DNA of 64,000 nucleotides from a virus. Taxonomy: Duplodnaviria > Caudoviricetes. A program made the position numbers and the translations under genes. Under the pieces are notes generated by a model. That model was not told where the DNA came from. It ran no database searches and worked only from the letters and a program-made list of their open reading frames with translations. This document shows positions 1 to 64,000 of this stretch, one piece after another. The stretch's first letter is position 1. Each line of letters begins with the position of its first letter. The stretch lies in the IMG/VR virus record IMGVR_UViG_3300020112_000604, positions 32,001 through 96,000 of that record. The stretch is one strand, 5' to 3'.

Positions 1-194
1 ACGTTGGCTTCAGATACATGCTCATACGAAAAGAAGTCTTCAGCAAATTTATCTCTAAACCAGTCTCTTACAAATTCTGTAGCTAAAGAGTACGAATTCG
101 CAAGACATGCGGTTATGAGGTTCTTAGTAAGCATCCATCTCTTAGGATTCTTAACATTGAAGTCCGATGGATGGAATTCTCTAAAGTCAGCCAT
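1..194 (-). CDS. Hypothetical phage protein, N-terminal part only (MADFREFHPSDFNVKNPKRW...), runs off the left edge
   Basis: Not in the ORF track. ATG at 194 follows RBS TAGGAGG, overlaps the stop of the upstream gene, and the frame is open to position 1. Confidence 0.75.
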   Translation of the reverse strand, partial: MADFREFHPSDFNVKNPKRWMLTKNLITACLANSYSLATEFVRDWFRDKFAEDFFSYEHVSEAN

Positions 195-730
195 TATTCA
201 TGCCTCCTAGCTTTTGGATCGAAAGATACTTCGACGGTTGTTTTAATAGAATCATAGTGATCTATCGGAATTGGGTTTACATCACGAATCAACGCTTCAC
301 GTTCAGGGTCCATCCACTTATGACGATAAAGATGGTCCGCAATTTGTTTATTGTTGTTTATGTAGTATATATAACCCTCACCGATGGTACTGAACGGAGT
401 ACCGTTGATTCCCTCACATATCATATGAATCGTATCGAATGGTTCTGGCTTTTTCAATTCACCAATTGGAAGCTTCCATTCTTCGTACCCTTTATTATAA
501 TTGCCTTTAGGTGTTTTAATCCCTCTAGTCACTGCAAATATCTGTGCTATTCTAAAGAATGGCGTCACGAATAGCTCTCCAGTCGATGGAAGTTCTATTT
601 CGTCACCTAATGCTTTGGTCGTTCCGACATATAGATAAGGGTACTGGCTATACGAGAGCTTTATCTTTTCTGGATGAGCATTCATCTTAGTTATGTCATA
701 AGCCTCGAATACATTAATGTCAAAATCCAT
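194..730 (-). CDS. Hypothetical 178-aa protein, possible ADP-ribosyltransferase-like fold
   Basis: Start moved to ATG 730 (RBS AAAGGAGG). Motif order YVGT ... FVTPxxxxAxxFA ... GYIYYI ... ERE resembles ART-fold proteins; function is inferred only. Confidence 0.6.
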   Translation of the reverse strand: MDFDINVFEAYDITKMNAHPEKIKLSYSQYPYLYVGTTKALGDEIELPSTGELFVTPFFRIAQIFAVTRGIKTPKGNYNKGYEEWKLPIGELKKPEPFDTIHMICEGINGTPFSTIGEGYIYYINNNKQIADHLYRHKWMDPEREALIRDVNPIPIDHYDSIKTTVEVSFDPKARRHE

Positions 731-750
731 ATCATTTCCTCCTTTCGACG

Positions 751-782
751 AAAAAAAAAATAAAGGCACTCCGAAGAGTGCC
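751..782 (-). terminator. Intrinsic terminator
   Basis: GGCACTC-TTCG-GAGTGCC stem with UUCG loop, then TTTA and T10 on the minus strand. Confidence 0.9.
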
Positions 783-788
783 ATTATT

Positions 789-1007
789 TTAGATGAGGCT
801 AAACGCTTCGTCTCCTTCAACAAGAAGATCATAGTAATGACCAAGCTCTGGCATTGTAGGTTCTGTCTTGTCGTTGAGCTCCTCGGCCTCTGTTGCACAC
901 ATTACATTGAATACGAGATTGCCAATCTGAATATGACCAATGATTCTGACCTCTACATCAAAATCTCCTGGGTCATGATAATTGCCTAATGTACCTACTG
1001 GTATCAT
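789..1007 (-). CDS. Small hypothetical protein (72 aa), monocistronic early-type cassette
   Basis: ATG 1007 after AAAGGA; bracketed by an early-type motif and a terminator. Confidence 0.7.
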   Translation of the reverse strand: MIPVGTLGNYHDPGDFDVEVRIIGHIQIGNLVFNVMCATEAEELNDKTEPTMPELGHYYDLLVEGDEAFSLI

Positions 1008-1021
1008 ATCATCACGTCCTT

Positions 1022-1040
1022 TCACTGTAATAGTATACAA
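1022..1040 (-). promoter_or_regulatory. Putative early-type promoter TTGTATACTATTACAGTGA
   Basis: 18/19 identical to 17532-17550 (+); both lie directly upstream of accessory genes. Confidence 0.65.
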
Positions 1041-1052
1041 ATGAAAACCGGA

Positions 1053-1979
1053 TTAGAAGTTGCCGTTTGGACCTACAGCTACAAGTCTCCACTGGAGTCC
1101 GTAGTTTGAATTCGATACTGTCATTGTAAGCTTATTTACTTCAGCACCCTGCAGCATCATAGGGTCTGGTAATGGGTAGTTTGGTACTAACTGGTTAGTG
1201 TTTGTGTCAATTACACCGAAGTACTTTTCATCTGTAGCATCGTTGTAGAATACAACGGTTTCGATGTTTGGAGCATCGCCGATAATCATTCGGTTCTGTT
1301 CTGGTGTAAGAGTTGCTGCGAATGCTGCATATTCGTCCGAGTCATCCATTGTCTGCTGGAACTGATATGCTGGATTGTTATTAGCTAACGCTGCAGTCAT
1401 TGTAATTGGGTTATTAGGAATCTGCTGCTGTGTAGGCATATTGATATAAGCCTGGTAAAGGTCTGCTGTATACTTAGCATCACTTACTGCAGCTTCAGAA
1501 GCCTTCTGTGCCTGTGCTCGCTTCATTTCGAAGTTATGGCAATCTGTGTAGATCTTATTCTTTTCTCTTACGCAGTTAATCTCTGTAGAGAGAAGAGAGT
1601 TGATAGCACCTGCACATTCATTAAGGTGCATGAACTTGTTCTTCATTACCTTATTATTCTTAAGTAAGTCGAACTGAGTCTTGAGGTCGTTTACCATTAC
1701 ATTAGCCTGGGAAGCTATGTAATCGTACTGTTCAAGTGATTCCTTATATGAGTTGATATAAGGTGTGTTTGTTGAGAAGAGGTTGCCTACTGGAGCTGGA
1801 GCAGGCTGCTGTGCCGGGACAATCTCGTCACGGTTCTTAGGTGGTCTACCACGTCTCTTTGGTGCCTGTTCTCCCTCTGCCGGAGCGGCTTCGGTCTTCT
1901 CTTTTGGTACGGCTACGCCACGAGATAATACCTCGTAATCAATGTTAAGGCCGTAAGCTGTTTCTGTTTCTTTACTCAT
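1053..1979 (-). CDS. Hypothetical 308-aa protein with an AT-hook motif (PKRRGRPPK) and a central coiled coil
   Basis: ORF with RBS TAAGGAGG; canonical RGRP AT-hook near the N-terminus. Confidence 0.75.
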   Translation of the reverse strand: MSKETETAYGLNIDYEVLSRGVAVPKEKTEAAPAEGEQAPKRRGRPPKNRDEIVPAQQPAPAPVGNLFSTNTPYINSYKESLEQYDYIASQANVMVNDLKTQFDLLKNNKVMKNKFMHLNECAGAINSLLSTEINCVREKNKIYTDCHNFEMKRAQAQKASEAAVSDAKYTADLYQAYINMPTQQQIPNNPITMTAALANNNPAYQFQQTMDDSDEYAAFAATLTPEQNRMIIGDAPNIETVVFYNDATDEKYFGVIDTNTNQLVPNYPLPDPMMLQGAEVNKLTMTVSNSNYGLQWRLVAVGPNGNF

Positions 1980-2018
1980 AATGGTTCCTCCTTATATGAA
2001 AAAGTGATGTATTTTTAT

Positions 2019-2030
2019 TATTTTGATGTT
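2019..2030 (-). promoter_or_regulatory. Late-type promoter AACA-TCAAAA-TA
   Basis: Matches the recurrent AACA-N6-TA motif; back-to-back with the plus-strand copy at 2032. Confidence 0.65.
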
Positions 2031-2031
2031 T

Positions 2032-2043
2032 AACATTATAATG
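2032..2043 (+). promoter_or_regulatory. Late-type promoter AACA-TTATAA-TG
   Basis: AACA-N6-TG; would initiate a ~100-nt transcript ending at the 2107-2144 hairpin. Confidence 0.55.
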
Positions 2044-2144
2044 AGAGGTAAAACAACACCTCCATCTTTAAATTCTGTTTCTGTTCGCAAATCATCGCCT
2101 CCTAAGTCCCCATCCGGTTCGGCTCGGATGGGGAAATTTCTTTT
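2043..2144 (+). ncRNA. Candidate small RNA with two anti-Shine-Dalgarno tracts
   Basis: Promoter motif, CACCTCC (2057-2063), CGCCTCCT (2096-2103), then a 10-bp stem TCCCCATCCG/CGGATGGGGA and a T-rich tail. No RBS-supported plus-strand ORF. Confidence 0.4.
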
Positions 2145-2157
2145 CTACACAACCCGA

Positions 2158-2169
2158 AACTTTGAAGTA
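2158..2169 (+). promoter_or_regulatory. Late-type promoter variant AACT-TTGAAG-TA upstream of the DNA polymerase
   Basis: AAC-N7-TA spacing, between the hairpin and the polymerase RBS. Confidence 0.5.
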
Positions 2170-2205
2170 ACCGTAAAGGGTTTAAGAGTGAAAGGAGCAT
2201 GTTTT

Positions 2206-4227
2206 ATGGACAATATTATTACAGGATATAGTAAAGGTGCTAATATAACAATCATGAATACAATCAATCATCCAGGTCATTTTGGTGAAAACAACAAATG
2301 GATCGGGTCTAAGTTAGACCTGATCTATAAAGACTGCGATACAGGTAAAAAGGGTGTTGAACAGATTGATACCCCTATGTATGAGTATTATCTGTTAAAC
2401 GATGAAGCATATCACGTTGATTACAATCGTGACTTCATTGAGAGGGAAAACGTTCATCCAGTTATATGCGAACATCAGAAACTCAAGTATGATATAGCAG
2501 AGAAGACTGGTAATCTTGAATGGTTCAAACAGAATAAAGCCACAGGTAATGGTAGACTCAACAACAAAATTCATTATCATCCGGATGTATTCATGTCTGA
2601 CATGAATATCTCAGATCATTATCGTTTCCAGTTCAATACAAACTATAAGAATGAAGTATGTCCAATAACAAAGATGTACTTCGATATTGAGTGTGATACT
2701 ATCAATATTAAGGGTGACTTCCCGGAATTAGGGGAAGCACCGGTTAATGCTATTTCATGTATCATGGATCATACAGTATATGTATTCATTCCTAGAGACT
2801 ATACTATTCCGGGAATGGTTGCATTCGAAAAGGAAGTCAATGAACACAAAGCTGAACTCGAAGCTGAGTTCGTTAAGTTCATTCAGGACTATGTAGGTGG
2901 CAATAGACCAAAAGTTTATCAGAAACGTCTTAAGGCTCTCGATATGGAAGAACTTCATATCAAGTTTGCGTTCTACGATTCAGAGATTCAGTGCATAGCA
3001 GCATTCTTTGCAATGGTAAACAAGTTACAGCCGGACTTCGTCCTTGCGTGGAACATGGGATTCGATACTCCGACTCTGATTGAAAGAATTCGTCAGTGTG
3101 GTTATAAACCAGAAGACATTTGTTGTCATCCAGACTTCAAGAAGAACAGAGTTGCTGAATATGTAATCAAGTATTCAGACATAGCACCGGATGACTATGC
3201 AGAACGCGGAGACTATTGTAATATCAGCGGTTATAGTAACTGGATGTGTCAGCTTATTCAGTTTGCATCTAAGAGAAAGGGACAGCACGCAATCGAAAAC
3301 TATAAGATTGACTACATTGGTCAGTTAATATGTGGTGTACCGAAGCTTGACTATTCTCACATATGTGATTCTATCAAGGATCTTCCGAGAGCAGACTTCA
3401 GAACCTTTATCTTATACAATATTGTGGATACTATAGTTCAGAAGTGTATTGAAGAAAGAGTTAATGATATTGACTTCGTATTTGCGAATACAATAGCATT
3501 CAACACAAGATATTCTAAGGTACACAGACAGACTGTATTTCTTACTAATAAGAGAATCAAGGAATTCATGGCTTCAGGATTCGTTCCGGGTAATAACGTT
3601 AACAAAGAAAACGAAAAGAAAGAATATCCGGGTGGTTTCGTTGCAGACCTTGAACTCATATCACATTATCCTATGGATAAGATCAATGGTGTTCCAGTTA
3701 GACTGTTTAAGAACTTGGTTGACTTTGACTATAAGTCACTTTATCCATCTATCTGGCGTCAGTGGAATATGTGTAAGAATGGTATGATTGGTCAGATGAA
3801 TCTCTTAGAACCATCTAGATGCGGTAATAAGTTCGGGGTTAAGTGTTATGACACTAATATAGCATTTGCTCAGGATATTCATGCGGCAAACTGGATTGAG
3901 TTCGGTTGGAGATGGTTTGACTTACCAGACTTCGAAGAAATGGTTTCAGATTGTGAAGAGTACTTTAAGAATCATAGAACACAGGGTTATATGGCTCTTA
4001 ATCCAGATAATGGAGCAATCAAACTCTTCAGACCAAGAGACACAATAAACAAACCTATCAAACCTTGCAGACATTGGCAGGCTAACGAATTTGCTGATTA
4101 TAAGATTAACGATGTAAAGTGTATAAAGCCATATAGTCTTGATGTGCCTATGGATAAGCTTTATGACACATACTCAGTTAAGTTCTTTGAAGAGCGTTCG
4201 GATGTCGTAGCAATGGCTGAACAGTAA
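2206..4227 (+). CDS. Family-B DNA polymerase, N-terminal part (3'-5' exonuclease plus motif A only), 673 aa
   Basis: ExoI FDIECD, ExoII AWNMGFD, ExoIII YNIVD, YPGGFV and motif A DFDYKSLYPS are present; motif B (KxxxNxxYG) and motif C (DTDS) are absent. Start moved to ATG 2206 (RBS AAAGGAG). Confidence 0.9.
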   Translation: MDNIITGYSKGANITIMNTINHPGHFGENNKWIGSKLDLIYKDCDTGKKGVEQIDTPMYEYYLLNDEAYHVDYNRDFIERENVHPVICEHQKLKYDIAEKTGNLEWFKQNKATGNGRLNNKIHYHPDVFMSDMNISDHYRFQFNTNYKNEVCPITKMYFDIECDTINIKGDFPELGEAPVNAISCIMDHTVYVFIPRDYTIPGMVAFEKEVNEHKAELEAEFVKFIQDYVGGNRPKVYQKRLKALDMEELHIKFAFYDSEIQCIAAFFAMVNKLQPDFVLAWNMGFDTPTLIERIRQCGYKPEDICCHPDFKKNRVAEYVIKYSDIAPDDYAERGDYCNISGYSNWMCQLIQFASKRKGQHAIENYKIDYIGQLICGVPKLDYSHICDSIKDLPRADFRTFILYNIVDTIVQKCIEERVNDIDFVFANTIAFNTRYSKVHRQTVFLTNKRIKEFMASGFVPGNNVNKENEKKEYPGGFVADLELISHYPMDKINGVPVRLFKNLVDFDYKSLYPSIWRQWNMCKNGMIGQMNLLEPSRCGNKFGVKCYDTNIAFAQDIHAANWIEFGWRWFDLPDFEEMVSDCEEYFKNHRTQGYMALNPDNGAIKLFRPRDTINKPIKPCRHWQANEFADYKINDVKCIKPYSLDVPMDKLYDTYSVKFFEERSDVVAMAEQ

Positions 4228-4240
4228 GGAGAAATATATA

Positions 4241-4945
4241 ATGACTATAAGAAGATTATTAGAACACAGCAAGCTTTTAATGGATGTACTTAGAGTAACT
4301 AAGGTTGGTCTGGATTCATTCGTCTTTACGACGGATGAACCGGGCAAAGTATTCGTAATAAATTCAGAGGGTTCAGTTATATATGTGGTATCCATCCCGG
4401 CTAATAGTCAGGGATGGATTCCTAATCGTATGCATATTGCAGGTGCGGTTAAGAACTATAACAAGATTATGTCTGAATTGGAAGATTCTAAGAAAGATGG
4501 AGAATCACCATTCGACAATATCATATTCACAACGTACAATCAGTGGTTATATCCAACCACATTGCATGCACATTGGGTTACATGTCTGGCATGGTTGAAT
4601 TCGTTGAGAGCCAAAATGCCAAGCTTCAGAGATAATATGGTAGTTGAATCCGAAGACATTCTTACTGACCCATATTATGAATTCATATTTACAGATGTCT
4701 TCTCAAAAGGTACAGGTGTTGGTGATATTGTCAAGACTAAGAGTGGACGACCTATCACAGTGTATAAGGGATTGCTTCCATATACATCTAAGGATAAGAT
4801 TAAACTTACTACTGGAGATATAGGTTCAAGAGAGTTCATCACTTGCTATACTATATCTAAGATTAAGCCAACAGCTTCATCTATGAGTGTAGATATGTAC
4901 ACAAGATGTCTTGACATCTTTGCACCTCAACATTTGAGTAACTAA
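4241..4945 (+). CDS. Hypothetical 234-aa protein co-transcribed with the polymerase
   Basis: RBS TAAGGAG overlaps the polymerase stop. Confidence 0.8.
   Translation: MTIRRLLEHSKLLMDVLRVTKVGLDSFVFTTDEPGKVFVINSEGSVIYVVSIPANSQGWIPNRMHIAGAVKNYNKIMSELEDSKKDGESPFDNIIFTTYNQWLYPTTLHAHWVTCLAWLNSLRAKMPSFRDNMVVESEDILTDPYYEFIFTDVFSKGTGVGDIVKTKSGRPITVYKGLLPYTSKDKIKLTTGDIGSREFITCYTISKIKPTASSMSVDMYTRCLDIFAPQHLSN
4929..4940 (+). promoter_or_regulatory. Late-type promoter AACA-TTTGAG-TA (portal)
   Basis: Identical 12-mer occurs at 43875-43886 (-). Confidence 0.7.
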
Positions 4946-4965
4946 ACAGTTAGGAGGTAGCTACT

Positions 4966-7335
4966 ATGGCCAAAGATAATAAACGGGAGTCAAGATCTCA
5001 GCGTGCTAAATATAAACAGCATAACGCTAAGATTAACGCTCTCGCAAAGTTTTTAAATTCAAACGGTGATGGCATCAAACGTACCGTCACATATACAGAC
5101 CCTAAGGACGACAGAGACTACGAGAGAGTAACTTCCGGCATGGAAGATACCCTTGACAGATTGCTCGACGGAATTAATACCGACGGCTCAAGTAATGCCG
5201 GCGGTATGGGTTCATCATCATTAACACATCGTTTTGCGGATAACGGAACAAGCGAAGAAGACATCATTAAAATGCAGAAAGATTTCAACAATCTGTTAGC
5301 ATTATCAGCTAACGATAGTTCATTCTTATCTGGTATGGCTAATGATGACTTAGTTGAACATGACTTACGTATCGACACAGTGCTGCATTACTGTCCTAAG
5401 CTTGATGAAGCTCTTAATGCTAAAGCAGACTGTATTCTTTCAGCTGACCATTTTGATAGAACGTTTATCAACGTTACATCCGAATCATCTGCAGAGCAGG
5501 AAGAATCCGTATTCAATCAGCGTGTTTCTGAACTCATGGAAATGCATGAGTTTGAAGATAAAGCCGATGAATGGTATCGTGAAGCAGCTAAGTATGGTGA
5601 GGTATACGTATACCGTGTTCCATTCGACAAAGCTACATCACGTTTACTCCGTGCTAAGGATGCATCCAATATGGCTTTACAGAAAGCATCAATTAATGCT
5701 TGTGGCATTGTTGGTGAAGGTGTAAGCTGTAATTGGTCTAAAGATGAATCTGAAATGATTACTGAGAATTTCGGCGAAGACTTCAGTATTGAAGTCGAAA
5801 TCAATAAGAGCGGATTAATTACTGATGTAGTTAACGAAGCTTACTCTATTCATGAAGCAATGTCTTTCAACGAAAGCATGTGTCTTAGCAGCTTCAATGA
5901 AGTAGCTGACGATTGTGATGGCGAAGCTATATCTGCTATGGGTAGAGCACCTAAGAGAAAGTATGATGTACTTATTCCATCAGATTCGTTAGACTATAAA
6001 TCATTCAACAAAGTAACACGTCACAAAGGTGACAAGGTTACAATCACAGGTGCAGAGGATGGTCTTGTTGATCCATCTAAGACTAGTATTTCAAATTATG
6101 AAATCAATATCCCTGGCACAATAATCAAGAAGTTACCTCGTAAAAACGTTATTCCACGTTATATAGGTGACACTTGCCTTGGATACACATATATTGAATT
6201 ATTAGACACTGCCCGCTCCGAAAACCAAAGAATACGTAACTTCAGGAGCACAATTAATCCTATCAACACAATGACAGGATATACTCAGAACCATCCAGAT
6301 GCTAAGAAAGAGTCTCCGGATGAAGAAGCTGTTAAGTTTATGGCTAAGCGTATTGCTAGTTTCATAGACACAAACTTCGTAAACAACAACCAGGATATCG
6401 CTCAGGATATCTATACAATCCTCAAGTACAATGATGACCTTTGCTCTAACAAGAAAGTTAGAATTACATTCATTCCGCCACAGGATATGTGTCACATATT
6501 CTTCAAACAGGACCCGATTACTCATCGCGGTATTTCGGATATTGAAGACTCTATCGTTCCTGCTACATTATACTCCGCTATGTTTATCACTAACGCTATC
6601 TGGAATCTCACCAGAGGCCAGGATAAGAGAGTATACTACGTAAAGCAGAACGTTGATACAAACACTTCACAGGTGTTACTTAACACCATTGACCAGATTA
6701 AGAAAGGTAATATGGGTATTCGTCAGATTGAGAATATCTCTCATATCCTTAACGTAACTGGTAGATTCAACGATTATCTTATTCCTACATCGGCATCTGG
6801 CGAAGAACCAATGCGTATGGAAATCTTACAGGGACAGACTGTAGAACTGCAGTCTGAACTCATGCAGGTTCTCTTAGAAGCTGCAATTATACCTACAGGT
6901 ATTCCTATGGAATACATCGAACAGAGACGTAGCGTTGAATTCGCTACACAGCTCACTATGTCAAACAACAAGTTCCTTATGATTGTATATAAGCGTCAGA
7001 ACAAGGTGCAGAAGATTCTCACTAAGGAACTTAAGGTTATGTACTTCAACCAGTATGGTGAAACATGTGCTCTTAAGGTTAAACTTCCACCTCCGATGTT
7101 CCTGAACATCACTAACATCAATCAGATCATGATGAACGTAGCTGATATGGCTCAGAAGTTAGTTGAAATCATGGGCGTCGGATACAATGAAGAAATACTT
7201 CCTTATGTACAGAAAGCAATCACTGTTAAGTATCTCGGTACATATATAGACCTTGATGACATTGAAGATATCATGAAGAATGCTGAGCATGAATACATGA
7301 TAGAACACAAGTCGGAGAACGGCGAAGAAATGTAA
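4966..7335 (+). CDS. Portal protein (T4 gp20-like), 789 aa
   Basis: YGEVYVY, RGQDKRVYYV and DYLIPTSASGEEPMRMEILQG correspond to conserved gp20-type portal blocks; lies next to tail genes. Confidence 0.8.
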   Translation: MAKDNKRESRSQRAKYKQHNAKINALAKFLNSNGDGIKRTVTYTDPKDDRDYERVTSGMEDTLDRLLDGINTDGSSNAGGMGSSSLTHRFADNGTSEEDIIKMQKDFNNLLALSANDSSFLSGMANDDLVEHDLRIDTVLHYCPKLDEALNAKADCILSADHFDRTFINVTSESSAEQEESVFNQRVSELMEMHEFEDKADEWYREAAKYGEVYVYRVPFDKATSRLLRAKDASNMALQKASINACGIVGEGVSCNWSKDESEMITENFGEDFSIEVEINKSGLITDVVNEAYSIHEAMSFNESMCLSSFNEVADDCDGEAISAMGRAPKRKYDVLIPSDSLDYKSFNKVTRHKGDKVTITGAEDGLVDPSKTSISNYEINIPGTIIKKLPRKNVIPRYIGDTCLGYTYIELLDTARSENQRIRNFRSTINPINTMTGYTQNHPDAKKESPDEEAVKFMAKRIASFIDTNFVNNNQDIAQDIYTILKYNDDLCSNKKVRITFIPPQDMCHIFFKQDPITHRGISDIEDSIVPATLYSAMFITNAIWNLTRGQDKRVYYVKQNVDTNTSQVLLNTIDQIKKGNMGIRQIENISHILNVTGRFNDYLIPTSASGEEPMRMEILQGQTVELQSELMQVLLEAAIIPTGIPMEYIEQRRSVEFATQLTMSNNKFLMIVYKRQNKVQKILTKELKVMYFNQYGETCALKVKLPPPMFLNITNINQIMMNVADMAQKLVEIMGVGYNEEILPYVQKAITVKYLGTYIDLDDIEDIMKNAEHEYMIEHKSENGEEM

Positions 7336-7349
7336 GAAACACAAACAAT

Positions 7350-7383
7350 CCCCGGTACCTAAGAGGTACCGGGGGTTATTTTG
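7350..7383. terminator. Terminator between convergent portal and tail-tube genes
   Basis: CCCCGGTACCT-AAG-AGGTACCGGGG 11-bp stem with T-rich flanks. Confidence 0.85.
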
Positions 7384-7399
7384 TTAAACGTATAGTTTA

Positions 7400-8377
7400 T
7401 CAGATTGTAGTTGTTGATGAAGACTCTGTTCCTACAGATACAGGATCCTTACTCATGATTGAGTGTTCACCACCTACGTGGCCATCCTTGTTGCTCATCA
7501 TGTTTGCAACGATATCTGTATGATATCCAGTACCTTCTTCACCACGGTTATCACCCTTAGATGTAAGAATGAACTTCTCTTCATCTGTCTGGAGCTTACC
7601 GAGTTCTGTGTACTCGAATCTTGTTGAGTTAACGATAAGACGTGAGTTTGTCTTGTTTTCAGGATTTCTCATGATTCTAAGAGCTGCAGCAGCCTTAGCA
7701 TCGATAGCGTCATTCTGGAGGCAGAGGCCGTTGAATGTGAGCTGTCTTACTGAGAAGTCGATTTCACCCTTCTTGTGTTCTGAAATGCTGAGGTCAGCTG
7801 TTGTAGGCTGGCAGCAGCAGAAGAGGTGGGCAGCTTCAACACGTGAGAATGTGTTGTCTGTTGTGAAGTAAAGGAATGTGAATACTTCCTTATCAAGACC
7901 TGGCTGTACTTCATCGAAACCGAGTGTGTCGATAAGACCATGGTATGTCTTAGCCTGTGTTTCAAGGTCATGAATACCTGTGAGGTAGTATCTGTGGAAC
8001 TTAGTGAGAGGCATACCTGCTCTTTCATGGTATTCCATAGTAATCTGACCTGCAGCCTGTTCAACCTTATTGATTACAGAGAGTTCTCTGATACCGTTAG
8101 AGATTGTAGCTGTTGAAGTTGTGATATTTTCGATACCGTCAAGTCCGATGAATTCGTTCTCAAGAACGTGGAGGTATGTCTGGATGATTGAACGTACTTC
8201 AGGGCCTTCATAAGCCATAGCACGTCTGATCCACTTTGGATAGTCAATTACGATGAGGAATGGGAAACCTGTCTCGTAGTAGTCGAACTGTTTGAGGTTA
8301 GTCCAGTCAGTTACACCCTTCATGAGGTTGTAGTTGACAACTTCTCTAGGAGTTCTTAAGTTACTGAAAAGTGACAT
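7400..8377 (-). CDS. Tail tube protein, 325 aa
   Basis: Directly downstream of the sheath, high-expression codon usage; size and motifs (GLDGIENIT, YHERAG, FLYFTTD) fit jumbo-phage tube proteins. Confidence 0.7.
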   Translation of the reverse strand: MSLFSNLRTPREVVNYNLMKGVTDWTNLKQFDYYETGFPFLIVIDYPKWIRRAMAYEGPEVRSIIQTYLHVLENEFIGLDGIENITTSTATISNGIRELSVINKVEQAAGQITMEYHERAGMPLTKFHRYYLTGIHDLETQAKTYHGLIDTLGFDEVQPGLDKEVFTFLYFTTDNTFSRVEAAHLFCCCQPTTADLSISEHKKGEIDFSVRQLTFNGLCLQNDAIDAKAAAALRIMRNPENKTNSRLIVNSTRFEYTELGKLQTDEEKFILTSKGDNRGEEGTGYHTDIVANMMSNKDGHVGGEHSIMSKDPVSVGTESSSTTTI

Positions 8378-8398
8378 ATATTTAGCACCCCTTTCTTA

Positions 8399-11300
8399 TT
8401 AAACCGCATCGTTGTTGAGTACAGTTACCTTGATGATTTCAGACTGGCTGAATGGTTTGAACTGTACTTCAAGAGCGCCGTAGAAGATCTTGTTCTTAGC
8501 ATATGCTTCGTCTTCGATGTACTTGAATCTGAGTGTAGCGAAGTACTGAGCGTACTGGTCAATAACGCCGTCCTGAACGTCAGCCTTGTACTGAGCGAGT
8601 GAGTCGCTGTCCATGAAGCCGTATCTTGTGATTGAAGGAAGCTTTTCACGAATCTTCTTCATGATTGTCTGTACTGTCATAACGTTGTTAACGTATGAGA
8701 GTTCAGAATCCTTGTCGTAAGTTGTGAAGAGTGTTTCCATTGTGAGGACACCGTTGAGGTATGAAGCGTAGTTAACCTTGATATCGTTCATTTCCTGCTT
8801 CTCGTTTGTGATGCAAGCTGCATCTGAAGGATATGTGTTATCAAGTTCTTCAGGTGTGAATGTTGTGTTTGGATAGATCTTAGGAATGTAGTTAACTGTT
8901 CCTTCGATAGCTTCAGGGAATTCGATCTGATACATCTTACCAGCGAACGGTCTGTTGAAGCCGTTGATGAAGTGGTTAACCATTCTGAGAGCTGCACCCA
9001 TTGTAGCTGTAACAGTGATCTGTCTACCGTCAAATGGGTTCTTCATGTCGTAGAAGAGGTCTGTTACCCAAACAGCACAGTGCTTCAGGTAGAAGTATCT
9101 TGGATCTGTTTCGAGTTCAGCCTTACCAGCTACTGTACCATCCCATGCCATCATATCCTTAATCTGCTGGAGTCCTGAAACTGTTGTACCCATGTCCATG
9201 AATGCAACACAGTCGTTTCTGTAGCAAGCAAGGTTCTGGATATCGAGCTTAACCTGAGCGTTGTCATAGTTAGCATCGAAGATGCAATCGAATGTGTAGA
9301 GATCAAAGTTGTAGATATCCTTTGAGAATACACCTGTAAGAGCTTCGTGCATTGCTGTGTAGAACTTACCCGGATTTTCGTTCATCGATGTGATTGCACC
9401 GTATGAACCGTTCTCGAGTAATGCTGGTGTATGGTAATCGTAGTCGTATGCAAGAGCAGCGTAACCTGTTGGGTTGCTTGAAGTTCTTGGAGAAGCAATA
9501 ATGTACTCCTGTCCTGTAACTGGTGATGTGTAAGCAACCTTGTTCATAGCCTTACCAGAAAGCTGCTTCTTGTTCATGATGTCGTATTCTGAGAATACTG
9601 TTGAAGGAACACCATATTCAGCGAGCTTGTCGATGAGAGCATCCCAAGCATCGTAGTATGAAGATGCATCGATAAGGTTAGAGTTACCTGAAACAACAGT
9701 CTGAACGTCTGTCTTCTTAAGGTTTGTGTTAACGCCGTTAGCATCGATTGAGATTGTCCAGTTTTCGATAGTTGCTGATGTAGCACCGTCGATAACGTTG
9801 AGTGTGTAGATCATCTTGCCGTTTGACTTAGCAAGTGAGTAGTTTGGTTCGATTGAGAAGTACTTGTCTGAAATACCACGACCTGAATCGAAGATTGTGA
9901 AGAGCGGGAAGAGAATACCATCGCTTACCTGAGCACTTGGGTCGTTGTAGAGTCTGTACTTTCTGCTGTCAGAATAGTCCGGATTGTAGATAATAAGTTC
10001 TTCGTCGAACATATCAGGATCAATAACCTGACCCTTGATATCCTTCTGAGCATAACCGTAGAGATATTCCTTATCGTCGTTAACACCCTGATAGAATACA
10101 TCAGTATTTGTGAATGAAACAACGATTGGACGGAGAACAAGGCCTCTTTCTGTTACAGAAATACGTACAACCTTGTCATATTCCTTAACCTTGATACCTG
10201 TTACATCCTTGATATCAATTTCTGTTGTTGGGTCGATTGTATGGATAGCTTCAACGATTGTCTGGCCGCCTTCGTGTTCGTCATCAAGAACGTAGTGAAC
10301 GCCCTTCTTTGTAACGAAATCGCCAACAGCGAAAGGAATTGAAACTGCAGAGTCGTCGATAGCAACGTCAGAAGAAATTGTAGCAACTTCTGTTTCTGAA
10401 AGACCGTCTCTTGCCTTGATAGCTGAAACAACGTTCCAAGACTTGATTGTGTCGAGGAATACGTTAGCGCCGTCTTCTTCATTCTTGTAGTTTTCAACAG
10501 AAAGGCTGTCCTGCGAAATGAATCCAGCTTCGAGAGCCTTTGTCTGACCGATGTATGTTTCAACTTCCTTAACGTAATTGCCTGCCTTGATACCTTCTGT
10601 AGGATCAGTAGCAATCTTACCAGCTGCTGTGAAGTATGCCTTACCCTGGTAGTAAAGAAGTGTTTCTTCTGTTACAAGAGTATAGCCGTCAGCTGCAGAT
10701 GTCTTAACGTCGAGACATGGATATACGTAAACAATATCACCAGGGAATGCTACGTAGAATGGATCACCTGTTTCTGGAGTGATCTGTTCACCTGGAACGA
10801 GACTTGCTTCAACAGCTTCGCCGAGACCTGAATCGTTTGAAAGGATAAAGGTTGGGCCTGAAGGAGCTGTCTTTTCTTCAGCGATAATGAGAATTCTTCC
10901 TGGTGTTGAGTTGTCACATTCAACGTAGAGCTGAGATGTCTTAACTCTCTTACCGAGTGGTGAAGCTGGAAGAACTGTAAGATTTGTATCAATCTTAGCA
11001 AGGTCAACTTCGTTTGCAGCAACAATGTGTGTTGTTGAACGAACTGTGAGAGCTCCTGTGTCTCCTTCAGCTGCTAACTGATAACCAATCTTAGCGTACT
11101 GAATTGTTGACATAGCGAGCATAAGTGTCTTGTTGGCGAGCTTAGCATCGTCAGCAACAATTCTTTTTGAGAACATTTTTGCACCAGCGTTAACACTGAG
11201 GGCAGCCTGGAGAAGTGGCTGGCCGTGCTTGTTGAAGTTTGGTGTGTTATTTGACAGATAAGCCTTAGCCCATGCATCTCCTTCGAGAATTGTGAACTTT

Positions 11301-11422
11301 TCAGGACCTCTGTCAGATGTAAACATTGACATGTACATTGGCTTATTTACTGCACTTGTGTTTGCAATAATCGGCTTGATTACAGAATCGTCACGCAGTA
11401 TAAATTTAGTACCTGGATACAT
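8399..11422 (-). CDS. Contractile tail sheath protein, 1007 aa
   Basis: N-terminal HGQPLLQA...GAKMFSKRIV and C-terminal FDANY...RNDCVAFMD / SELSYVNNV / LEVQFKPF sheath-type blocks. Confidence 0.85.
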   Translation of the reverse strand: MYPGTKFILRDDSVIKPIIANTSAVNKPMYMSMFTSDRGPEKFTILEGDAWAKAYLSNNTPNFNKHGQPLLQAALSVNAGAKMFSKRIVADDAKLANKTLMLAMSTIQYAKIGYQLAAEGDTGALTVRSTTHIVAANEVDLAKIDTNLTVLPASPLGKRVKTSQLYVECDNSTPGRILIIAEEKTAPSGPTFILSNDSGLGEAVEASLVPGEQITPETGDPFYVAFPGDIVYVYPCLDVKTSAADGYTLVTEETLLYYQGKAYFTAAGKIATDPTEGIKAGNYVKEVETYIGQTKALEAGFISQDSLSVENYKNEEDGANVFLDTIKSWNVVSAIKARDGLSETEVATISSDVAIDDSAVSIPFAVGDFVTKKGVHYVLDDEHEGGQTIVEAIHTIDPTTEIDIKDVTGIKVKEYDKVVRISVTERGLVLRPIVVSFTNTDVFYQGVNDDKEYLYGYAQKDIKGQVIDPDMFDEELIIYNPDYSDSRKYRLYNDPSAQVSDGILFPLFTIFDSGRGISDKYFSIEPNYSLAKSNGKMIYTLNVIDGATSATIENWTISIDANGVNTNLKKTDVQTVVSGNSNLIDASSYYDAWDALIDKLAEYGVPSTVFSEYDIMNKKQLSGKAMNKVAYTSPVTGQEYIIASPRTSSNPTGYAALAYDYDYHTPALLENGSYGAITSMNENPGKFYTAMHEALTGVFSKDIYNFDLYTFDCIFDANYDNAQVKLDIQNLACYRNDCVAFMDMGTTVSGLQQIKDMMAWDGTVAGKAELETDPRYFYLKHCAVWVTDLFYDMKNPFDGRQITVTATMGAALRMVNHFINGFNRPFAGKMYQIEFPEAIEGTVNYIPKIYPNTTFTPEELDNTYPSDAACITNEKQEMNDIKVNYASYLNGVLTMETLFTTYDKDSELSYVNNVMTVQTIMKKIREKLPSITRYGFMDSDSLAQYKADVQDGVIDQYAQYFATLRFKYIEDEAYAKNKIFYGALEVQFKPFSQSEIIKVTVLNNDAV

Positions 11423-11497
11423 AGTATCTTCCTCCTTTAATTATAGTCTTAAAAAATATATTTTTTAAAAATATAACCAGAAACCAACATTACTGGT

Positions 11498-11509
11498 TAT
11501 CTTGATGTT
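11498..11509 (-). promoter_or_regulatory. Late-type promoter AACA-TCAAGA-TA (sheath/tube)
   Basis: Motif match in the intergenic region; followed by a 5' UTR hairpin ATAACCAG/CTGGTTAT. Confidence 0.7.
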
Positions 11510-11534
11510 GCTTTATTGGGGCTATCAAGATAAT

Positions 11535-12275
11535 TTAATCCATGAAGAGCTTCTCCAATGGTGATATCTCTGATGTGTCATTTTTCTCAGAAAGTGTTAC
11601 CATTGCCATACATGCTTCATCCCAGTTTTCGGCTGTGATAGCTGTCTGAGGTGATGTATATCTAGGTAATTTCTGAATTGGTACTACTCGGTAGTTAAAC
11701 TTATTTGAGATATCTCCCGATGATCTAAACGGCATAGTTCTGTCTTCTGGTGTTCTGGTAATACCGGCTATCGTTACGCCAATCAACTGCATTGTATTTG
11801 CGTATGATGCGTCATTAAGTTCCATTGAATCCATGAATACATCCTGGAGTTTATCATATGGAAATGTCTGAGTAATTGTCATATTGCCGCCAAGAAACAT
11901 ACGATACACTTCTTCGATATGGTCAGCTTCCATAGGCACCTTTGTGGATGCTATGAGTTCTGAACCCTTCTTGTACTTGAGAAGCCTATAGTCTAATACA
12001 GGTGAATTCTTGGTGAGCTGAACTCCTTTAACCTTTTCCTGAGCGTATGGAACTGTAAGGAAAGCAGATGGAAAGTAGAATCTCTTTAACTTTCCGTATT
12101 TACCATTGGCATCTGCAATGGTATAGTCTAAAAGACCGTACAGTGATATATTATCACCGATTGTTTGTGCGATATTGATGTCAAACCATTTCTCTGGTAC
12201 GAAGAATATGAATTCTCCTTCACCAGTATAGGTGACAACATCGCCTTCTTTCTTGATAAATTTCGGCATGCTCAT
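11535..12275 (-). CDS. Probable phage multisubunit RNA polymerase beta-prime C-terminal subunit, 246 aa
   Basis: C-terminal block FR...YRVVPIQKLPRYTSPQTAITAENWDEA...SPLEKLF resembles the last conserved region of beta-prime in split jumbo-phage RNAPs (recognised by eye). Start at ATG 12275, RBS AAGGAGGG. Confidence 0.5.
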   Translation of the reverse strand: MSMPKFIKKEGDVVTYTGEGEFIFFVPEKWFDINIAQTIGDNISLYGLLDYTIADANGKYGKLKRFYFPSAFLTVPYAQEKVKGVQLTKNSPVLDYRLLKYKKGSELIASTKVPMEADHIEEVYRMFLGGNMTITQTFPYDKLQDVFMDSMELNDASYANTMQLIGVTIAGITRTPEDRTMPFRSSGDISNKFNYRVVPIQKLPRYTSPQTAITAENWDEACMAMVTLSEKNDTSEISPLEKLFMD

Positions 12276-12291
12276 TCGTATCACCCTCCTT

Positions 12292-12303
12292 TAATATAAA
12301 GTT
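12292..12303 (-). promoter_or_regulatory. Late-type promoter variant AACT-TTATAT-TA
   Basis: Sits between the upstream terminator and the RBS of the RNAP-like gene. Confidence 0.55.
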
Positions 12304-12306
12304 TTC

Positions 12307-12346
12307 AAAAAAAAAATAAAGGTGGGGAAGGCAGCTAGCCTTCCCC
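12307..12346 (-). terminator. Intrinsic terminator
   Basis: GGGGAAGGC/GCCTTCCCC stem followed by a long T tract on the minus strand. Confidence 0.9.
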
Positions 12347-12355
12347 GAGCTTTAC

Positions 12356-12616
12356 TTACTTGATTTTGAATACCTGCTTAACAACACATCTCAGCATCAT
12401 AATGAGTATAAAGACAGCCACTATAAGCACTGATGTAAAGTCAAACTTTATCAGCTTAGTAAGGAGCGGCCATTTCTCAATTATAAATCCGGATGTGTAT
12501 TCTGCAATCAGTACAGATGCGAGGGCATACAGTACAAAGCGTATTACTTTCTTTGTCAGTTTACCGATAAGTAATGCAAGCAGGATTACTCCTACTATAA
12601 TGAGGCATGTATTCAT
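12356..12616 (-). CDS. Small membrane protein (86 aa, about 3 TM segments)
   Basis: Start moved to ATG 12616 (RBS TAAGGAG); three hydrophobic stretches and a basic C-terminus. Confidence 0.75.
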   Translation of the reverse strand: MNTCLIIVGVILLALLIGKLTKKVIRFVLYALASVLIAEYTSGFIIEKWPLLTKLIKFDFTSVLIVAVFILIMMLRCVVKQVFKIK

Positions 12617-12617
12617 A

Positions 12618-14012
12618 TTACCACTCCTTAGTATTTTTTGTGATGTCCGGTGCCGGAAGTGTATTGGCCAGTGTGTCAAGGTTCTCAAAGTGATTCTCGA
12701 TAGAACGTTCACCAAGAATCATTCCGAGTGCAATCTTAGACATTAAATTGACATATCTTGCCATAGTTATGTCAGCAAGGTCTTTGCCAAATCTGGTTTT
12801 AAACTTGGACGCATCATGATAGTGATGCATCGTGTTAGTAAGATAACCGAGCTGTGGAGCTAACTCGAAGTATACTGAACGGCTCTTGTCCTTTCCGGTA
12901 TAAAGTCTTCTGTAGTTCTCCATGTGATATCTGATATCCATTGCAGACATGATTCTCATGTCCATGTCTTCAACGTTTCCTATCTTTCCGAAATCGACAT
13001 ATTCTGGTCCGAAAGCAATTAATGACCTTAACGTATTGAAGTTTAAGTCACTGACATACTGAACGTCTACAGTGTTTGCATCAATAGTGTTAATCTGAAT
13101 CATCTTGGTTGAACGTGCTATTACCGAAATGATTCCCTGGTCTTCCACATACTTGTTTGAGATTGACAGCGAATTGTCGTTGTAGAATATTGTGAATTCG
13201 TCTTCAACAATATCGTCGTTAGATAAACTTACAGACATGCCGTAAATGTCATCAATCTTGAATGTCTTGATAAGTGCTCGCTTCTTTGTTTCCAGGTCCT
13301 GGATGAGTGTAACGAATGCGTGTTCAGTTTCATTATAACTGATACGAACAGTCATTCTTGTCTTCCAGTTCTGGTATATCTTGAACATAGAGTCGTCATT
13401 ATCAATACTGTAAGAGATTTTGGTTTCTCTTGCTGGACATGGTTCTTTGTCCGGTTTGTTAGACACGAAGTTGGCACCGATGAAATTTATCAGATCAACC
13501 GTATCTATATTCACAGTGCTTATGTGTGTAGATAAGTCTCCGTTGGATAACTTAATCTGGGTGTTCATAATAATGTCATTAAGTTCATTTCTGTAACCCT
13601 CGATGCTGATATTAGTAGCCGACGGAAGATTCGGATATAAGCATGCTGCGTATGTCCTGAGTTTCTTGTCGATGTTTGCCTGTATTGAACCTGGGGATAC
13701 CTTGAAATCAATAGATTCCGCTGGTTCGCTATTTATCTGAACCGTAGCTTCATTATTATACTCGGTCGGATAATTCAAGAATATTGTGTTAGATGTATTC
13801 GACGAAACTTCGTTAACACAACGTACCGCAGAAGCAGTGTGCTTTTTCTTGTCCCGTACTCTAACACTTGTTATATTTTTACCGAATGCATTACAGTTGA
13901 CATTGCAAACTGTTTTATCATCGCATTCAGTGATTGTTGAAACAAGATTGTCTGCCTGGTATTCTGTAACGGTAAATCCGTTAGATGAAAATGTTTTGTT
14001 TGATAATTTCAT
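12618..14012 (-). CDS. Hypothetical protein, 464 aa
   Basis: Long ORF with RBS AGGAGG; no recognised motif. Confidence 0.8.
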   Translation of the reverse strand: MKLSNKTFSSNGFTVTEYQADNLVSTITECDDKTVCNVNCNAFGKNITSVRVRDKKKHTASAVRCVNEVSSNTSNTIFLNYPTEYNNEATVQINSEPAESIDFKVSPGSIQANIDKKLRTYAACLYPNLPSATNISIEGYRNELNDIIMNTQIKLSNGDLSTHISTVNIDTVDLINFIGANFVSNKPDKEPCPARETKISYSIDNDDSMFKIYQNWKTRMTVRISYNETEHAFVTLIQDLETKKRALIKTFKIDDIYGMSVSLSNDDIVEDEFTIFYNDNSLSISNKYVEDQGIISVIARSTKMIQINTIDANTVDVQYVSDLNFNTLRSLIAFGPEYVDFGKIGNVEDMDMRIMSAMDIRYHMENYRRLYTGKDKSRSVYFELAPQLGYLTNTMHHYHDASKFKTRFGKDLADITMARYVNLMSKIALGMILGERSIENHFENLDTLANTLPAPDITKNTKEW

Positions 14013-14042
14013 ACAATTTTTCCTCCTATATTTGTTTTGTGT

Positions 14043-14306
14043 TTATGTGGCTGATACGATATCTACAATCGCAACCATGCCGATATTCATGAGTGTGTAG
14101 AATCTTCTGAAGCCTGCATCAATGCAAAGCTTTCGACCGAATTTCTTTTCGAACGGACGGATGTTTGTAATCTTATATTCTCCCGACAGAATCTTTTCTG
14201 TGATTACGTCGGCATTAAGATGAAACTCCGCTGGAGCCTGGACAATTTTAAAGCCTTCAAATGTGCCACTTGCTACTATAACACTGTCTACAATGTGCTC
14301 TCCCAT
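14043..14306 (-). CDS. Hypothetical protein, 87 aa
   Basis: RBS AGAGGA; operonic spacing. Confidence 0.7.
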   Translation of the reverse strand: MGEHIVDSVIVASGTFEGFKIVQAPAEFHLNADVITEKILSGEYKITNIRPFEKKFGRKLCIDAGFRRFYTLMNIGMVAIVDIVSAT

Positions 14307-14318
14307 AATGAATTCCTC

Positions 14319-14813
14319 CTATTCATTAAAGCTGTATTCGAAAAATGTAACATACGCATTGTCATGCGTAAATATTGAATGGTTGAAGATATTGTGTAAT
14401 GACGCATCGAAACACAATCTCTTCTCAGGTTTGATTACGTAGTCAAGACCCTCTGCTGGCAGTGGGTTTTGTCTCCACGTTATTTTAGGTTCATCGTCGT
14501 GCATGTCATAAATCATAATATCGATTTTGCTGACATCAACAGTGTCGATGTTTCGGATATCGAATGATACCCAATTGAATTCCTTTTCGGTGATAGAACA
14601 CCACACATCTGGAAGTGTCATGAACTCTTCATCGAAATTTTCCGTTAGATACACATTACGTGTACTAATTTGCGTTATACCTGCACAAGGAGATACAAAA
14701 TCTGTGGCAAGTATATCTTTAATGATTGGGTCTGGGTCCGGATAATTGTATACCGGATGGTCTGTTACTAGGATGCCTAAGTGACTTCCTTCAAGTTTAC
14801 CTACGCGAATCAT
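14319..14813 (-). CDS. Hypothetical protein, 164 aa
   Basis: RBS AAAGGAGG; its C-terminal KPEKRLCFDA resembles RPFEKKFGRKLCIDA of the next ORF (possible distant paralogs). Confidence 0.8.
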   Translation of the reverse strand: MIRVGKLEGSHLGILVTDHPVYNYPDPDPIIKDILATDFVSPCAGITQISTRNVYLTENFDEEFMTLPDVWCSITEKEFNWVSFDIRNIDTVDVSKIDIMIYDMHDDEPKITWRQNPLPAEGLDYVIKPEKRLCFDASLHNIFNHSIFTHDNAYVTFFEYSFNE

Positions 14814-14837
14814 ATTTGATTCCTCCTTTCTATCCTA

Positions 14838-14847
14838 ATAATATATA
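14838..14847 (-). promoter_or_regulatory. Putative early-type promoter TATATATTAT
   Basis: Same 10-mer at 32611-32620 (-); both are upstream of accessory genes. Confidence 0.55.
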
Positions 14848-14860
14848 ATTGAGAATATGA

Positions 14861-15151
14861 TTACTTATACGGTTTTGGGAGACGCATGTAAGCGGTTACT
14901 TCATCTGTACATTCACATTGCGAATCGTTGACCCAACATACTTCTTCACCGTCATCATCCAGAATCTTGTATGTGGAAAACATACGTATCATATCGGGAT
15001 TAGTCCACGTCTTAGTTATGTGATTCCAATACAACGTACGAAGATTTTTATGGTTTGGCGCTGTTTTGATTGTGCATAGATACCATCCGTCGGTAATTGG
15101 AGTATAGTCTGGAAATGCGTGCCAGTGTAATGGATGTAATGTACGGTTCAT
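14861..15151 (-). CDS. DUF551-like phage protein, 96 aa
   Basis: WH...P...GWYLCT...W...EVTAYMRLPKPY pattern. Confidence 0.65.
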   Translation of the reverse strand: MNRTLHPLHWHAFPDYTPITDGWYLCTIKTAPNHKNLRTLYWNHITKTWTNPDMIRMFSTYKILDDDGEEVCWVNDSQCECTDEVTAYMRLPKPYK

Positions 15152-15171
15152 AAAGCATGTCTCCTTTCGTC

Positions 15172-15203
15172 AAATAAATGGAGGAACCCAATTAGGGTTC
15201 CTC
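15172..15203 (-). terminator. Intrinsic terminator
   Basis: GAGGAACCC/GGGTTCCTC stem followed by CATTTATTT on the minus strand. Confidence 0.75.
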
Positions 15204-15211
15204 TATTCTTA

Positions 15212-15583
15212 TTAAGGGTTGACGTTGATAACGTATTCAGTGATGTCTCTGATGTTAGTAACGTCGAGAAGCTTGATTCTTCCGTTGTTACATCTTGAGT
15301 AATCAAATATAAGAGATTCGATAAGATTTGGACAACCGGAAGTTGTAAGGTCTACCATATTTGAGCTAAGTACATCTGCTCTGATGATAGCCTGTTTGAA
15401 TACACCTGTCATCTGGCTAACTTCTCCAGTTTCCTGATCGTAGTACACAACGTTGTACTTCTTTTCAGGCTGAAGATTGATTGTCTTCGTAGTTGTGCCA
15501 GTAGGTGCCGTTGGGTCATAGTTGCTGATCTGAACAGCAGGAATAATCCAAGCATAGCACGATGTGCCGAGAAAAGTAGTCAT
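15212..15583 (-). CDS. Hypothetical protein, 123 aa
   Basis: Start moved to ATG 15583 (RBS AAGGAGGT). Confidence 0.75.
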   Translation of the reverse strand: MTTFLGTSCYAWIIPAVQISNYDPTAPTGTTTKTINLQPEKKYNVVYYDQETGEVSQMTGVFKQAIIRADVLSSNMVDLTTSGCPNLIESLIFDYSRCNNGRIKLLDVTNIRDITEYVINVNP

Positions 15584-15588
15584 TGTAA

Positions 15589-16620
15589 TTACCTCCTTTT
15601 CTTGTTGCCTTTGCCCTTTCTGCATTCCTTTTCGATCTTCAGTGTTGTAACCAGATTGCTGATAAGCTTAACAGATTCGTTCATCTGAGCTGTTACATCA
15701 CCGAGAAGTGTTGACTTGTGTAAAAGGAAGAGTACTTCAGTCATGTAGTAAACATACCACTTGTCGTAAACGTTGTTAACGTCTCTTGAGTAGATAGTGT
15801 TTTCTGCAACGAGTATACAGATAGTCTTAGCAACTTCTTCACTTACATGAGCGTTGCTGACAAGTCCCCAGTATACGCCCTCAAGTGTTCTTACTTTAAC
15901 GTTGCTTTCTGTGCAACAGAACTTGCTGTCGAATTTCATAGCATACATGTCGAAGTCTCCGATAGACTTGAATGCTCTGTTAAGCTTTGATGGACGTTCT
16001 TCGATTTCTTTGAGAATTGGTGCCATAGTGATAGCATTTGTGAATGCTTCATATGTCTTCTCAACCTTTACCGCTGATTCCTCATCGTTTTTCTCACGAA
16101 GAGCATCACGTGTTTCGTACAGCTTGTTTACTCTGTCGAGAACGCTGTCAAGTCTTGCATCGTTTTCGATATTGACTTCAGTTGTTCTTGACTTCATGTC
16201 GTTCATGACGTCATTGAATTCATTGAGATATCCGTCGAGTTCAGCGCTCTGGAATAATTCATTAATGAATGCTGATGCCATGAAGTCAAGTTCGTGCGCA
16301 GCAGGATCGTTTCCGAATGCCGGTACAAATTCTGTTCTGATGATCTTCTGGAGTGGTGTAGGTAACTGAGCAAATGTGTTTGTCAGTTTGTCTCCGGTAT
16401 CGATACGTTCTTTGAGTTCCATCAGTTCTTTGATAGCAGTAACTGAGAGTTCAATTCCGTACTTAGTCTTGAATTCATCAAGAAGATTGCTGATAGATGG
16501 ACCTGCATCTTCTGTAGGTTCCGGTGTTGCGATAAATTCTTCGGCATCGGTAGATGCTTCAACTGTTTCCGGGTTAATAGCCTCAACATTGAGTTCAGGC
16601 TGTAATACTGTTTCGTTCAT
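15589..16620 (-). CDS. Hypothetical acidic helical protein, 343 aa
   Basis: Start moved to ATG 16620 (RBS GGAGG). Confidence 0.8.
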   Translation of the reverse strand: MNETVLQPELNVEAINPETVEASTDAEEFIATPEPTEDAGPSISNLLDEFKTKYGIELSVTAIKELMELKERIDTGDKLTNTFAQLPTPLQKIIRTEFVPAFGNDPAAHELDFMASAFINELFQSAELDGYLNEFNDVMNDMKSRTTEVNIENDARLDSVLDRVNKLYETRDALREKNDEESAVKVEKTYEAFTNAITMAPILKEIEERPSKLNRAFKSIGDFDMYAMKFDSKFCCTESNVKVRTLEGVYWGLVSNAHVSEEVAKTICILVAENTIYSRDVNNVYDKWYVYYMTEVLFLLHKSTLLGDVTAQMNESVKLISNLVTTLKIEKECRKGKGNKKRR

Positions 16621-16635
16621 ATTCTGTTCCTCCAA

Positions 16636-17421
16636 TTATTTATTAAGATAGTCGTCAATGGCGAACTTTCTTTTCTGTGTTTCAGCTCCTATAATGCTTT
16701 TCAGTTCTGATACCAGTGAAGCAGCATAGTAGCAGTTTTCAAATCTTCCACAGATTACCCCCTTATAGAAGACGCCTGTGTCGATAGTATTATCAATGAT
16801 AATCTGTTTGATCTGTGAATCGATTGACAATGCATTAACGAAGTCGGCAAATGTGACGTCAAATGCTGCCATGTATTTGATTACCTTATACATATAAGCA
16901 AGTACAATCGGAGTCTTCTTATCATTAAAGAGACCGATGAATGATGAGTCTACAGACTTGCTGAACTGTGAAAGTTCGCAGCCGTCGTAAAGGTCATCGA
17001 TATTGTTCTTGATATAGTTTGCAAAGAAGTACAGCATATTCTGGTTAATATGGGATACCAGGATGTCATACAGATTGTAAGCAAGAACGTAGTTCTGATC
17101 AGGGTTTTCAGATTTGTTAATCTGAATTCCGAATGCTGCAGAAAGATGATCGAGAATGTAGTAATATGTTTCGATTCTTGCATTGGTAATCTTTGCTGCA
17201 TCTGTTGGATATTCGTTCATCGAAGCGATGAAATCGGATTCGAATGTGCGAACGATATTTGCCGGCTGTCTTGATGCATTGAATGGATGAGACTTGAAAA
17301 TCTCAATTTCTGAATCCATGCAATCAAGAATATAATCTGAAGATAAATGCTTTAAAGCTTCTACCATATTGGCGTCTGAGCGTACAGTGAAGACATCACC
17401 ATACTGTGTCATGTCTGTCAT
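16636..17421 (-). CDS. Hypothetical protein, 261 aa (late unit)
   Basis: RBS AAAGGAGG; downstream of a late-type motif. Confidence 0.8.
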   Translation of the reverse strand: MTDMTQYGDVFTVRSDANMVEALKHLSSDYILDCMDSEIEIFKSHPFNASRQPANIVRTFESDFIASMNEYPTDAAKITNARIETYYYILDHLSAAFGIQINKSENPDQNYVLAYNLYDILVSHINQNMLYFFANYIKNNIDDLYDGCELSQFSKSVDSSFIGLFNDKKTPIVLAYMYKVIKYMAAFDVTFADFVNALSIDSQIKQIIIDNTIDTGVFYKGVICGRFENCYYAASLVSELKSIIGAETQKRKFAIDDYLNK

Positions 17422-17473
17422 AGATGTATTCCTCCTTTAATATTACACACCTATTGTGTGCTACAACATATAT

Positions 17474-17485
17474 TATCTTAAGGTT
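17474..17485 (-). promoter_or_regulatory. Late-type promoter variant AACC-TTAAGA-TA
   Basis: AAC-N7-TA in the divergent intergenic region. Confidence 0.5.
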
Positions 17486-17531
17486 ATGTGTTCTTTCCAA
17501 AATTACAAGTTGGGAAAGTCGAATCTTTCGA

Positions 17532-17550
17532 TTGTATACTATTATAGTGA
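17532..17550 (+). promoter_or_regulatory. Putative early-type promoter TTGTATACTATTATAGTGA
   Basis: 18/19 identical to 1022-1040 (-). Confidence 0.65.
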
Positions 17551-17631
17551 TAGAGAATATAAAAGCATCACTCTATTAATAAATGAAAACGCCTATGATG
17601 CAGGGCAAAGAGTACTAAGGAGGTACTAAAA

Positions 17632-17943
17632 ATGATTGAAATCAAAGACATTGCAAACGTATACGTTTGTAAGTACAATGCGAACTCTCAGTTCGCGGGC
17701 GAAGAAGTTATCATCGTTCAGGATATCAATGGAGGTCTTGGCATTATGGCTTTCACAAGCCACCGTGACTTTGAATCAGGCAAAATTGACACATTCTACA
17801 CATCCAGACCGCTTATGCACAGCATTCGCACTGGAGCTTGCATGCTTACATGCTATCGTAGATACCGTAAGCCATCAGCTGAGGTTCTCGAGAATTTCAT
17901 GATAGCATCAGGAAAAATGTTAAAAAAGTGGGAGGGTAAATAA
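17632..17943 (+). CDS. Hypothetical protein, 103 aa
   Basis: RBS TAAGGAGGT. Confidence 0.8.
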   Translation: MIEIKDIANVYVCKYNANSQFAGEEVIIVQDINGGLGIMAFTSHRDFESGKIDTFYTSRPLMHSIRTGACMLTCYRRYRKPSAEVLENFMIASGKMLKKWEGK

Positions 17944-17944
17944 T

Positions 17945-18370
17945 ATGACATCATCAATAATAATCGCAATAGTAGCTGCCATCGTTGGCAGCTGCACAAT
18001 CATTAAAAATCGCAGAGCCGCAATTGAAATTCCTGACGGCACAACAGTTACAGAGTATACTGGAAAGAGAGTTAGTATATTTGATATGCCAGCAGAAATG
18101 CAGGCAATCGTGGGTCTGTTTGATGAAATTTCCAGAACAGTCTGTGTGAAAGATTATTCGATGTCTATTGATGATAGATATCGTAAGAAGAACCATCTTC
18201 ATACGTACAGCAAAGATGCTTTGTTAATGGAGTCATTTGCGGCATGCAGTTTAAATGATTCTGATGAGATAGAAAAGGAGATACAGATATTCGTCACAAA
18301 GGATGAGTATCTGTGTGCATTCTCTATTAAGGACACAGAAGCAAATAGACGTACAATAAAGAAAATGTAA
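17945..18370 (+). CDS. Hypothetical protein with an N-terminal membrane anchor, 141 aa
   Basis: IIIAIVAAIVG hydrophobic start; RBS GGAGGG. Confidence 0.75.
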   Translation: MTSSIIIAIVAAIVGSCTIIKNRRAAIEIPDGTTVTEYTGKRVSIFDMPAEMQAIVGLFDEISRTVCVKDYSMSIDDRYRKKNHLHTYSKDALLMESFAACSLNDSDEIEKEIQIFVTKDEYLCAFSIKDTEANRRTIKKM

Positions 18371-18386
18371 AAGGAGAGATTTTTAT

Positions 18387-19013
18387 ATGAAAAGATACTT
18401 TTTAAACGATAAACAATTCATGTTCGTTTCTGGTCATACATTCTACGTATCAACCGAAAACGGAAATGTTGAAGTTGACGGATTCATAATTGACGAAAAT
18501 GAAGATGACAACTTCATTACGTTATGCAACGGAGAATGGCTGGCATGTCCAAAGTCAATCCCGTTAGACTGGCTGCAGGACGTGTTTATCTTTAAGCATC
18601 TTGATGATGCCTTCGAGATAAGCACAAACTTGCGAATGACGGTAGCGACGGATTATAGGTGTAACCCAACCGTATCAGCTGACCGTCTTAAGAAAATAAT
18701 CAAGGACCGCAGATATTTAAAGGAATTAGGTATCTTGCATCTAATCAATTATTACGATGACGCGGATGTACTGGTTACTGAAGTTGGACACGGTATAAAG
18801 ATTCACCATACCAGACATAACAGGCGTTTTCCGAAAGCACCGTCATCAAAGTATCCGGACGATAATATCCGTTCGGTATTCATTTATAAGGATGACGTTT
18901 ACATCTGCCCTTCAGACAGAAATGCCAATGGCATTCTCAGACTGGATGAAGACGACACGTTGTATTTAGCAAGGTTTGGTGAACTCGAAGAGGAAATCTT
19001 CAAGTTCATTTAA
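18387..19013 (+). CDS. Hypothetical protein, 208 aa
   Basis: RBS AAAGGAG. Confidence 0.8.
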   Translation: MKRYFLNDKQFMFVSGHTFYVSTENGNVEVDGFIIDENEDDNFITLCNGEWLACPKSIPLDWLQDVFIFKHLDDAFEISTNLRMTVATDYRCNPTVSADRLKKIIKDRRYLKELGILHLINYYDDADVLVTEVGHGIKIHHTRHNRRFPKAPSSKYPDDNIRSVFIYKDDVYICPSDRNANGILRLDEDDTLYLARFGELEEEIFKFI

Positions 19014-19042
19014 TCTACAAATTCTAATAAAACAACTAAACT

Positions 19043-19088
19043 AAAAGAGCTACGGGCTCTTTTGAGAAGGCTATGCCTTCTTTTTTTT
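19043..19088 (+). terminator. Tandem hairpin terminator
   Basis: AAAAGAGC/GCTCTTTT, then AGAAGGC/GCCTTCT followed by a T tract. Confidence 0.85.
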
Positions 19089-19176
19089 ATTTCAATGTAA
19101 CAATATTTGACATTGTGTATACTTTTGTTAAGAACAAGGGGTCTTTGTAGCAAAAGTAGTTAACTACGAAGTACCT

Positions 19177-19188
19177 AACATTTTCGTA
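19177..19188 (+). promoter_or_regulatory. Late-type promoter AACA-TTTTCG-TA leading into a non-coding element
   Basis: Exact motif match; the next ORF is 290 nt away and has its own copy. Confidence 0.6.
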
Positions 19189-19447
19189 ATTTATACGAAA
19201 ATAAGACTAAGATTAGTCTAAGTGTGACTGTGCCTTAGCTAAAGTCACACTAAGCTAACTGGTCTTAAATATTCTCTGTATAAAACGAAAATATATCCTA
19301 ATAACCAAATACTTTGACTCTACTTGTTGACCAAGTAGAGTCTTATTTATTGTAGACAGGATCTGAATTAGAAGTATGAGTTTCATAGTATAGGACTACG
19401 CTAAGGCTACGTCCTATACTAAGGGACAGACCTTAAAGCCCTAGGGC
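19188..19447 (+). ncRNA. Candidate structured non-coding RNA with complementary (kissing) loops
   Basis: Long imperfect hairpin 19190-19284, 11-bp hairpins at 19316-19342 and 19386-19421; loop GCCTTAGC (19232-19239) is the exact reverse complement of loop GCTAAGGC (19400-19407). Confidence 0.55.
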
Positions 19448-19449
19448 AA

Positions 19450-19461
19450 AACATTTTAGTA
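19450..19461 (+). promoter_or_regulatory. Late-type promoter AACA-TTTTAG-TA
   Basis: Immediately before RBS AAAGGAGG of the 19480 gene. Confidence 0.7.
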
Positions 19462-19479
19462 ATAAAGGAGGAATGTGCT

Positions 19480-20697
19480 ATGACAGAACAGTATCGTTAC
19501 TCTGCTGTAATGACATTCATGAATAACAGAAGAGAAGCTCAAGAAATATCTATGGATGTAATCCAATTCATAGTTATAGACAAAGATTATGAAAACAATA
19601 TTATGCCAGTTATAACTACATCTATTTTATTAGATTCCAAACTTAGAGACAAAATGATTCTTGAAATGGATGATTCTATAGTATCTCTACAGATATACAA
19701 ATTCAATAAAGACGAAGATGACAGAATAGGACAGACTATTCTGAATGATATCTTTGTTTATATGATACCAGGTGACATATCTCATTCACAGGATATGGAC
19801 TATAAAGATGAAATCGATGAAGAGAACCCACCAAGAATACCTACTACAGTTTATCTGATAAAGAGAGACTCAATAAACAACAATCGTCAGGTAATCAATT
19901 GTGTCAATCGATTTACTTACGACAAGAATATTAAGAAACAGATATCAATGACAGACATGGTAATGAGAACGTCAGCATATCTCAGACCATTATTGCTAGA
20001 ACCAATAACCAACAATAAATCATTTGATGAGATTGTAATACCTCCATTATCTTCATTATCAGATTATGTCAACTATCTCAATGATAATATCTGTTCACTA
20101 TATCCAACCGGATATAGATTCTTCATGGACTTTGATACAAACTACATCATATCTAAGTCCGGTAAAAAGGTTGAGCACAAAGACCAGAATTATCACTCAG
20201 TAATCATAGATATTGGTGAAAAGAGCAATCTTAATTATGCTGTAGATGGAAACCTGTATAACAGTGAAAATCGTTTCTATCACGTTCCAGTATCAATTGC
20301 TATGGCAAAGTTCCAGCGTAACATTACAGCGAAACACCTGGTTACTCAAGTGGCTTGTATCGATAGTTCAGGAACAGCTTTTTCAGAAGACGTATCAGAC
20401 ACGTCTGCTAATATTAAAGAAAAGCTATCTATTATGCAGTCAACAACTTCTAACTCTGGCATCATAGACAATGTCAAGAATGACGTCGTAAATGGCTCGC
20501 TTGTAATAGACATTGTTAAACCAAATTTGGACGCCAGCATATTTACAATCAATAAAGAATACATAATAAACAATACCGAAGAGTATAAAGACTATGACGG
20601 CAGATATCTGATATGCTGTGCTAAACAGTTCTTTATCAAAGAAGAAGATGGATTCGCTATGAATTCCCTGATGAGATTCAAAAAAATATCCCAGTAG
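19480..20697 (+). CDS. Probable virion structural protein, baseplate-hub-like, 405 aa
   Basis: Size, late motif and layout (IDKDYENNIMPV ... GYRFFMD ... DGRYLI) resemble hub (gp27-type) proteins; inference. Confidence 0.45.
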   Translation: MTEQYRYSAVMTFMNNRREAQEISMDVIQFIVIDKDYENNIMPVITTSILLDSKLRDKMILEMDDSIVSLQIYKFNKDEDDRIGQTILNDIFVYMIPGDISHSQDMDYKDEIDEENPPRIPTTVYLIKRDSINNNRQVINCVNRFTYDKNIKKQISMTDMVMRTSAYLRPLLLEPITNNKSFDEIVIPPLSSLSDYVNYLNDNICSLYPTGYRFFMDFDTNYIISKSGKKVEHKDQNYHSVIIDIGEKSNLNYAVDGNLYNSENRFYHVPVSIAMAKFQRNITAKHLVTQVACIDSSGTAFSEDVSDTSANIKEKLSIMQSTTSNSGIIDNVKNDVVNGSLVIDIVKPNLDASIFTINKEYIINNTEEYKDYDGRYLICCAKQFFIKEEDGFAMNSLMRFKKISQ

Positions 20698-20722
20698 GCA
20701 TCTAGCCTACTGGGGATTTTTT
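20681..20722. terminator. Bidirectional terminator
   Basis: TCCCAGTAGGC/GCCTACTGGGGA stem with an A tract on the left and a T tract on the right, between convergent genes. Confidence 0.9.
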
Positions 20723-20734
20723 GTGTTTTACTTT

Positions 20735-22198
20735 TTATAAACCTGGTGTACCAATTGAATTGTTGGATACGTTCTGTGAACCACCAGCATTCATATTGGT
20801 TGTTGTCTGAGCTGTCTGTGTACCAGCGTCAGTCGCATTAGAGTCTACCTTGCCCGAATAGCTCATTACATGAGCTGAGATTACAGACATGTATTCTCTA
20901 GTTATCTTTTCAGCACCTGTACACATAGCACCGATTACGGTACCAACAGTTTCAGTTACTATCTGGCAGTATTCAGCAACAGACTTTGTCCAAGCCTTGA
21001 TAGCCTTAGAATCCATTCCGTTCTGAGCATTGCCAACGTTTGTGTATGCCTGGTTAGCAGCAGCGTCTTTAATCTGCTGTGAAGCACCGTTCTTCATGTT
21101 AGCTGTAGCATTATTAGCAGCATTAACAGTATCGTTCTTAGCATTCTGGCTAGCACCAGCATCAGCAATACCATTTCGGTTGTTATTGTATGTGCTGTTC
21201 TTGTTAACGTACTTTCCGTTAGGCTCAGAGTTTGTATTGCTGTTGAAGTTAATCTTAGCTTCATTGATGTAGCTTTCGAATACTACTGAGTAAACTTCCG
21301 GAAGTTCTGTAGAAGCGTTTACAGGCTGGTTAGCATTGTTGTTACCACCAGTATTATTTGTGTTAGCCTGTGGCTTAGCATTAGACTGAACTGGCTTAGC
21401 TTTGTTTGCGTTTGCTTTCTTTGCAGCTTCTGCAGCATTGCTAGCAAATGCCTGAGCGTCCTTAGCCTTAAGAGCGTTACCAGTCCTAGCATTCTTCTTG
21501 TATGATGAGTTATAAGCCTTTTCAGCCTTAGCCATCCACTTGTCGAATGAATCCTTAGTCTTAAGGATACCAGTTCTGAATGTATTAGCTGAGATACAGA
21601 AGTTGTATAAGTCAGCCATATTTATTGAAGATGTCGGAACGTCCTTATCCGGACCTGGGCAGTAGTAAGCTTTACAAGCATCGGCGAAGCTCTGGTCCTT
21701 TTCGATCTTAATAGTTTTGTTTGTAACAAAGTTCTGGATGTCTGTTCTCCATTTATCCTTATTACCTTCGGCTCCATCGTTAGCAGCTGCAGCAGTAAGG
21801 TCATCGATGAATGTAACGTTAGGGAATACAATGTTTATCTTACCCTGAAGTCTCTTGATACATTCAGGGATATTGCTTGCCATTGTAATTGTACCTTCCT
21901 GAAGCTTCTTACCAAGAATGATTTCCTTGTTTTCTGTAAGGAACGCAACGTCGTTCTTAAAGAACTTATCCGCTCTTGTAAGGAATCTATTCCAGATACC
22001 AGCAATCCATGCTGTGAACTTAGACCAGAATGACTGAGCCTTATCATTTGTAGCTTCATGAATATATTCAATTTTAGACACAACGTCTGTGCCTTCGGCA
22101 ATAGCTACACATTCTTTGAGGAATTCCTGTGTGTCGAGCTGACGTTTCATAACTTCATATCTGTACACAGATTCTTCAAGCATTTCTATATATTCCAT
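20735..22198 (-). CDS. Probable internal head protein, 487 aa, with an Asn/Ala-rich region
   Basis: IHEA followed by amphipathic SFWSKFTAWIAGIWNRF, a layout shared with its neighbours. Confidence 0.6.
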   Translation of the reverse strand: MEYIEMLEESVYRYEVMKRQLDTQEFLKECVAIAEGTDVVSKIEYIHEATNDKAQSFWSKFTAWIAGIWNRFLTRADKFFKNDVAFLTENKEIILGKKLQEGTITMASNIPECIKRLQGKINIVFPNVTFIDDLTAAAANDGAEGNKDKWRTDIQNFVTNKTIKIEKDQSFADACKAYYCPGPDKDVPTSSINMADLYNFCISANTFRTGILKTKDSFDKWMAKAEKAYNSSYKKNARTGNALKAKDAQAFASNAAEAAKKANANKAKPVQSNAKPQANTNNTGGNNNANQPVNASTELPEVYSVVFESYINEAKINFNSNTNSEPNGKYVNKNSTYNNNRNGIADAGASQNAKNDTVNAANNATANMKNGASQQIKDAAANQAYTNVGNAQNGMDSKAIKAWTKSVAEYCQIVTETVGTVIGAMCTGAEKITREYMSVISAHVMSYSGKVDSNATDAGTQTAQTTTNMNAGGSQNVSNNSIGTPGL

Positions 22199-22201
22199 AT
22201 A

Positions 22202-23554
22202 TTACACCTCCTTAGCAAGCTCATTGAGCTTAGCCTTGCAACGAGCGCCAACGGCATTAAAGAATGCCCAAGCTGTAGAGAGTCTAGCTTCTTCAACCTT
22301 TAATGCTCCTGAGTAGTAATTAACGATTGCTTCGCCGGCTGTGTGAATCATTACTTCACACTTCTGAACAACTTCAAACTCGAGCTGTGAAAGAGCTTCG
22401 TTAGAACTTGATGGAACTCCAGAGTTAGAAGTAACTCCTCTCTTAGAAAGAATTCTTGTGAGTTCGGTTGATGGGTCTATAGCCTTAACTGAAGCGATAG
22501 CTTTATTGATTGAAGCATCAATTGCTTTCCACTTCTTACCAACGTTGAAGAGATAAGAAAGTATATTAGATTTCCAGTTATCGTTCTCAGAAACGTTAGA
22601 TTCGTCCGGTTTAGTGAAGTTAGTCAGGATACCCCTTACAAGCTCAATTCCTGAAAGTCCTGATTCCTCAACTGCTGAAAAAGCGGCATCTGTGGCTCTG
22701 CTTCCTCCGTCTGTGTTAGAGTAAGCAAGGAATGCTGTAGCAAAATCAGTCATCATCTTAGGGTTGTATGATTCTGACTTATCAGTGTTTGTCAGACCGT
22801 ACTTGTGAATGATATCTGTGAGAGTCATATTCTTAACTTCAGCACCGAGAACAGATGAACAAACCTTAGCCATGCTACCAAACTTAGAAACAGCGGCATT
22901 TGCTCCGAATGCTGAGAATACGGCACCGAATGCATCTGATGTATTTGTTGAAGTATATTCTGATGCGAAACCATCCATATACTTATAGCTCTTTACGGAC
23001 TTAGCAATCTCGTCGAGTTCTCCAGTGAGATCAAAAGCGTTGACGACGTTTGCAGCATTTGATGCGTTCATTGATACTGCCATCTGTTTGAGTTTTTCAA
23101 ATTCAGCTTTCTTAGCAGCATCATCTGTATTCATAGTAAGAGCTTTAATGTCGTTCTTAAAATCTGAAATATTTGTTGTTTCACCGTTAGTGAAGAGTTT
23201 GCCAGCAACGCCAGTCATCTTCTGACTTAAAGCTGTAAGAGCTTTTACGATAGCTGTCTTAATCTTACCGCATAATGTTTTTACGCGGTTAATCATACCA
23301 GCAGACTTAGCTTCAGCTTCAGTAACAAGTACGGTGGCTTCTTCCGTAATCATTGACTTGAAATAGCTCTTGAGCGATTCGTTCTTGGCGTCAAGCATTT
23401 CAAGTAAAGCGTCATAACAAATCTGATTGATACTACGAGTGTCATGAACTTCGGCAAATGTGTCGAGCATAGATGCTTCGCAGATATCAGTACATTTAAT
23501 ATTTCCGATATCTTTAGATACCGGTTTAGCCGTAATGGCTGATACATTAAACAT
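22202..23554 (-). CDS. Probable internal head protein, 450 aa
   Basis: VTEAEA followed by MINRVKTLCGKIKTAIVKAL. Confidence 0.6.
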   Translation of the reverse strand: MFNVSAITAKPVSKDIGNIKCTDICEASMLDTFAEVHDTRSINQICYDALLEMLDAKNESLKSYFKSMITEEATVLVTEAEAKSAGMINRVKTLCGKIKTAIVKALTALSQKMTGVAGKLFTNGETTNISDFKNDIKALTMNTDDAAKKAEFEKLKQMAVSMNASNAANVVNAFDLTGELDEIAKSVKSYKYMDGFASEYTSTNTSDAFGAVFSAFGANAAVSKFGSMAKVCSSVLGAEVKNMTLTDIIHKYGLTNTDKSESYNPKMMTDFATAFLAYSNTDGGSRATDAAFSAVEESGLSGIELVRGILTNFTKPDESNVSENDNWKSNILSYLFNVGKKWKAIDASINKAIASVKAIDPSTELTRILSKRGVTSNSGVPSSSNEALSQLEFEVVQKCEVMIHTAGEAIVNYYSGALKVEEARLSTAWAFFNAVGARCKAKLNELAKEV

Positions 23555-23592
23555 ATAATGGCCTCCTTACTGTAATCAAGTATAAAAGAGAC

Positions 23593-23618
23593 CGTCATCA
23601 AGATACAACTTGATGACG
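23593..23618 (-). other. Intergenic hairpin (5' UTR stabiliser or weak terminator)
   Basis: CGTCATCAAG/CTTGATGACG 10-bp stem just downstream of the 23633 motif. Confidence 0.6.
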
Positions 23619-23632
23619 ATCCATAATTGTAT

Positions 23633-23644
23633 TACTTAAAAGTT
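23633..23644 (-). promoter_or_regulatory. Late-type promoter variant AACT-TTTAAG-TA
   Basis: Intergenic AAC-N7-TA. Confidence 0.55.
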
Positions 23645-23652
23645 TATTGATA

Positions 23653-24738
23653 TTAATCTTCGCGATCTTCTTCAACAGTGTCACCATTTTGGTCGACAAA
23701 CGTAGGCTTCTGTGTTTTGATATTGAGACGAAATTCTGTTAAGTCACCGGCCTGTTTTGCGACGTCATATTTGTTGTCGTTGACATATCTATTATATGCG
23801 ACAATAATTGAGTTTCTTACACGTACAACCTCATTAATGTAATCGTGCATTGTGTGCGTGTAAAAATCGACAACGCTTCCTATTATTTCAAATAAACTTG
23901 TCACAGTATTCGCCATAGTTGAAAAATCTCGTGCTGATGTATCATTACGATAAGCGTCAACACTTCTACCATACTTGTCTGTCGCATGTGATGCATCCAC
24001 ATATCGTAATGGCCTAAGCGACAATTTAGAGAAGTAGCTTTGTATCTTCTTAGTTATAGCACTTTCCTCATATGTATGCTGATGCATAACTTTACGAACA
24101 GTTCCGAGAAATTTGTCATCAAGTAATGCATCTTTATATTCAGGAAGTTCCATAGCTTGTTCCAGAGTCATAACGCTTCCCTTTGTTGCGATGTCAACAG
24201 CGTGTCTCATGTTTAAGTCGTTGTCCAGATCATATATCGACATGTCACTACGTAATTTCGATATGTCAGTACCAGTTAATGTCTTGACGTCGGCATCGAT
24301 TCCGATGCCTTTCATCCAAGCGTTGATTTTATCTATGCTAGCGTCGACAAGTTCTTTGTTTTCGTTGGTTTTATCGTTTGTGATATCGTCAAGCATGTCG
24401 AACACTATCCCATAAATATCTGTAGAGTTCTTTAACGTTGCTGTGATATTCTTTGGGTTAAGGTAGTCAGGATTCATTCGTCTAATACGAACATTACAGC
24501 TTTTGATAATGTTAAGACGGCGACTGTCTATCGAAAGAATCTTCTTTATTGCACTAACAGCTCGTTTTTCGTCTATCTTCTGTATTAATTCCTGTATGGC
24601 ATTAGACAACTTTTCACAAAGAACTGATATTTTACGGATAATCTTTAACACGATTTTCTTGATTCTGTCGAATATTGAACGCTTAACTTTGGACTCGTCA
24701 CTTTCAGTAACGATGAATGATTCTAAACTAATGTCCAT
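23653..24738 (-). CDS. Probable internal head protein, 361 aa
   Basis: SLES/VTES followed by IFDRIKKIVLKIIRKI. Confidence 0.6.
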   Translation of the reverse strand: MDISLESFIVTESDESKVKRSIFDRIKKIVLKIIRKISVLCEKLSNAIQELIQKIDEKRAVSAIKKILSIDSRRLNIIKSCNVRIRRMNPDYLNPKNITATLKNSTDIYGIVFDMLDDITNDKTNENKELVDASIDKINAWMKGIGIDADVKTLTGTDISKLRSDMSIYDLDNDLNMRHAVDIATKGSVMTLEQAMELPEYKDALLDDKFLGTVRKVMHQHTYEESAITKKIQSYFSKLSLRPLRYVDASHATDKYGRSVDAYRNDTSARDFSTMANTVTSLFEIIGSVVDFYTHTMHDYINEVVRVRNSIIVAYNRYVNDNKYDVAKQAGDLTEFRLNIKTQKPTFVDQNGDTVEEDRED

Positions 24739-24751
24739 ATGTCATTCCTCC

Positions 24752-26002
24752 TTACTTTTTATCGTCGTCTTTTTCTTCAGCTTCAGCATCTACAGTTCCA
24801 TAAGGAATACCAGTTGCCGGATTAACCTTGAGGTCTGTACAGAATCTTGTAAAGAGTAAATAGCACTGTCGATAGAATGATGCAATGGCATTTGTTGCAT
24901 TACCAACGAGTGTAATATATGACTGAGCGATCTCAGAAGCTGATTCTACGAACTGAGCAGCAACTGATTCATTGCTGTGCTTCTCAATTTCAACGCTCTT
25001 CTGAATAATAAGATTTGTAAACTTAGTATCCAGTGAAGCCTGCATCTGTTTTACACGTTCGGTATTAGAACCGCATATAAGTAAGAACTCTGTGATGTTT
25101 TCGAGATTGTATACAGGGTCTTTAAGCAGATTAACTTCACCGTCAGCATCTCTGTCAGATGAAAGAACTGGAGCAACAGCTGATAACTTGGACATCATTT
25201 TTCTGTTGTACTTGTCAAGATCATCAACACTCTTACGATATGTCTTAGCACTCTTATCAGAGAACTTCTGTGAGCCTTTATTATCGTCGTTTGCGGCTCT
25301 CTTATCAGCTTCTCCGGCGTAATCTATAGAGTCGCCGTATCCGTCGAGGAATTTCTTAAATGCGTTGAGTGTATCTGATGAATTGAGAATGAATCCTGTC
25401 TTAACGATATCCATGTTTACAGAGAATCTCATACCTGTAAGTTTCTGAATTGCGGCCCTTTCGATTTCGTCCTGCTTACGGATAGATTTAATCTTTGATA
25501 TAACCTGCTTAGCTCCGTTAATGTCTTTATTCTTTGATAAAGCTTTCACGAGTCTCTGAATCAGTTTGTCAATAGCTTCTCTAATCTTTTCAATAAGATG
25601 CTGAATGACTCTCTTGATATTTCTCTTAATCTTATTGACACGGTCTTTATTTACATCATAACCGCCGCTCTTAGAAGAGTCATCTTTCTTTTCTTCTTCT
25701 TTATTGTCGTCTTTCTTTTCTTCATCAGCTTCGTTGAACACAGCGAGGAAGCTAGGATCAGCAAGAAGAAGATCTCTATTTTCTGTAACGAAGTTTAACT
25801 CGTCTTTACCGAGTTCTCTAACGAAAGCATTTACGCCTTCCTGAATCTGAGTACAGTATTTAGCAGCAATCCATTCTGGATCATCGCCTACTGCGAATGT
25901 AGTCATTGTTGGGTGATATTCCTGCACTGATTCAGTAACAGTATTTTCTTCCTGAACTGATGAGCTATACTTAGCTTTAAAGTCTGAGTTAAAAATTCCC
26001 AT
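24752..26002 (-). CDS. Probable internal head protein, 416 aa; paralog of 26082-27572
   Basis: MGIF start; TFAVGDDPEWIAA versus TFTVGDSFEWMAA; FNEA site and amphipathic helix. Confidence 0.65.
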   Translation of the reverse strand: MGIFNSDFKAKYSSSVQEENTVTESVQEYHPTMTTFAVGDDPEWIAAKYCTQIQEGVNAFVRELGKDELNFVTENRDLLLADPSFLAVFNEADEEKKDDNKEEEKKDDSSKSGGYDVNKDRVNKIKRNIKRVIQHLIEKIREAIDKLIQRLVKALSKNKDINGAKQVISKIKSIRKQDEIERAAIQKLTGMRFSVNMDIVKTGFILNSSDTLNAFKKFLDGYGDSIDYAGEADKRAANDDNKGSQKFSDKSAKTYRKSVDDLDKYNRKMMSKLSAVAPVLSSDRDADGEVNLLKDPVYNLENITEFLLICGSNTERVKQMQASLDTKFTNLIIQKSVEIEKHSNESVAAQFVESASEIAQSYITLVGNATNAIASFYRQCYLLFTRFCTDLKVNPATGIPYGTVDAEAEEKDDDKK

Positions 26003-26027
26003 ATTAAGGTTCCTCCTTTATGCTTAT

Positions 26028-26059
26028 AAAAGGATCCGTGTCATCTAAGACACGGATCC
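26028..26059 (-). terminator. Terminator-like hairpin
   Basis: GGATCCGTGTC/GACACGGATCC 11-bp stem followed by TTTT. Confidence 0.75.
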
Positions 26060-26081
26060 AATACATTTATTTATGGATTGA

Positions 26082-27572
26082 TTAGATAATAGCGTTGAAA
26101 GCGCCGAGGAAATCGAAGTCTTCTTCTTTTACAGATTCTTCTTTCTTTTCTTCCTTAGCTGGTTCTTCCTTCTTGTCTTCAGCCTTTGCGTCCTTCTTGT
26201 CTTCGGAATCTCCTTCAACCTTGAATCCGGAAACAAGCTTTGTAGCAACGTTTCTTGTTTCGCCAAGGTATCCACACATAGCCTGAGCAAGACCACCTGC
26301 AGCTGCAACGTATACTGAATGGATTTCAGAAATGAGTGACTGAGCCTTTGTAACGTTAGCATAGCCGTTTGATGTGAAGTTTATACCGATCTGCGTCATG
26401 TGAGCTTCGAGTCCTTCGAGAACCTTCTTGATTCTTGCTTCCATGTTGTTGAGAGCCTTAACAGCCTTAGCCTGAGCCTTAGGGCCTGATTCAAGAGCTG
26501 AAATGATTGTATCAATCTTCCAGATGCCTGATTCTGTATAAGGATTGCCGAGAGGATGGAGAACACCAGAATAAACTGCATAAACCGCACTCTGTGAAGC
26601 CTCGATATCTGTTGAAGAAATACCAAAAGCCTTAAGAATTGTACCCTTAACATCTGTAGCTTCTTCAGCTTCGAGGATGAAAGATTCGTTCTTAGCTTCT
26701 TCCTTCTTTTCTTCCTTAGCTGCTTCTTCTTTCTTTTCTTCAGCCGGCTTTTCCTTAGCTTTATAATTGTCAACCTGGCCACCGAGCCTATCGATAGCAG
26801 CGAAGTCTACGATAGAATCCCAACCGTCGATCTTTGTGATCTTTTCGTCCCAACCGTGTACCTTCATACCGGCAGCGATGTCAGCGTTCTTCTTTGGTTC
26901 AGGGTCATCCTTGCCCTTCTTAAGAGCTGCAACGATCTTCTTAACGGCAGCATCGTCCTTAATCTTAGATATGAGATTGACAACCTTCTGTCTAAGTTTT
27001 TTGAAGAATTCGATAACGGCAGAGATAACCTTCTTGATGAATACAACGATCTTTGTGTTAGCAAACTTTGAGCCTGAGCCAGCCTGAACGTCAGCAGAAA
27101 GAGCTGTCTTTGGCTCTTCGGCCTTTTCTTCAGCTTTTTCGTCCTTCTTTTCTTCAGTCTTTTCCTCGTCAGCTTCGTTTACAGCCTTAGACTTACCACT
27201 GCATACAGGACAATCCTTCTTACCGCATTCGCACTTGCCTTCTTCTTTGCAAGCCTTCTTGCATGATTCCTCGAATTCTGCTTCAGCAGCAGCTGCAGCT
27301 TCTTTGAGTTCTTCTTCTGTAAGTGGCTCATATTCAACTTCGAGACCTGTTGATTCTGTGTATGCGAGTTCCATAACACCCATGTCCTGAAGGAACTGGT
27401 TAGCAGCTTCTTCTACTGTAGCTGTGTTTGTAGCAGCCATCCATTCAAAAGAATCTCCGACTGTGAATGTTTCGTTTGTTACTGTGAATTCTGTAGCTTC
27501 GTTAGCTACTGACTTTGCGGCATTTTCGAGCATAGCTTTCATGCCGTTAGCACCTGTTGAAAAAATACCCAT
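26082..27572 (-). CDS. Probable abundant internal head protein, 496 aa, Glu/Lys-rich
   Basis: Many NEA/NES/TES sites and IVVFIKKVISAVIEFFKKL helix; high-expression codon bias. Confidence 0.65.
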   Translation of the reverse strand: MGIFSTGANGMKAMLENAAKSVANEATEFTVTNETFTVGDSFEWMAATNTATVEEAANQFLQDMGVMELAYTESTGLEVEYEPLTEEELKEAAAAAEAEFEESCKKACKEEGKCECGKKDCPVCSGKSKAVNEADEEKTEEKKDEKAEEKAEEPKTALSADVQAGSGSKFANTKIVVFIKKVISAVIEFFKKLRQKVVNLISKIKDDAAVKKIVAALKKGKDDPEPKKNADIAAGMKVHGWDEKITKIDGWDSIVDFAAIDRLGGQVDNYKAKEKPAEEKKEEAAKEEKKEEAKNESFILEAEEATDVKGTILKAFGISSTDIEASQSAVYAVYSGVLHPLGNPYTESGIWKIDTIISALESGPKAQAKAVKALNNMEARIKKVLEGLEAHMTQIGINFTSNGYANVTKAQSLISEIHSVYVAAAGGLAQAMCGYLGETRNVATKLVSGFKVEGDSEDKKDAKAEDKKEEPAKEEKKEESVKEEDFDFLGAFNAII

Positions 27573-27604
27573 AATAAAATTCCTCCTTTATTACAAATAC
27601 ATAT

Positions 27605-27642
27605 AAAACGTAGTGAGCTAAGTGCTCACTACGTTATTTTTT
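27605..27642. terminator. Terminator-like hairpin
   Basis: AACGTAGTGAGC/GCTCACTACGTT 12-bp stem with T-rich flanks. Confidence 0.75.
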
Positions 27643-27644
27643 AC

Positions 27645-28760
27645 TTATGCGAGAGCAGATTCAGCTTCGAATTCTACGAGGTTAGCAGCTTCGATATATG
27701 ACTCTTCACCGATAACACTGTAGAGGTTAGCGAAGTCGATAGCTTCTTCAACGAATTCGAATCCTTCGTTCTTAGCTGTCTCCTTAGCTTCCTTCTTGTC
27801 TGAGCCCTTAGCCTTGTAAGAAACTGCAGCCATGAATACCTTACGTCCCTGGATAGCAGCCTTCTTAGCAGCATTGATTCTTGCTGTTGTGAATGTGATA
27901 ACTTCTGACTGGAACTTAGAAGCAGCAGCAACTGCACAACCTGCAGCAGCTTCAGCCTTATCTCCAGCTTCCTTAGCCTGATCAGACATATTCTTTGATG
28001 TAGCCTTTGTTACAGACTTTTCGATTTCAGAAGCTTTCTTCTTAGCTGACTTAACGAGGTTGTTAGCAGCAGCTTCTGTTGTCTTGTTGTTCTTGATGAA
28101 TGCAGCGAGGAGGCTCTTTGAGAGTGATTCCTTAACCCATCCGTCAACTGTAGCTGTGATTTCAGCTTCTGCAGCAAAGCATGTATCGAAAGCTTCGTCA
28201 GCTGACTTGCCTTCCTTAGCTGAAATGTATGCTGATGGGAAGCACTTGCTTACCATTTCTGCAGCAACAGCGTCAGCTTCCTTACCGTCACAGTTACCGA
28301 TGATATCGAGTGTCCACTGAGCCGGAGCAACGCCTGACATGCTGAAGTACTTGTTTACATCAAATACTCTTGCCTTAACCTTGCAGCCTGAGAGATCCTT
28401 ACCGTTAAGAACCTTTGCATACTGTTTGTAAAGCTTATCACCGTCTGCGAAGAATGCTGTCATCTTTGCAGTAGCTGTAGCGATGATACCCTTGATCTTT
28501 GCAACGAGCTTTTCGAAAATCTTAACGATTGAATCCCAGATTCCCTTAACTGTAGCTTCGTTGATAGCTTCACGCTGTTCCCATTCTTCAGAAAGAACAG
28601 ACTGAATGTCGTTTGTGATTACGCTTACGAAAAGCGCCTGGTCATTTTCCTTAGCTTCATGAAGAGCTCTAGCGCATCCTGAGATGCCACCGTAACTCAT
28701 ATCAGCTTCGATGTCGCTTGCTTCGAGAGCAACGCATCTATTGTTACCAAAAATAGCCAT
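27645..28760 (-). CDS. Probable abundant internal head protein, 371 aa
   Basis: Start moved to ATG 28760 (MAIFGNN, RBS AAAGGAGG); INEA followed by GIWDSIVKIFEKLVAKIK. Confidence 0.65.
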   Translation of the reverse strand: MAIFGNNRCVALEASDIEADMSYGGISGCARALHEAKENDQALFVSVITNDIQSVLSEEWEQREAINEATVKGIWDSIVKIFEKLVAKIKGIIATATAKMTAFFADGDKLYKQYAKVLNGKDLSGCKVKARVFDVNKYFSMSGVAPAQWTLDIIGNCDGKEADAVAAEMVSKCFPSAYISAKEGKSADEAFDTCFAAEAEITATVDGWVKESLSKSLLAAFIKNNKTTEAAANNLVKSAKKKASEIEKSVTKATSKNMSDQAKEAGDKAEAAAGCAVAAASKFQSEVITFTTARINAAKKAAIQGRKVFMAAVSYKAKGSDKKEAKETAKNEGFEFVEEAIDFANLYSVIGEESYIEAANLVEFEAESALA

Positions 28761-28833
28761 AATTAGAATTCCTCCTTTAATAAGTATATATTCCATTTCG
28801 AAATGTAATATACCCTGAGGTGAGCTCAGGATT

Positions 28834-28845
28834 TATCATAATGTT
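28834..28845 (-). promoter_or_regulatory. Late-type promoter AACA-TTATGA-TA
   Basis: Exact motif, intergenic. Confidence 0.7.
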
Positions 28846-28865
28846 CTTGAAATACATACTATATG

Positions 28866-30209
28866 TTAAAATAATGCTGATGTAATTGCGTCAGGAGCGG
28901 TTGAAACGACGTCGTCTGCCTTAAGTTTCTTGCGTTCACTTACGAGTGCGTTCGATGCCTGACGTTCTGCTGACTTGTTATCAACAGCAATCTTTTCTGA
29001 TATTGTACGGAACTTAGCTGCCACAGCAACCTGCTTTTCAGCAACCTTCTTAGCGTCCTGCCCAGTCTTTACAAGACCGCTACCAGATTCGATATTGTAT
29101 GCGTTAAGTTCAAGAATATTACTCTGAGCCTCGAAGTAATCTGAAACCTTAACTCTTGAATAGTAATAAAGGAATACGAGTTCCTTAATACATGGAATGA
29201 TAGCAAGAATTGCCACGATAGCTCCGATAGGTGCCAGAGCTACAAGTGAGCCAGAGAAGTTCTTAACGTTTTCTCTGAGGCATGCTTCGATACACTTATC
29301 AACAGCTCCCTTATCACAAGCAGCGTTGAATTTTTCAAGTGATTCGAATACCATGTGATCTTTTGACTTATTGAGAGCACCTCTGTCGACAACGATATCA
29401 AACTTATCAGCTGTTGGACTCTTAATAAAGTCGATGCACATTGAAAGCATGTATGTAGTAGACTGAATTAATGCCAGAACGATTGTGTTGTAGATTACCA
29501 TTGGGAATTCAATGTTGAGGTTATAAGAACGAACCCAAGATTTTGTTCTTGATTCGATATTGTTCATAGCCTTAACAAGAGTTGTAATCTGTGACGAACC
29601 TTCGTTGTAGTGCTTAAGTACTTCTGTCATAAGCTGAATGCAATCCTTAAGTGAACCGTAGTTCGGAAGCTTTGTGATATCGCCGCGTGTTCTCGGAATT
29701 TCACCAAAGTCGATGTCATCGATTCTGTCGATGATTGTTTCGTACAGTCTTGATGTAAGACTGATACCCATTCTATCCTGTTCAGCTTCGTTCATAGCAA
29801 ACAGAACCTTTCGAGTTGTGTTGTCTTCAAGGTCCATGTATTCATAAATCATTTCATTGAATTCCGGAGTTCTCTCGATTCCTGAAAGGTCGAGCTGACT
29901 GTATGCGGATTCGTTAATCTTGAAGATTGATTTGTTCTTCTGAGCCTCGGTTTCATCAGCCTTAGCTTTCTTAACGATTGTAGGATCAGCACTGAAGTCC
30001 TTAGAGTTGTTAACTTCCGGCTTAATTGAATCGTATGAATAATCATCAAGTAATTTCTTTGTGCCGGTCTTACCAGCATCAGCATCCTTGACGTGTTCAA
30101 GTTCTTTATTTGTGTACTTGTTACCAGCCTTTTCTAATTCGTTAGCACCGAAACCAGAAAGACTGATTCCTTCATTAATAGCTGAGCCTGTCTTATTGCT
30201 ATATATCAT
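28866..30209 (-). CDS. Probable virion protein, 447 aa, one hydrophobic segment
   Basis: INEG/INES/MNEA sites, late operon, LVALAPIGAIVAILAIIP segment. Confidence 0.6.
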   Translation of the reverse strand: MIYSNKTGSAINEGISLSGFGANELEKAGNKYTNKELEHVKDADAGKTGTKKLLDDYSYDSIKPEVNNSKDFSADPTIVKKAKADETEAQKNKSIFKINESAYSQLDLSGIERTPEFNEMIYEYMDLEDNTTRKVLFAMNEAEQDRMGISLTSRLYETIIDRIDDIDFGEIPRTRGDITKLPNYGSLKDCIQLMTEVLKHYNEGSSQITTLVKAMNNIESRTKSWVRSYNLNIEFPMVIYNTIVLALIQSTTYMLSMCIDFIKSPTADKFDIVVDRGALNKSKDHMVFESLEKFNAACDKGAVDKCIEACLRENVKNFSGSLVALAPIGAIVAILAIIPCIKELVFLYYYSRVKVSDYFEAQSNILELNAYNIESGSGLVKTGQDAKKVAEKQVAVAAKFRTISEKIAVDNKSAERQASNALVSERKKLKADDVVSTAPDAITSALF

Positions 30210-30226
30210 AATTCATTCACCTCCAA

Positions 30227-31582
30227 TTATCTCATCTTTGACATGAGGTTAACGATCTTCTTGTATGAATCATCCTTTGATTCTCTTTCGAGTCCGCGGA
30301 ATGACATGGATTCGAATCCGTCATCTGTGCCTGTGTCGTAGAGGAACTGAGCGATTTCCATAGACTCATCAACAACGGCAATACACATAAGGTTAAAGCT
30401 TTCAAGAAGCAGCCTTGCTGTGTTTGTTTTCATGATATTGATATTAGCCTGTTTCTGAATGTCTTCAACAACGTTGCTTGAAAGTACAAGAGTTGTGATA
30501 GCAGTACAGTCATTAGCTTTACGCATTAAACGCTTAGCCTTAGACTTAGCAGCACGTCTTTCAAGAACCTTCCACATCTTGTTTGACTTACCCATAGAAC
30601 CGAAGCTCTTAGCATCGATCTTAGCCTTGTCAATAGCAAGAACGAAATCCTTCATGAATGAGATTTCCGAAGTTGTAGCCTTTACGAGATTGATGAGCCA
30701 GTTCTTATCCTGAGCCTTAGATACAAGATGGTTGATTACATCCATGTATTCTACCGGATAGAGTTTGCACTTAACGCCGATAACAGCTGTTCTTGTGCAT
30801 ACTGGGTCGCCAGAAGCTGATGTCTGAACAAAGTTTACAGTCATCATTGTAGGCATGAGTTCGTTTGCCTTCTTAATATCAGAAGGGAGAATAAGTTCCT
30901 TTGGAACTTCGACTCTCATATTGAGAGGTGTCTTTTTATATTCTCTGTATTCTTCTGAATCCTTGTCAACTGGACGTGGAATTGTGTTTGGAGCGATAGG
31001 ATCGTTCCATGTACCGGCAGCTTCTGAAACAGTTGTACCAGCCCAAGTATTTTCAACAATGAAATCCTTGAGAGCACGTCTATTTTCTTCAGAAGCAAGA
31101 ACTGAAGATGAAAGCGATTCACAGAGAGCTTTCTGCATAGCATACTGAAGACCAGCATCCTCAAGGTCTACTCCCTTATAGTCTTCGCCAACAATTCTAT
31201 CAGCAACGCCGATATAATCGTCAAGAGACATATCGAGTCTTGATGTGTTGTTATGGAACTGACCAAGGAATCCCATAACGTTTCCATCTGAAGCAGCATT
31301 ATAGTCTCTTACAGAGAAGAGCATCTGCAGCATTGAAGCACATTTCTTTTCCTGTGCACTCATGATCATCGTAGCCGTGTTAATGCTAATGTCTGATGAA
31401 ACAAGGATAGGGAATGTAAGAATAAGGTCCTTTGTAGCTGAAGAGATAGACTTCATATAAGATGAACTACCACCAGCAGTTACATTCCAGCCTTTGTCTT
31501 TGAGATCTTTAACGTCATCGATGATATCGAAAATATCAGCAAGAATACTTTCGTGGATAACGTCGTAATTTATTTCGTTCAT
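30227..31582 (-). CDS. Probable virion protein, 451 aa
   Basis: First gene after a late motif; IHES site near the N-terminus. Confidence 0.6.
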   Translation of the reverse strand: MNEINYDVIHESILADIFDIIDDVKDLKDKGWNVTAGGSSSYMKSISSATKDLILTFPILVSSDISINTATMIMSAQEKKCASMLQMLFSVRDYNAASDGNVMGFLGQFHNNTSRLDMSLDDYIGVADRIVGEDYKGVDLEDAGLQYAMQKALCESLSSSVLASEENRRALKDFIVENTWAGTTVSEAAGTWNDPIAPNTIPRPVDKDSEEYREYKKTPLNMRVEVPKELILPSDIKKANELMPTMMTVNFVQTSASGDPVCTRTAVIGVKCKLYPVEYMDVINHLVSKAQDKNWLINLVKATTSEISFMKDFVLAIDKAKIDAKSFGSMGKSNKMWKVLERRAAKSKAKRLMRKANDCTAITTLVLSSNVVEDIQKQANINIMKTNTARLLLESFNLMCIAVVDESMEIAQFLYDTGTDDGFESMSFRGLERESKDDSYKKIVNLMSKMR

Positions 31583-31609
31583 AGACTTACCTCCTTATGA
31601 AATTATCAT

Positions 31610-31621
31610 TATAGATATGTT
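31610..31621 (-). promoter_or_regulatory. Late-type promoter AACA-TATCTA-TA
   Basis: Exact motif directly after a terminator. Confidence 0.7.
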
Positions 31622-31626
31622 TTCAG

Positions 31627-31660
31627 AAAAAAATAAAAGGGCTCTTTTTAAGAGCCCTTT
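31627..31660 (-). terminator. Intrinsic terminator
   Basis: AAAGGGCTCTT/AAGAGCCCTTT stem plus T tract. Confidence 0.85.
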
Positions 31661-31668
31661 CGAGGGGA

Positions 31669-32556
31669 TTAGTATGCGTAGAAAAGGTTTTCGCCGATTG
31701 CCGGTGTATAAGTAATTTTTCTTACGAGTCTTGGGAACTGTGTTTCCGCTCTGAGTTCAGGCTGTGGCAGAACCTTGTATGCAGTATGGTTCCAAAGGTC
31801 GACTTCGCCATTCAGCAAGAAGCAGCGGTGTGACATTTCCATTGAAAGATAACCTTCGATTATAGCATCATAGCATATTTCCGTAGGAGTTGTACCAGTA
31901 CGCTGCATAAAGCATGTACAATTGTTCAGGTCGTAATCCACGATAGCACCAGCAATGTAAATCGGCATATAATCGTGGAATTTACCTGTTAAGAATTCTT
32001 CGTTTAATGGACGTTCATTAGCATTGTATGGCTTCATAAGCAATGGCTTATTGAAGTCAACCGGTTTTGGTGGTTCATTAGATTTGAGACGATGCCAAGT
32101 CTCAGCAACCTTATACGCAATACGCTTAATATTGACCGGAAGATTGAGCTTGAATCCGAAGCTGAATATATCAGCATTTCTTGCTTCATCTGTGATTGAG
32201 AATGACTTAGACACATTTGCATACATATATTCAGTATATACTGCAAGGTCCACGCCGAATAAACCTTCTTCGGCTTTACGTTCTTCGAATACCTCTTTGT
32301 CCAGCTGGAATATATAATTCCAACCCATTGTTTCAACGAGCAGTTCGAACACCTTTGGTGTCGATGTGTTCCACATTGTCTTGAGATGTCCTACAGGTTC
32401 TTCAAAGTAATCTCTTGGATATCCGAAGAGACTTCTGTACTTCTTGTAGGCAATTGCGAGTCTTTCGATAAGCAGTTCATAGTCGGCTATTCCGGTCCAG
32501 AGTACTACTACTCTAGAATAGTCGGCTATCATTTCGTTTCTTGTTAATTCGATCAT
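31669..32556 (-). CDS. Hypothetical protein, 295 aa (monocistronic early-type cassette)
   Basis: RBS AAAGGAAGGT; early-type motif upstream, terminator downstream. Confidence 0.8.
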   Translation of the reverse strand: MIELTRNEMIADYSRVVVLWTGIADYELLIERLAIAYKKYRSLFGYPRDYFEEPVGHLKTMWNTSTPKVFELLVETMGWNYIFQLDKEVFEERKAEEGLFGVDLAVYTEYMYANVSKSFSITDEARNADIFSFGFKLNLPVNIKRIAYKVAETWHRLKSNEPPKPVDFNKPLLMKPYNANERPLNEEFLTGKFHDYMPIYIAGAIVDYDLNNCTCFMQRTGTTPTEICYDAIIEGYLSMEMSHRCFLLNGEVDLWNHTAYKVLPQPELRAETQFPRLVRKITYTPAIGENLFYAY

Positions 32557-32610
32557 GGTTTGTACCTTCCTTTCTATAATGACGGATGTCGTTTACACCC
32601 GTTCATCGTT

Positions 32611-32620
32611 ATAATATATA
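32611..32620 (-). promoter_or_regulatory. Putative early-type promoter TATATATTAT
   Basis: Same 10-mer as 14838-14847. Confidence 0.55.
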
Positions 32621-32652
32621 AATAAAAAGTTGATTGAATATGTAATCAGGTT

Positions 32653-32665
32653 AACATTTTGAGTA
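32653..32665 (+). promoter_or_regulatory. Late-type promoter with one extra T (AACA-TTTTGAG-TA)
   Basis: Differs from AACATTTGAGTA (4929, 43875) only by one additional T. Confidence 0.55.
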
Positions 32666-32686
32666 ATAACGGAGGGAGTGAATACT

Positions 32687-33733
32687 ATGAGTGATATACA
32701 AACAACAACCTCTTCTATGATGAAATTTGCATCCGGAAGAGAATCTTTTTCTGGTTCAGTTAGTGATTTAAGTGCACCCGGAGAACGTTCATCCAGGTTC
32801 AGTGAGTTTACTAACAATGCCATCAAAACCGAAAATATATTAACAGCTGACGACTTACATAAAGTAAGATTCAACCGTTTTGCTAAGGTGCCGATACTCG
32901 ACCCTTGGAATCAGGCTGATATGACAAGAGACTACGTGTTCTTCACGAAGCCTGACTTGAATATATTTGCCAGTTCGGGATTTATCAATCCGGTATTATC
33001 AAATACAGATTACTTCCCGGATATGATGGAAACTCATCCTAATTCTCTGAAAGCTTTACAACAGACTTACATATCTGAAGACAACCCATACAACTACTTA
33101 CTGTCAAACTACGTTTCAGCACCAATAGATTTTCCAGGTAAATCATCAGAGACCACACAGGGCAACCAGAACTTATACGGAATAAACACATTTTATCAGG
33201 ACAACAACCGTTCTAATGAATATGGATTCGACTTCAGTGTTGAATTCACTGATACAATGTATCATGACGTTTATACGTTCTTTGAAGCATATCAGGAGTA
33301 TCGTAACTTACAGTACGAGATAGATTTATTCCCTCCAAAGGGAGAATATGCTAGAAGTAAGATACGCTACAAATCATTCTCTGTATACAAGATAACGGTT
33401 GACTCGGTCAACCGTATTTTATTCTACGGTAAGCACATTGGAATTGAACCGCTTAATACTGCGACAGATACAATAGATAGCGTGGCTAGTGGTGAAGTTC
33501 CAAGATTTACTATAAGCTTCAAGGCTTTTCATTCTGTGGTTAATAAGCCATGGATTCTTCAGGAGATTAATACAATTGCAACCAGAGCTGGATTTAGCGA
33601 CGGTAAAATATTGAACGAGTACGACAAGTCAACCGGCACCGCTAACAGAGAATGGCCGGCTGTACCAGTTATCTCCGCAGCAACCGGACAGGACGGAAGA
33701 AAAATATACTTATTGAAATGGGGGCGCATCTAA
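32687..33733 (+). CDS. Baseplate / tail-tube-initiator-like virion protein, 348 aa
   Basis: YVFFTKPDLN motif and tube-like layout (FSVEFTD ... FTISF); coupled to the wedge gene. Start at ATG 32687. Confidence 0.55.
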   Translation: MSDIQTTTSSMMKFASGRESFSGSVSDLSAPGERSSRFSEFTNNAIKTENILTADDLHKVRFNRFAKVPILDPWNQADMTRDYVFFTKPDLNIFASSGFINPVLSNTDYFPDMMETHPNSLKALQQTYISEDNPYNYLLSNYVSAPIDFPGKSSETTQGNQNLYGINTFYQDNNRSNEYGFDFSVEFTDTMYHDVYTFFEAYQEYRNLQYEIDLFPPKGEYARSKIRYKSFSVYKITVDSVNRILFYGKHIGIEPLNTATDTIDSVASGEVPRFTISFKAFHSVVNKPWILQEINTIATRAGFSDGKILNEYDKSTGTANREWPAVPVISAATGQDGRKIYLLKWGRI

Positions 33734-36700
33734 TGCTAAACAATGGAAATCTTATATCATCAGATATCTATGATTTAACCGAATTCGTTAAGCAGTTAAA
33801 GAAGAAATACATCCCGTTACAGGATGAAGATACTCTTTACATATCCACATTCGGTTATATTGGCGATATCGCTGCGAACTTAATGCAGAATTCTGTAATA
33901 GCTGCATCTGAATACAGTAACGAAGCTATTCCAACTCGTGCAAAGTTTGACCGTAATGTAATTATTCATGCAATGACATTAGGAATTGATAAGGTTCATG
34001 CTACACCAGCAACAATGCCGATAGTTCTGTGTATTCCTGAATCTTGTGTAGTTCAGAATCTTGGTAATAACAAAACTGGCGAACGTCAGGAAGGTGTGTT
34101 CACAATAGACCACACTATCCCGTTCACTATTGAAGGTGTCGAATTCCATCTGGATTATGATATCAATATCACCAGATACAAAAAGGAATACAAACCTACA
34201 CCAACTACAGGAGACCCAGACAATCTCACATCTGTAATTTATACAGCAAGATATGATATGTCTGTACCAAATCCGGTATCAGACATTGATAACGAAATAC
34301 TTCCTACTGTCGGTGTATTCAGATATGCAGATATCTTCCAGAACTCTCTGGCAAAGGCGGATAACGTTCTTGTTATCTATACTAAGCTCAGTCAGGTTAT
34401 GTATCATGAAGAAGAAGTTGTCGTTTCATCCGATAATGACTTACTTAATAAAACAATCAGCTTCCAGTTCAGTGACCAGTTAGCATACTTCGACGTTGCT
34501 GTATACGAGGCTAATGCAGATACGCCTAGAGTTCTTACACCAATATATGACGGATTATACAAGGATGGAGTAACTAACTACTGTTACTACAGTTATATGA
34601 ATTCTAATAGTATTCGTATACGCTTCGACAGAGATGTATATCAGCCTAGAATGAATTCTAGAGTTGTTGTTCGTATATACACAACACTTGGCTCCGGCGG
34701 TAACTTCAAATACTCCGAAAACGTAAGACTCCAGTTCCCGTCAACCTCTAAAGCAGATTACAACAGCGTGTTCGCTTTAATCCAGCAGAGAGGTGATGGC
34801 GCAACCGATGGTCTTGATAGAGCGTCTACAAAGCAGCTTCAGGAAATCATTCCTAAGGAAATGCTTTCACGAGGATTTATTACAACTAACACAGACTTAC
34901 AGAATTATTTCAATTCTTTAAGTACTGAAAACAGTATTGTCTATGTATTCAGAAAGGAAGACTCATTCCTTAAACGTACATATTATTCATATTCACTTAT
35001 GAAAGACAACGAAGGTAATATTATTCCAACAAACACAATCCCGATAGAAATTGAGGGACAGGATGTGAACTCAATAGACGTTTCGTCAATCGGATTTCTT
35101 GAAGCTGGTACCGCAGTATTCTTACCTGTGACACCGTCCACCACAGACCAGCCGGTTGTTGCATTACCAGTCAATATGAAGAATGCAATGTTTAATCTTC
35201 CTGAATATGACGAGAATGCCCGAATCACAGGTCAGATTCTGTTCAGTGATGCAAACTTTAACACATTCGCATCAAGGTCTATGGCCACTGTTGGTAATTC
35301 TGTTGTATTAAGAACTATAATCAACCACGACTACGAATTATACGAACGTGGTGAACACGAACGCATGCCGTCACATCCTATTCCGTTAAACGGTCAGGTT
35401 AATAAGTCCGACTTCACTAAGGCTTGGAACGCTAACAGTTCATTCATATATACAGTCCCATATTCAATCGTTGTATCTCAGCCTAGAGGTACATTAGGTA
35501 TGGTTCGTCCAAGATGTAGCTTTATTGTCGACACTATCGACGAAAACAAGTTTACCACATTTGAATGGATTAACGAAAAGTCAACTGTTCAGTTTATTGC
35601 TTCTAACGTAAGAGTATCAAGACCATCATTCATGTGCCATGACAGATACGTTTATTATCTTGATATTGACCTTACACCTAACCAGAACAAAGCCAATATT
35701 GACATCAACAAGATTCAGACTACAGCTGTATTCAAGATTGACGGGGAAGCTAAGGGATACGTTACCGGCTATCACATTGCCGACCTCGATGACGAAGAAT
35801 CAATACATTTCAGATTCCGTTTTGAAACTGAACCTCTTGCCACTGCATGGTATGAGAACAAGTTAAGAGTTTCAAATATCTATACACCAGGTTATACTGA
35901 TAAGAGTATTGACCCAGTAAAACTCTTCCCGGAAAAGATTGACGTTGATATCTTCACTATGTATCACTATGCTGCAGAAAGACCTTGTAAGTCAATTGGT
36001 GAATCATTCGGTGGTGGAGATCTTGAAGCCGGCGAAATTGCTATGTATCAGCCGGTTACATTTGCATATCCATTCCAGCTTAGAGATACTGACCGTGTTG
36101 GTCCTGAAGGCAAAGAATACATGAAGTACTTTGCTAAGGAAAATGACACTGACCCGTTCACCAATCCGCATCCAATCTACACAGAATATGCTACATATAA
36201 GAAGTATGCAGACTTTATTGAGGACAATCCGAGATGTGTATACGCTATGGGTAACATGGTACTCACAAATAAATACTCTATCACTAGCGGAATTAATCTG
36301 TATTATAACTATTCAGATTATATGGATTCCCATGTATCTGTATCAGAAGCCCCAGCACTTGGTCATTCATACGACTTCACACTGAATCGTATTCCAGTAA
36401 TCAGAATGGAATATCTTGAATCTGAAGAACGTGTACAGTTTACCATGAATGAATTACGTAAGGCTATGATTTATGTATCAAACAGCGTAGGAAAACTCGA
36501 AACACTCTTCGGTATAGACTTCAAGCTGTTTAACACATATGGACCATCTAAGACATACAGCATAGAAGACTCTAACGGTTCACTCTATCCGCTCAATCAG
36601 GTTAACCTTACACTCAACTTCAGAGCACAGCTTTACACCGATGCAGATAAGAATATCATTGCACAGATTAAGTCTGACATCAAGTCTTACATTGAAGACA

Positions 36701-36945
36701 TCAAGGAGATTAAGAATATCCATATGCCAAATCTTATTTCAGAGATTACTAAGAAGTATGGTGGATATCTTGTATACTTCGAATTCGTTGGCTTCCAGAA
36801 TGAAATCGGAAAGTACAATGCGTTGTATCAGCATATCATCACAAACAAGGATATGGAACAGCTTAAGGAAGTTCCGGAGTTCTTAAATATCAATTTCAAC
36901 ACATTGTCATCAGCCCCAGACATCAACATTGATATAATTGTATAA
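33733..36945 (+). CDS. Baseplate wedge protein (T4 gp6-like), 1070 aa
   Basis: SNEAIPTRA, IYTTLGSGGN, GATDGLD ... SRGFITTNTDL blocks typical of gp6/baseplate-J proteins; TAATG overlap with the upstream stop. Confidence 0.75.
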   Translation: MLNNGNLISSDIYDLTEFVKQLKKKYIPLQDEDTLYISTFGYIGDIAANLMQNSVIAASEYSNEAIPTRAKFDRNVIIHAMTLGIDKVHATPATMPIVLCIPESCVVQNLGNNKTGERQEGVFTIDHTIPFTIEGVEFHLDYDINITRYKKEYKPTPTTGDPDNLTSVIYTARYDMSVPNPVSDIDNEILPTVGVFRYADIFQNSLAKADNVLVIYTKLSQVMYHEEEVVVSSDNDLLNKTISFQFSDQLAYFDVAVYEANADTPRVLTPIYDGLYKDGVTNYCYYSYMNSNSIRIRFDRDVYQPRMNSRVVVRIYTTLGSGGNFKYSENVRLQFPSTSKADYNSVFALIQQRGDGATDGLDRASTKQLQEIIPKEMLSRGFITTNTDLQNYFNSLSTENSIVYVFRKEDSFLKRTYYSYSLMKDNEGNIIPTNTIPIEIEGQDVNSIDVSSIGFLEAGTAVFLPVTPSTTDQPVVALPVNMKNAMFNLPEYDENARITGQILFSDANFNTFASRSMATVGNSVVLRTIINHDYELYERGEHERMPSHPIPLNGQVNKSDFTKAWNANSSFIYTVPYSIVVSQPRGTLGMVRPRCSFIVDTIDENKFTTFEWINEKSTVQFIASNVRVSRPSFMCHDRYVYYLDIDLTPNQNKANIDINKIQTTAVFKIDGEAKGYVTGYHIADLDDEESIHFRFRFETEPLATAWYENKLRVSNIYTPGYTDKSIDPVKLFPEKIDVDIFTMYHYAAERPCKSIGESFGGGDLEAGEIAMYQPVTFAYPFQLRDTDRVGPEGKEYMKYFAKENDTDPFTNPHPIYTEYATYKKYADFIEDNPRCVYAMGNMVLTNKYSITSGINLYYNYSDYMDSHVSVSEAPALGHSYDFTLNRIPVIRMEYLESEERVQFTMNELRKAMIYVSNSVGKLETLFGIDFKLFNTYGPSKTYSIEDSNGSLYPLNQVNLTLNFRAQLYTDADKNIIAQIKSDIKSYIEDIKEIKNIHMPNLISEITKKYGGYLVYFEFVGFQNEIGKYNALYQHIITNKDMEQLKEVPEFLNINFNTLSSAPDINIDIIV
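36925..36936 (+). promoter_or_regulatory. Late-type promoter AACA-TTGATA-TA
   Basis: Exact motif 24 nt before the 36960 start. Confidence 0.55.
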
Positions 36946-36959
36946 AAGGAGGTAGTATC

Positions 36960-38051
36960 ATGTACGAACCACTCGAATCTTATAGACAGTATAGAGAATA
37001 TCAGGATCAGCGTGATGCAGAATATGCCGAAAACCAGCAGGCTATCGGGGAAGCAGTCACTACTGAAAGATACGCAGCTTTAAGTGAAGCTTACCATTCA
37101 CCAGTCGCTACAAAGACAACTTTAAGAGCTCAGGTTGGTAAGTTCAGAAACGACGTTTATAAGTCTCTCGTTGCAGAGGCTGTATCTATTGTCGCTTCAT
37201 GTGCCGTTAAGGCGGTTAAGGATTCAGACGCATTTGACTACTCAAGAGAATCAGCTATCCTCGGACAGCTTGCAAAGTCATGGGTAGAAGAACAGTCTAT
37301 GTATGACGTTCAGTCAAAGATGAATTCTACAGTTATCCTTTCGTCATTTGATTGTGCTTGTAAGAAGTACACAGATATCATTGTAGAAAAGGCTACACAG
37401 AAGATTGACAAGGGTTCCGAGGACAAGAATTACATATTCGAAATCGAAGATGATGACCGTGAAAACTTCTACAAAGAACTTGACGCAGTCAATGCAGATG
37501 AACTCGTTTACACAATCCGTAATAGAGTATCAGACGCTTCACAGAGCTTCCTTAACGACTATGTAAAGGATAAGCTCGAAATCAAATCAATCATGCAGGA
37601 CACTAAGAATACCGTTGACGCTCTTAAGTCAACACTTCCTGGTGCTACACCAACAAATGATGCTATGGATGACGGTATCCCATCTGCATCAGAATATGAC
37701 CCATATACGTTCCACAATCCGGAAGAAGAAACTCCGGCTGTAGAAACACCTACAACAGAAAGCGTTGAAGAGTCATATATGAATATTGCAAAACGCAAGA
37801 TTCATAAGATTATGAACAAGCCTTGTATGTCAGTATACGAAGCTATGGTTCTCAATCTTTCAACCGCAGCTTATAAGAACAAAGCTCTCACTGAAGAATT
37901 CGTTACAGAAAACGCTAAGCTCGACACTGATGCGGTAAGAACACGTGCCGGTGTTATGTACACATGGCTCGAAACACTCAACACATCAGGACTCGAAAAC
38001 GTTACTGAAGAATATCTCAAGAATACTCTTGAAGAAATTAAGAATCTTTGA
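36960..38051 (+). CDS. Probable virion protein, 363 aa
   Basis: RBS AAAGGAGGT; late motif; multiple xxE-A/S sites. Confidence 0.65.
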   Translation: MYEPLESYRQYREYQDQRDAEYAENQQAIGEAVTTERYAALSEAYHSPVATKTTLRAQVGKFRNDVYKSLVAEAVSIVASCAVKAVKDSDAFDYSRESAILGQLAKSWVEEQSMYDVQSKMNSTVILSSFDCACKKYTDIIVEKATQKIDKGSEDKNYIFEIEDDDRENFYKELDAVNADELVYTIRNRVSDASQSFLNDYVKDKLEIKSIMQDTKNTVDALKSTLPGATPTNDAMDDGIPSASEYDPYTFHNPEEETPAVETPTTESVEESYMNIAKRKIHKIMNKPCMSVYEAMVLNLSTAAYKNKALTEEFVTENAKLDTDAVRTRAGVMYTWLETLNTSGLENVTEEYLKNTLEEIKNL

Positions 38052-38053
38052 TC

Positions 38054-38092
38054 AAAAAATCCCCGTACTCTATGAGAGTACGGGGAATATTA
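38054..38092. terminator. Terminator between convergent genes
   Basis: TCCCCGTACTCT/AGAGTACGGGGA 12-bp stem with an A tract on the left. Confidence 0.85.
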
Positions 38093-38098
38093 TGTGTT

Positions 38099-38521
38099 TT
38101 ACTTGAATACAATTTCTACAATGTTCTCATTTGACTGAGTTATTGCGTATGTCTTTTCCACAATGGCGTCTGAATTCATATGTGCTCCCATATATGAACC
38201 ATAGAAGAGCTCATCATAAATTTCAACGATTGTATTGTGGATTGTACCATGTCCGATATAGATATCAGCCTTAGGTACGTCAATGGTAAGTACTAATTCG
38301 CCATCACGCATAGCAAGTGTCGCTGCACCCTTTACACGATAAATAGCACGAATCTTTGTCATCTCTGATGATGACAAGATTTTCGGTCCTTTAGCCTGTC
38401 CAGTTTTGTCGTTAGTTGTGGCAGCCAATTTGACTTTACTGAAGTTATTGTTATCGTACAGAAACTTGTGTATCTCCTTAAGATAATATTCCTCTGTTGT
38501 GTTATTGATTCTTGATTTCAT
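38099..38521 (-). CDS. Hypothetical protein, 140 aa
   Basis: RBS AGGAGG. Confidence 0.75.
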   Translation of the reverse strand: MKSRINNTTEEYYLKEIHKFLYDNNNFSKVKLAATTNDKTGQAKGPKILSSSEMTKIRAIYRVKGAATLAMRDGELVLTIDVPKADIYIGHGTIHNTIVEIYDELFYGSYMGAHMNSDAIVEKTYAITQSNENIVEIVFK

Positions 38522-38535
38522 GTATTATCCTCCTG

Positions 38536-38979
38536 TTATTTAATATCTATTATCTTGGTCTGATTCGATGCTCGGATTGATTTACCAAACATGAATACTA
38601 CGACACTAGATATTATAGTCAAAGATATAGCAACACCAAATACCGGATTGTCTAAAGACACGTCTGCAATAGGCATTGCGTTTAATGTAGCTAAAAACAT
38701 AAGGAGACTACCAAAGTAGTAATCCTTAGTATGTCTTGGTTTAAGATCGCTGATTGATATTTCGGTCACGTGACCACAATCAGGACATTTGATTTGAACG
38801 ATATCTGCATGAGTTTTTGTAGTCTCATGTATTTCACCGCACACATTTGTCAGAAAAGTCATGTAAGAGGCGTCCTTTCCTTCTTCGAAGATGCATTTGC
38901 ATCCACAAGACTTACAACGGAATTTTATATTGCCGTCAAGCACAGGCTTTTGACAATCTCCGTGTTCTAAAACTTTCAA
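38536..38979 (-). CDS. Zinc-ribbon protein with two C-terminal TM segments (~147 aa)
   Basis: FRCKSCGC ... IKCPDCG; likely TTG start at 38979 after GTGAGG (start uncertain). Confidence 0.65.
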   Translation of the reverse strand: MKVLEHGDCQKPVLDGNIKFRCKSCGCKCIFEEGKDASYMTFLTNVCGEIHETTKTHADIVQIKCPDCGHVTEISISDLKPRHTKDYYFGSLLMFLATLNAMPIADVSLDNPVFGVAISLTIISSVVVFMFGKSIRASNQTKIIDIK

Positions 38980-38996
38980 AGCTATCATCCTCACTT

Positions 38997-39396
38997 TCAT
39001 TTTCGATTTTGATATATCATACAGCAAATATTAGCAATTGCTGACAGCATCGTCAGCAGAGACGCTAATCCAATAATCGATGTACTGTGAGGAAAATTAC
39101 AAAATGATAAATCCCAATCAATCAAAAGTAATGCTATGCTGCCAATAACCATTCCTCTGTTAAAAGCATATCGACCATCAGTTTTAGACGTCGTGTTATT
39201 AATTTGTTCGTTATTTAAACGAACCGCCGTCAGCAAACCTGTTATAACCGCCATAGCTAATAAAGGTATGATTACTATAGGAATATTTCTGAGTGCATAT
39301 ATCGCCAATATAGCAAATATTGATAGAAACAATAATATTGTTGATATTAATAATAAAATTGTTACCGCATCTAAATTTTTACGAGGGACTCTGCAT
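38997..39396 (-). CDS. Multi-pass membrane protein; the RBS-supported ATG is 1 nt out of frame
   Basis: AAGGAGG-N8-ATG CAG AGT CCC TCG TAA; the +1 frame (CCT CGT AAA ...) is open to 38997 and highly hydrophobic. Confidence 0.55.
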
Positions 39397-39409
39397 ATGT
39401 AATGCCTCC

Positions 39410-39673
39410 TTAAAATTTCATATCTGAGTATAATTCATTTTCTGTAATGGCTTTGAAGCCTTTAGAACCCTGAGTTTCAATTATATGCTTCAGCCTGGCT
39501 TTAGCCAGTTCTTCTTTGTTTATATTTGCAGTGTTCATTTTATATACAGAGCTAAGAGCTGATGGTTCTTCTTTTACCAGAGGATTGGATTTATTCGGTT
39601 TCATATCCATTAAAACCACGTCTCCTCGACGTGGTTTTGAATTTGGTTCATATGTGCGAAAATTACTATGCAT
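39410..39673 (-). CDS. Hypothetical protein, 87 aa
   Basis: RBS AAAGGAG; operonic. Confidence 0.7.
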   Translation of the reverse strand: MHSNFRTYEPNSKPRRGDVVLMDMKPNKSNPLVKEEPSALSSVYKMNTANINKEELAKARLKHIIETQGSKGFKAITENELYSDMKF

Positions 39674-39674
39674 A

Positions 39675-40070
39675 TTATGTCTCCTTTGTCTTTGCTGACA
39701 TTGAAAGGTTTGCTACTTTTCTGTAACGTGGCTCGTCAACGTAAGTTCCGTTCTTAGTCTTCTCATATCCTGTCTTGACTGTAAAATCGTAATCTGTTGC
39801 CGGATGGTCTGCATCCTTAGGATATATAAAGTTTCTACGGTTCTCTTTATACCATTCGTATATTGCTTTGAATTTTACAGTCCATAAGAATAAACTGTAT
39901 GCTGTATGATTAAGAGCCGGATCTAAATGATGAATGTGTGAACGACTGCAGAATTCTTTCCACTGCACCTGGATGTCCTGAATTACAAGGAATGTAGCAA
40001 TAGCTTTTTCCTTAGTGTCAAGATGAGTGTTTTCAGCGTAGAATTCATCAAAGAAAATATAATCTTTCAT
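39675..40070 (-). CDS. Hypothetical protein, 131 aa
   Basis: RBS AGGAGGT. Confidence 0.75.
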   Translation of the reverse strand: MKDYIFFDEFYAENTHLDTKEKAIATFLVIQDIQVQWKEFCSRSHIHHLDPALNHTAYSLFLWTVKFKAIYEWYKENRRNFIYPKDADHPATDYDFTVKTGYEKTKNGTYVDEPRYRKVANLSMSAKTKET

Positions 40071-40090
40071 TTTTAGATTACCTCCTGTAT

Positions 40091-40453
40091 TTAGAACTGT
40101 ATTAATCCACCCTTAGCGGACCAGCATTTTACCGTAAAGACAAAACTTAGAAGCGATGAATCGAGTTTCATGTCCGAAGCTTTATATAATGCCGATATTA
40201 TCAGATTCCCTATTGCCAGTATAGAATAGTCAGCTGAACTGACATCGATTAATTCGTCCGGAGACATAATTGTTAAGCATTTAGTACTGGTTTCATAAAA
40301 CACAGTCATCGGTACTTTAAATGTATTCATGACACCGTTGTATATTTCATCAGATAACTTCTTGACGAATTCTGGGTTTTCAAGAAGTCTACGTACCTGC
40401 ATTCCTGTATCGTATATTTTGTCACTTATCGTCTGTTTGTCTTTATTAGTCAT
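40091..40453 (-). CDS. Hypothetical protein, 120 aa
   Basis: Start moved to ATG 40453 (RBS AAAGGAG). Confidence 0.7.
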   Translation of the reverse strand: MTNKDKQTISDKIYDTGMQVRRLLENPEFVKKLSDEIYNGVMNTFKVPMTVFYETSTKCLTIMSPDELIDVSSADYSILAIGNLIISALYKASDMKLDSSLLSFVFTVKCWSAKGGLIQF

Positions 40454-40472
40454 ATAAAAATTTCTCCTTTCA

Positions 40473-41183
40473 TTATGTGAACTTGAGTTCGCCCTTATCA
40501 AAATATGGTATCTCGACGTTTTCTGGAAAGTCTTTGCGTCCGGTAATTGTTTTCCACTGTGGTTTAGTATAAACCGCATTTAGGAATTTTAAATCTATCT
40601 CTATTCTTGGTAATACTGAATAATACTTATTCACTATTCCGGTTACGGTCATAGCGTCATCTAACCATACATTGGCGTTATACATGTCGGAATACTTCTT
40701 TCCGATATTATCCCAGTCCGGTTTAGAAAGATGACGTATTAAACCTATCTCAGCAAGAAATGTTTGCCAAGTATTGAAACTCTTTGGTGTCTGGAAGTAT
40801 GCATTATATGTGACTATGGCAGGAGTTGTAACCAGATAATCCAGTTTGTATAACTCGTCATATGTCAACAATTCATGCATTCTCTTGTGTCCTGCCGCAG
40901 CATCTGGAGAGTATACGTGTACGAATCCATCTCTAGCCGCAGCGGCTACATTCTTTTTGGTAATGAAACGGAATCGAGGACGTTTAGCGCCCTCAGGATT
41001 CTCATATAGCGTTACCTTGTAGTCCATGTAGTACAGTTGGTCAACCATTGCATCACGATATGCAATGATATTATCGTAATCCTTAGGAGTTAAATGATAT
41101 TGACTACAAAGCCATTGCAATCGTTCATCATAATCTTTAGGAATTGAACCATACTTTTCAAGGTATTCTTTTTCGTTATACAT
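40473..41183 (-). CDS. RusA-like Holliday junction resolvase, 236 aa
   Basis: KRPRF, KPDWDNIGKKYSD and VWLDDA...KYY...PRIEI match the RusA catalytic DxDNxxKxxxD and DD motifs. Confidence 0.85.
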   Translation of the reverse strand: MYNEKEYLEKYGSIPKDYDERLQWLCSQYHLTPKDYDNIIAYRDAMVDQLYYMDYKVTLYENPEGAKRPRFRFITKKNVAAAARDGFVHVYSPDAAAGHKRMHELLTYDELYKLDYLVTTPAIVTYNAYFQTPKSFNTWQTFLAEIGLIRHLSKPDWDNIGKKYSDMYNANVWLDDAMTVTGIVNKYYSVLPRIEIDLKFLNAVYTKPQWKTITGRKDFPENVEIPYFDKGELKFT

Positions 41184-41706
41184 TCTGTCCTCCTAAAGAG
41201 ATTTCCATCATCTTCAGTATTCTATGAAATTCCAATGTCATCTCCGCCATCTTAATCTGATATTCGTATGAAGTGAATACCATAGAACGAGAATACTTGC
41301 TGCCGATATGTCCGGCGAATCCACCTTTGTATTTGAATTTGGCTCCGATTGCGTAATAACTGTCATCATCCGATGGATAAAAGTGTGAATACTTAAAGTC
41401 AGAACCGTGTGAATCAAATACCGTGCTTAATGCCGTTATTAATTCACCATCGTCGCTAGGATGGATGAATATTTCAAATCCGAATTCTCCGCCGTCCTTA
41501 TTATCATCCATTGTAAAACTGTTTACATAGAAACCCTCATCCTCTAATGCCAGAATGAATGGAGAAATGAGTTCATTTCCTGTAACGTCTATCGTTCGTC
41601 TACCGCGACAATATTCACATGCAGGAATCATTGTGTTTTTCTTGAATCTACGTGGTTTATCACTCACGTCGAATATTAATCCGCATTCTAAACAAATTCG
41701 TTTCAT
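41176..41706 (-). CDS. Zinc-ribbon protein, 176 aa
   Basis: CLECG ... CEYC; start moved to ATG 41706 (RBS GGGAGGT). Confidence 0.75.
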   Translation of the reverse strand: MKRICLECGLIFDVSDKPRRFKKNTMIPACEYCRGRRTIDVTGNELISPFILALEDEGFYVNSFTMDDNKDGGEFGFEIFIHPSDDGELITALSTVFDSHGSDFKYSHFYPSDDDSYYAIGAKFKYKGGFAGHIGSKYSRSMVFTSYEYQIKMAEMTLEFHRILKMMEISLGGQNV

Positions 41707-41729
41707 AATATAACCTCCCACAAAATTTA

Positions 41730-41758
41730 ACACGTAAGGTGAATATCACCTTACGTGT
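41730..41758 (-). terminator. Terminator-like hairpin
   Basis: ACACGTAAGGTGA/TCACCTTACGTGT 13-bp stem; imperfect T tail. Confidence 0.7.
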
Positions 41759-41776
41759 AAGTTAAGCGGTTTGTAT

Positions 41777-43843
41777 TTAGTAACGTTTGCTTAGTTTATT
41801 AGACAGATTCACGATTGTATTATCTGACATGCGCTGCCATAAGGTTGCAACGTTAGTTGGAATGTCGGTTATTCGTGAAACGATATTGAGGTCCGCATAC
41901 ATTTTAGCATAACGTGCTGCGTCAGGCACATTGTAGTTTACACCACAAAGATTTGCCAGGAAATCCATTTCCGCAATGTTGGCCATCATACCGTATTTCA
42001 TATTTGCCATAGACGTCATAGACATCTGGTTATACAAATTCTTTAAGGTCATTTGGACTTCTACAACGGTCGGTAGCCCATCTTTATTCCAACAGTTTTC
42101 TTTACCGATATTGACGTTCATATTTGTAATGATGCCCATATCGATATTGAATATACCCTTGCAGAATCCCTTTACCAAGAAAGGAGATATATAACCATGC
42201 TTGTCTGACTGCCTTGGTGAAACTAATCCCCACGCATGAATGAGTGGACATAATACATATTCCCAAATAGAAAAGTTATCTGGATCTGGAGCGACGAGTC
42301 TAAAGCTAATATTATAGGATTCACTACAGTCAGATTCGTTCCACAGTTCCGGGAACATGAGTTTACCACCGGCGATACATGTATTGATTCCGCTAACAAT
42401 CGTAGAGAATAATCCACCGCCGACAGGCAGCTTAGAAACGAAGTCGTTGAGTGAATCAATATCACCGCTTAACTGGTCTTTAAGTTCGTCGAATTTAAGT
42501 CCCATTGATGAAGACGATAAACCTAAGATATACTGAAGCTCTCTCGCCTGGTCAGACAATGCATTAATCGACGAAGCTAATTGAGACTGAGTCGTTGAGT
42601 TAGAGAACTCTCGAGATGTGGACAATTCAGCATTAGCATAGATTGGAATACTGCCTCGGTAGTATGCGACTCGTTGCATATCTTCTACCTTATCCCAGAA
42701 TGACAATTTGCCGTCTGCTCCGAGCATCTCGTCAGAACCCACCTCAACGTCTTCAGAATCAAGATAGTTCCATGCCCAGTTATATGAGTATGGTTTCATT
42801 GTTCCTCTTACCGAGTCATATATAGGATTCTCAAGTTGTAAGAATTCCGCCATAGCACGGCATGCCGGATTGACATATGAAAAGTACTTCTCGTAACAGT
42901 GTTCAACTGAATAGAGTTTACCCGAATAGTCATCCATTAAGGAATCCAATGCTGTTGTATCGGCACTGTTAGCCAATGCCTTTACATATTTTTCAAGGCC
43001 CTGTTTTCTATCCGAACCAGACAGAGACGGTAAGAATACCGGCTCGCATGGAGTCAGATAAACCAGTGGCATCTTTGAAGCGATAGATTTAAGATAATCA
43101 GTACCCATATTCTGAATACTGAAAGCATCCACACTGCTGTTATATCCTAAGCGTAAATCTGTGGATGGTAAAAACTGTGGAGGTACACCAATAATACCTC
43201 TAAGTTTTGATATTTGGTGCATGTTTTGTAATTCTGACGCCGTAAATGATGTACTCATAGCAGCAATTACTTCAGCATACTTTTCGAAGTCAGGGCTATA
43301 TCCTAAATCTTCGTCTGTAAGTAAACCGGCTTCCGTAACATCTCCGCCAACGGCTGCGTCTAAAGAATCAACAACAGCTTCATCTCCTGGAGATGAGGTT
43401 CCGTATGCTGGTGAAGCATAGCCAGTTATAGCAGTATATGTATACTGTCTAGTAAGTGAATCAACCTTAGCTGTTCTAGGGTTATCATTAGGGTCTATGT
43501 TTCCTTCTATCGTTTTACAAGACGATGCACCAACTTCAACAACAAGGGCAACGTGGTCTGCGTCGCCAGTGAAGTCATAGTCAAAATATATCAAGTCACC
43601 GATTTTAGGTTTATATCCCGAAGTACGTGGATGAAACCGATTCTTTGCTTTGAACCATTCCATCTGACTCGTGCAGTGTGTATCTTTAGGAATGCATCCA
43701 CCGTTACCGGTCTTTTGGGCAATAGTAGAAATAAATGAAGCACACCATGCATAACAACCGCCACCGAATATTTCGGTATATTCCTTGTATCCATGGCCCA
43801 AACCTTTCTTAGCCTCGGCAACTATGGCAGCGACACTTCCCAT
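41777..43843 (-). CDS. Baseplate/tail protein with an N-terminal CHAP peptidoglycan hydrolase, 688 aa
   Basis: AWCASFIS, GDLIYFD, DHVALV and TIEGN identify CHAP; the C-terminal PELW...YNISFRL...SPFLV...DGLPTVVEV block is tube-initiator-like. Start at ATG 43843. Confidence 0.8.
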   Translation of the reverse strand: MGSVAAIVAEAKKGLGHGYKEYTEIFGGGCYAWCASFISTIAQKTGNGGCIPKDTHCTSQMEWFKAKNRFHPRTSGYKPKIGDLIYFDYDFTGDADHVALVVEVGASSCKTIEGNIDPNDNPRTAKVDSLTRQYTYTAITGYASPAYGTSSPGDEAVVDSLDAAVGGDVTEAGLLTDEDLGYSPDFEKYAEVIAAMSTSFTASELQNMHQISKLRGIIGVPPQFLPSTDLRLGYNSSVDAFSIQNMGTDYLKSIASKMPLVYLTPCEPVFLPSLSGSDRKQGLEKYVKALANSADTTALDSLMDDYSGKLYSVEHCYEKYFSYVNPACRAMAEFLQLENPIYDSVRGTMKPYSYNWAWNYLDSEDVEVGSDEMLGADGKLSFWDKVEDMQRVAYYRGSIPIYANAELSTSREFSNSTTQSQLASSINALSDQARELQYILGLSSSSMGLKFDELKDQLSGDIDSLNDFVSKLPVGGGLFSTIVSGINTCIAGGKLMFPELWNESDCSESYNISFRLVAPDPDNFSIWEYVLCPLIHAWGLVSPRQSDKHGYISPFLVKGFCKGIFNIDMGIITNMNVNIGKENCWNKDGLPTVVEVQMTLKNLYNQMSMTSMANMKYGMMANIAEMDFLANLCGVNYNVPDAARYAKMYADLNIVSRITDIPTNVATLWQRMSDNTIVNLSNKLSKRY

Positions 43844-43874
43844 AAACATCATCCTCCTTATTGATAGTATCAAT

Positions 43875-43886
43875 TACTCAAATGTT
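43875..43886 (-). promoter_or_regulatory. Late-type promoter AACA-TTTGAG-TA
   Basis: Identical to the portal copy; directly after a terminator. Confidence 0.7.
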
Positions 43887-43888
43887 TC

Positions 43889-43924
43889 AAAAAATATAGG
43901 GGAGGGCTTTTTACAGCCCTCCCC
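43889..43924 (-). terminator. Intrinsic terminator
   Basis: GGGGAGGGCT/AGCCCTCCCC stem plus T tract. Confidence 0.9.
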
Positions 43925-43933
43925 AAATATTTA

Positions 43934-46900
43934 TTACTTCTTAGCTATTCTGTAGACAGCGTCGATGATTTCGGAATTATTCATATCATTGAACTGTGCG
44001 TTCATAGCGTTGAGTCCCTGACGTGTCATACCGTTAGATGCAAGTAAAGCCTTTGAAAGCTCTGCCATCACGTTAGCAGTATTAGTGTCATTAGACTTGC
44101 CGCTCTTTGTGGATTTTGAATTGTTTCCTGAACCTGTCAGCTGACATGCGTTTGAAACTGAGAGTTTTGTAACTGCTGCAACGACATCCTGAAGTTTAGC
44201 AGTGTTGCCACTGATTTCACTAAGGAGTTTAACAACAGCGAGAAGAATTTCGTTAGTAGCGTTTCCGTTTGTAGGACCACCTGTATTCTTAGTGTTTGAA
44301 CCTATTCTAGCACCTGGCTCATACTTAGAACCGGTTGAACCTGTTCCTGAAGTACTTGCCGCAGCCTTAGCTTCAGCACGTTTAACAGCGTCTACTGCAC
44401 GTGTAACAGCATTTGTTGAAACCTTCTTGAAGTTTGCTGTGCCTGATGCTCTCGAAGAATCACATGTGCCGCTTGGACGTTTACCGTTAGCAGCCTGTCT
44501 AACAAGAGCCTTATCAACAAATCCCTTACCACTCTTCTTGTTAGGAGCTGGAGGTCCAACTAGTGTTGAAGATGTAGTAGTAGTAGAACTTGTTGTATTG
44601 GTTGTTTTCTTTGTGTTATTTGGAAGTAATGGTCCCATTACATCATCTGATGATGGTACAATTCCTGCACGCTGAGCTGCAGATTTAATGTAATCACTAT
44701 AGTCGTACTTGTTAGGGTCTACGTCGGCATGCCACATATCACTAGGCTTGTTAACCTGATAATGTAAGTGAGGACCTGTAGACTGACCAGTCGTACCACA
44801 GTAACCAACCAGTGTACCACGGAATACTTCGTCACCTTCATGAACCGGAGGAAGCTGACACTGATGTCCGAAGATGTGATAGTAACCATGAGTATCCTGA
44901 ACGATTGTAAGGTTGCCGTAGCCACCTGTATTCCATCCTGCGAATACTACCGTACCATCAACTGGAGAATATAATTTGTTGCCTTCTGGAGCAGCATAGT
45001 CAATACCACTATGGTCAGATCTATCTGGCGTTCTATATCCAGAAGATACCGATGAACCTTCAAGTGTTGCTAAGAACCATGCATCGGAACCATTTTCGGA
45101 TACAGATGATAAGTAGTCCTCGTCTCCGAGAGCACCTACACCTGCAGCTGCATTACCAGTTGTTGCCGATGCTGCACCGAATATGGCGTCGTATAAACCG
45201 CCATAGAGCTTTTTCAGTACCTTAGTAACGTAAGTACCAAGCCGTCCTATGAATGTGTTATCTACGGTTGTTGTTCCGCCATCTCCGTCTACGGATGAAC
45301 CATTATATGAGCCATTAACCGTGAAATCCTTGCAAATTGTACCAGGAGTATAGTTATTGAGATCGATATTTGCGAGTTTAGCTCCTGTATCTTTGATACG
45401 ATTTACCCATGCTCCTGAATACTGGCTTCCGCATGTAGCCCACCATGAGCTTGTAGCCATACGGTTAACGACATCATTGATTTCTTCGACGCCACCCTTG
45501 TGTGAAGGTCTCCATCCATCTGCCCATCCAGTGTGAACACCAGAGTTATAGATATCAGCAGGAACGATCATTGAAAGTGGGTTCTGAAGAATGCCAGAGT
45601 TATACATTTTAAGAGGATGAACCATGTTATTTTCTCTAAAGAGTTTATATGCCATGTTTTCCTGAACGTCCTGTCCAATACTCTCGTATTTTTCAAGAAC
45701 CTTAGAAAGTTTGTCAGCTTCACTCTGAGAAATAGCACTTGTTGCACGATTTGCAATGTTTAAGAGATATGCCTTGTCATCCGCATCAGTAACACGAGCA
45801 GCCATTTCACGAAGAACGTCTGCTGCAAGTGTGGCATGGAAACCGATTGCACCGATTGAAATACCACTGCCGTTATCATCAGGACATACTGCATGGAAAC
45901 CACCGGCTGTAGCTGCTTCTCTTGATACTACACATTCATAAAGAATAGCGTAAAGATTCTTTTCCTGCTGTGGTGTGAGAGCCGGTCCTGTGCCTGATTT
46001 AACACCCTTACGATATGACAATGGAGTAATACCTCTACCACTACGTTTTCCACGTCCTGCACTAATAGCGTAGATAGAATCTCTGATAGTGTCATTTGCG
46101 TCATAAATTCTATCGCCGAATGGATCTTCAGGGTCCTGAACAACTATCTTGTTGTTCTTCATTCCTGTTGCAAGTACATAGTGAGCATTCTGATTTCCGA
46201 ACGGAGTGGTTCCTCTACCAGACTGTCCCATGAGAATTACATCTTCACCATTAGCGAGTCTACGTCTTAAGTCCGAACGTGTTCCGACGTTTGCTGTACG
46301 TACACCATTTTTGCCGAGATAGTCTCCAAAGAATTCTGGGAATGTACCAGCGTTTCTTTCCTTATAGCCAAGAGCATTTCTTGCTGCGTCTCTTACGTCG
46401 TAATTCAGTCCACGTCTAGCGAGAACTTCTGAAGCAACTACAGGACCACAACCTGAGTCAGCGATTGACTGGAAATTGCTGTCACCAGAAATATTGAATC
46501 TATCATCATAATCTCTCTGATAGAGATGTGGGTTTGCCCCACCTGAATACTGGGACTTGATGTATGATGCCTGTTCGTCATCCAGTGGTTTAGGTGGGAT
46601 TAAGTATTTAAGTTTACGATTTTTGAATTCTGAACCCTTACCAGATTTCTTCTTACCGCCAAAAAGATTACTGAAGAATGTAGCAATCTTGCCTTTCTTC
46701 TTGGTTGTTGAAGACTTAGAGGTATTTGTGTTTGTTTTCTGAATAGGTTTTGGTGTTGTCATATCGTGCATTGACTCGTGACTTACACTGTAACCTGTAC
46801 CAGAAACTTCAGTATTTGTCAGCTGTGTTGCCGATGAAGCTTCGGTATCGAATACGGAATTAATAGCGTCCTGAATGATTGTGAGTGGTGATGAAATTGC

Positions 46901-49900
46901 ACGTCTCATGAACTCGCTTAATTTGTATAAGCTTGCTGCGAATGTTGTATCATTACCTGTGTTGATATACCAGAAACGCTTATCGTTTATCTTAATCTTA
47001 CCCTCGTCAATCTGTCGTGTTGCAGACTTATTCATACTTTCGTATCTTGCCATCTGCTCAGTAATATTCTTACCACCAGATATTGAGTTGATAAGATTGT
47101 CAATAAAGTTTCCGCCAGTAGGCATAAGCATATTTAACGGAGAGAGTTTATTGTTTGCATATGCGTTTGTTGCTAAAGCTTCATCTATTGCTGTGTCTAC
47201 TGCATCTACGCCAAATGGGTCTAATCCATCGTTAACCTTTGCATTAGTTTTAACCTTTGTCTTTGATGCAGTTGATTCAACTTCTTTATCTGCCTTAGTG
47301 AACCAGCCCTTAACTGTAGATTTGATCTTCTGCCATTCTGTTGGGTTAACAGCACGGTTAAAGTCTTCAACAGTTTCGAAATCTGTTCCATTTTCAGCAT
47401 TATACATGTCAATTGCTTCGAGCGCATTATCCTGTTTAGTTTTGATTGCCTTAGCGAAGTCTGCACCTAAGAAACTGAATAAGTCGAGAAGTACGTTTGC
47501 AATGAAGTCTGCAGGAATAATTGAGCAGCAAAGACCTGATATAACGTTTGTTAAACCTGCGAAGAATCTCTCGAATACGGATACCTCTTCGTCTACTATA
47601 CCAAGTACGTTACGTGCATTATCCCAACCTGCGATGAAGTCTAATACGGCCTGAGCTATAGCGAGTATAACTGTTGCTTTGCCAAGAACCTTAGCAAGAA
47701 CTTCTACAGATTCCATACCTAATTTCTTAGCAAGATTTGCGGCGAGTTTCTCACCAGTCTTAGCAAGTCTTTCACCTAAAGCCTTCTTAGACATTCCGAC
47801 CTTTTTAGCAAGTGGTGCAATCTTTTCAACAATCTTTGAATTGCCAAACAGTTTGGTTAATACTTCTTTAAGGAATGTACCAACCTTTGCAAGAAGTTTG
47901 GCTTTCTTGTCTGCGCCTGCTGCAGATCTAACTGCTGCTGTTGCAGCTGTTTCTACAGCGTCTTCTGCTACATCGGTTGCAATATTAGCTGCAGCTCTAC
48001 CGGATGCCTTGAGAGTCCAGTCGCGGAATTTGCGTCCCACATTTGCTGGAGCATTAATTACATTCATAGCACCTTCGCCGAGACGTCCGACGATTCCAAG
48101 TCCAGGAACCTTGCTTACACCCTTGAAGATACCAGCACCAGTTTTGCCTGCTATATTGCCAAGTGCCCCCATACCAGCAGCGTTATTAAGGAATGAACGA
48201 CCTGCCATCTGGAATAAAGATTTACCCTTATAGCCAGTAGCATTAGTCTGCTGTACGTCAGCGTTTCTGATAGACTGGAATGAAGCGTTACCTGCGATTT
48301 CTTCTGCGAAGTTTTCGTCGAGATACTGGGTGCCTATTCCTCTATTAGCCAGATAGTTCTGATAGTTAGCATTGTTTATAGCTACACCTTCAGCATTTTC
48401 AGCTAAAGGACCTAATACTGAGCTCTTTGCTACATCTACAAACGCGTTGGAGTTTGAATTGTCATATGCTTCGCGTTTAAGTTTGCTTTCGTTTATTTCT
48501 GCGCCAGTTGTGCCTGTTGCTCTACGTGCTGAACTTGTGATGCTGTTGTCAGCCTTTTTATTGCCGCTCTTACCAAATCCTACCTTAGATGAAATTGTTT
48601 TAGCGCCAGACTTGATGATTTCCCACGCAGCAACTAATGCATCTTCGATTATTTCAGGAAGACGGTCAATAAGGTCATCCATTACTGTAGGTAATACATC
48701 GTCTCTGAGAGTTGCGATTCCTGTTGACCAGAGGTCTCCAAGAACACTCTTAACCTTTGGAAGAGCTGTATCTTCTACCCATGGAATTACGGTATTCTTG
48801 ATGCCATTTACAACGCCCGATGCAATACCTCCAGTGTAATTACCAGAAGAATCCTTTTCGCCAACTAACCAAGGTACAAGTTTATCTTTACAGAAAGGAA
48901 TTACCCACTTAGCCATAGCACCAACGAAGAGTGGCACACCAACCGCGAGTTTACCAATACCAAATACCTTACCGAAGAATTTCTTAATCTTTCCGAAGAA
49001 AGATTCATCTTCGTCTTCACTATCATTCTTAGGAATGATAAAGTCAGCAATAGCAGTAATCTTATTCTTCATAGTCTGGAAGATTCCAACCTTTTCAGCC
49101 TTGTCTTTCTTAGCTTCGGCTTCTTCCTTAGAACCTGCTTCAGGTCTGTTGCGTCTAGGGTCATTAGGAAGTAATACGTCATCGGCAAATTCTGAGAGTC
49201 CGTCATTTGCTTCAGCATTAGTAGGAATCTGTCTGAGTATAGCTTCAAGCTCATCTGTGGTCATAGCCTTAAGAGCCTTAACTGAATACTTAGGGTCATT
49301 CTTAAAGAAACGAGTCTCAGAAATCTTCTTAATTAAATCGTCTCTACGTTCATCCTGATTGAAATTTGAGCTTAATCTATCAAATATAGAGACATGATTT
49401 CTATCAAGTAAATTCTGGATACCCATTCTCATTGACTCACGGTTTTCTTCAGATGCGAATCTGTTTAATACCGGAATCTTTGATGCTACTGTACGTACAC
49501 CCTCATTGAAACGTCCAACTGCTCTTTCCATTCCATTGTTTGAAGCACTCCAGATATCTTTTGCACGGAATTCTTTAAACTTAGACTTGTTGTTTGAAAG
49601 TGTTGAAATATACCTCTTAAGACCAACAGAATCGTTCTTAAACTGGTTAAGTATATATACGTTTTCTTCGGAAAGAACCTTACCGAGTTTAGCAGATTCT
49701 CTCTTAGTGAGTGTACAGATTGTGTCCAGAAGTTCCTTTTTGAATACGAATTTCTTCTTACCTGTAAATTTGAAGTTAGCAATGTTATAGACTTTATTCT
49801 TGTCAGTTTCGCTTAATTCAAAGAAGTCTGTTAAAGCTTCAAGATCAATGAACCAACCTTTATCGCCCATGTCATTGAGTAATCTAATTACATCTTCAGA

Positions 49901-52900
49901 AGATACATCGAATACTAATGGGAACTTCTGTGGTGTTATCTTAGAATACAGCTTAAACTTTCTGAGTTTAGCTACATGTGTATCTAAGAATCTCTGCTGT
50001 TCTCTGTCATATACTCCGTCTGCCGCATCAAGTGCTGCATCAAGGTTATGCTGACGATTAGCAGATGAATCTTCGAATGTGTTCTGTATGTTAGAGATAT
50101 CAATAGCCTGATTCATATTAACACCATTGCCGTTATTGTAAACCGCATTGTCATTAATATTACGGAAGTTACCGATACCGTTCATGAACTTAGTCACATT
50201 CTTAAGAGCGGCAGCGAAGTCTGCAAATGCATTTGTTGACACTTCTACAGCTTCAGCATTTCTTGCGAATATGTCTGCCTGTAAATCAGCTGAACGTGAT
50301 TCAGCTTCACCCTGAGAACCGTATTTTATGGATGCAGCATTCTTAGCATTGATTTCAGCTTTAAGAGAATCCATGATAGCTCTCTTCTGTTTAGCTGATT
50401 TCTTATTGAATTTCTTGATTCCTAATTTAGAAGCATATTCAGCAACCTTTTCGTCAGTAGCCTTATATGTATCTCTCTTAGCAAGAATTTCATCACGCTG
50501 TTTGAGTAACTGCTGAACCTCTGCTATGAAAGCATCGGCTTCTTCTTTACTCATACGCTGTCCGTCCACGGTCTTGGTATTTCTGATAAGGTCAAATGCC
50601 TTTTCGTATTTACCCTGCTCAATAGCTCTGTCAATAGAACGTGCAGCATTACCGAAACGTGTTCTAAACTTTTCGGAAATCTTCTTACCAATAGCTCTAG
50701 AGTTATTGCCAATTTCCTTGTTAAGTCCACGTTCTCCGTCAATATTGAAAGCAATAGAGTTTTTGATTAATTCAAGGTCTTCAACAGAAGCTGTTTCTGA
50801 ATAAGCTGCGAGGTTCTTATCATATTCAGCATATTTATCTCCAACGAGGAATTTGCTCTTGTGTCTCTGACGGAATTCGTTTCTTTCAGCTGCAGTCATA
50901 TATGAACCAGCTCTGCCGTTTTTGATACCGGCAGTCTTAGCCATATTACCGAGTGTTCCGAATAAGCCCTTACCGATTAATTTAAATGGTAATCTTATTA
51001 TGCTTGTAGCTTTCTTAAGAATACCTGTAGTGAGTTTCTTAATAGGGTCAGCTACATAATCTCTTACGAGATTAGCTAACGGTACAGAAATGTGTTCTTT
51101 GAATGTGTCTGCAATCATGTTTGGAATGAATGTAAACATATTCTTCAGTTCAGTTGTAATTGGAGCCATTGCATCCTTGATTGGATCTAAGAAATCCTCA
51201 TGGAGGTTTTCCTTGATATCTTCAAAGAGATCTAAACCGAAGTTCTTGAGAGGTGTTACGAGATTGTCTTTTAACGCTCCAACAACACCGCCATCACGTG
51301 TTCCATCTTCATTCTTTTCGCCGAGTAATGCAGACTTAAACTTTTCTGTTGTTGTAAGGAATCCTGCACCGCCGCCGAGGAGAGCACCACCGAGTAAACC
51401 GAATGGTCCCATTAAAGCTCCAGCTGCAGCACCAATAGCTACATTAGGGAAAGCTGCCTTGATAGCCTTACGGTTATCTTCTGATAACAGCATTCCATCA
51501 CCGAATAATCTGTCCTGTACGAACTTAGTATTCTTGAGGAATCCTAAACCTGCACCTACGATAGCACCACCAACTGGTCCAAGTGGAGTTAAGAGACCGG
51601 CTACTGAACCGAGTAATCCTCCTGTCTTCATGCTTGGTAAAGCCTGCTGTACAGATTCCTTAATTAATCCATCATTAGCATGTATTGGGTTGCCATTTTC
51701 GTCATAGTCAATGATACTTCCGAATAATGCCTGATTGAGTACCTTATTAGACTGGATAAGCTGTGAGCCCATTCCGATGCCTGCACCAAGTAATGGGTTT
51801 CCAACGAGTAATCCAGCGATGCCGCCGATTGCACCCTTAGCGAGTCCCTGATATCCGATGCCCTTAGCGATTTCTCCAACACGTGTGCCAGAGAGACTAT
51901 CATTTGCTCTAGCATTAGTTAACAGTCTACGTTTGAAGTTCTTTTCGGCTGCAGCCTGTTTTGCGATTGTTGCATCGTCCGCTGGATTTATAACTGTAGA
52001 TTTTCCAGGAATAGAATATATTCCCATCTTAGGTACAGTATAAACTGAACCACCAGAAGTGATAATCTTTTCGTTAGGTGACATAATAGAGAGCATGCTC
52101 TTTGAAGACTTGTTCTTGCCACCTCTAGCGAACATAGAAGCGTTTGTGATATCGTTATAACGAGTTCTTGTTTCAGAATCAATGTCCCCAAACTCATTAT
52201 ATGCGTAGTTGCCGTCGGCGATTCTTTCAAATCTGGCTTTTAACTCAGGGTCCTGTACAGATGCAGCAAATTGTTTCATAAGCTCTTTATTTCGTGAATA
52301 CTGAGCTAAGAACTGAGCTGTCTTTGGATCAAGGTTTGCACCATATTCAGCAGAGAATAAATCGTAAGCATACTTGTCACGTTCTTCTCTAATCTTATCA
52401 CGGTCAGCTCTTGAACGATACTGTCCGTTGGCATCACGATATACAGGTGAAGACTCATCATCAGTAGCAGTATTCATCATTGAATCAAACGAATTCTCTC
52501 CATATAAAGAATACTGTGAGTTTAATCTGTCGTATCTGTCTGAACGTTCAGAGTCTAAACGTCCTACAACTGAGCTGTCGATTGTGAATCTCTTAAGCAT
52601 TGCCTCTACGTCAGAGTTAAACTTAGCGTTAGCACGGTTTACTCTTGACTGAGCTCTAGCCTTGAGACTCTTAGCCTGTGGAATATAAGTACCACGCATT
52701 TCTTCAGCTTTACCTGTTAACTCATCACGTTCAGCAATGAGCTGTGCAAGTTCTTCTGGAGAATAGTTTGCATGTGGGTCAGTTATCTTGTCGTGTAGGG
52801 CAACAGCCTGAAGATTGTACTGTTCGTACTGCTGCTGGAACTTGTCAAGATCAGCGATAGCATTAGTGAGTTCATTCTGGAATGCTTCACGCTGTTTTGT

Positions 52901-55900
52901 TGCTGCATCAAATACCGCCTGGAATGGGTTAACAGAAAGGTTATTGATTAAGTCCGCATTAGCAGAAGCCTGTTTGAGCTGTTCTTCTACATAGCTTCTC
53001 TGTTCATTGATGCTTCTGAGTTCATCTACAGATTTAGCAATGAGTTCTTCATTTTCTTTAATCTGCTGATTAATCTCAGCAACACGTTCCTTAGCCTTTT
53101 CGATTGCATCCTGACGTTCTTCATCTGTAGCATATGTACCGCCGCCATTGATAATGTCGTTATTAGCACGTAATTCACGACGAAGATTGCCTGTAGCTCT
53201 GGCTGTTGTATTGATTGTATTCTGTGTATCAAGCGTGTTGAATATTCTATTGAGTTCAGATGTCATATCTGCAGTTCTGTTTACAGATGCAAGTCTAGAC
53301 GCTGGTGAAAGAACCTTATTGATTTCATCAAGTTTTCTCTGTGCAGCTTTCTTAGCAACTTCTGAAGCATTAGGATCATCAACCACAGACTGATATTTGT
53401 CACGAAGTTTCTTAGCAGATGCTATCTTACTAGCATTGCCTCTGAAGCTTTCGAATCTAGCACGGTCAGTTTCGTTCATAGCACTAGCATGAAGTTTTGA
53501 TTCTTCTTCGGTCATAGTTAATGCTTTTCTGATTGCTTCTGGGTCCTGGGCGGATTCGAATGCCAGAATCTGGCCAATCATTTCAGGTGTTAAAGCAGCC
53601 TCTTCGACAGCAGCTCTACGTTTAGCCTTAAGCTTTTCTCTATAGTCTGTATATCCGAATGCATCAGCTAATGAACCGAATGCGTTGCCATATGCTCCCT
53701 TAATATTTCCAATCTCATTTTTGAATGCAGCCTTGAATTTACCAAGAGGAGAAGCTTCGCCCTGACTAAGACGGTCTTTGGTGTTTGCGAGCCACTGTCC
53801 GAATTTAGTCTGAGATAATTTATCCTTAGCTTTACCAAAGATATCTGTAACAGTATCTTTGATTGTGTTAAATGATTCCATTGCTTTGTACTTAAGAAGA
53901 CCCATGAATCCCTGAACTGGCTGTCCGTTGTCGTCTGTCATCTGAGTAGATGTCTTGTACAGTAAGTCAAAGATATGTCTGTCTGCGGCAAGCACAGCCT
54001 TTTCCATCATTCTAGACGGAGCATCAATCCAAGACTGAAGCTTATCCTTAACGAGGAATACTCTTTCGCCAATATTAGAAGCGGCAGCCCATTTGTCCTT
54101 GAATGAAGTGAGTTCTTTAAACTTATCTCTATTACGTTCACGTCTAGCAGCACCTTCTGTGAATATATCAATGAGTGATTCCTCTTCTTCGAGTTCCTGA
54201 CGAGCTTTTCTTCTTTCTTCAGCAGATGTCTGCTGCATATTAGCAAGGATTTCTTCCATATCCGTATTAGAGTCAACAATAATCTGTCCTGCACGGCTAG
54301 TCATGTAATCTACGTTACGTCTATGATAATCAAGGTCCTTAGCACGCTGTCTGTCACGTGCGGCAGCTTCTGTATCCGTGTTAGATACGAGTCTTGCGTT
54401 AGTAGAATTAGCACGGTCAAAGTATCCTGATGGAACGTTAGCCATACCGGCATTGTTTCTTCCGTTTACCGTCGGAATGATTGGACCATTTGGATTTGAA
54501 CCAATTGACTGTCCTCCATTGCCTATGCCCTGAGGATATGTGATCATACCATTAGTCTTAAAGAATTCAATGTTTCCATTGATTAATCTAAGATAATCGA
54601 ATATTGTCTTATTGTATTCGTCAGTAAGTTTTCCAAGATTAAAGAAGTTAGAACCCTTGTCATTATTGAGGTGTCTGTCTACTGTAGATCTGTTTCCACG
54701 GCTTCCAGACAGATCTCCTGTAAAGTCAAGGTCTTCGCCTTCGGTGAAGAGTTTATAAAGAGCTGTACCCTTTGTAATGTCCTTATACTTTCTTGTAACG
54801 GATGCTTTATTGGACTGAATCTCCGCGATGAGATCCATTACCATGTGAGGTTCCATTTCAAGCATAGCCTGACGAATGATGTTGAGATTTCGGTCTGATG
54901 ACATTCCCAAATCTCTAGCCTGTTTACCCTTAATATTAATGTCACCCTGCTTGTAGACATATTTCTTAAAGGCATCGTAGTCTTTTTCAAACTGTTTCTC
55001 ATCATCAAGATTACGGAAAGTCATACCTGATGTAGCTCTACGCACACCAGAATCAAAGTCATCATACGATGAAGAGAATGGACGTCTATACTGACTAGCG
55101 ATATCGTCCTTAAACTCTTTACGCACTTTGTTAAGTGATCTCCATTTACCAGTCTTATCATCGAAAACCATTTCGGCTTCACCGGTAAGAGCGGCAGTCA
55201 TCTTTCTGAGATAATAAGGGATTACTTCTTCAAGATAATGCTTGGATGTATCATCCCAAGCAGTAGGTACTCCCTCCAATTTCTGATACTTTATAGCTTT
55301 ATGAGCATCGGTATCAAGTCCAAACAGTTTTCCAAACATACGATTTAGAGTACCTTTAGTACTCCAAGATGAATCCTTGGCCATTGAATTCATCCTACCG
55401 ATAAATGCTGGGAATAATGAGCCTATCGAAGCATCGAACTGTTCAACAGACTTCTTAAGTGATTTCGGAAGAGCTCCGCCAACGATAGCATTCATAACAG
55501 CCTGCATTGGATTAGCAGCTGCCTGTCTAAACATTGAACCACCCATCATGCCGTCCATCTGTTTAAGGAAGTCAGGATTTAAGAATGCGCCAATCATAGG
55601 TATCTGTGATATAGCATCATTAACACCCTTGGTTTTGACTTCATTCAGGTAAGCCCTGATGTCTACAGAAGATCCCATAACAGAATCCAGTGTGTGTTTT
55701 GCTGGAGTGTATCCAGAACTAGATTTCTTTTTAGGATTAAATACTTCGTTGATAGATTCTAAGTTCTTGCTGATATTGTCAAGAGCCTCCGTAGTAGAAG
55801 TAAAGAATTTAGCCTGCTGTTCAGACATAGTCTTCGCAATGGAAGTAACGTCCTTAAAGCCAGTAACCATATTATCATTTACTGTACTTACGCTGTTGTT

Positions 55901-56446
55901 AAGCTGCCTTGTTAACTCGATATTCTGAGTATACAGCATTGAAGCTATTTCTTTATTAGCCTCTATCTGTGCCTGAGAACCTCTGAGCATAGCATTCGCA
56001 ACAGCTTTCGAAGTAATCTTGTTACTCTTAACAATAGAACGGGAAACAAGTAAGTCTCCATCCTGAAAGTTAAGGTCATCTAATCCATCCGGATCGAATC
56101 CTAATTCCGGAAGATCGAAGTCACCAATGCTGAATAAATCTCCACCGTATTTGGTTTCGTATTCTTCAACTCTGGCTTGGTTGTAGAAGTCACCGGTCTT
56201 GAGGTCTTCGATTGCATTTTTAATGAACATCGAGGATATCTCAAATGCCGGTGATTCCTTAAATCTTGTAGCAACTCGTTTAGCAACGGTTTTACGTTGT
56301 CTAATACCGTCGTATGCTGATCTAAATAACTCTGCGTTGGTTTCCGCAAAAGATGCTATATTTGAATAACTATCTTTAGTAGATTCTGCAAATGCGTAAC
56401 CTGCAGACTTAGCCACATTCTTGGCATATTCAGTTATTTTTACCAT
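43934..56446 (-). CDS. Tape-measure-like tail protein, 4170 aa, with C39-like peptidase (~46070-46530), lysozyme-like (~45380-45940) and M23 peptidase (~44715-45050) domains
   Basis: Long helical ORF with Gly-rich hydrophobic repeats; YQ..SGCGP..HYV..DP (C39-like); E...DDNGSGISIG (muramidase-like, weaker); HSGIDYA ... STGPHLHYQ (M23). Confidence 0.85.
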   Translation of the reverse strand: MVKITEYAKNVAKSAGYAFAESTKDSYSNIASFAETNAELFRSAYDGIRQRKTVAKRVATRFKESPAFEISSMFIKNAIEDLKTGDFYNQARVEEYETKYGGDLFSIGDFDLPELGFDPDGLDDLNFQDGDLLVSRSIVKSNKITSKAVANAMLRGSQAQIEANKEIASMLYTQNIELTRQLNNSVSTVNDNMVTGFKDVTSIAKTMSEQQAKFFTSTTEALDNISKNLESINEVFNPKKKSSSGYTPAKHTLDSVMGSSVDIRAYLNEVKTKGVNDAISQIPMIGAFLNPDFLKQMDGMMGGSMFRQAAANPMQAVMNAIVGGALPKSLKKSVEQFDASIGSLFPAFIGRMNSMAKDSSWSTKGTLNRMFGKLFGLDTDAHKAIKYQKLEGVPTAWDDTSKHYLEEVIPYYLRKMTAALTGEAEMVFDDKTGKWRSLNKVRKEFKDDIASQYRRPFSSSYDDFDSGVRRATSGMTFRNLDDEKQFEKDYDAFKKYVYKQGDINIKGKQARDLGMSSDRNLNIIRQAMLEMEPHMVMDLIAEIQSNKASVTRKYKDITKGTALYKLFTEGEDLDFTGDLSGSRGNRSTVDRHLNNDKGSNFFNLGKLTDEYNKTIFDYLRLINGNIEFFKTNGMITYPQGIGNGGQSIGSNPNGPIIPTVNGRNNAGMANVPSGYFDRANSTNARLVSNTDTEAAARDRQRAKDLDYHRRNVDYMTSRAGQIIVDSNTDMEEILANMQQTSAEERRKARQELEEEESLIDIFTEGAARRERNRDKFKELTSFKDKWAAASNIGERVFLVKDKLQSWIDAPSRMMEKAVLAADRHIFDLLYKTSTQMTDDNGQPVQGFMGLLKYKAMESFNTIKDTVTDIFGKAKDKLSQTKFGQWLANTKDRLSQGEASPLGKFKAAFKNEIGNIKGAYGNAFGSLADAFGYTDYREKLKAKRRAAVEEAALTPEMIGQILAFESAQDPEAIRKALTMTEEESKLHASAMNETDRARFESFRGNASKIASAKKLRDKYQSVVDDPNASEVAKKAAQRKLDEINKVLSPASRLASVNRTADMTSELNRIFNTLDTQNTINTTARATGNLRRELRANNDIINGGGTYATDEERQDAIEKAKERVAEINQQIKENEELIAKSVDELRSINEQRSYVEEQLKQASANADLINNLSVNPFQAVFDAATKQREAFQNELTNAIADLDKFQQQYEQYNLQAVALHDKITDPHANYSPEELAQLIAERDELTGKAEEMRGTYIPQAKSLKARAQSRVNRANAKFNSDVEAMLKRFTIDSSVVGRLDSERSDRYDRLNSQYSLYGENSFDSMMNTATDDESSPVYRDANGQYRSRADRDKIREERDKYAYDLFSAEYGANLDPKTAQFLAQYSRNKELMKQFAASVQDPELKARFERIADGNYAYNEFGDIDSETRTRYNDITNASMFARGGKNKSSKSMLSIMSPNEKIITSGGSVYTVPKMGIYSIPGKSTVINPADDATIAKQAAAEKNFKRRLLTNARANDSLSGTRVGEIAKGIGYQGLAKGAIGGIAGLLVGNPLLGAGIGMGSQLIQSNKVLNQALFGSIIDYDENGNPIHANDGLIKESVQQALPSMKTGGLLGSVAGLLTPLGPVGGAIVGAGLGFLKNTKFVQDRLFGDGMLLSEDNRKAIKAAFPNVAIGAAAGALMGPFGLLGGALLGGGAGFLTTTEKFKSALLGEKNEDGTRDGGVVGALKDNLVTPLKNFGLDLFEDIKENLHEDFLDPIKDAMAPITTELKNMFTFIPNMIADTFKEHISVPLANLVRDYVADPIKKLTTGILKKATSIIRLPFKLIGKGLFGTLGNMAKTAGIKNGRAGSYMTAAERNEFRQRHKSKFLVGDKYAEYDKNLAAYSETASVEDLELIKNSIAFNIDGERGLNKEIGNNSRAIGKKISEKFRTRFGNAARSIDRAIEQGKYEKAFDLIRNTKTVDGQRMSKEEADAFIAEVQQLLKQRDEILAKRDTYKATDEKVAEYASKLGIKKFNKKSAKQKRAIMDSLKAEINAKNAASIKYGSQGEAESRSADLQADIFARNAEAVEVSTNAFADFAAALKNVTKFMNGIGNFRNINDNAVYNNGNGVNMNQAIDISNIQNTFEDSSANRQHNLDAALDAADGVYDREQQRFLDTHVAKLRKFKLYSKITPQKFPLVFDVSSEDVIRLLNDMGDKGWFIDLEALTDFFELSETDKNKVYNIANFKFTGKKKFVFKKELLDTICTLTKRESAKLGKVLSEENVYILNQFKNDSVGLKRYISTLSNNKSKFKEFRAKDIWSASNNGMERAVGRFNEGVRTVASKIPVLNRFASEENRESMRMGIQNLLDRNHVSIFDRLSSNFNQDERRDDLIKKISETRFFKNDPKYSVKALKAMTTDELEAILRQIPTNAEANDGLSEFADDVLLPNDPRRNRPEAGSKEEAEAKKDKAEKVGIFQTMKNKITAIADFIIPKNDSEDEDESFFGKIKKFFGKVFGIGKLAVGVPLFVGAMAKWVIPFCKDKLVPWLVGEKDSSGNYTGGIASGVVNGIKNTVIPWVEDTALPKVKSVLGDLWSTGIATLRDDVLPTVMDDLIDRLPEIIEDALVAAWEIIKSGAKTISSKVGFGKSGNKKADNSITSSARRATGTTGAEINESKLKREAYDNSNSNAFVDVAKSSVLGPLAENAEGVAINNANYQNYLANRGIGTQYLDENFAEEIAGNASFQSIRNADVQQTNATGYKGKSLFQMAGRSFLNNAAGMGALGNIAGKTGAGIFKGVSKVPGLGIVGRLGEGAMNVINAPANVGRKFRDWTLKASGRAAANIATDVAEDAVETAATAAVRSAAGADKKAKLLAKVGTFLKEVLTKLFGNSKIVEKIAPLAKKVGMSKKALGERLAKTGEKLAANLAKKLGMESVEVLAKVLGKATVILAIAQAVLDFIAGWDNARNVLGIVDEEVSVFERFFAGLTNVISGLCCSIIPADFIANVLLDLFSFLGADFAKAIKTKQDNALEAIDMYNAENGTDFETVEDFNRAVNPTEWQKIKSTVKGWFTKADKEVESTASKTKVKTNAKVNDGLDPFGVDAVDTAIDEALATNAYANNKLSPLNMLMPTGGNFIDNLINSISGGKNITEQMARYESMNKSATRQIDEGKIKINDKRFWYINTGNDTTFAASLYKLSEFMRRAISSPLTIIQDAINSVFDTEASSATQLTNTEVSGTGYSVSHESMHDMTTPKPIQKTNTNTSKSSTTKKKGKIATFFSNLFGGKKKSGKGSEFKNRKLKYLIPPKPLDDEQASYIKSQYSGGANPHLYQRDYDDRFNISGDSNFQSIADSGCGPVVASEVLARRGLNYDVRDAARNALGYKERNAGTFPEFFGDYLGKNGVRTANVGTRSDLRRRLANGEDVILMGQSGRGTTPFGNQNAHYVLATGMKNNKIVVQDPEDPFGDRIYDANDTIRDSIYAISAGRGKRSGRGITPLSYRKGVKSGTGPALTPQQEKNLYAILYECVVSREAATAGGFHAVCPDDNGSGISIGAIGFHATLAADVLREMAARVTDADDKAYLLNIANRATSAISQSEADKLSKVLEKYESIGQDVQENMAYKLFRENNMVHPLKMYNSGILQNPLSMIVPADIYNSGVHTGWADGWRPSHKGGVEEINDVVNRMATSSWWATCGSQYSGAWVNRIKDTGAKLANIDLNNYTPGTICKDFTVNGSYNGSSVDGDGGTTTVDNTFIGRLGTYVTKVLKKLYGGLYDAIFGAASATTGNAAAGVGALGDEDYLSSVSENGSDAWFLATLEGSSVSSGYRTPDRSDHSGIDYAAPEGNKLYSPVDGTVVFAGWNTGGYGNLTIVQDTHGYYHIFGHQCQLPPVHEGDEVFRGTLVGYCGTTGQSTGPHLHYQVNKPSDMWHADVDPNKYDYSDYIKSAAQRAGIVPSSDDVMGPLLPNNTKKTTNTTSSTTTTSSTLVGPPAPNKKSGKGFVDKALVRQAANGKRPSGTCDSSRASGTANFKKVSTNAVTRAVDAVKRAEAKAAASTSGTGSTGSKYEPGARIGSNTKNTGGPTNGNATNEILLAVVKLLSEISGNTAKLQDVVAAVTKLSVSNACQLTGSGNNSKSTKSGKSNDTNTANVMAELSKALLASNGMTRQGLNAMNAQFNDMNNSEIIDAVYRIAKK

Positions 56447-56468
56447 ATACGTACCCCTCCTTTGCTGT

Positions 56469-56480
56469 TATACTAATGTT
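56469..56480 (-). promoter_or_regulatory. Late-type promoter AACA-TTAGTA-TA (tape measure)
   Basis: Exact motif just before RBS AAAGGAGGGG. Confidence 0.7.
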
Positions 56481-56505
56481 TTGCTTATAGTAAATGCTAA
56501 ATATG

Positions 56506-56544
56506 AAAAAAAATATACCGGAAGGCTATAAGCCTTCCGGTATA
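56506..56544 (-). terminator. Intrinsic terminator
   Basis: TATACCGGAAGGCT/AGCCTTCCGGTATA 14-bp stem plus T tract. Confidence 0.9.
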
Positions 56545-56548
56545 ATAA

Positions 56549-57607
56549 TTAATTTGAATACGTTACTTTCTGACGAAGTGCTGCTAAGTCTGATGCGTCA
56601 CATACGCCATTGTTGTCCATGTCGCAAATCTTTGCACGACTTGCTGGTACTCTCTTGTCCACGAGAGCAGCTGCTAATTCTGAAAGATCTGTGATATCAA
56701 CTACACCGTTGCAGTTGTAGTCACCTTTCTTAAGTCCGAAGTTCCAGCGTGTTGAATTATCGTATATTGTGGATGTAGCCTGAATATTTTTAGCACTCAG
56801 AAGTCTCCATGTGTCATGTGTAGTAGCACCAGTCTTATACTTCGAATCAGACTTTAAAAATTGTATGAAATAATTACCTGCTGTACCATATGTATTATAG
56901 TCAGTTCCATCCCATGTCGGATCACAATTATACCATTCTCCATCAATTTTTACTTTAACCCACATGTGAGCTGAATTAACGACCAGTTCACATTCGAGAC
57001 CAGCATAATTACATATCTTGTCAAATGCTCTTCCGAATCCTTCACATACACATTTTTTATCTACTAAAGCACCGATTGCGCAACGGGCATTAGGCGCATC
57101 TGATACGTATTTAACGTTTGTAACAAGCCACTTGTTAATAGCTATAGCCTTTTCAAGATCACTCATGTTTGTTGTAGCTATAGAATTCCAAACAGCTTTC
57201 GCAGCATTGTTTTCTGCATTGTTTTTAGCAGTCCAATCACTCTTGGTGTTTTTGTATGTTATGCCGATCCGACCAATTATTATCTGTTTATTGGCATTAT
57301 ACACTGGTGAAATTGACATCGCGTCAGCGATTTCAATGTTGTTACAATCTTCAGTTATTCTCGCATCGCCCACGAGTCGGTTTATACGCTGTATTGTTGG
57401 ATCGTTTGCATCCGAAAGATTCTGGATAACCATATCACATGATGATAAATCGATCACGGTCTGACCGTTTAAGAGACCATTTCTTATAATCGACATAATG
57501 GCTTCATCCGATGCCGCTGCGGATACCGGGATTGCTGAGCAAAGTATCACTAAGCTCATGATTGCTGACAGGAATCCTGCCAGAAGTTTACTAAATCGTT
57601 TTTTCAT
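56549..57607 (-). CDS. Secreted transglutaminase-like (Cys-His-Asp) protein with a C-terminal dockerin, 352 aa
   Basis: Signal peptide MKKRF...VSA; VCEGFGRAF / HMWVKVKIDGEWYNCDPTWD; GDYNCNGVVDITDLS ... DMDNNGVCDASDL. Confidence 0.9.
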   Translation of the reverse strand: MKKRFSKLLAGFLSAIMSLVILCSAIPVSAAASDEAIMSIIRNGLLNGQTVIDLSSCDMVIQNLSDANDPTIQRINRLVGDARITEDCNNIEIADAMSISPVYNANKQIIIGRIGITYKNTKSDWTAKNNAENNAAKAVWNSIATTNMSDLEKAIAINKWLVTNVKYVSDAPNARCAIGALVDKKCVCEGFGRAFDKICNYAGLECELVVNSAHMWVKVKIDGEWYNCDPTWDGTDYNTYGTAGNYFIQFLKSDSKYKTGATTHDTWRLLSAKNIQATSTIYDNSTRWNFGLKKGDYNCNGVVDITDLSELAAALVDKRVPASRAKICDMDNNGVCDASDLAALRQKVTYSN

Positions 57608-57680
57608 AGGTATAAACCATCCTTATAATATTGCGGTATGATTACCATACCAAATTCCCTAAAATACCATTTTTTGGTAT

Positions 57681-57692
57681 CATTAGAATGTT
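57681..57692 (-). promoter_or_regulatory. Late-type promoter AACA-TTCTAA-TG
   Basis: Motif between the upstream terminator and the dockerin gene; overlaps a 10-bp direct repeat (57689-57709). Confidence 0.55.
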
Positions 57693-57709
57693 CACAATTT
57701 GTTCACAAT

Positions 57710-57744
57710 AAAAAAATAAACGAGCAGGAAGTTATCCTGCTCGT
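57710..57744 (-). terminator. Intrinsic terminator
   Basis: ACGAGCAGGA/TCCTGCTCGT stem plus T tract. Confidence 0.9.
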
Positions 57745-57750
57745 CAGCAA

Positions 57751-58176
57751 TTAGTTTGTGAGTCTGTCAAATACCGCGTCAATAACTTCGTTAGGCTTGT
57801 TCCACCACTGGTGTTCTCGTATAGCGATAGCACTCCGTACAAGTTTTCTACCGAAGTTCGGATAATAATAATCATTTACCATATACTTGACGTATGATTT
57901 CTGTGATGGTGCATCAGTTTTAATCTCATCACGCACAATCTTTATCATACCCGCATAGAGACGTGCCGCAAATTCAATCTCAGTTCTATCCTGCTGGTAT
58001 CCATACAGAATAATGTTTTCGTTATTGTTATACAGGAATTCATATATCCTATTCATTATAACTGTATTCTGAGATGGTCCGGTTGGTCTGAATGGCTTGT
58101 TATACACAGGGACATCACGATCTGGTCCCTGAGCTGTCATAAACATTAATGGACGGTTTTTATAATTACATTTCAT
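57751..58176 (-). CDS. Hypothetical protein, 141 aa
   Basis: RBS TAAGGAG. Confidence 0.75.
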   Translation of the reverse strand: MKCNYKNRPLMFMTAQGPDRDVPVYNKPFRPTGPSQNTVIMNRIYEFLYNNNENIILYGYQQDRTEIEFAARLYAGMIKIVRDEIKTDAPSQKSYVKYMVNDYYYPNFGRKLVRSAIAIREHQWWNKPNEVIDAVFDRLTN

Positions 58177-58187
58177 ATTATGTCTCC

Positions 58188-58544
58188 TTAAATATCACAG
58201 TGTTCTTTTCCTTCAAAAATGATAAGCTTTATAGATTTCTTGCTTTTCCTCCAGACTGCCAGAAGAGCGTATTCCGGAAGTGCTGTGTCGTCAAATGCTA
58301 AAATCTTAACAGCGTCAACACATTCGATTCGATTTTCCCAATAGGAATGGTAGAATACGAATGGGTCCGGATTGTGTTTATCACGCATTTTGTTTTCGAT
58401 ATGCTGATAAACATCCTTGACGGTAACTACATACCTGGAATCCGTTGCAGCCTCGAAGTCGTGTAATATCGTTGCTGTGGAATCCACTGGTTCAGTTATC
58501 ATTAATGCGGTTCTCCCTAATCTGGTTGTACTTATATGGCTCAT
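58188..58544 (-). CDS. Hypothetical protein, 118 aa
   Basis: RBS AAAGGAG; ATGA overlap with the upstream frame. Confidence 0.75.
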   Translation of the reverse strand: MSHISTTRLGRTALMITEPVDSTATILHDFEAATDSRYVVTVKDVYQHIENKMRDKHNPDPFVFYHSYWENRIECVDAVKILAFDDTALPEYALLAVWRKSKKSIKLIIFEGKEHCDI

Positions 58545-59357
58545 TTCATTTCTCCTTTATTATTCACGGTCTTGAAATACGATAATAAATTTTCTGAAGC
58601 GCTAACGATAGAATTAATGCATGTTCGGCAATAGTTCATTTCGGCATATGTATATGATTCATCGTCTGAGACCGAAAAATTCGTCATCACACATTTTACA
58701 TTTGCGTGTATTGTCTTCATCATCGGAAGATGTATCTGTGCTGCGAGTTATGGTATCAATGCCGTTGATCATTTCTTCAATGAAGTTCATACCGTATAGG
58801 GCATTTAATTCTTTCTTGGTGTCTCTGTCGATTCTTTTCTTAGGTTTGTCTTTGTCGAATACATCAACGTATAGCTGTTTCTGGTCGTAACGATGTCCGT
58901 CAGCTAACGCGAATATTTTCTGTAAGCATGTCGTTGCCGGAGCAGATAATTCCGGTGATGATATGCTTAATGCGAATAGCTTTATAAACTCAACGTCATA
59001 CAGTTTCGAGTCGCGATGAAAAGTTCGATTCAAATTGATTTCTACAAGAAATCTTCTGAAATCAATTTTTGTTATCATATTCATGACGATAAAGTCTTCA
59101 ATTGATTCGACATCTGTCGTAATTGTTCGATATGGAATATCGATTGCAAATGTCAGTTCAGTTCTCCCGAATGCTATAGCCACATCTATTGAATACGATT
59201 TGATATTATTTTTAGGGTTTTTTATAGCATAGATTAATTGAACAAGCTTTTCAGCAATTTCTTTTGTTGTTTTAGCTGTGCATACAGGTTCGGTGTTCAG
59301 TTCAACTGATGTATACACATTGTAACGTATTGGTTCATCGTCAATTTTAATTGGCAT
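58541..59357 (-). CDS. Hypothetical protein whose C-terminal zinc ribbon is split by a +1 frameshift (232 aa as written, ~271 aa if joined)
   Basis: CKMCDDEF in frame 0 continues as SVSDDESYTYAEMNYCRTC in the +1 frame across a T5 run (58675-58679). Confidence 0.6.
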
Positions 59358-59376
59358 AGTGGTTTCCTTTCTACAA

Positions 59377-59577
59377 TCAATTGTTGTTAAGCATATTGGT
59401 TATTGATTCTGGCGTACCTTCAACCACATATGCTTTACCCGAAGTCATAATGATTCTAGTGTCTGTTGGTGTTGTTGCCTTAGCGACTGATTCGATAAGG
59501 TCTTTGTTGATTGTAACAGTTTTCTGTAACTCAGCCTTTCCTGAGATATTAGGTTCATTAAATGTAACGAATTTCAT
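59377..59577 (-). CDS. FlbD-like small protein, 66 aa
   Basis: INKDLIESV...TRIIMTSGKAYVVEGTPESI resembles the FlbD pattern INxDLIE...TxIxLxxGKxYVVxE. Confidence 0.6.
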   Translation of the reverse strand: MKFVTFNEPNISGKAELQKTVTINKDLIESVAKATTPTDTRIIMTSGKAYVVEGTPESITNMLNNN

Positions 59578-59595
59578 ATTCTACATCTCCTTCAT

Positions 59596-59629
59596 AAAAA
59601 TAATCCGGGAAGTCAAAGAGACTTCCCGG
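59596..59629 (-). terminator. Intrinsic terminator
   Basis: CCGGGAAGTC/GACTTCCCGG stem followed by ATTATTTTT. Confidence 0.85.
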
Positions 59630-59638
59630 TATAACGTA

Positions 59639-60724
59639 TTACTTGTGTGATATATAATTCTGAAGTTCGATAACGTCCATTACGTCGATGCTGCCATCGC
59701 CGTTGAAATCGGCCTCACGTTTAACAGAATTTGGAGTGTTTTTGTTTGTGGTAAAATTACGAAGATAAGATAAATCTGTAATATCTACTGTGCCGCTATG
59801 ATTAACATCTCCGCGTCTGTAGCTGCTTAAATTCCAGTTAGCGTAATCGTAGAATGTGGAATTTGTTGCTGGTAGTACTTCGTATGTAAGAGTAGCAGCG
59901 CCGTAATTTCTGTAGTATGAACACATTGTTGCGTATTTTGAACCGCTAACGAGGAAAGGTTTATATGCGTTAGCTTTATTGAACTGCTGATAGTTCTGAG
60001 CACCCTGGAGTATGTCTAACATATACCATGTGCCGTCAATCTTAACAGCGTTCCATTCGTGGTTTGAATAAGTATCGCATACCATTTTACAATCAATGCC
60101 TATCTTTTCGCAAACGAGATTTAATGCTGTTGACATTCCGCTACAAACTGCAGACTTGTTTACTAATGCGCCATATGCAAAATACATTTCATCCCAACCG
60201 TCGCTTGCTTCCGTCGTCGGAACGTTTACATTGGTGATGAACCACTTATAAACCGCCTTGATCTTTTCGAGGTCGGTGCCGTTTTTAGGAGCAACTGAAG
60301 CCACATTGTTTATTGCATTCTTGAGAGCGGTTTCACGTGTTTTATAACCTGAACTTCCTATTGGGTATCGACATTCAATGTGAACTGATTCAGACTTATT
60401 GTTATTATCGCCGCAAACACCACAACTTGTCATGCAACATGCATTCAAGGTTATGTCCATCGTTGCTGCTTCGTACAGCATAGTTGAAATCTGAAGATCA
60501 TGAATAACGTCTCCTGTAGTTCCGGCTAAGTCAGAAATAGGGATGTAGATATCTGATTTTCCTGTCATACGATTTTTAGCCGTTTCTAGGTTTTTAGTGA
60601 AGTTTGCGTTGTTTCGTGTGCTGGTTATTTCCCTGCGAGCTGCTGAAGTTGTGATTGGTGTGCACATAACCGTCACGCCAATGATTGCTGAGATAATTCC
60701 TGACAATATTTTTGTGAATTTCAT
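59639..60724 (-). CDS. Secreted transglutaminase-like protein with a C-terminal dockerin, 361 aa (paralog of 56549-57607)
   Basis: Start ATG 60724; signal peptide MKFTKIL...TSA; AVCSGMS / HEWNAVKIDGTWYMLD; GDVNHSGTVDITDLS ... ADFNGDGSIDVMDV. Confidence 0.9.
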   Translation of the reverse strand: MKFTKILSGIISAIIGVTVMCTPITTSAARREITSTRNNANFTKNLETAKNRMTGKSDIYIPISDLAGTTGDVIHDLQISTMLYEAATMDITLNACCMTSCGVCGDNNNKSESVHIECRYPIGSSGYKTRETALKNAINNVASVAPKNGTDLEKIKAVYKWFITNVNVPTTEASDGWDEMYFAYGALVNKSAVCSGMSTALNLVCEKIGIDCKMVCDTYSNHEWNAVKIDGTWYMLDILQGAQNYQQFNKANAYKPFLVSGSKYATMCSYYRNYGAATLTYEVLPATNSTFYDYANWNLSSYRRGDVNHSGTVDITDLSYLRNFTTNKNTPNSVKREADFNGDGSIDVMDVIELQNYISHK

Positions 60725-60757
60725 TTGGAACCTCCTAATAAAAATGTACATTAATAG

Positions 60758-60783
60758 TCGGGAGACACCGAAGTGTCTCACGA
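60758..60783 (-). other. Intergenic UUCG hairpin (stabiliser or weak terminator)
   Basis: TCGTGAGACAC-TTCG-GTGTCTCCCGA with no strong T tail. Confidence 0.65.
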
Positions 60784-60794
60784 ACTTTTATTTA

Positions 60795-61634
60795 TTACTT
60801 GATTGATGAATTGATGCCGGCGAACAGTGTTCTTGTATCGATTACTTCATCTAATAATGATGATGAAGTAGCACTTCTGCCATATACGAAACACCAGTTC
60901 TTTGATGAGTTTGCCGCGTAAGCTACATATGTACAAACGTACTTGTAAGTTGAATCAAATACAGAAACCTGTCTTTCATATGAACCGTCTCTGAACTTGA
61001 GTTCTGTAACAGCGATGTATACAGATTTGTTGAGTACAGTTCCATTGTAATATGTTGTAGAACCAGATGTAGATGCTGATGGTCCTATTTTGAAATACGG
61101 TACATAATCATCAAGATATCCGTATCTGTCGCTCATGCCCATGACGCGGAGGTTTGTGCTTCTGCCAAGGAACAGAGCATTGCCTGAACGTACTGAACCT
61201 GAGTATGTTGTGAATGTGTTGTCATTTGTGAAACCTGATACGATGAGGTTGCCATTTGTATCGATAGCCTGATAAATATATCCGGGTTCAGTTTCTGACG
61301 GTGTATAGACGTCAGTTCCGATTGTTGTCTTAGAACCGAGTGCATACTGAGTATCGATCTTAGAAACGATTCTTCTAAGACCTACGAGATCTGCTGTGGT
61401 GATAACACCGTTTGAATCGATATCGGCTACGCTGATATCTGCTGTTGCTCTGCCTGAGAAAACATCATTGAATTTTGAAATATCTGTGACGTCAATGACG
61501 CCATTCTTATTGATATCTCCTGTCTGCCATGTCTTTGTGAATGGAATATTAACAGCCGCTGAAGCTGCAGCAGATACTGTCATTACTGTTCCGAGCACGA
61601 GTGCTATAAATCCCGAAATAATTCTCTTTTTCAT
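60795..61634 (-). CDS. Secreted protein with an N-terminal dockerin and an unknown beta-rich C-terminal domain, 279 aa
   Basis: Start ATG 61634; signal peptide MKKRII...ASA; GDINKNGVIDVTDIS ... ADIDSNGVITTADL. Confidence 0.88.
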   Translation of the reverse strand: MKKRIISGFIALVLGTVMTVSAAASAAVNIPFTKTWQTGDINKNGVIDVTDISKFNDVFSGRATADISVADIDSNGVITTADLVGLRRIVSKIDTQYALGSKTTIGTDVYTPSETEPGYIYQAIDTNGNLIVSGFTNDNTFTTYSGSVRSGNALFLGRSTNLRVMGMSDRYGYLDDYVPYFKIGPSASTSGSTTYYNGTVLNKSVYIAVTELKFRDGSYERQVSVFDSTYKYVCTYVAYAANSSKNWCFVYGRSATSSSLLDEVIDTRTLFAGINSSIK

Positions 61635-61649
61635 AGTATTGTCCTCCAA

Positions 61650-61955
61650 TTATCTTTTTGTGCAGTTTGTATATACTCGAAGTAAGTTTCCCGATGTGCT
61701 GTAAATTTCGAGCCTTCCTCCGTAGTATGTGTACATGATGTCATAGTATCTTCCCTCGACGGAGCCGTTGGAATAATACACCGTAACATTTCTTCCCTTA
61801 CGTCCCCATCCATCATTTGTAAATGATGTCTGTGAACTGATTGTTGTAGCCGCTGAAACGGTTACAGAGCTGTTAATTGATGTGTCTGGTAATACTGATG
61901 GTGCAACGCCCATCATCATTACTGCTGCAAGTAGTGAAATTAATTTCTTCTTCAT
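61650..61955 (-). CDS. Small secreted protein, 101 aa (paralog of 62792-63100)
   Basis: Signal peptide ...SVTVSAA; TVYY...MYTYYGGRLEIY. Confidence 0.8.
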   Translation of the reverse strand: MKKKLISLLAAVMMMGVAPSVLPDTSINSSVTVSAATTISSQTSFTNDGWGRKGRNVTVYYSNGSVEGRYYDIMYTYYGGRLEIYSTSGNLLRVYTNCTKR

Positions 61956-61980
61956 TATGAAATCCTCCTTATAATTTATA

Positions 61981-61992
61981 TACTAAACTGTT
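61981..61992 (-). promoter_or_regulatory. Late-type promoter AACA-GTTTAG-TA
   Basis: Exact motif, intergenic, upstream of the secreted/dockerin genes 61955-59639. Confidence 0.65.
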
Positions 61993-62004
61993 ACTATCAG
62001 TGTA

Positions 62005-62274
62005 TTACTTTACATTATTGATGCCCCAATCAGTCTGCAGTTCAATTTTAAGTTGAACCACATCTCTGGCATCGATGACGCCGTCATTGTTGACGTCAGC
62101 TGATTCCCAGTACTCGCCGTCGAGTATGAGATTGCATAATGTATCAAAATCAGCCCAGTCGGTATAACCGTCTGTGTTGATATCTCTGTCCGCAATTCTT
62201 GTAGGTGCAGCGCCATTGAGCGTTACGGTTGAGCTAAATATTGTTGCAGATAAACAAAGTGCTACAAAATTCAT
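62005..62274 (-). CDS. Stand-alone dockerin protein, 89 aa
   Basis: Start ATG 62274 (RBS GGAGG); hydrophobic N-terminus; DINTDGYTDWAD ... ADVNNDGVIDARDV. Confidence 0.8.
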   Translation of the reverse strand: MNFVALCLSATIFSSTVTLNGAAPTRIADRDINTDGYTDWADFDTLCNLILDGEYWESADVNNDGVIDARDVVQLKIELQTDWGINNVK

Positions 62275-62278
62275 ATGT

Positions 62279-62722
62279 TTATTCCTCCATAAGATTGACT
62301 GCAAATGATTCCGGCCATGCCATCATGACATATTCGGACTGACCTAATGATGAATTGTTCACGTCAACGAATCCATTCTTTATATAGAATGACACCTTCG
62401 TATCATAGAGATATTCCTTTACAGAACCCTCTATTGAGTTATATTCTTCTTCAGATGTACATCCGACCTTTACAATTACTGGTAACTGATTTGCTGCCAT
62501 AATGCCCTGAAGCACTTTGGAACCAATTCCCACATGACGATATGCTTTATTAACTTCGATTAAATCGACATATATAAATGAACACGGTGCGTTCTTCATT
62601 GTGTCAAGATCATCCAAAAATAATTCCCGGTTCTGGCGTACGATTATGCTTTTATTAAACACGATGTACTTATAATGTACAACACCAGTGTTTCTTTCTA
62701 TTATGTCATACATTGAATACAT
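62279..62722 (-). CDS. GNAT-family acetyltransferase, 147 aa
   Basis: VDLIEVNKAYRHVGIGS (motif A) and FYIKNGF. Confidence 0.85.
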   Translation of the reverse strand: MYSMYDIIERNTGVVHYKYIVFNKSIIVRQNRELFLDDLDTMKNAPCSFIYVDLIEVNKAYRHVGIGSKVLQGIMAANQLPVIVKVGCTSEEEYNSIEGSVKEYLYDTKVSFYIKNGFVDVNNSSLGQSEYVMMAWPESFAVNLMEE

Positions 62723-62737
62723 AAAGTTTTCCTCCCA

Positions 62738-62774
62738 TAAAATAAATAGACCACAGGTTAATAACCTGTGGTCT
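62738..62774 (-). terminator. Intrinsic terminator
   Basis: AGACCACAGGTT/AACCTGTGGTCT stem followed by ATTTATTTT. Confidence 0.85.
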
Positions 62775-62791
62775 GGTTTGTGATTAACCGA

Positions 62792-63100
62792 TTAGCATTT
62801 ACGTACGCCGTGCCAACGTGCTATCAGTCTAGCTGAATCCCAGTCGTAGATCTCTAAGCAGTCGCCGTCAAATGTGTAAAATACCTTGTTATACACGATC
62901 CAAGGTTCATTGATATGATGGAAGTAAACGGTTCTGCGGACATTTGAGTCGCTCACCATAAACTCATAATATTTAGTTGCCGCAGAAACTGAAACTGCGG
63001 TTTCGGATGATGTGTCGTTGTTTGAGAATGATGCCGCTGGAGCTGCAATCATAGTTAATGCCATCATGCCTGCTAAAAGTGTTTTGAAAACGTTCTTCAT
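62792..63100 (-). CDS. Small secreted protein, 102 aa
   Basis: Start ATG 63100; signal peptide ...AVSVSAA; TVYF...FYTFDGDCLEIY. Confidence 0.8.
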   Translation of the reverse strand: MKNVFKTLLAGMMALTMIAAPAASFSNNDTSSETAVSVSAATKYYEFMVSDSNVRRTVYFHHINEPWIVYNKVFYTFDGDCLEIYDWDSARLIARWHGVRKC

Positions 63101-63123
63101 TGTGGTTTCCTCCTTATGTATAA

Positions 63124-63597
63124 TCAACGTACTTTGTCAGCTTTACAGATGTAGTCTACCGCAAATGGAAGTGGCAGCTTCATCATGACAACGTACTCTG
63201 ACTGACCGAGTGGTGTGTCACTTAAATCAACAAAACCATTGCGTTCATAGAACGGAACCTTGGTTTTTATGATATAACCTTTGACATCGTCAATATTGGC
63301 GTCGTATTCTTCTTTAGACACGCAACCAACCTTAGCAAATATCGGATACTGTCCGAGAGATGCTGCTCTGAATATTGCTTTAGTGCCGAGACCTTTACGT
63401 CTATATTCCGGTTCAATGTTTATCAGATCCAAATATACGAATCTTTCCGGGCGGTTAGTTAAACCTTCGATATCGTCGAATAGTGTTTCCTTATTTCCCA
63501 TTCCGTCTACATGGTCATAAAGATGAAACTTTAAGATTCCAGCTTCATGTCCTTTATAAAATAAGGTTGTTTCGTATGATTCTGATTTAATGTACAT
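63124..63597 (-). CDS. GNAT-family acetyltransferase, 157 aa (paralog of 62279-62722)
   Basis: LDLINIEPEYRRKGLGT and FYERNGF; shares KVGC and LGQSEYV with its paralog. Confidence 0.85.
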   Translation of the reverse strand: MYIKSESYETTLFYKGHEAGILKFHLYDHVDGMGNKETLFDDIEGLTNRPERFVYLDLINIEPEYRRKGLGTKAIFRAASLGQYPIFAKVGCVSKEEYDANIDDVKGYIIKTKVPFYERNGFVDLSDTPLGQSEYVVMMKLPLPFAVDYICKADKVR

Positions 63598-63622
63598 AGT
63601 AACCCCTTTCTGGTTTAAAACG

Positions 63623-63654
63623 AATAAAGGACTGCAGTATCGAACTGCAGTCCT
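63623..63654 (-). terminator. Intrinsic terminator
   Basis: AGGACTGCAGT/ACTGCAGTCCT stem followed by TTATT. Confidence 0.8.
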
Positions 63655-63665
63655 GAATTAGCGAA

Positions 63666-64000
63666 TTACTTCTTAAGCCATGAAGGGCAGCTTGATGAAG
63701 CTTTGATCTTGTCGAATGCAGGAATCTGCTTTTCTTCACCTGTTGATGGAACCTTTGTTGTTGATGCTTCTTTGTGTTCCATCTTAAGTGTGCACTTGCT
63801 TGTTTCTGTGTTCCAGAGAGCAACCTTTGTTCCGCTCTGAAGAGTTGTTCCAAGCCAAGCCTTTGAGATGTCTACCATATTTGCTGCTACTGATGGTGAA
63901 GGTGTGTATCCTTCAGCAAGTCCTGCAGCTTCTGTCTTTGATACTCCGCCTGCCTGTGAAAGAACCTCTGAACAAATTGATGTGAACTTTTCGTGTGGAT
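63666..64000 (-). CDS. C-terminal part of a highly expressed, possibly HU-like DNA-binding protein (start lies beyond the window)
   Basis: Frame is open from the right edge (...PHEKFTSICSEVLSQAGG...); KVPSTGEEKQIPAFDKIKA resembles the HU arm (NPxTGExIxIPA). Confidence 0.55.
   Translation of the reverse strand, partial: PHEKFTSICSEVLSQAGGVSKTEAAGLAEGYTPSPSVAANMVDISKAWLGTTLQSGTKVALWNTETSKCTLKMEHKEASTTKVPSTGEEKQIPAFDKIKASSSCPSWLKK

Follow-up and report, generated by a model that had tools for sequence, protein, structure and literature searches.

A repeated, folded non-coding cassette with a predicted early-terminated late RNA in an uncultured AR9-like giant phage

In the phiKZ-like Pseudomonas phages 201phi2-1 and phiKZ, some transcription start sites are closely trailed by terminators, which gives rise to small RNAs derived from 5'UTRs, and the major capsid gene is preceded by tandem promoters with intervening terminators (PMC11512511). 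In Bacillus phage AR9 the late promoter consensus, AACA-N6-TA/G, whose final base is the start site, has been defined experimentally; transcription stops at predicted intrinsic terminators, and these work for AR9-type polymerases (PMC5312081). The text of the AR9 study does not mention non-coding RNA. The T4-type phages RB49 and phi1 carry PeSL, small repeated intergenic cassettes of a promoter and a stem-loop terminator, dispersed through the genome and associated with mosaic boundaries and with gain or loss of neighbouring DNA. They are short, have sigma70-like early promoters for the host polymerase and contain no long structured RNA (PMC2839356). The pRNA of phi29 (Rfam RF00044) has its two complementary loops in one compact domain of one transcript. 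Its gene is present once, at a genome end, in small phages with a terminal protein, and the RNA binds the prohead connector.

The DNA analysed here belongs to an uncultured giant (jumbo) phage related to AR9, of the AR9/PBS1-like kind. The window is the whole stretch that was analysed, 64,000 nt long, and lies in a contig (G000) of 183 kb that is about 75% complete. The phage is of the myovirus type, with a T4-like portal and a family-B polymerase. An RNA polymerase beta'-like piece (PF00623) is found at G000 115661-116056, and no match to RNA polymerase beta was found in the ~75% complete contig, such genes being very diverged. A DNA similarity search against deposited phages gave no match, and Pfam and PHROGs searches with the genes neighbouring the locus were essentially empty. 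The phages that carry the cassette described below form a clade whose members come mainly from animal gut and faecal metagenomes.

No truly ORF-free gap in the window is larger than 19014-19479; a first-pass annotation of this DNA had already described the gap here as its largest. Another apparently large gap, 40071-40472, was rejected, being actually coding. The gene-free region is a real, uncatalogued and repeated RNA element, in which a putative late promoter is followed by a predicted folded RNA of about 160 letters, a predicted terminator, and a second hairpin whose tip mirrors that of the first. The features of the region, and the other copies in the contig, are as follows.

18387-19013: upstream gene
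19043..19090, plus strand: two terminator-like hairpins closing the upstream gene, from a terminator scan
19095..19434, plus strand: full repeated cassette, copy c1, from genome self-BLAST and alignment
19120..19158, plus strand: upstream hairpin, TACTTTTG ... CAAAAGTA, from the alignment of copies
19159..19167, plus strand: upstream box, GTTAACTAC here and TTTCCAAC in relatives, placed 9-12 nt ahead of AACA
19177..19188, plus strand: putative promoter P1, AACA-TTTTCG-TA, predicted +1 at A19188
19190..19285, plus strand: long imperfect 5' hairpin (the rod), from the minimum-energy fold and consensus pairs
19221..19251, plus strand: top of hairpin 1, 9-bp stem AGTGTGACT/AGTCACACT, from compensatory changes
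19286..19315, plus strand: predicted single-stranded linker with a pyrimidine patch, from folds
19316..19351, plus strand: predicted intrinsic terminator, 11-bp stem and 5-nt loop, then TTATTTATT, from a terminator scan
19386..19421, plus strand: hairpin 3, from the fold; 11 pairs, 7 with compensatory change
19450..19461, plus strand: putative promoter P2 of the 405-aa gene, AACA-TTTTAG-TA, sequence AACATTTTAGTA
19480..20697, plus strand: downstream gene, 405 aa, of which AR9 gp217 is a distant homologue
G000 106178-106536, plus strand: copy c2, from genome self-BLAST, outside the window
G000 about 165921-166162, minus strand: copy c3, from genome self-BLAST, outside the window

The conserved unit begins at 19095, about 95 nt further upstream than had been described, and is about 340 bp long in total. 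The contig contains three copies and a close relative has a fourth paralogue (c4), giving about four per genome; copies c1-c3 occupy the second to fourth largest intergenic gaps of the contig. A covariance model of the rod, run on the contig, recovered only the three known copies. Every copy is co-oriented with its own downstream gene, and the genes that the copies precede are unrelated. A phage tubulin gene sits in one of the operons downstream of cassettes. Orthologous cassettes are found upstream of homologues of the 405-aa protein in relatives, down to approximately 43-47% protein identity. Both this protein and another encoded next to the cassette, of 241 aa, have many homologues. Between this phage and the close relative none of the 116 nt of promoter and rod differs, and there are only three differences across 19081-19479, against 14% and 3.7% in the flanking genes, a contrast that points to selection. 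The upstream hairpin at 19120..19158 is kept in c1, c2 and c4, and in L033 with a different interior. The two hairpins at 19043..19090 lie outside the repeated cassette, are absent from other copies, and are highly diverged in the close relative.

Between copies no ORF is conserved, which bears out the earlier proposal that the element is non-coding. It had also been proposed to be a novel RNA, and this agrees with Rfam: the whole window gave no match at gathering thresholds, and an E-value search of 19000-19500 returned only three chance-level matches to unrelated families. The structure model of the 405-aa protein has a mean pLDDT of 51, too poor for use. A single-sequence search of IMG/VR with this protein found no relatives, and an alignment search found distant relatives only, of no more than 36% identity. 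None of the eight regions inspected upstream of these distant homologues contains the cassette, nor does AR9 have such a cassette upstream of its own homologue, gp217.

By its predicted anatomy, the cassette resembles the small RNA loci of 201phi2-1 and phiKZ in having a phage-polymerase promoter, a terminator less than 250 nt further on, and a short non-coding transcript (of ~163 nt here) before a gene with its own promoter. In both, the position by a homologous gene is conserved in relatives. It differs in belonging to an AR9-like phage, of another clade and with another host, in its AACA-N6-TA promoter and about four paralogous copies, and in having a rod-like 5' domain and, after the terminator, a hairpin complementary to the first. 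With AR9 it shares the AACA-N6-TA motif with the last A as the predicted start, short late leaders, and terminators made of a hairpin and a U-run (PMC5312081). Like PeSL (PMC2839356), it is a small, repeated, dispersed intergenic unit of promoter and stem-loop terminator, and it shows hints of the mosaic boundaries and of the gain or loss of neighbouring DNA with which PeSL are associated. Unlike PeSL, it has a putative late promoter of the phage polymerase type, is ~340 bp long, and consists mostly of a conserved, predicted folded RNA with compensatory changes. The likeness to phi29 pRNA, on which the first-pass annotation had drawn, is that of a phage non-coding element with two complementary loops. 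That analogy is not supported: there is no homology, the loops are of 4 nt and closed by stems, the two tips have a predicted terminator between them, and the copies, about four in number, are dispersed in a jumbo phage with a T4-like portal.

The promoter motif, with AACA at 19177-19180, N6, and TA at 19187-19188, is unchanged in all copies. It is present as first described, and is plausibly an AR9-type late promoter with its start at 19188. AR9-type late motifs are found no more than 80 nt upstream of 25 of 160 genes, against about 4 expected; they lie mostly 17-40 nt before the ATG, and the genes include those of the portal, a CHAP protein and a 4170-aa product. The bare motif is not enriched genome-wide (134 observed vs ~180 in shuffles). 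The upstream box was seen at cassette promoters only, among the sequences examined, and a pattern search of the genome returned c1 and c3 only. The element had been described as separate from the downstream gene's own promoter. This is borne out by P2, which is followed by a Shine-Dalgarno sequence at 19466-19472 and the ATG at 19480.

The region folds with a predicted energy of -78 kcal/mol, compared with -52 +/- 4.7 in shuffles (z = -5.5), and none of 200 shuffles was as good. For the minus strand the fold is just as stable (z = -6.4), and folding energy therefore cannot tell the strand; the wobble pairs (about 7 G.U vs 6 A.C mismatches) carry no strand information either. The orientation therefore rests on the promoter, the T-run and the direction of the genes. 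All three helices originally named for the nested hairpin occur in the minimum-energy fold. The rod has 38 consensus pairs, 5 of them with compensatory change, and the stem of hairpin 1 has 9 pairs, 4 with compensatory change (in 10 cassettes); with those in hairpin 3, these changes bear out the view that the element is structured. In closer relatives the rod stretch can instead fold as two or three shorter hairpins. The pyrimidine patch of the linker is AUCCU in c1 and, judged by eye, CUCC-like in approximately 11 of 15 cassettes. Two alternative pairings had been pointed out, between 19199-19208 and 19339-19348 and between TTAGCT and AGCTAA. The first is exact and the second is present, but neither is kept in the paralogues. 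The first had been a candidate antiterminator, and was rejected as a 10-nt match unique to c1.

The hairpins at 19316-19342 and 19386-19421 are both present with 11 bp, as described earlier. The former, which includes 5 GC pairs, is directly followed by TTATTTATT and is predicted to be an intrinsic terminator. A hairpin stands here in all cassettes, and 12 of the 13 that were examined have a T-rich tail after it. The stem sequence differs between copies, and c2 and c4 differ by a compensatory pair. Terminators with a T-run and differing stems are found in c2, c3, L027, L029, L031-L034, L036 and L038; the exceptions are c4, where the tail is only moderately T-rich, and L057, where the hairpin has no T-run. 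This anatomy argues against the single RNA of ~260 nt that had been proposed to span all three hairpins. Since the terminator lies between the complementary tips, the primary product should end near 19350, before the last hairpin. The primary RNA is most likely ~163 nt long, running from 19188 to about 19350, with its 3' end at approximately 19345-19351; we infer both its transcription and its ends from the motif and the conserved anatomy. In the only RNA sequencing run, one low-depth contig of 206 nt lies over a c4-like copy. It covers the equivalent of 19120-19235, leaving the rest uncovered, extends upstream of the predicted start, could be DNA carry-over, and carries no information on the start, end, strand or level of an RNA. 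The best reading of the cassette is that it specifies a new, multi-copy late small RNA that would be produced by early termination.

The top of hairpin 1 consists of a small internal loop, an apical stem of 2-4 bp and a CUUA tetraloop (19234-19237). Hairpin 3 has an 11-bp lower stem, a UAC/UAC internal loop, a GC/GC apical stem and a UAAG tetraloop (19402-19405), and ends about 29-36 nt before the AACA of the next promoter in c1-type cassettes. At its top it is the reverse complement of the hairpin 1 top, and these 20 nt of hairpin 3 are identical in all four paralogues. It had been claimed that the loops of these two hairpins are exact reverse complements. The sequences in question, GCCTTAGC (19232-19239) and GCTAAGGC (19400-19407), are indeed so, but the actual loops are the CUUA and UAAG tetraloops. 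The GC pairs flanking both are intra-hairpin stems, and that of hairpin 1 covaries among copies (GC, AUGC/GCAU, ACAC/GUGU, GUGC/GCAC). Tetraloops on covarying stems have a poor geometry for kissing, unless the apical stems open.

The complementarity of the tips is significant in several cassettes. The tip duplex of c1 has a calculated energy of -15.0 kcal/mol, better than all of 2000 shuffles (p<0.0005), and the duplex is significant in c1-c4, L029, L031 and L038. The match is exact over 8 nt in c1 and c2, and in c3 comprises 10 bp with one G.U. In two related lineages the tips are complementary with different sequences, namely L029 (12 of 13 positions) and L031. Cognate partners score better than permuted ones (p=0.04; 0.013 against derangements), and a single relative phage has G:C at the first loop base and its partner in one of its cassettes but C:G in another. 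Loop-loop covariation, which the first-pass annotation had wanted tested, is partial and not supported as a rule. Complementarity is kept in the four paralogues, L029 and L031, whereas L033, L057/L058 and L059-L061 lack it and L032 has it only weakly. Several changes in close relatives are uncompensated, such as UAAG to UUAG in rel_c2, which gives a U.U mismatch, and a 1-nt bulge in c4. Pairing of the tips is possible on the basis of these patterns.

A search of IMG/VR with the exact pattern of the hairpin 3 top gave no match. A degenerate pattern gave eight (L013-L020), which were rejected as chance matches inside unrelated coding regions. CTAAGGG was considered as a general intergenic motif and rejected, having only three intergenic matches, one of them actually coding.

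On the basis of these observations, we tentatively hypothesise, giving it somewhat less than an even chance, that the cassette is a multi-copy regulatory unit with an early-terminated small RNA, in which hairpin 3 is present in read-through transcripts only and pairing of the tips tunes the downstream gene. Late in infection, the phage non-virion RNA polymerase would initiate at A19188 from AACA-N6-TA, as the motif suggests, and would transcribe the strongly folded 5' domain and then the short single-stranded linker. Most transcripts would end at the terminator at 19316-19351, to give a discrete non-coding RNA of ~160 nt, as the conserved anatomy suggests, made just upstream of a gene with its own promoter. 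Hairpin 3 would lie outside this small RNA, between the terminator and the next promoter, and would be transcribed only in read-through molecules. More speculatively, hairpin 3 may pair either with the short RNA, which would be abundant, or with the 5' domain of the read-through molecule that carries it. Such pairing in vivo, which we infer from the tips and regard as their most likely use, would label read-through transcripts or lead to their processing, and would thereby adjust the expression of the downstream gene.

In the kissing-loop antisense RNAs of plasmids, CopA/CopT and RNAI/RNAII, the two partners are read from opposite strands of one stretch of DNA. The predicted cassette RNA would resemble them as a short, stable, terminator-ended RNA with a hairpin top complementary to a hairpin in a longer transcript; as there, recognition would start at the loops and could spread into the stems. 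For the plasmid partners, being on opposite strands, complementarity is automatic. The partners in the cassette lie in tandem on the same strand, so that their complementarity must be maintained by selection, and it is only partly maintained. An extension of the same idea, which we regard as unlikely, is a self-addressed RNA switch, in which each cassette, of about four, would target read-through transcripts of its own, or the DNA at that place, and so control a different downstream operon.

The alternative that survives best, though we also consider it unlikely, is a cis-acting leader or attenuator. Here P1 would serve the downstream gene as a promoter further upstream, with the fold and terminator as a conditional stop. 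A phage antitermination factor, or the leader fold itself, would relieve this stop and so set the timing or raise the level of expression, leaving the short RNA as no more than a by-product. Such timing by antitermination has been proposed for the capsid-gene terminators of 201phi2-1 and phiKZ (PMC11512511), and the position of the cassette before the same gene is conserved across relatives. In L036 and in the second cassette of L034 there is no recognisable promoter between the terminator and the gene, so that the cassette there resembles a 5' leader or attenuator, and c2 and c4 are followed only by the off-consensus motifs AACC/AACT. However, c1 and five orthologues have a consensus late promoter with a 19-nt leader right before the gene, P2 being conserved in L027, L029, L031, L032 and L033. 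An early-type promoter (TATATTAT in the case of c3) comes after the cassettes c3 and L038, and is of a different temporal class from P1. The same cassette also precedes unrelated genes, and no alternative antiterminator pairing is conserved.

Somewhat less probable still is that the cassette is a mobile regulatory unit, like PeSL (PMC2839356), serving as a portable boundary between transcription units and as a site of homologous recombination, with an RNA that has no function of its own. Its dispersal in about four copies per genome would fit, as would its presence/absence polymorphism: in L039, a contig from the sample that also contained the L027 phage, the homologue (51% identity) of the gene downstream of c3 has no cassette upstream. 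The flanking genes diverge from those of the close relative by 14% upstream of c1 and 3.7% downstream, a sharp change across the cassette, and assemblies of relatives break at the cassette. A boundary role, however, needs a promoter and a terminator alone. It leaves unexplained a rod of 100 nt with compensatory changes and zero substitutions, as well as the invariant top of hairpin 3 and the co-varying tips. The contigs show neither recombinant junctions nor circles, although rare forms would escape them.

An element acting as DNA is improbable. The hairpin tops would in this case be inverted repeats with an asymmetric core (CTTA), either as recombinase sites that flip the ~170-bp segment containing the terminator, or as single-stranded hairpins at an origin or packaging site. 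The tops do form inverted repeats of ~20 bp (GAC..GT.GCCTTAGC..TA..GTC), which change together in L029, and the structure is equally stable on both strands. Against recombination, no serine or tyrosine recombinase was found in the 183 kb of the ~75% complete contig, all cassettes examined, from at least 8 independent assemblies, have the same internal orientation, contigs of four sequencing runs show no strand-changing joints, and the spacing of the inverted repeats varies from ~150 to 210 bp. A structured origin had been put forward as the alternative to an RNA. The GC skew gives it no support, as the cumulative skew peaks only weakly and locally near c1 and shows no feature at c2 or c3. As a DNA motif GCCTTAGC was rejected: of its 23 occurrences in the genome, all those outside cassettes are in-frame GCT-AAG-GC, coding for Ala-Lys-Ala. 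The covariation of the stems fits a folded strand, not a palindrome bound by protein.

Finally, a single late RNA of ~260 nt over all three hairpins, closing on itself by a kiss or forming multimers like phi29 pRNA, possibly for packaging, is very improbable: the exact or near-exact tip matches of c1-c3 and the differently spelled ones of L029 and L031 would suit it, and some such RNA may exist where terminators leak, but a conserved terminator stands between the tips, the tips end in tetraloops whose stems covary, several lineages have lost the complementarity and changes are uncompensated, the Rfam pRNA model is unmatched, and about four dispersed copies with a T4-like portal do not make a phi29-like context.

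Giant phages with their own RNA polymerases make small RNAs by early termination, none of which has a known function. Read as a source of such an RNA, the cassette is an unusually rich case for study, with about four paralogues, graded orthologues and clear covariation of its stems. The host is uncultured, and the practical value is thus moderate for now. The cassette makes a testable prediction, that hairpins 1 and 3 pair with each other at their tops. If this pairing is real, it would represent a regulatory logic that needs selection to keep two elements on the same strand complementary. The self-addressed switch, if true, would be without a described precedent: a cis-encoded, sense-sense form of kissing regulation, in a phage whose transcription relies on polymerases of its own. 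If the pairing is not real, the cassette would remain a good candidate for inclusion in Rfam as a new family, and would mark recombination boundaries within this phage clade.

The element is a real, conserved, multi-copy and uncatalogued structured-RNA cassette. The first-pass annotation had proposed a late RNA of about 260 nt, built on kissing loops and the principle of phi29 pRNA, and the features that it described are all present in the positions where it placed them. The window covers bases 32001-96000 of its source record. Searching the whole record (G000, a 183,720 bp IMG/VR virus judged to be about 75% complete) revealed two further copies, c2 and c3, and the intergenic gaps ranked second to fourth largest are occupied by the three copies. 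A close relative (metagenome Ga0255343, four contigs) has orthologues of c1-c3 and a fourth paralogue, c4. A fourth copy, of c4 type, is also present in DNA contigs of close strains, and that of this phage therefore probably lies in the unassembled quarter of its genome.

Features of the cassette (window coordinates, except where G000 is named)
19014-19479: largest ORF-free gap in the window
19095-19434 (+): c1, the common unit by self-BLAST
19120-19158: hairpin upstream of the predicted start
19159-19167: upstream box, from sequence comparison; same place in c2-c4 (L002, L003, L010), L027, L029, L033, L034 and L038
19177-19188: P1, predicted cassette promoter, with predicted start A19188
19190-19285: 5' hairpin (rod), with the top of hairpin 1 at 19221-19251
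19286-19315: linker, predicted single-stranded
19316-19342: middle hairpin, terminator-like
19386-19421: last hairpin (hairpin 3)
19450-19461: P2, predicted promoter of the downstream gene
19480-20697: gene for a 405-aa protein
G000 106271-106536 (+), 72% identity, and 165921-166126 (-): the two further copies

All copies have the same order of parts: upstream box, promoter, rod, linker, hairpin with T-rich run, variable spacer and last hairpin. The promoter is invariant among them. Each copy is co-oriented with its downstream gene, and the copies share no ORF and have no ribosome-binding site. The 5' domain is an imperfect hairpin of about 100 nt, with clear compensatory changes in its inner stem of 9 bp (AGTGTGACT/AGTCACACT in c1, AGTATGACT/AGTCATACT in c2, AGTACGACT/AGTCGTACT in c4). 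Its consensus fold contains 38 pairs, five with compensatory change; such changes are found in four of the nine pairs of the hairpin 1 stem (ten cassettes) and in 7 of 11 pairs of hairpin 3 (twelve cassettes). The 20-nt top of the last hairpin (GACTACGCTAAGGCTACGTC) has the same sequence in all four paralogues. The 260 nt fold strongly, at -78 kcal/mol where dinucleotide shuffles give -52 +/- 4.7 (z -5.5). Folding of the reverse strand is equally good (z -6.4), and folding energy alone therefore does not tell the strand.

Two further elements may be mentioned. The hairpin at 19120-19158 (TACTTTTG ... CAAAAGTA) is common to c1, c2 and c4, has a different interior in L033, and has no promoter of its own. 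By eye, a pyrimidine patch of CUCC/UCCU type was counted in the linkers of about 11 of 15 cassettes (L057 has CUCCUCUCCU and L036 UCUCCUUUCU, for example); it is complementary to the phage's strong ribosome-binding sites, AAGGAGG.

Comparison of G000 50448-52184 (window 18448-20184) with L011, the Ga0255343 contig carrying the c1 orthologue, shows that 14% of sites differ in the upstream gene and 3.7% in the downstream gene. Differences number 0/116 in promoter and rod, 2/59 in linker and terminator, 1/84 in spacer and hairpin 3, and 0/44 in P2. So few differences, set against those of the flanking genes, indicate that the cassette is under purifying selection.

In AR9, late promoters have the form AACA-N6-TA/G at 94 start sites, the final base being the start (PMC5312081). 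The bare motif occurs 134 times in the present genome against about 180 in shuffles, and thus has no overall enrichment; it lies within 80 nt upstream of 25 of 160 ORFs (about 4 expected), in most cases at 17-40 nt from the ATG. Here the consensus extends to AACAT-N4-(A/G)TAA, which both P1 (AACATTTTCGTAAT) and P2 match, and on this motif their assignment as late promoters is plausible. Cassette promoters also have an upstream box 9-12 nt before AACA, GTTAACTAC in c1 and GTTTACAAC or TTTCCAAC elsewhere (TTTCCAAC in relatives). Among the gene promoters with the late motif listed within 80 nt of this genome's ORFs, none showed this box, which may be the sign of a separate promoter subclass or a site where a factor binds. 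Lineages seem to differ in the late motif's fourth base: AACT-N6-TA, possibly AACC-N6-TA, precedes genes in relatives and c4 where this phage has AACA (L041-L050 at about 1460-1480, L010 at about 7690, L059 at about 255).

The window encodes a family-B DNA polymerase, a CHAP lysin, a 4170-aa protein and a T4-like portal, the last distantly related (23-29% identity) to those of the uracil-DNA jumbo phages AR9, PBS1, BpSp, Listeria LPJP1 and Staphylococcus S6-like phages. Outside the window, a 538-aa frame has a domain resembling RNA polymerase beta' (PF00623, E 2e-5, G000 115661-116056, +). No beta-subunit match with PF00562 was found in the roughly 75%-complete record; the frame would fit a multisubunit polymerase encoded by the phage. 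An early-promoter-like consensus, roughly TTTCAnTT(A/G)TATATTAT(N6)G, is present at more than 20 intergenic sites and resembles the AR9 early motif AAATATATATTAT-N6-G. Examples by motif are G000 14000, 18474, 20640 and 114151 (+) and 174568, 164817, 161394 and 156505 (-), and one such site directly follows hairpin 3 of c3. Near-identical DNA comes mainly from animal gut and faecal metagenomes.

A terminator scan marks the middle hairpin with its TTATTTATT as terminator-like. In c2, c3, c4 and the orthologues a hairpin occupies the same site with a different stem sequence, c2 and c4 differing by one compensatory pair (C-G to U-A). The tail is T-rich in 12 of 13 cassette terminators examined; that of c4 is only moderately so, and L057 lacks a T-run. 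RNA-seq of AR9 showed that predicted intrinsic terminators stop transcription strongly (PMC5312081). Given these conserved hairpins and tails and the AR9 precedent, the primary transcript from P1 should be about 163 nt, from 19188 to about 19350, as predicted from the anatomy. The last hairpin should then lie outside it, which is the main departure from the first-pass model. We tentatively favour, as the best reading, early termination that yields a late small RNA of about 160 nt, its ends being placed from the anatomy. Jumbo phages of Pseudomonas, 201phi2-1 and phiKZ, have transcription units in which the terminator lies close behind the promoter, with eleven small RNAs in 201phi2-1, one of them positionally conserved across giant phages; in these phages tandem promoters separated by terminators also precede the major capsid gene (PMC11512511). 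The present cassette follows the logic of such units. Positions 19199-19208, in the 5' region, are exactly complementary over 10 nt to 19339-19348, in the terminator 3' arm and U-run; this antiterminator-like layout occurs in c1 only and is absent from the paralogues.

Homologues of the 405-aa protein form a graded series from 72% down to 30% identity. The full layout (P1, folded 5' domain, terminator, hairpin 3, P2, SD and ATG) stands upstream of those in L027 (72%), L029 (69%), L031 (55%), L032 (53%) and L033 (51%). L034 (47%) has two P1-RNA-terminator units in tandem, with neither hairpin 3 nor P2, and L036 (43%) has one short unit with only an off-consensus AACC motif. The cassette is absent upstream of homologues at 36% identity or less and of AR9 gp217. 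Orthologues of c3 (L038) and c4 (L057-L061) were also recovered; in L039, which shares its sample with the L027 phage, a homologue (51% identity) of the gene downstream of c3 lacks a cassette. Downstream of c4, an operon holds a conserved 241-aa protein, small ORFs and a tubulin-family gene (PF00091; L057 1175-2463, L059-L061 about 1755-2525), presumably a PhuZ-like phage tubulin.

A cis-acting attenuator or leader is unlikely, although it is the strongest alternative.

Somewhat less likely again is a mobile boundary cassette like the PeSL promoter/stem-loop repeats, which bring about the shuffling of modules in T4-type phages (PMC2839356). The cassette is likewise multi-copy and boundary-associated, and the step in divergence from 14% to 3.7% falls exactly across it, which suggests a recombination boundary. 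Contigs of several relatives (L031, L032, L057-L061) start inside or at the cassette because the repeat breaks short-read assemblies in this clade. It differs from PeSL, and from the 201phi2-1 and phiKZ units, in its promoter class, its long conserved folded domain and its extra hairpin with a complementary top.

A function at the DNA level is improbable. The tops are inverted repeats of about 20 bp with an asymmetric core, arranged as they would be in an invertible switch with the terminator inside; however, the 183-kb contig (about 75% complete) encodes no resolvase or tyrosine recombinase, internal orientation is uniform in every cassette seen (at least 8 assemblies), and assembled contigs of four sequencing runs contain no strand-changing joints. 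GC skew, checked for the suggested origin, shows a weak local peak near c1 and nothing at c2 or c3. Least probable is the closed or multimerising 260-nt RNA originally proposed: a terminator-like hairpin stands between the two tips, which argues against a single RNA across all three hairpins, and the cassette is not a pRNA.

The tips GCCTTAGC (19232-19239) and GCTAAGGC (19400-19407) are indeed exact reverse complements. They are not open 8-nt loops; each tip is a tetraloop (CUUA and UAAG) on two closing G-C pairs, with a small internal loop beneath them. As a genome motif GCCTTAGC was discarded, its excess being Ala-Lys-Ala coding sequence. The apical stem of hairpin 1 covaries in the paralogues (AUGC/GCAU in c2, ACAC/GUGU in c3, GUGC/GCAC in c4). 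Apical duplex energies are -15.0 (c1), -15.1 (c2), -13.6 (c3; 10 bp, one G.U) and -11.3 kcal/mol (c4; bulge, loop 1 having one additional base), all with shuffle p <=0.007. Among relatives, the expected loop-loop covariation is seen in part. Both L029 tops differ from c1 (GAACGUUAGUGUA, UACACUUACGUUC) and match each other at 12 of 13 positions, and at the first loop base and its partner the c1-type cassette of that phage has G:C where its c3-type cassette has C:G; the L031 tops differ again (CCAAAGUGUA with UACGCUUGGG) and match at 9 of 10, with one wobble. Across seven lineages, the cognate partners exceed permuted ones (p = 0.04; 0.013 against derangements). On the other side, a close relative has an uncompensated UAAG to UUAG change giving a U.U mismatch, while another loop becomes UAGG, giving a G.U pair. 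The tip duplex is not significant in L033 (p 0.23) and marginal in L027 and L032, and there is no match in L057/L058 (loop CUAUUA or UAUU) or L059-L061 (GCAG-CAGG-CUGC), orthologues of c4. The hairpin 1 top could pair with hairpin 3, downstream of the terminator. The sequences of this clade indicate that tip complementarity is real and has probably been selected in part of the clade, though it does not define the family.

Follow-up and report, generated by a model that had tools for sequence, protein, structure and literature searches.

The window analysed here is a stretch of 64,000 nucleotides from an IMG/VR record (IMGVR_UViG_3300020112_000604) of an uncultured phage; the whole record is a linear, incomplete metagenomic contig of 183.7 kb, ∼75% complete, with 161 ORFs. 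It contains a dockerin island of ∼12 kb that encodes six dockerin proteins and two small secreted proteins. Four of the dockerin ORFs lie inside the window, all on the minus strand and at the coordinates originally given for them, and two lie just beyond the window end (Table 1). The first-pass annotation of this DNA had listed only these four; all of them proved real, and the set is larger by the two further ORFs and by the small secreted proteins, which are paralogues of each other. Its domain calls for one ORF with a beta-rich domain and for one bare dockerin were right.

Table 1. Features in and around the dockerin island, in window coordinates.
Feature	Coordinates	Strand
Terminator hairpin, 14 bp stem and T-run, directly after TG-Doc1	56514..56544	-
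TG-Doc1, 352 aa: signal peptide, N-domain, TG-like Cys-His-Asp core, C-terminal dockerin	56549..57607	-
AR9-type late promoter motif AACATTCTAATG, upstream of TG-Doc1	57681..57692	-
Terminator hairpin at end of small-gene block	57719..57745	-
Five small cytoplasmic ORFs (141, 118, 60, 232 and 66 aa; the 66-aa ORF, at 59377-59577, is FlbD-like)	57751..59577	-
Terminator hairpin after TG-Doc2	59605..59629	-
TG-Doc2, 361 aa from ATG: signal peptide, N-domain, TG-like core, dockerin	59639..60724	-
Doc-beta1, 279 aa: signal peptide, N-terminal dockerin, orphan beta-rich C-domain	60795..61634	-
Hypervariable cassette	60841..63129	not assigned
Small secreted protein 1, 101 aa, at the head of the late operon	61650..61955	-
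AR9-type late motif AACAGTTTAGTA, predicted to drive small secreted protein 1, Doc-beta1 and TG-Doc2	61981..61992	-
Bare dockerin, 89 aa from SD-backed ATG at 62274	62005..62274	-
GNAT-like paralogue B, cytoplasmic, under Pfam cut-off	62279..62722	-
Terminator hairpin	62748..62774	-
Small secreted protein 2, ∼102 aa from ATG	62792..63100	-
GNAT-like paralogue A, right-hand edge of the variable cassette	63124..63597	-

For identification of the dockerin modules we used the Dockerin_1 profile (PF00404) with its gathering score, 22.9 bits, as the cut-off. The dockerins of TG-Doc2 (43.2 bits) and TG-Doc1 (28.8 bits) and the bare dockerin (33.8 bits) exceeded this value, as did Doc-beta2, a paralogue of Doc-beta1 located beyond the window (36.2 bits). 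A 403-aa dockerin protein scored 22.4 bits alone and 30.9 bits when summed. Doc-beta1 itself fell under the cut-off with 15.7 bits; its counterpart in the sister strain L119 reached 33.2 bits. All six modules align with two loops of the form D-x-[ND]-x-[DNS]-G-x-x-[DNTS]-x-x-D, and a helix comes after each loop. The profile run and the alignment together bear out the duplicated Ca-binding loops that had been noticed earlier. In the AF2 model of TG-Doc2 the dockerin forms helices at residues 315-326, 332-338 and 348-360 with pLDDT of 80-95, and this module aligns with the solved cohesin-bound dockerins 1OHZ/2CCL and 4FL4. The phage modules thus share the duplicated 12-residue Ca-loop and helix of clostridial type I dockerins (PF00404; C. 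thermocellum Xyn10B, 1OHZ/2CCL), but their recognition positions differ from those of the solved type I dockerins, and the module is N-terminal, after the signal peptide, in two of the four window modules and three of the six in the island. The recognition positions also vary across the six phage modules. Identity to the closest of the sampled bacterial dockerins is only 28-42%, too low for binding specificity to be read from the sequence.

By its gene content the record appears to be that of a lytic-type, AR9-like jumbo phage, distant kin of Bacillus phage AR9. PHROG virion and DNA-polymerase families were matched, a T4-type prohead protease is encoded beside the island, and one virion protein carries a CHAP/endolysin-type domain. 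A PF00562 search of the 183.7 kb (∼75% of the genome) returned no RNA polymerase match; the multisubunit RNA polymerase subunits of such phages are very divergent in sequence. The record resembles AR9 and PBS1, phiKZ-related phages with RNA polymerases of their own (PMC5312081), in its virion proteins (∼25% identical to their counterparts), its late motif and its terminator-bounded operons, and differs from them in having dockerin genes, which find no match in deposited phage genomes. The rumen habitat that had been proposed was not borne out, since the metagenome runs containing the phage come from animal gut or faeces and also from soil and wastewater.

The two motifs upstream of island genes, ending at 57681 and 61981, both match the AR9 late promoter consensus, AACA-N6-T[A/G] (PMC5312081). 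This motif occurs in the sense orientation within 100 nt upstream of 31 of the 161 ORFs, against 15.2 ± 3.7 in shuffled sequence and 7 in antisense, and it also precedes a giant virion gene, at 56480; the fit and the enrichment uphold the late-type motifs called in the first-pass annotation. Terminator-like hairpins are likewise in excess (15, against 4.7 ± 2.0 in shuffles), and they follow TG-Doc1, TG-Doc2 and the small-gene block. Signal peptides, called by a crude sequence rule, were of the classic n-h-AXA type in three window dockerin ORFs, in line with the three Sec signal peptides first reported. Such N-termini were found in 12 of the 161 ORFs, and eight of these 12 are in the island. 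The N-terminus of the bare dockerin is hydrophobic but carries no charge in the n-region, which makes export of this protein doubtful, as the first-pass annotation had implied.

Dockerin genes typically belong to bacteria, and in a linear, incomplete metagenomic record they could reflect an assembly chimera or host-DNA contamination of the viral bin. Against this, both junctions of the island are covered by a contig of 46.7 kb assembled from a faeces metagenome of 2018, as well as by contigs from three other studies; a 73.9-kb JGI contig shows the island adjoining the giant virion gene; and independent contigs, including L119, join virion gene, island and far flank. The GC content of the island (0.37-0.40) is like that of the rest of the window, and the phage promoter motifs and terminators are present. 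An assembly chimera is excluded because independent metagenome contigs join the island to the giant virion gene, and we assign a negligible probability to artefacts of this kind. A chimeric host insert, which the first-pass annotation had itself named as a refutation, is thereby answered. The same observations (late motifs, terminators, ordinary base composition and independent contigs) agree with the earlier view that the genes are integrated in the phage programme.

Comparison of strains revealed that the island is present in all of them and that part of it turns over rapidly. On the 46.7-kb contig (run X1) the hypervariable cassette is replaced by 1479 other bases, and in all four runs read depth was ∼0 over most of it. 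Among near-identical strains the secreted cassette is swapped or 41-48% identical, against 88-100% for the flanks. In L119, TG-Doc2, the bare dockerin and GNAT-like paralogue B are absent and Doc-beta1 is only 41% identical, against 82-99% for the five small ORFs and 88% for GNAT-like paralogue A. TG-Doc1 is 98% identical there and is split by an A6>A7 run. A sequencing error in the homopolymer would explain this frameshift equally well. Substitutions in TG-Doc1 were six non-synonymous and one synonymous, compared with 43 and 74 in its neighbours (Fisher p ∼0.015), a skew typical of host-interface genes. Since TG-Doc2 is absent and TG-Doc1 frameshifted in one strain, the TG-like genes are dispensable. 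None of ten distant metagenomic relatives, whose prohead proteases are 30-43% identical, had dockerins, and the accessory island is, as judged from these contigs, genuine and limited to the narrow lineage of this phage.

Dockerin modules are common also in organisms without cellulosomes, and this, together with the ten relatives that have no island and the gene loss between strains, would suit modules that never dock (Ca-stabilising, or carbohydrate or matrix tags) or host-derived morons with no role in infection. We give little credence to this explanation, as all six modules, at 27-49% identity, have retained the Ca-loop residues and the helices, the genes are framed by phage late-promoter motifs and terminators, the island persists throughout the strains compared, and the cargo speaks against recent acquisition from a host. 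The beta-rich C-domain of Doc-beta1 has no homologues outside the phage lineage, and on sequence grounds the cargo domains are phage-specific orphans and not recent host genes. Beyond the TG-like enzymes, the island cargo consists of two orphan beta-rich copies, one Thr-linker protein and one bare plug.

The TG-like proteins themselves were examined with the Transglut_core profile (PF01841; cut-off 23 bits), which gave 37.9 bits for TG-Doc1 and 42.2 bits for TG-Doc2; a six-frame search gave 44.4 and 41 bits for two TG-like ORFs. Alignments of nine and of 31 sequences show no variation at Cys194, His222 and Asp237 of TG-Doc2, so the intact triad ascribed to two dockerin ORFs holds. The AF2 model of TG-Doc2 has a mean pLDDT of 74.5, with the core above 90. 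Its best Foldseek match among solved structures was TglA (9CRN; E 1.3e-7, TM 0.44), and further matches were the TGase 4XZ7 and the putative cysteine proteases 3ISR and 3KD4; the core is accordingly modelled as a papain/TGase-like fold. In one bacterial homologue of TG-Doc2 the place of the dockerin is taken by choline- and cell-wall-binding repeats, suggesting that the enzyme family acts at the cell surface.

These repeats and the Foldseek grouping with TGase and putative cysteine protease structures would also fit a different role, in which the TG-like proteins are dockerin-anchored accessory lysins, that is, exported wall or S-layer (iso)peptidases with a dockerin instead of wall-binding repeats. 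Such enzymes would make the envelope weaker during lysis or attack neighbours from without, in place of masking receptors or remodelling the scaffoldin. The late-looking expression suggested by the promoter motifs agrees with this, and PeiW and PeiP of Methanothermobacter phages provide a precedent for phage enzymes with a binding domain and a TG-like Cys-His-Asp domain (PMC2989375). We nevertheless consider such lysins unlikely: the phage already has the CHAP/endolysin-type domain on its virion protein, the loss of TG-Doc2 and the split TG-Doc1 in the sister strain mean that neither is an essential lysin, only two of the six dockerin proteins contain a peptidase domain, and cohesin binding would still be required. 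Set side by side by description, PeiW/PeiP and the phage TG-Docs share a TG-like domain and a surface-targeting module; PeiW/PeiP, however, are targeted by pseudomurein-binding repeats, lack a signal peptide and serve as phage lysins, whereas the TG-Docs have dockerin targeting, predicted Sec export and genes that are dispensable between strains.

The partner of the dockerins was sought in the phage itself. The cohesin profile PF00963 at E≤10 had no match in the 183.7-kb record (∼75% complete), and phmmer searches of the record with 27 ORFs from Ruminococcus MAG cohesin loci matched no cohesin and only a dockerin. Since a quarter of the genome is missing, a phage cohesin could sit there, and the plugs might bind a phage-encoded socket, either a cohesin or a non-canonical partner in the missing ∼25% or among the orphans, forming a phage-owned extracellular complex or a virion decoration. 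That the two small secreted paralogues change along with Doc-beta between strains would fit this, but their ∼65-70 mature residues are half the size of a cohesin. Six dockerins with differing recognition positions also suit a host with many cohesins better than one phage partner, and given these points and the negative HMM and phmmer searches we regard a phage socket as quite improbable. Docking on host cohesins is most likely because there is no cohesin in the phage record.

As to the host, the nearest named bacterial proteins with a signal peptide, TG-like domain and dockerin came from Ruminococcus sp. MAGs, which also encode membrane-anchored single cohesins. This architecture had been cited as known in Ruminococcus, and indeed R. 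flavefaciens FD-1 has ten such proteins, among them ORF01263-01266 with group 4b dockerins (PMC2930009); in that strain the group-4 dockerins have the wall-anchored cohesin ScaE as their partner (PMC2930009, PMC5301203). The identification of the host as a Ruminococcus-like fibre degrader is not established, since the homologues are only ∼22-27% identical over the whole protein and phage-like dockerins were found in 101 of 301 sampled Oscillospirales genomes; a Ruminococcus-like host is what we infer. Dockerins of group 4b are marked by an extended first repeat and by binding to ScaE. The phage TG-Docs were compared with the FD-1 proteins in their architecture. Both have the three-part architecture, head-to-tail gene clusters, variable N-terminal and conserved C-terminal parts, but the FD-1 genes are chromosomal in a bacterium that encodes scaffoldins, whereas here they belong to a cohesin-less jumbo phage and have phage late-promoter motifs.

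With moderate confidence we favour the reading that the dockerin is a surface-address tag by which phage effectors are brought onto host scaffoldins late in infection. The set would be expressed late by the phage's own transcription machinery and exported by the host Sec system, and the type-I-like dockerin on each protein would most likely plug into cohesins of the host's surface scaffoldins. This host would be a Ruminococcus-like bacterium of the Oscillospirales that has a system of the cellulosome or amylosome type. Through docking, two TG-like cysteine (iso)peptidases, two beta-rich copies and the Thr-linker protein would come to lie at the cell surface; the bare plug could simply fill a socket. 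The scaffoldin layer would then probably be remodelled or blocked on the infected cell, on debris or on neighbouring cells. By this a receptor could be destroyed or masked, a bulky surface layer could be stripped off, or release could be assisted. Export and cohesin binding, the identity of the host, the activity of the enzymes and the biological purpose are all inferred here, and clipping, masking and loosening from fibre are guesses as outcomes, a lysin-like role of the TG-like enzymes being an equally good reading. More tentatively, and with the odds against it in our estimation, the dockerin kit may cut, block or compete for scaffoldins and in this way act, by analogy with viral neuraminidases, as a device for receptor destruction or exclusion; the cassette swaps would then reflect an arms race with cohesin specificities.

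The machines with which gut Ruminococcus and related bacteria degrade fibre and starch are organised by cohesin-dockerin pairing, which to our knowledge has so far been treated as bacterial only. The earlier statement that no comparable phage system is described stands, as we found no clear dockerin in deposited phage genomes and only passing mentions of viral dockerins in the literature. Dockerins together with a NosD-like protein are reported for an ANME-2 virus contig (PMC13452462), and a dockerin annotation is reported for a jumbo phage from a brine pool (bioRxiv 10.1101/2024.01.25.577265). These reports resemble ours in placing dockerins on viral contigs, once beside a signal-peptide protein, and in suggesting surface adhesion; they differ in being single annotations from other host groups, with no multi-gene secreted set, TG-like cargo, promoter context or strain comparison.

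If the favoured reading is true, the export of phage-made plugs that carry peptidase and orphan cargo would represent a new form of viral interference with fibre- and starch-degrading machines. It would bear on the attachment of cells to fibre and on phage adsorption and release, with relevance to fibre digestion in animals, and it would supply naturally diversified dockerins for cohesin-dockerin engineering. Because the cassette turns over at the strain level, the island genes point to a host-interface locus, and for this uncultured lineage of jumbo phages such a locus would offer a direct way to the host and its receptor layer.

Four dockerin ORFs were found on the minus strand of the window between 56.5 and 63.6 kb, as the first-pass annotation had proposed, but that set was incomplete, since searching the full record in all six frames revealed two more, 2-4 kb beyond the window end. 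The domains it had assigned were recovered with the Dockerin_1 and Transglut_core models in TG-Doc1 and TG-Doc2 (signal peptide/transglutaminase-like core/dockerin proteins) and, for the dockerin, in the bare dockerin protein; Doc-beta1 (signal peptide/dockerin/beta-rich domain) alone scored below the cut-off, and its dockerin call is secured by scores of 33.2 bits in its strain counterpart and 36.2 bits in its paralogue. One of the extra ORFs encodes a second Doc-beta; in the product of the other, a signal peptide and dockerin are accompanied by a Thr-rich linker and an unassigned C-domain. NF041540 (dockerin_GC) had no match in the record. When aligned, all six dockerin modules keep the duplicated Ca-loop-plus-helix pattern and vary at the positions on which the cohesin specificity of known dockerins depends, and the TG-Doc2 dockerin aligns directly with dockerins solved in cohesin complexes. 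We regard it as very improbable that the modules do not dock.

Features of the dockerin island and its surroundings (window coordinates unless marked as genome coordinates)
Feature	Position	Strand	Remarks
Giant virion gene	43934-56446	-	4170-aa ORF
Late motif	56480	-	before giant virion gene
TG-Doc1	56549-57607	-	Transglut_core and Dockerin_1, both above Pfam cut-offs
Late motif	57692-57681	-	before TG-Doc1
66-aa ORF	59377-59577	-	FlbD, PF06289, 30.7 bits (cut-off 24.7)
TG-Doc2	59639-60724	-	Transglut_core and Dockerin_1, both above Pfam cut-offs
Hairpin	60762-60779	-	7 bp, TTCG loop, without T-run; between Doc-beta1 and TG-Doc2
Doc-beta1	60795-61634	-	dockerin at 15.7 bits, below Pfam cut-off
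Small secreted protein 1	61650-61955	-	
Late motif	61992-61981	-	before operon of small secreted protein 1, Doc-beta1 and TG-Doc2
Bare dockerin	62005-62274	-	Dockerin_1 (Pfam), 89 aa
GNAT-B	62279-62722	-	GNAT-like acetyltransferase, below Pfam cut-off
Small secreted protein 2	62792-63100	-	
GNAT-A	63124-63597	-	GNAT-like acetyltransferase, below Pfam cut-off
Tandem ORFs	genome 97336-98099 (window-equivalent 65336-66099, past window)		123 and 124 aa
Extra dockerin ORF	genome 98239-99105		six-frame search
Extra dockerin ORF	genome 99315-100526		six-frame search

The record, an IMG/VR contig of 183,720 bp, is ~75% complete by CheckV, and the window encodes PHROG virion proteins, a CHAP-bearing virion protein and a DNA polymerase; one virion protein is ~25% identical to those of Bacillus phages AR9 and PBS1. 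Immediately downstream of TG-Doc1 lies the giant virion gene, the opposite end of the island is bordered by a T4-type prohead protease, and the GC content of the island is unremarkable. PF00562 had no match in the record (~75% complete). The "late-type motif" of the first-pass annotation turned out to be the published AR9 late promoter, AACA-N6-T[A/G], whose final base is the start site (PMC5312081). Across the genome, sense copies of it are over-represented upstream of ORFs (31 observed vs 15.2 +/- 3.7), and each transcription unit is closed by a hairpin terminator. By eye, the giant protein, 97% identical in the sister strain, contains an M23/LytM-like segment (HxxxD...HLHY) as well as one resembling a Cys peptidase, which makes it probably a virion protein of the ejected or tape-measure-like type.

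Logan contigs from four runs, each belonging to a different study, were aligned to 18 kb of sequence that includes the island. One of them, 46.7 kb long, spans the giant gene, TG-Doc1, the small genes and TG-Doc2, then resumes at GNAT-A and runs past the prohead protease; the remaining runs show identical junctions, in pieces, and in L119, a 73.9-kb JGI contig from a sister strain, the island again adjoins the giant gene. These contigs and junctions rule out an assembly chimera, and the proposed integration into the phage genome thus withstood the chimeric-insert test: the island is phage DNA. A small share of the stretch was present in the RNA run X15.

The same contigs revealed extensive strain variation. 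Depth was near zero over most of window 60841-63129 in all four runs, and in the 46.7-kb contig this segment is replaced by 1479 other bases. The flanks of L119 show 88-100% protein identity; within its island Doc-beta is 41% and the two small secreted proteins 44-48% identical, and TG-Doc2, the bare dockerin and GNAT-B are absent. The hairpin between Doc-beta1 and TG-Doc2 marks the junction of TG-Doc2 presence/absence between strains. TG-Doc1 is 98% identical in L119, where an A6>A7 change immediately ahead of the codon for the catalytic Cys (L119 7227-7243, ~57050 in the window) splits it; this change could be a sequencing (homopolymer) error, a real inactivation or pseudogenisation, or slippage-type switching. 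The differences in TG-Doc1 comprise 6 non-synonymous and 1 synonymous, compared with 43 and 74 in neighbouring genes (p ~0.015; small numbers); the giant protein was left out of the dN/dS comparison because indels make an ungapped figure meaningless.

The triad Cys194/His222/Asp237 is invariant in an alignment of 31 relatives, and the TG-like core of TG-Doc2 was modelled confidently by AF2, its best solved neighbour being S. pyogenes TglA (9CRN), on which a literature search found no paper. A bacterial homologue of TG-Doc2 bears cell-wall-binding repeats, and PeiW/PeiP are phage TG-like endoisopeptidases (PMC2989375); both show that this catalytic module serves at cell surfaces and that its targeting domains can be exchanged. 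A lysin-like role for the TG-Doc proteins themselves seems unlikely to us.

Many TG-like proteins were returned by an exhaustive profile search, in which the named members of the same-architecture set are Ruminococcus sp. MAG proteins. The search returned just two close full-length TG-Doc relatives, P0007 (on a 30.7-kb contig) and P0008, both ~30% identical and sharing the dockerin linker. When the TG-Doc alignment was run against genomes and metagenomes, TG cores from a wide range of Bacillota made up most of the matches. R. flavefaciens FD-1 encodes ten dockerin proteins of the TG-like kind, and four of these, which share one operon, are built as signal peptide/TG-like/dockerin (PMC2930009); its group-4 dockerins bind the wall-anchored ScaE cohesin (PMC2930009, PMC5301203). 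Ruminococcus MAGs having such proteins also encode membrane-anchored single cohesins. A phage-dockerin profile matched 101 of 301 genomes in the order of a Ruminococcus MAG, in a table without taxon names that therefore does not narrow the host, and the phage-bearing runs came from animal gut or faeces and also from soil and wastewater. We infer that the host belongs to the Oscillospirales and bears cohesins. Identity of the phage dockerins to sampled bacterial dockerins (28-42%) is no higher than among themselves (27-49%), and neither structural neighbours nor a word-based search yielded a homologue of the Doc-beta cargo outside the phage lineage; these genes are therefore long established in the phage and were not recently inserted from a host.

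The Doc-beta1 C-domain stays an orphan: its AF2 model had a pLDDT of only 36.5 and no usable fold, every Atlas structural neighbour had TM <0.5, and the word-based search matched nothing but itself. Two small secreted paralogues and two GNAT-like paralogues, one of the latter absent from L119, are interspersed among the dockerin genes. A crude rule flags 12 signal-peptide-like N-termini in the record, 8 of them within the 12-kb island. The small secreted proteins (in L119 at 3138-3440 and 3455-3772) have ~65-70 mature residues with a conserved core, Y..Y...LE[IV]Y, and no Pfam or PHROG match; they always adjoin Doc-beta, diverge alongside it between strains, and may either partner or inhibit the dockerin proteins. 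The tandem paralogous ORFs, ~28% identical mutually and 94-100% conserved in L119, sit between the variable cassette and Doc-beta2. The 66-aa ORF inside the island resembles FlbD, a flagellar/swarming protein, and has a further match in PHROG 8458 ('flagellar protein', moron class). Phages of the AR9/PBS1 type adsorb to flagella, so by analogy an FlbD of phage origin could disturb the host's motor.

Against 50,697 deposited phage records, TG-Doc2 matched TG cores only, and its dockerin gave three weak matches on short uncultured fragments. PHROGs hold no family for TG-Doc or Doc-beta proteins, and viral dockerins receive only passing mentions in the literature. Scanned singly against IMG/VR, neither TG-Doc2 nor the N-terminus of the giant protein nor the prohead protease had any relative, and a scan with the TG-Doc alignment found TG cores only. 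A dockerin DNA pattern identified six other IMG/VR viral contigs, none matching this phage's virion protein. One (IMGVR_UViG_3300033074_001105, 157 kb, locus L024) carries different cargo: a 421-aa protein with a signal peptide and C-terminal dockerin, and another secreted protein whose dockerin-like motif is internal. Another (G002, 178.9 kb, locus L021) has one TAG inside the dockerin frame, which may be recoding. Nearer phage relatives (P0195-P0206) have prohead proteases 57-87% identical. No dockerin was detected in any of ten more distant relatives (protease 30-43% identical; six at least 93% complete), and no Sec-type secreted protein lay within 10 kb of the protease in 11 distant-relative loci, the crude rule's one flag being a 73-aa ORF resembling a membrane anchor. 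Given the strain variation and these dockerin-free relatives, the island is specific to a narrow lineage, partly dispensable and fast-changing.

The record (~75% complete) encodes no cohesin. That the dockerin partner is phage-encoded, in the missing quarter of the genome, we consider highly unlikely, and with no cohesin in the record the simplest reading is that the dockerin is a surface-address tag plugging cargo into host scaffoldins. Under this surface-tag reading, the cargo would be made late and, as predicted, exported by Sec, and its dockerin would plug it into the host scaffoldins. Docked cargo could then cleave scaffoldins or wall peptides, block sockets, aid lysis, or destroy receptors to the benefit of progeny.
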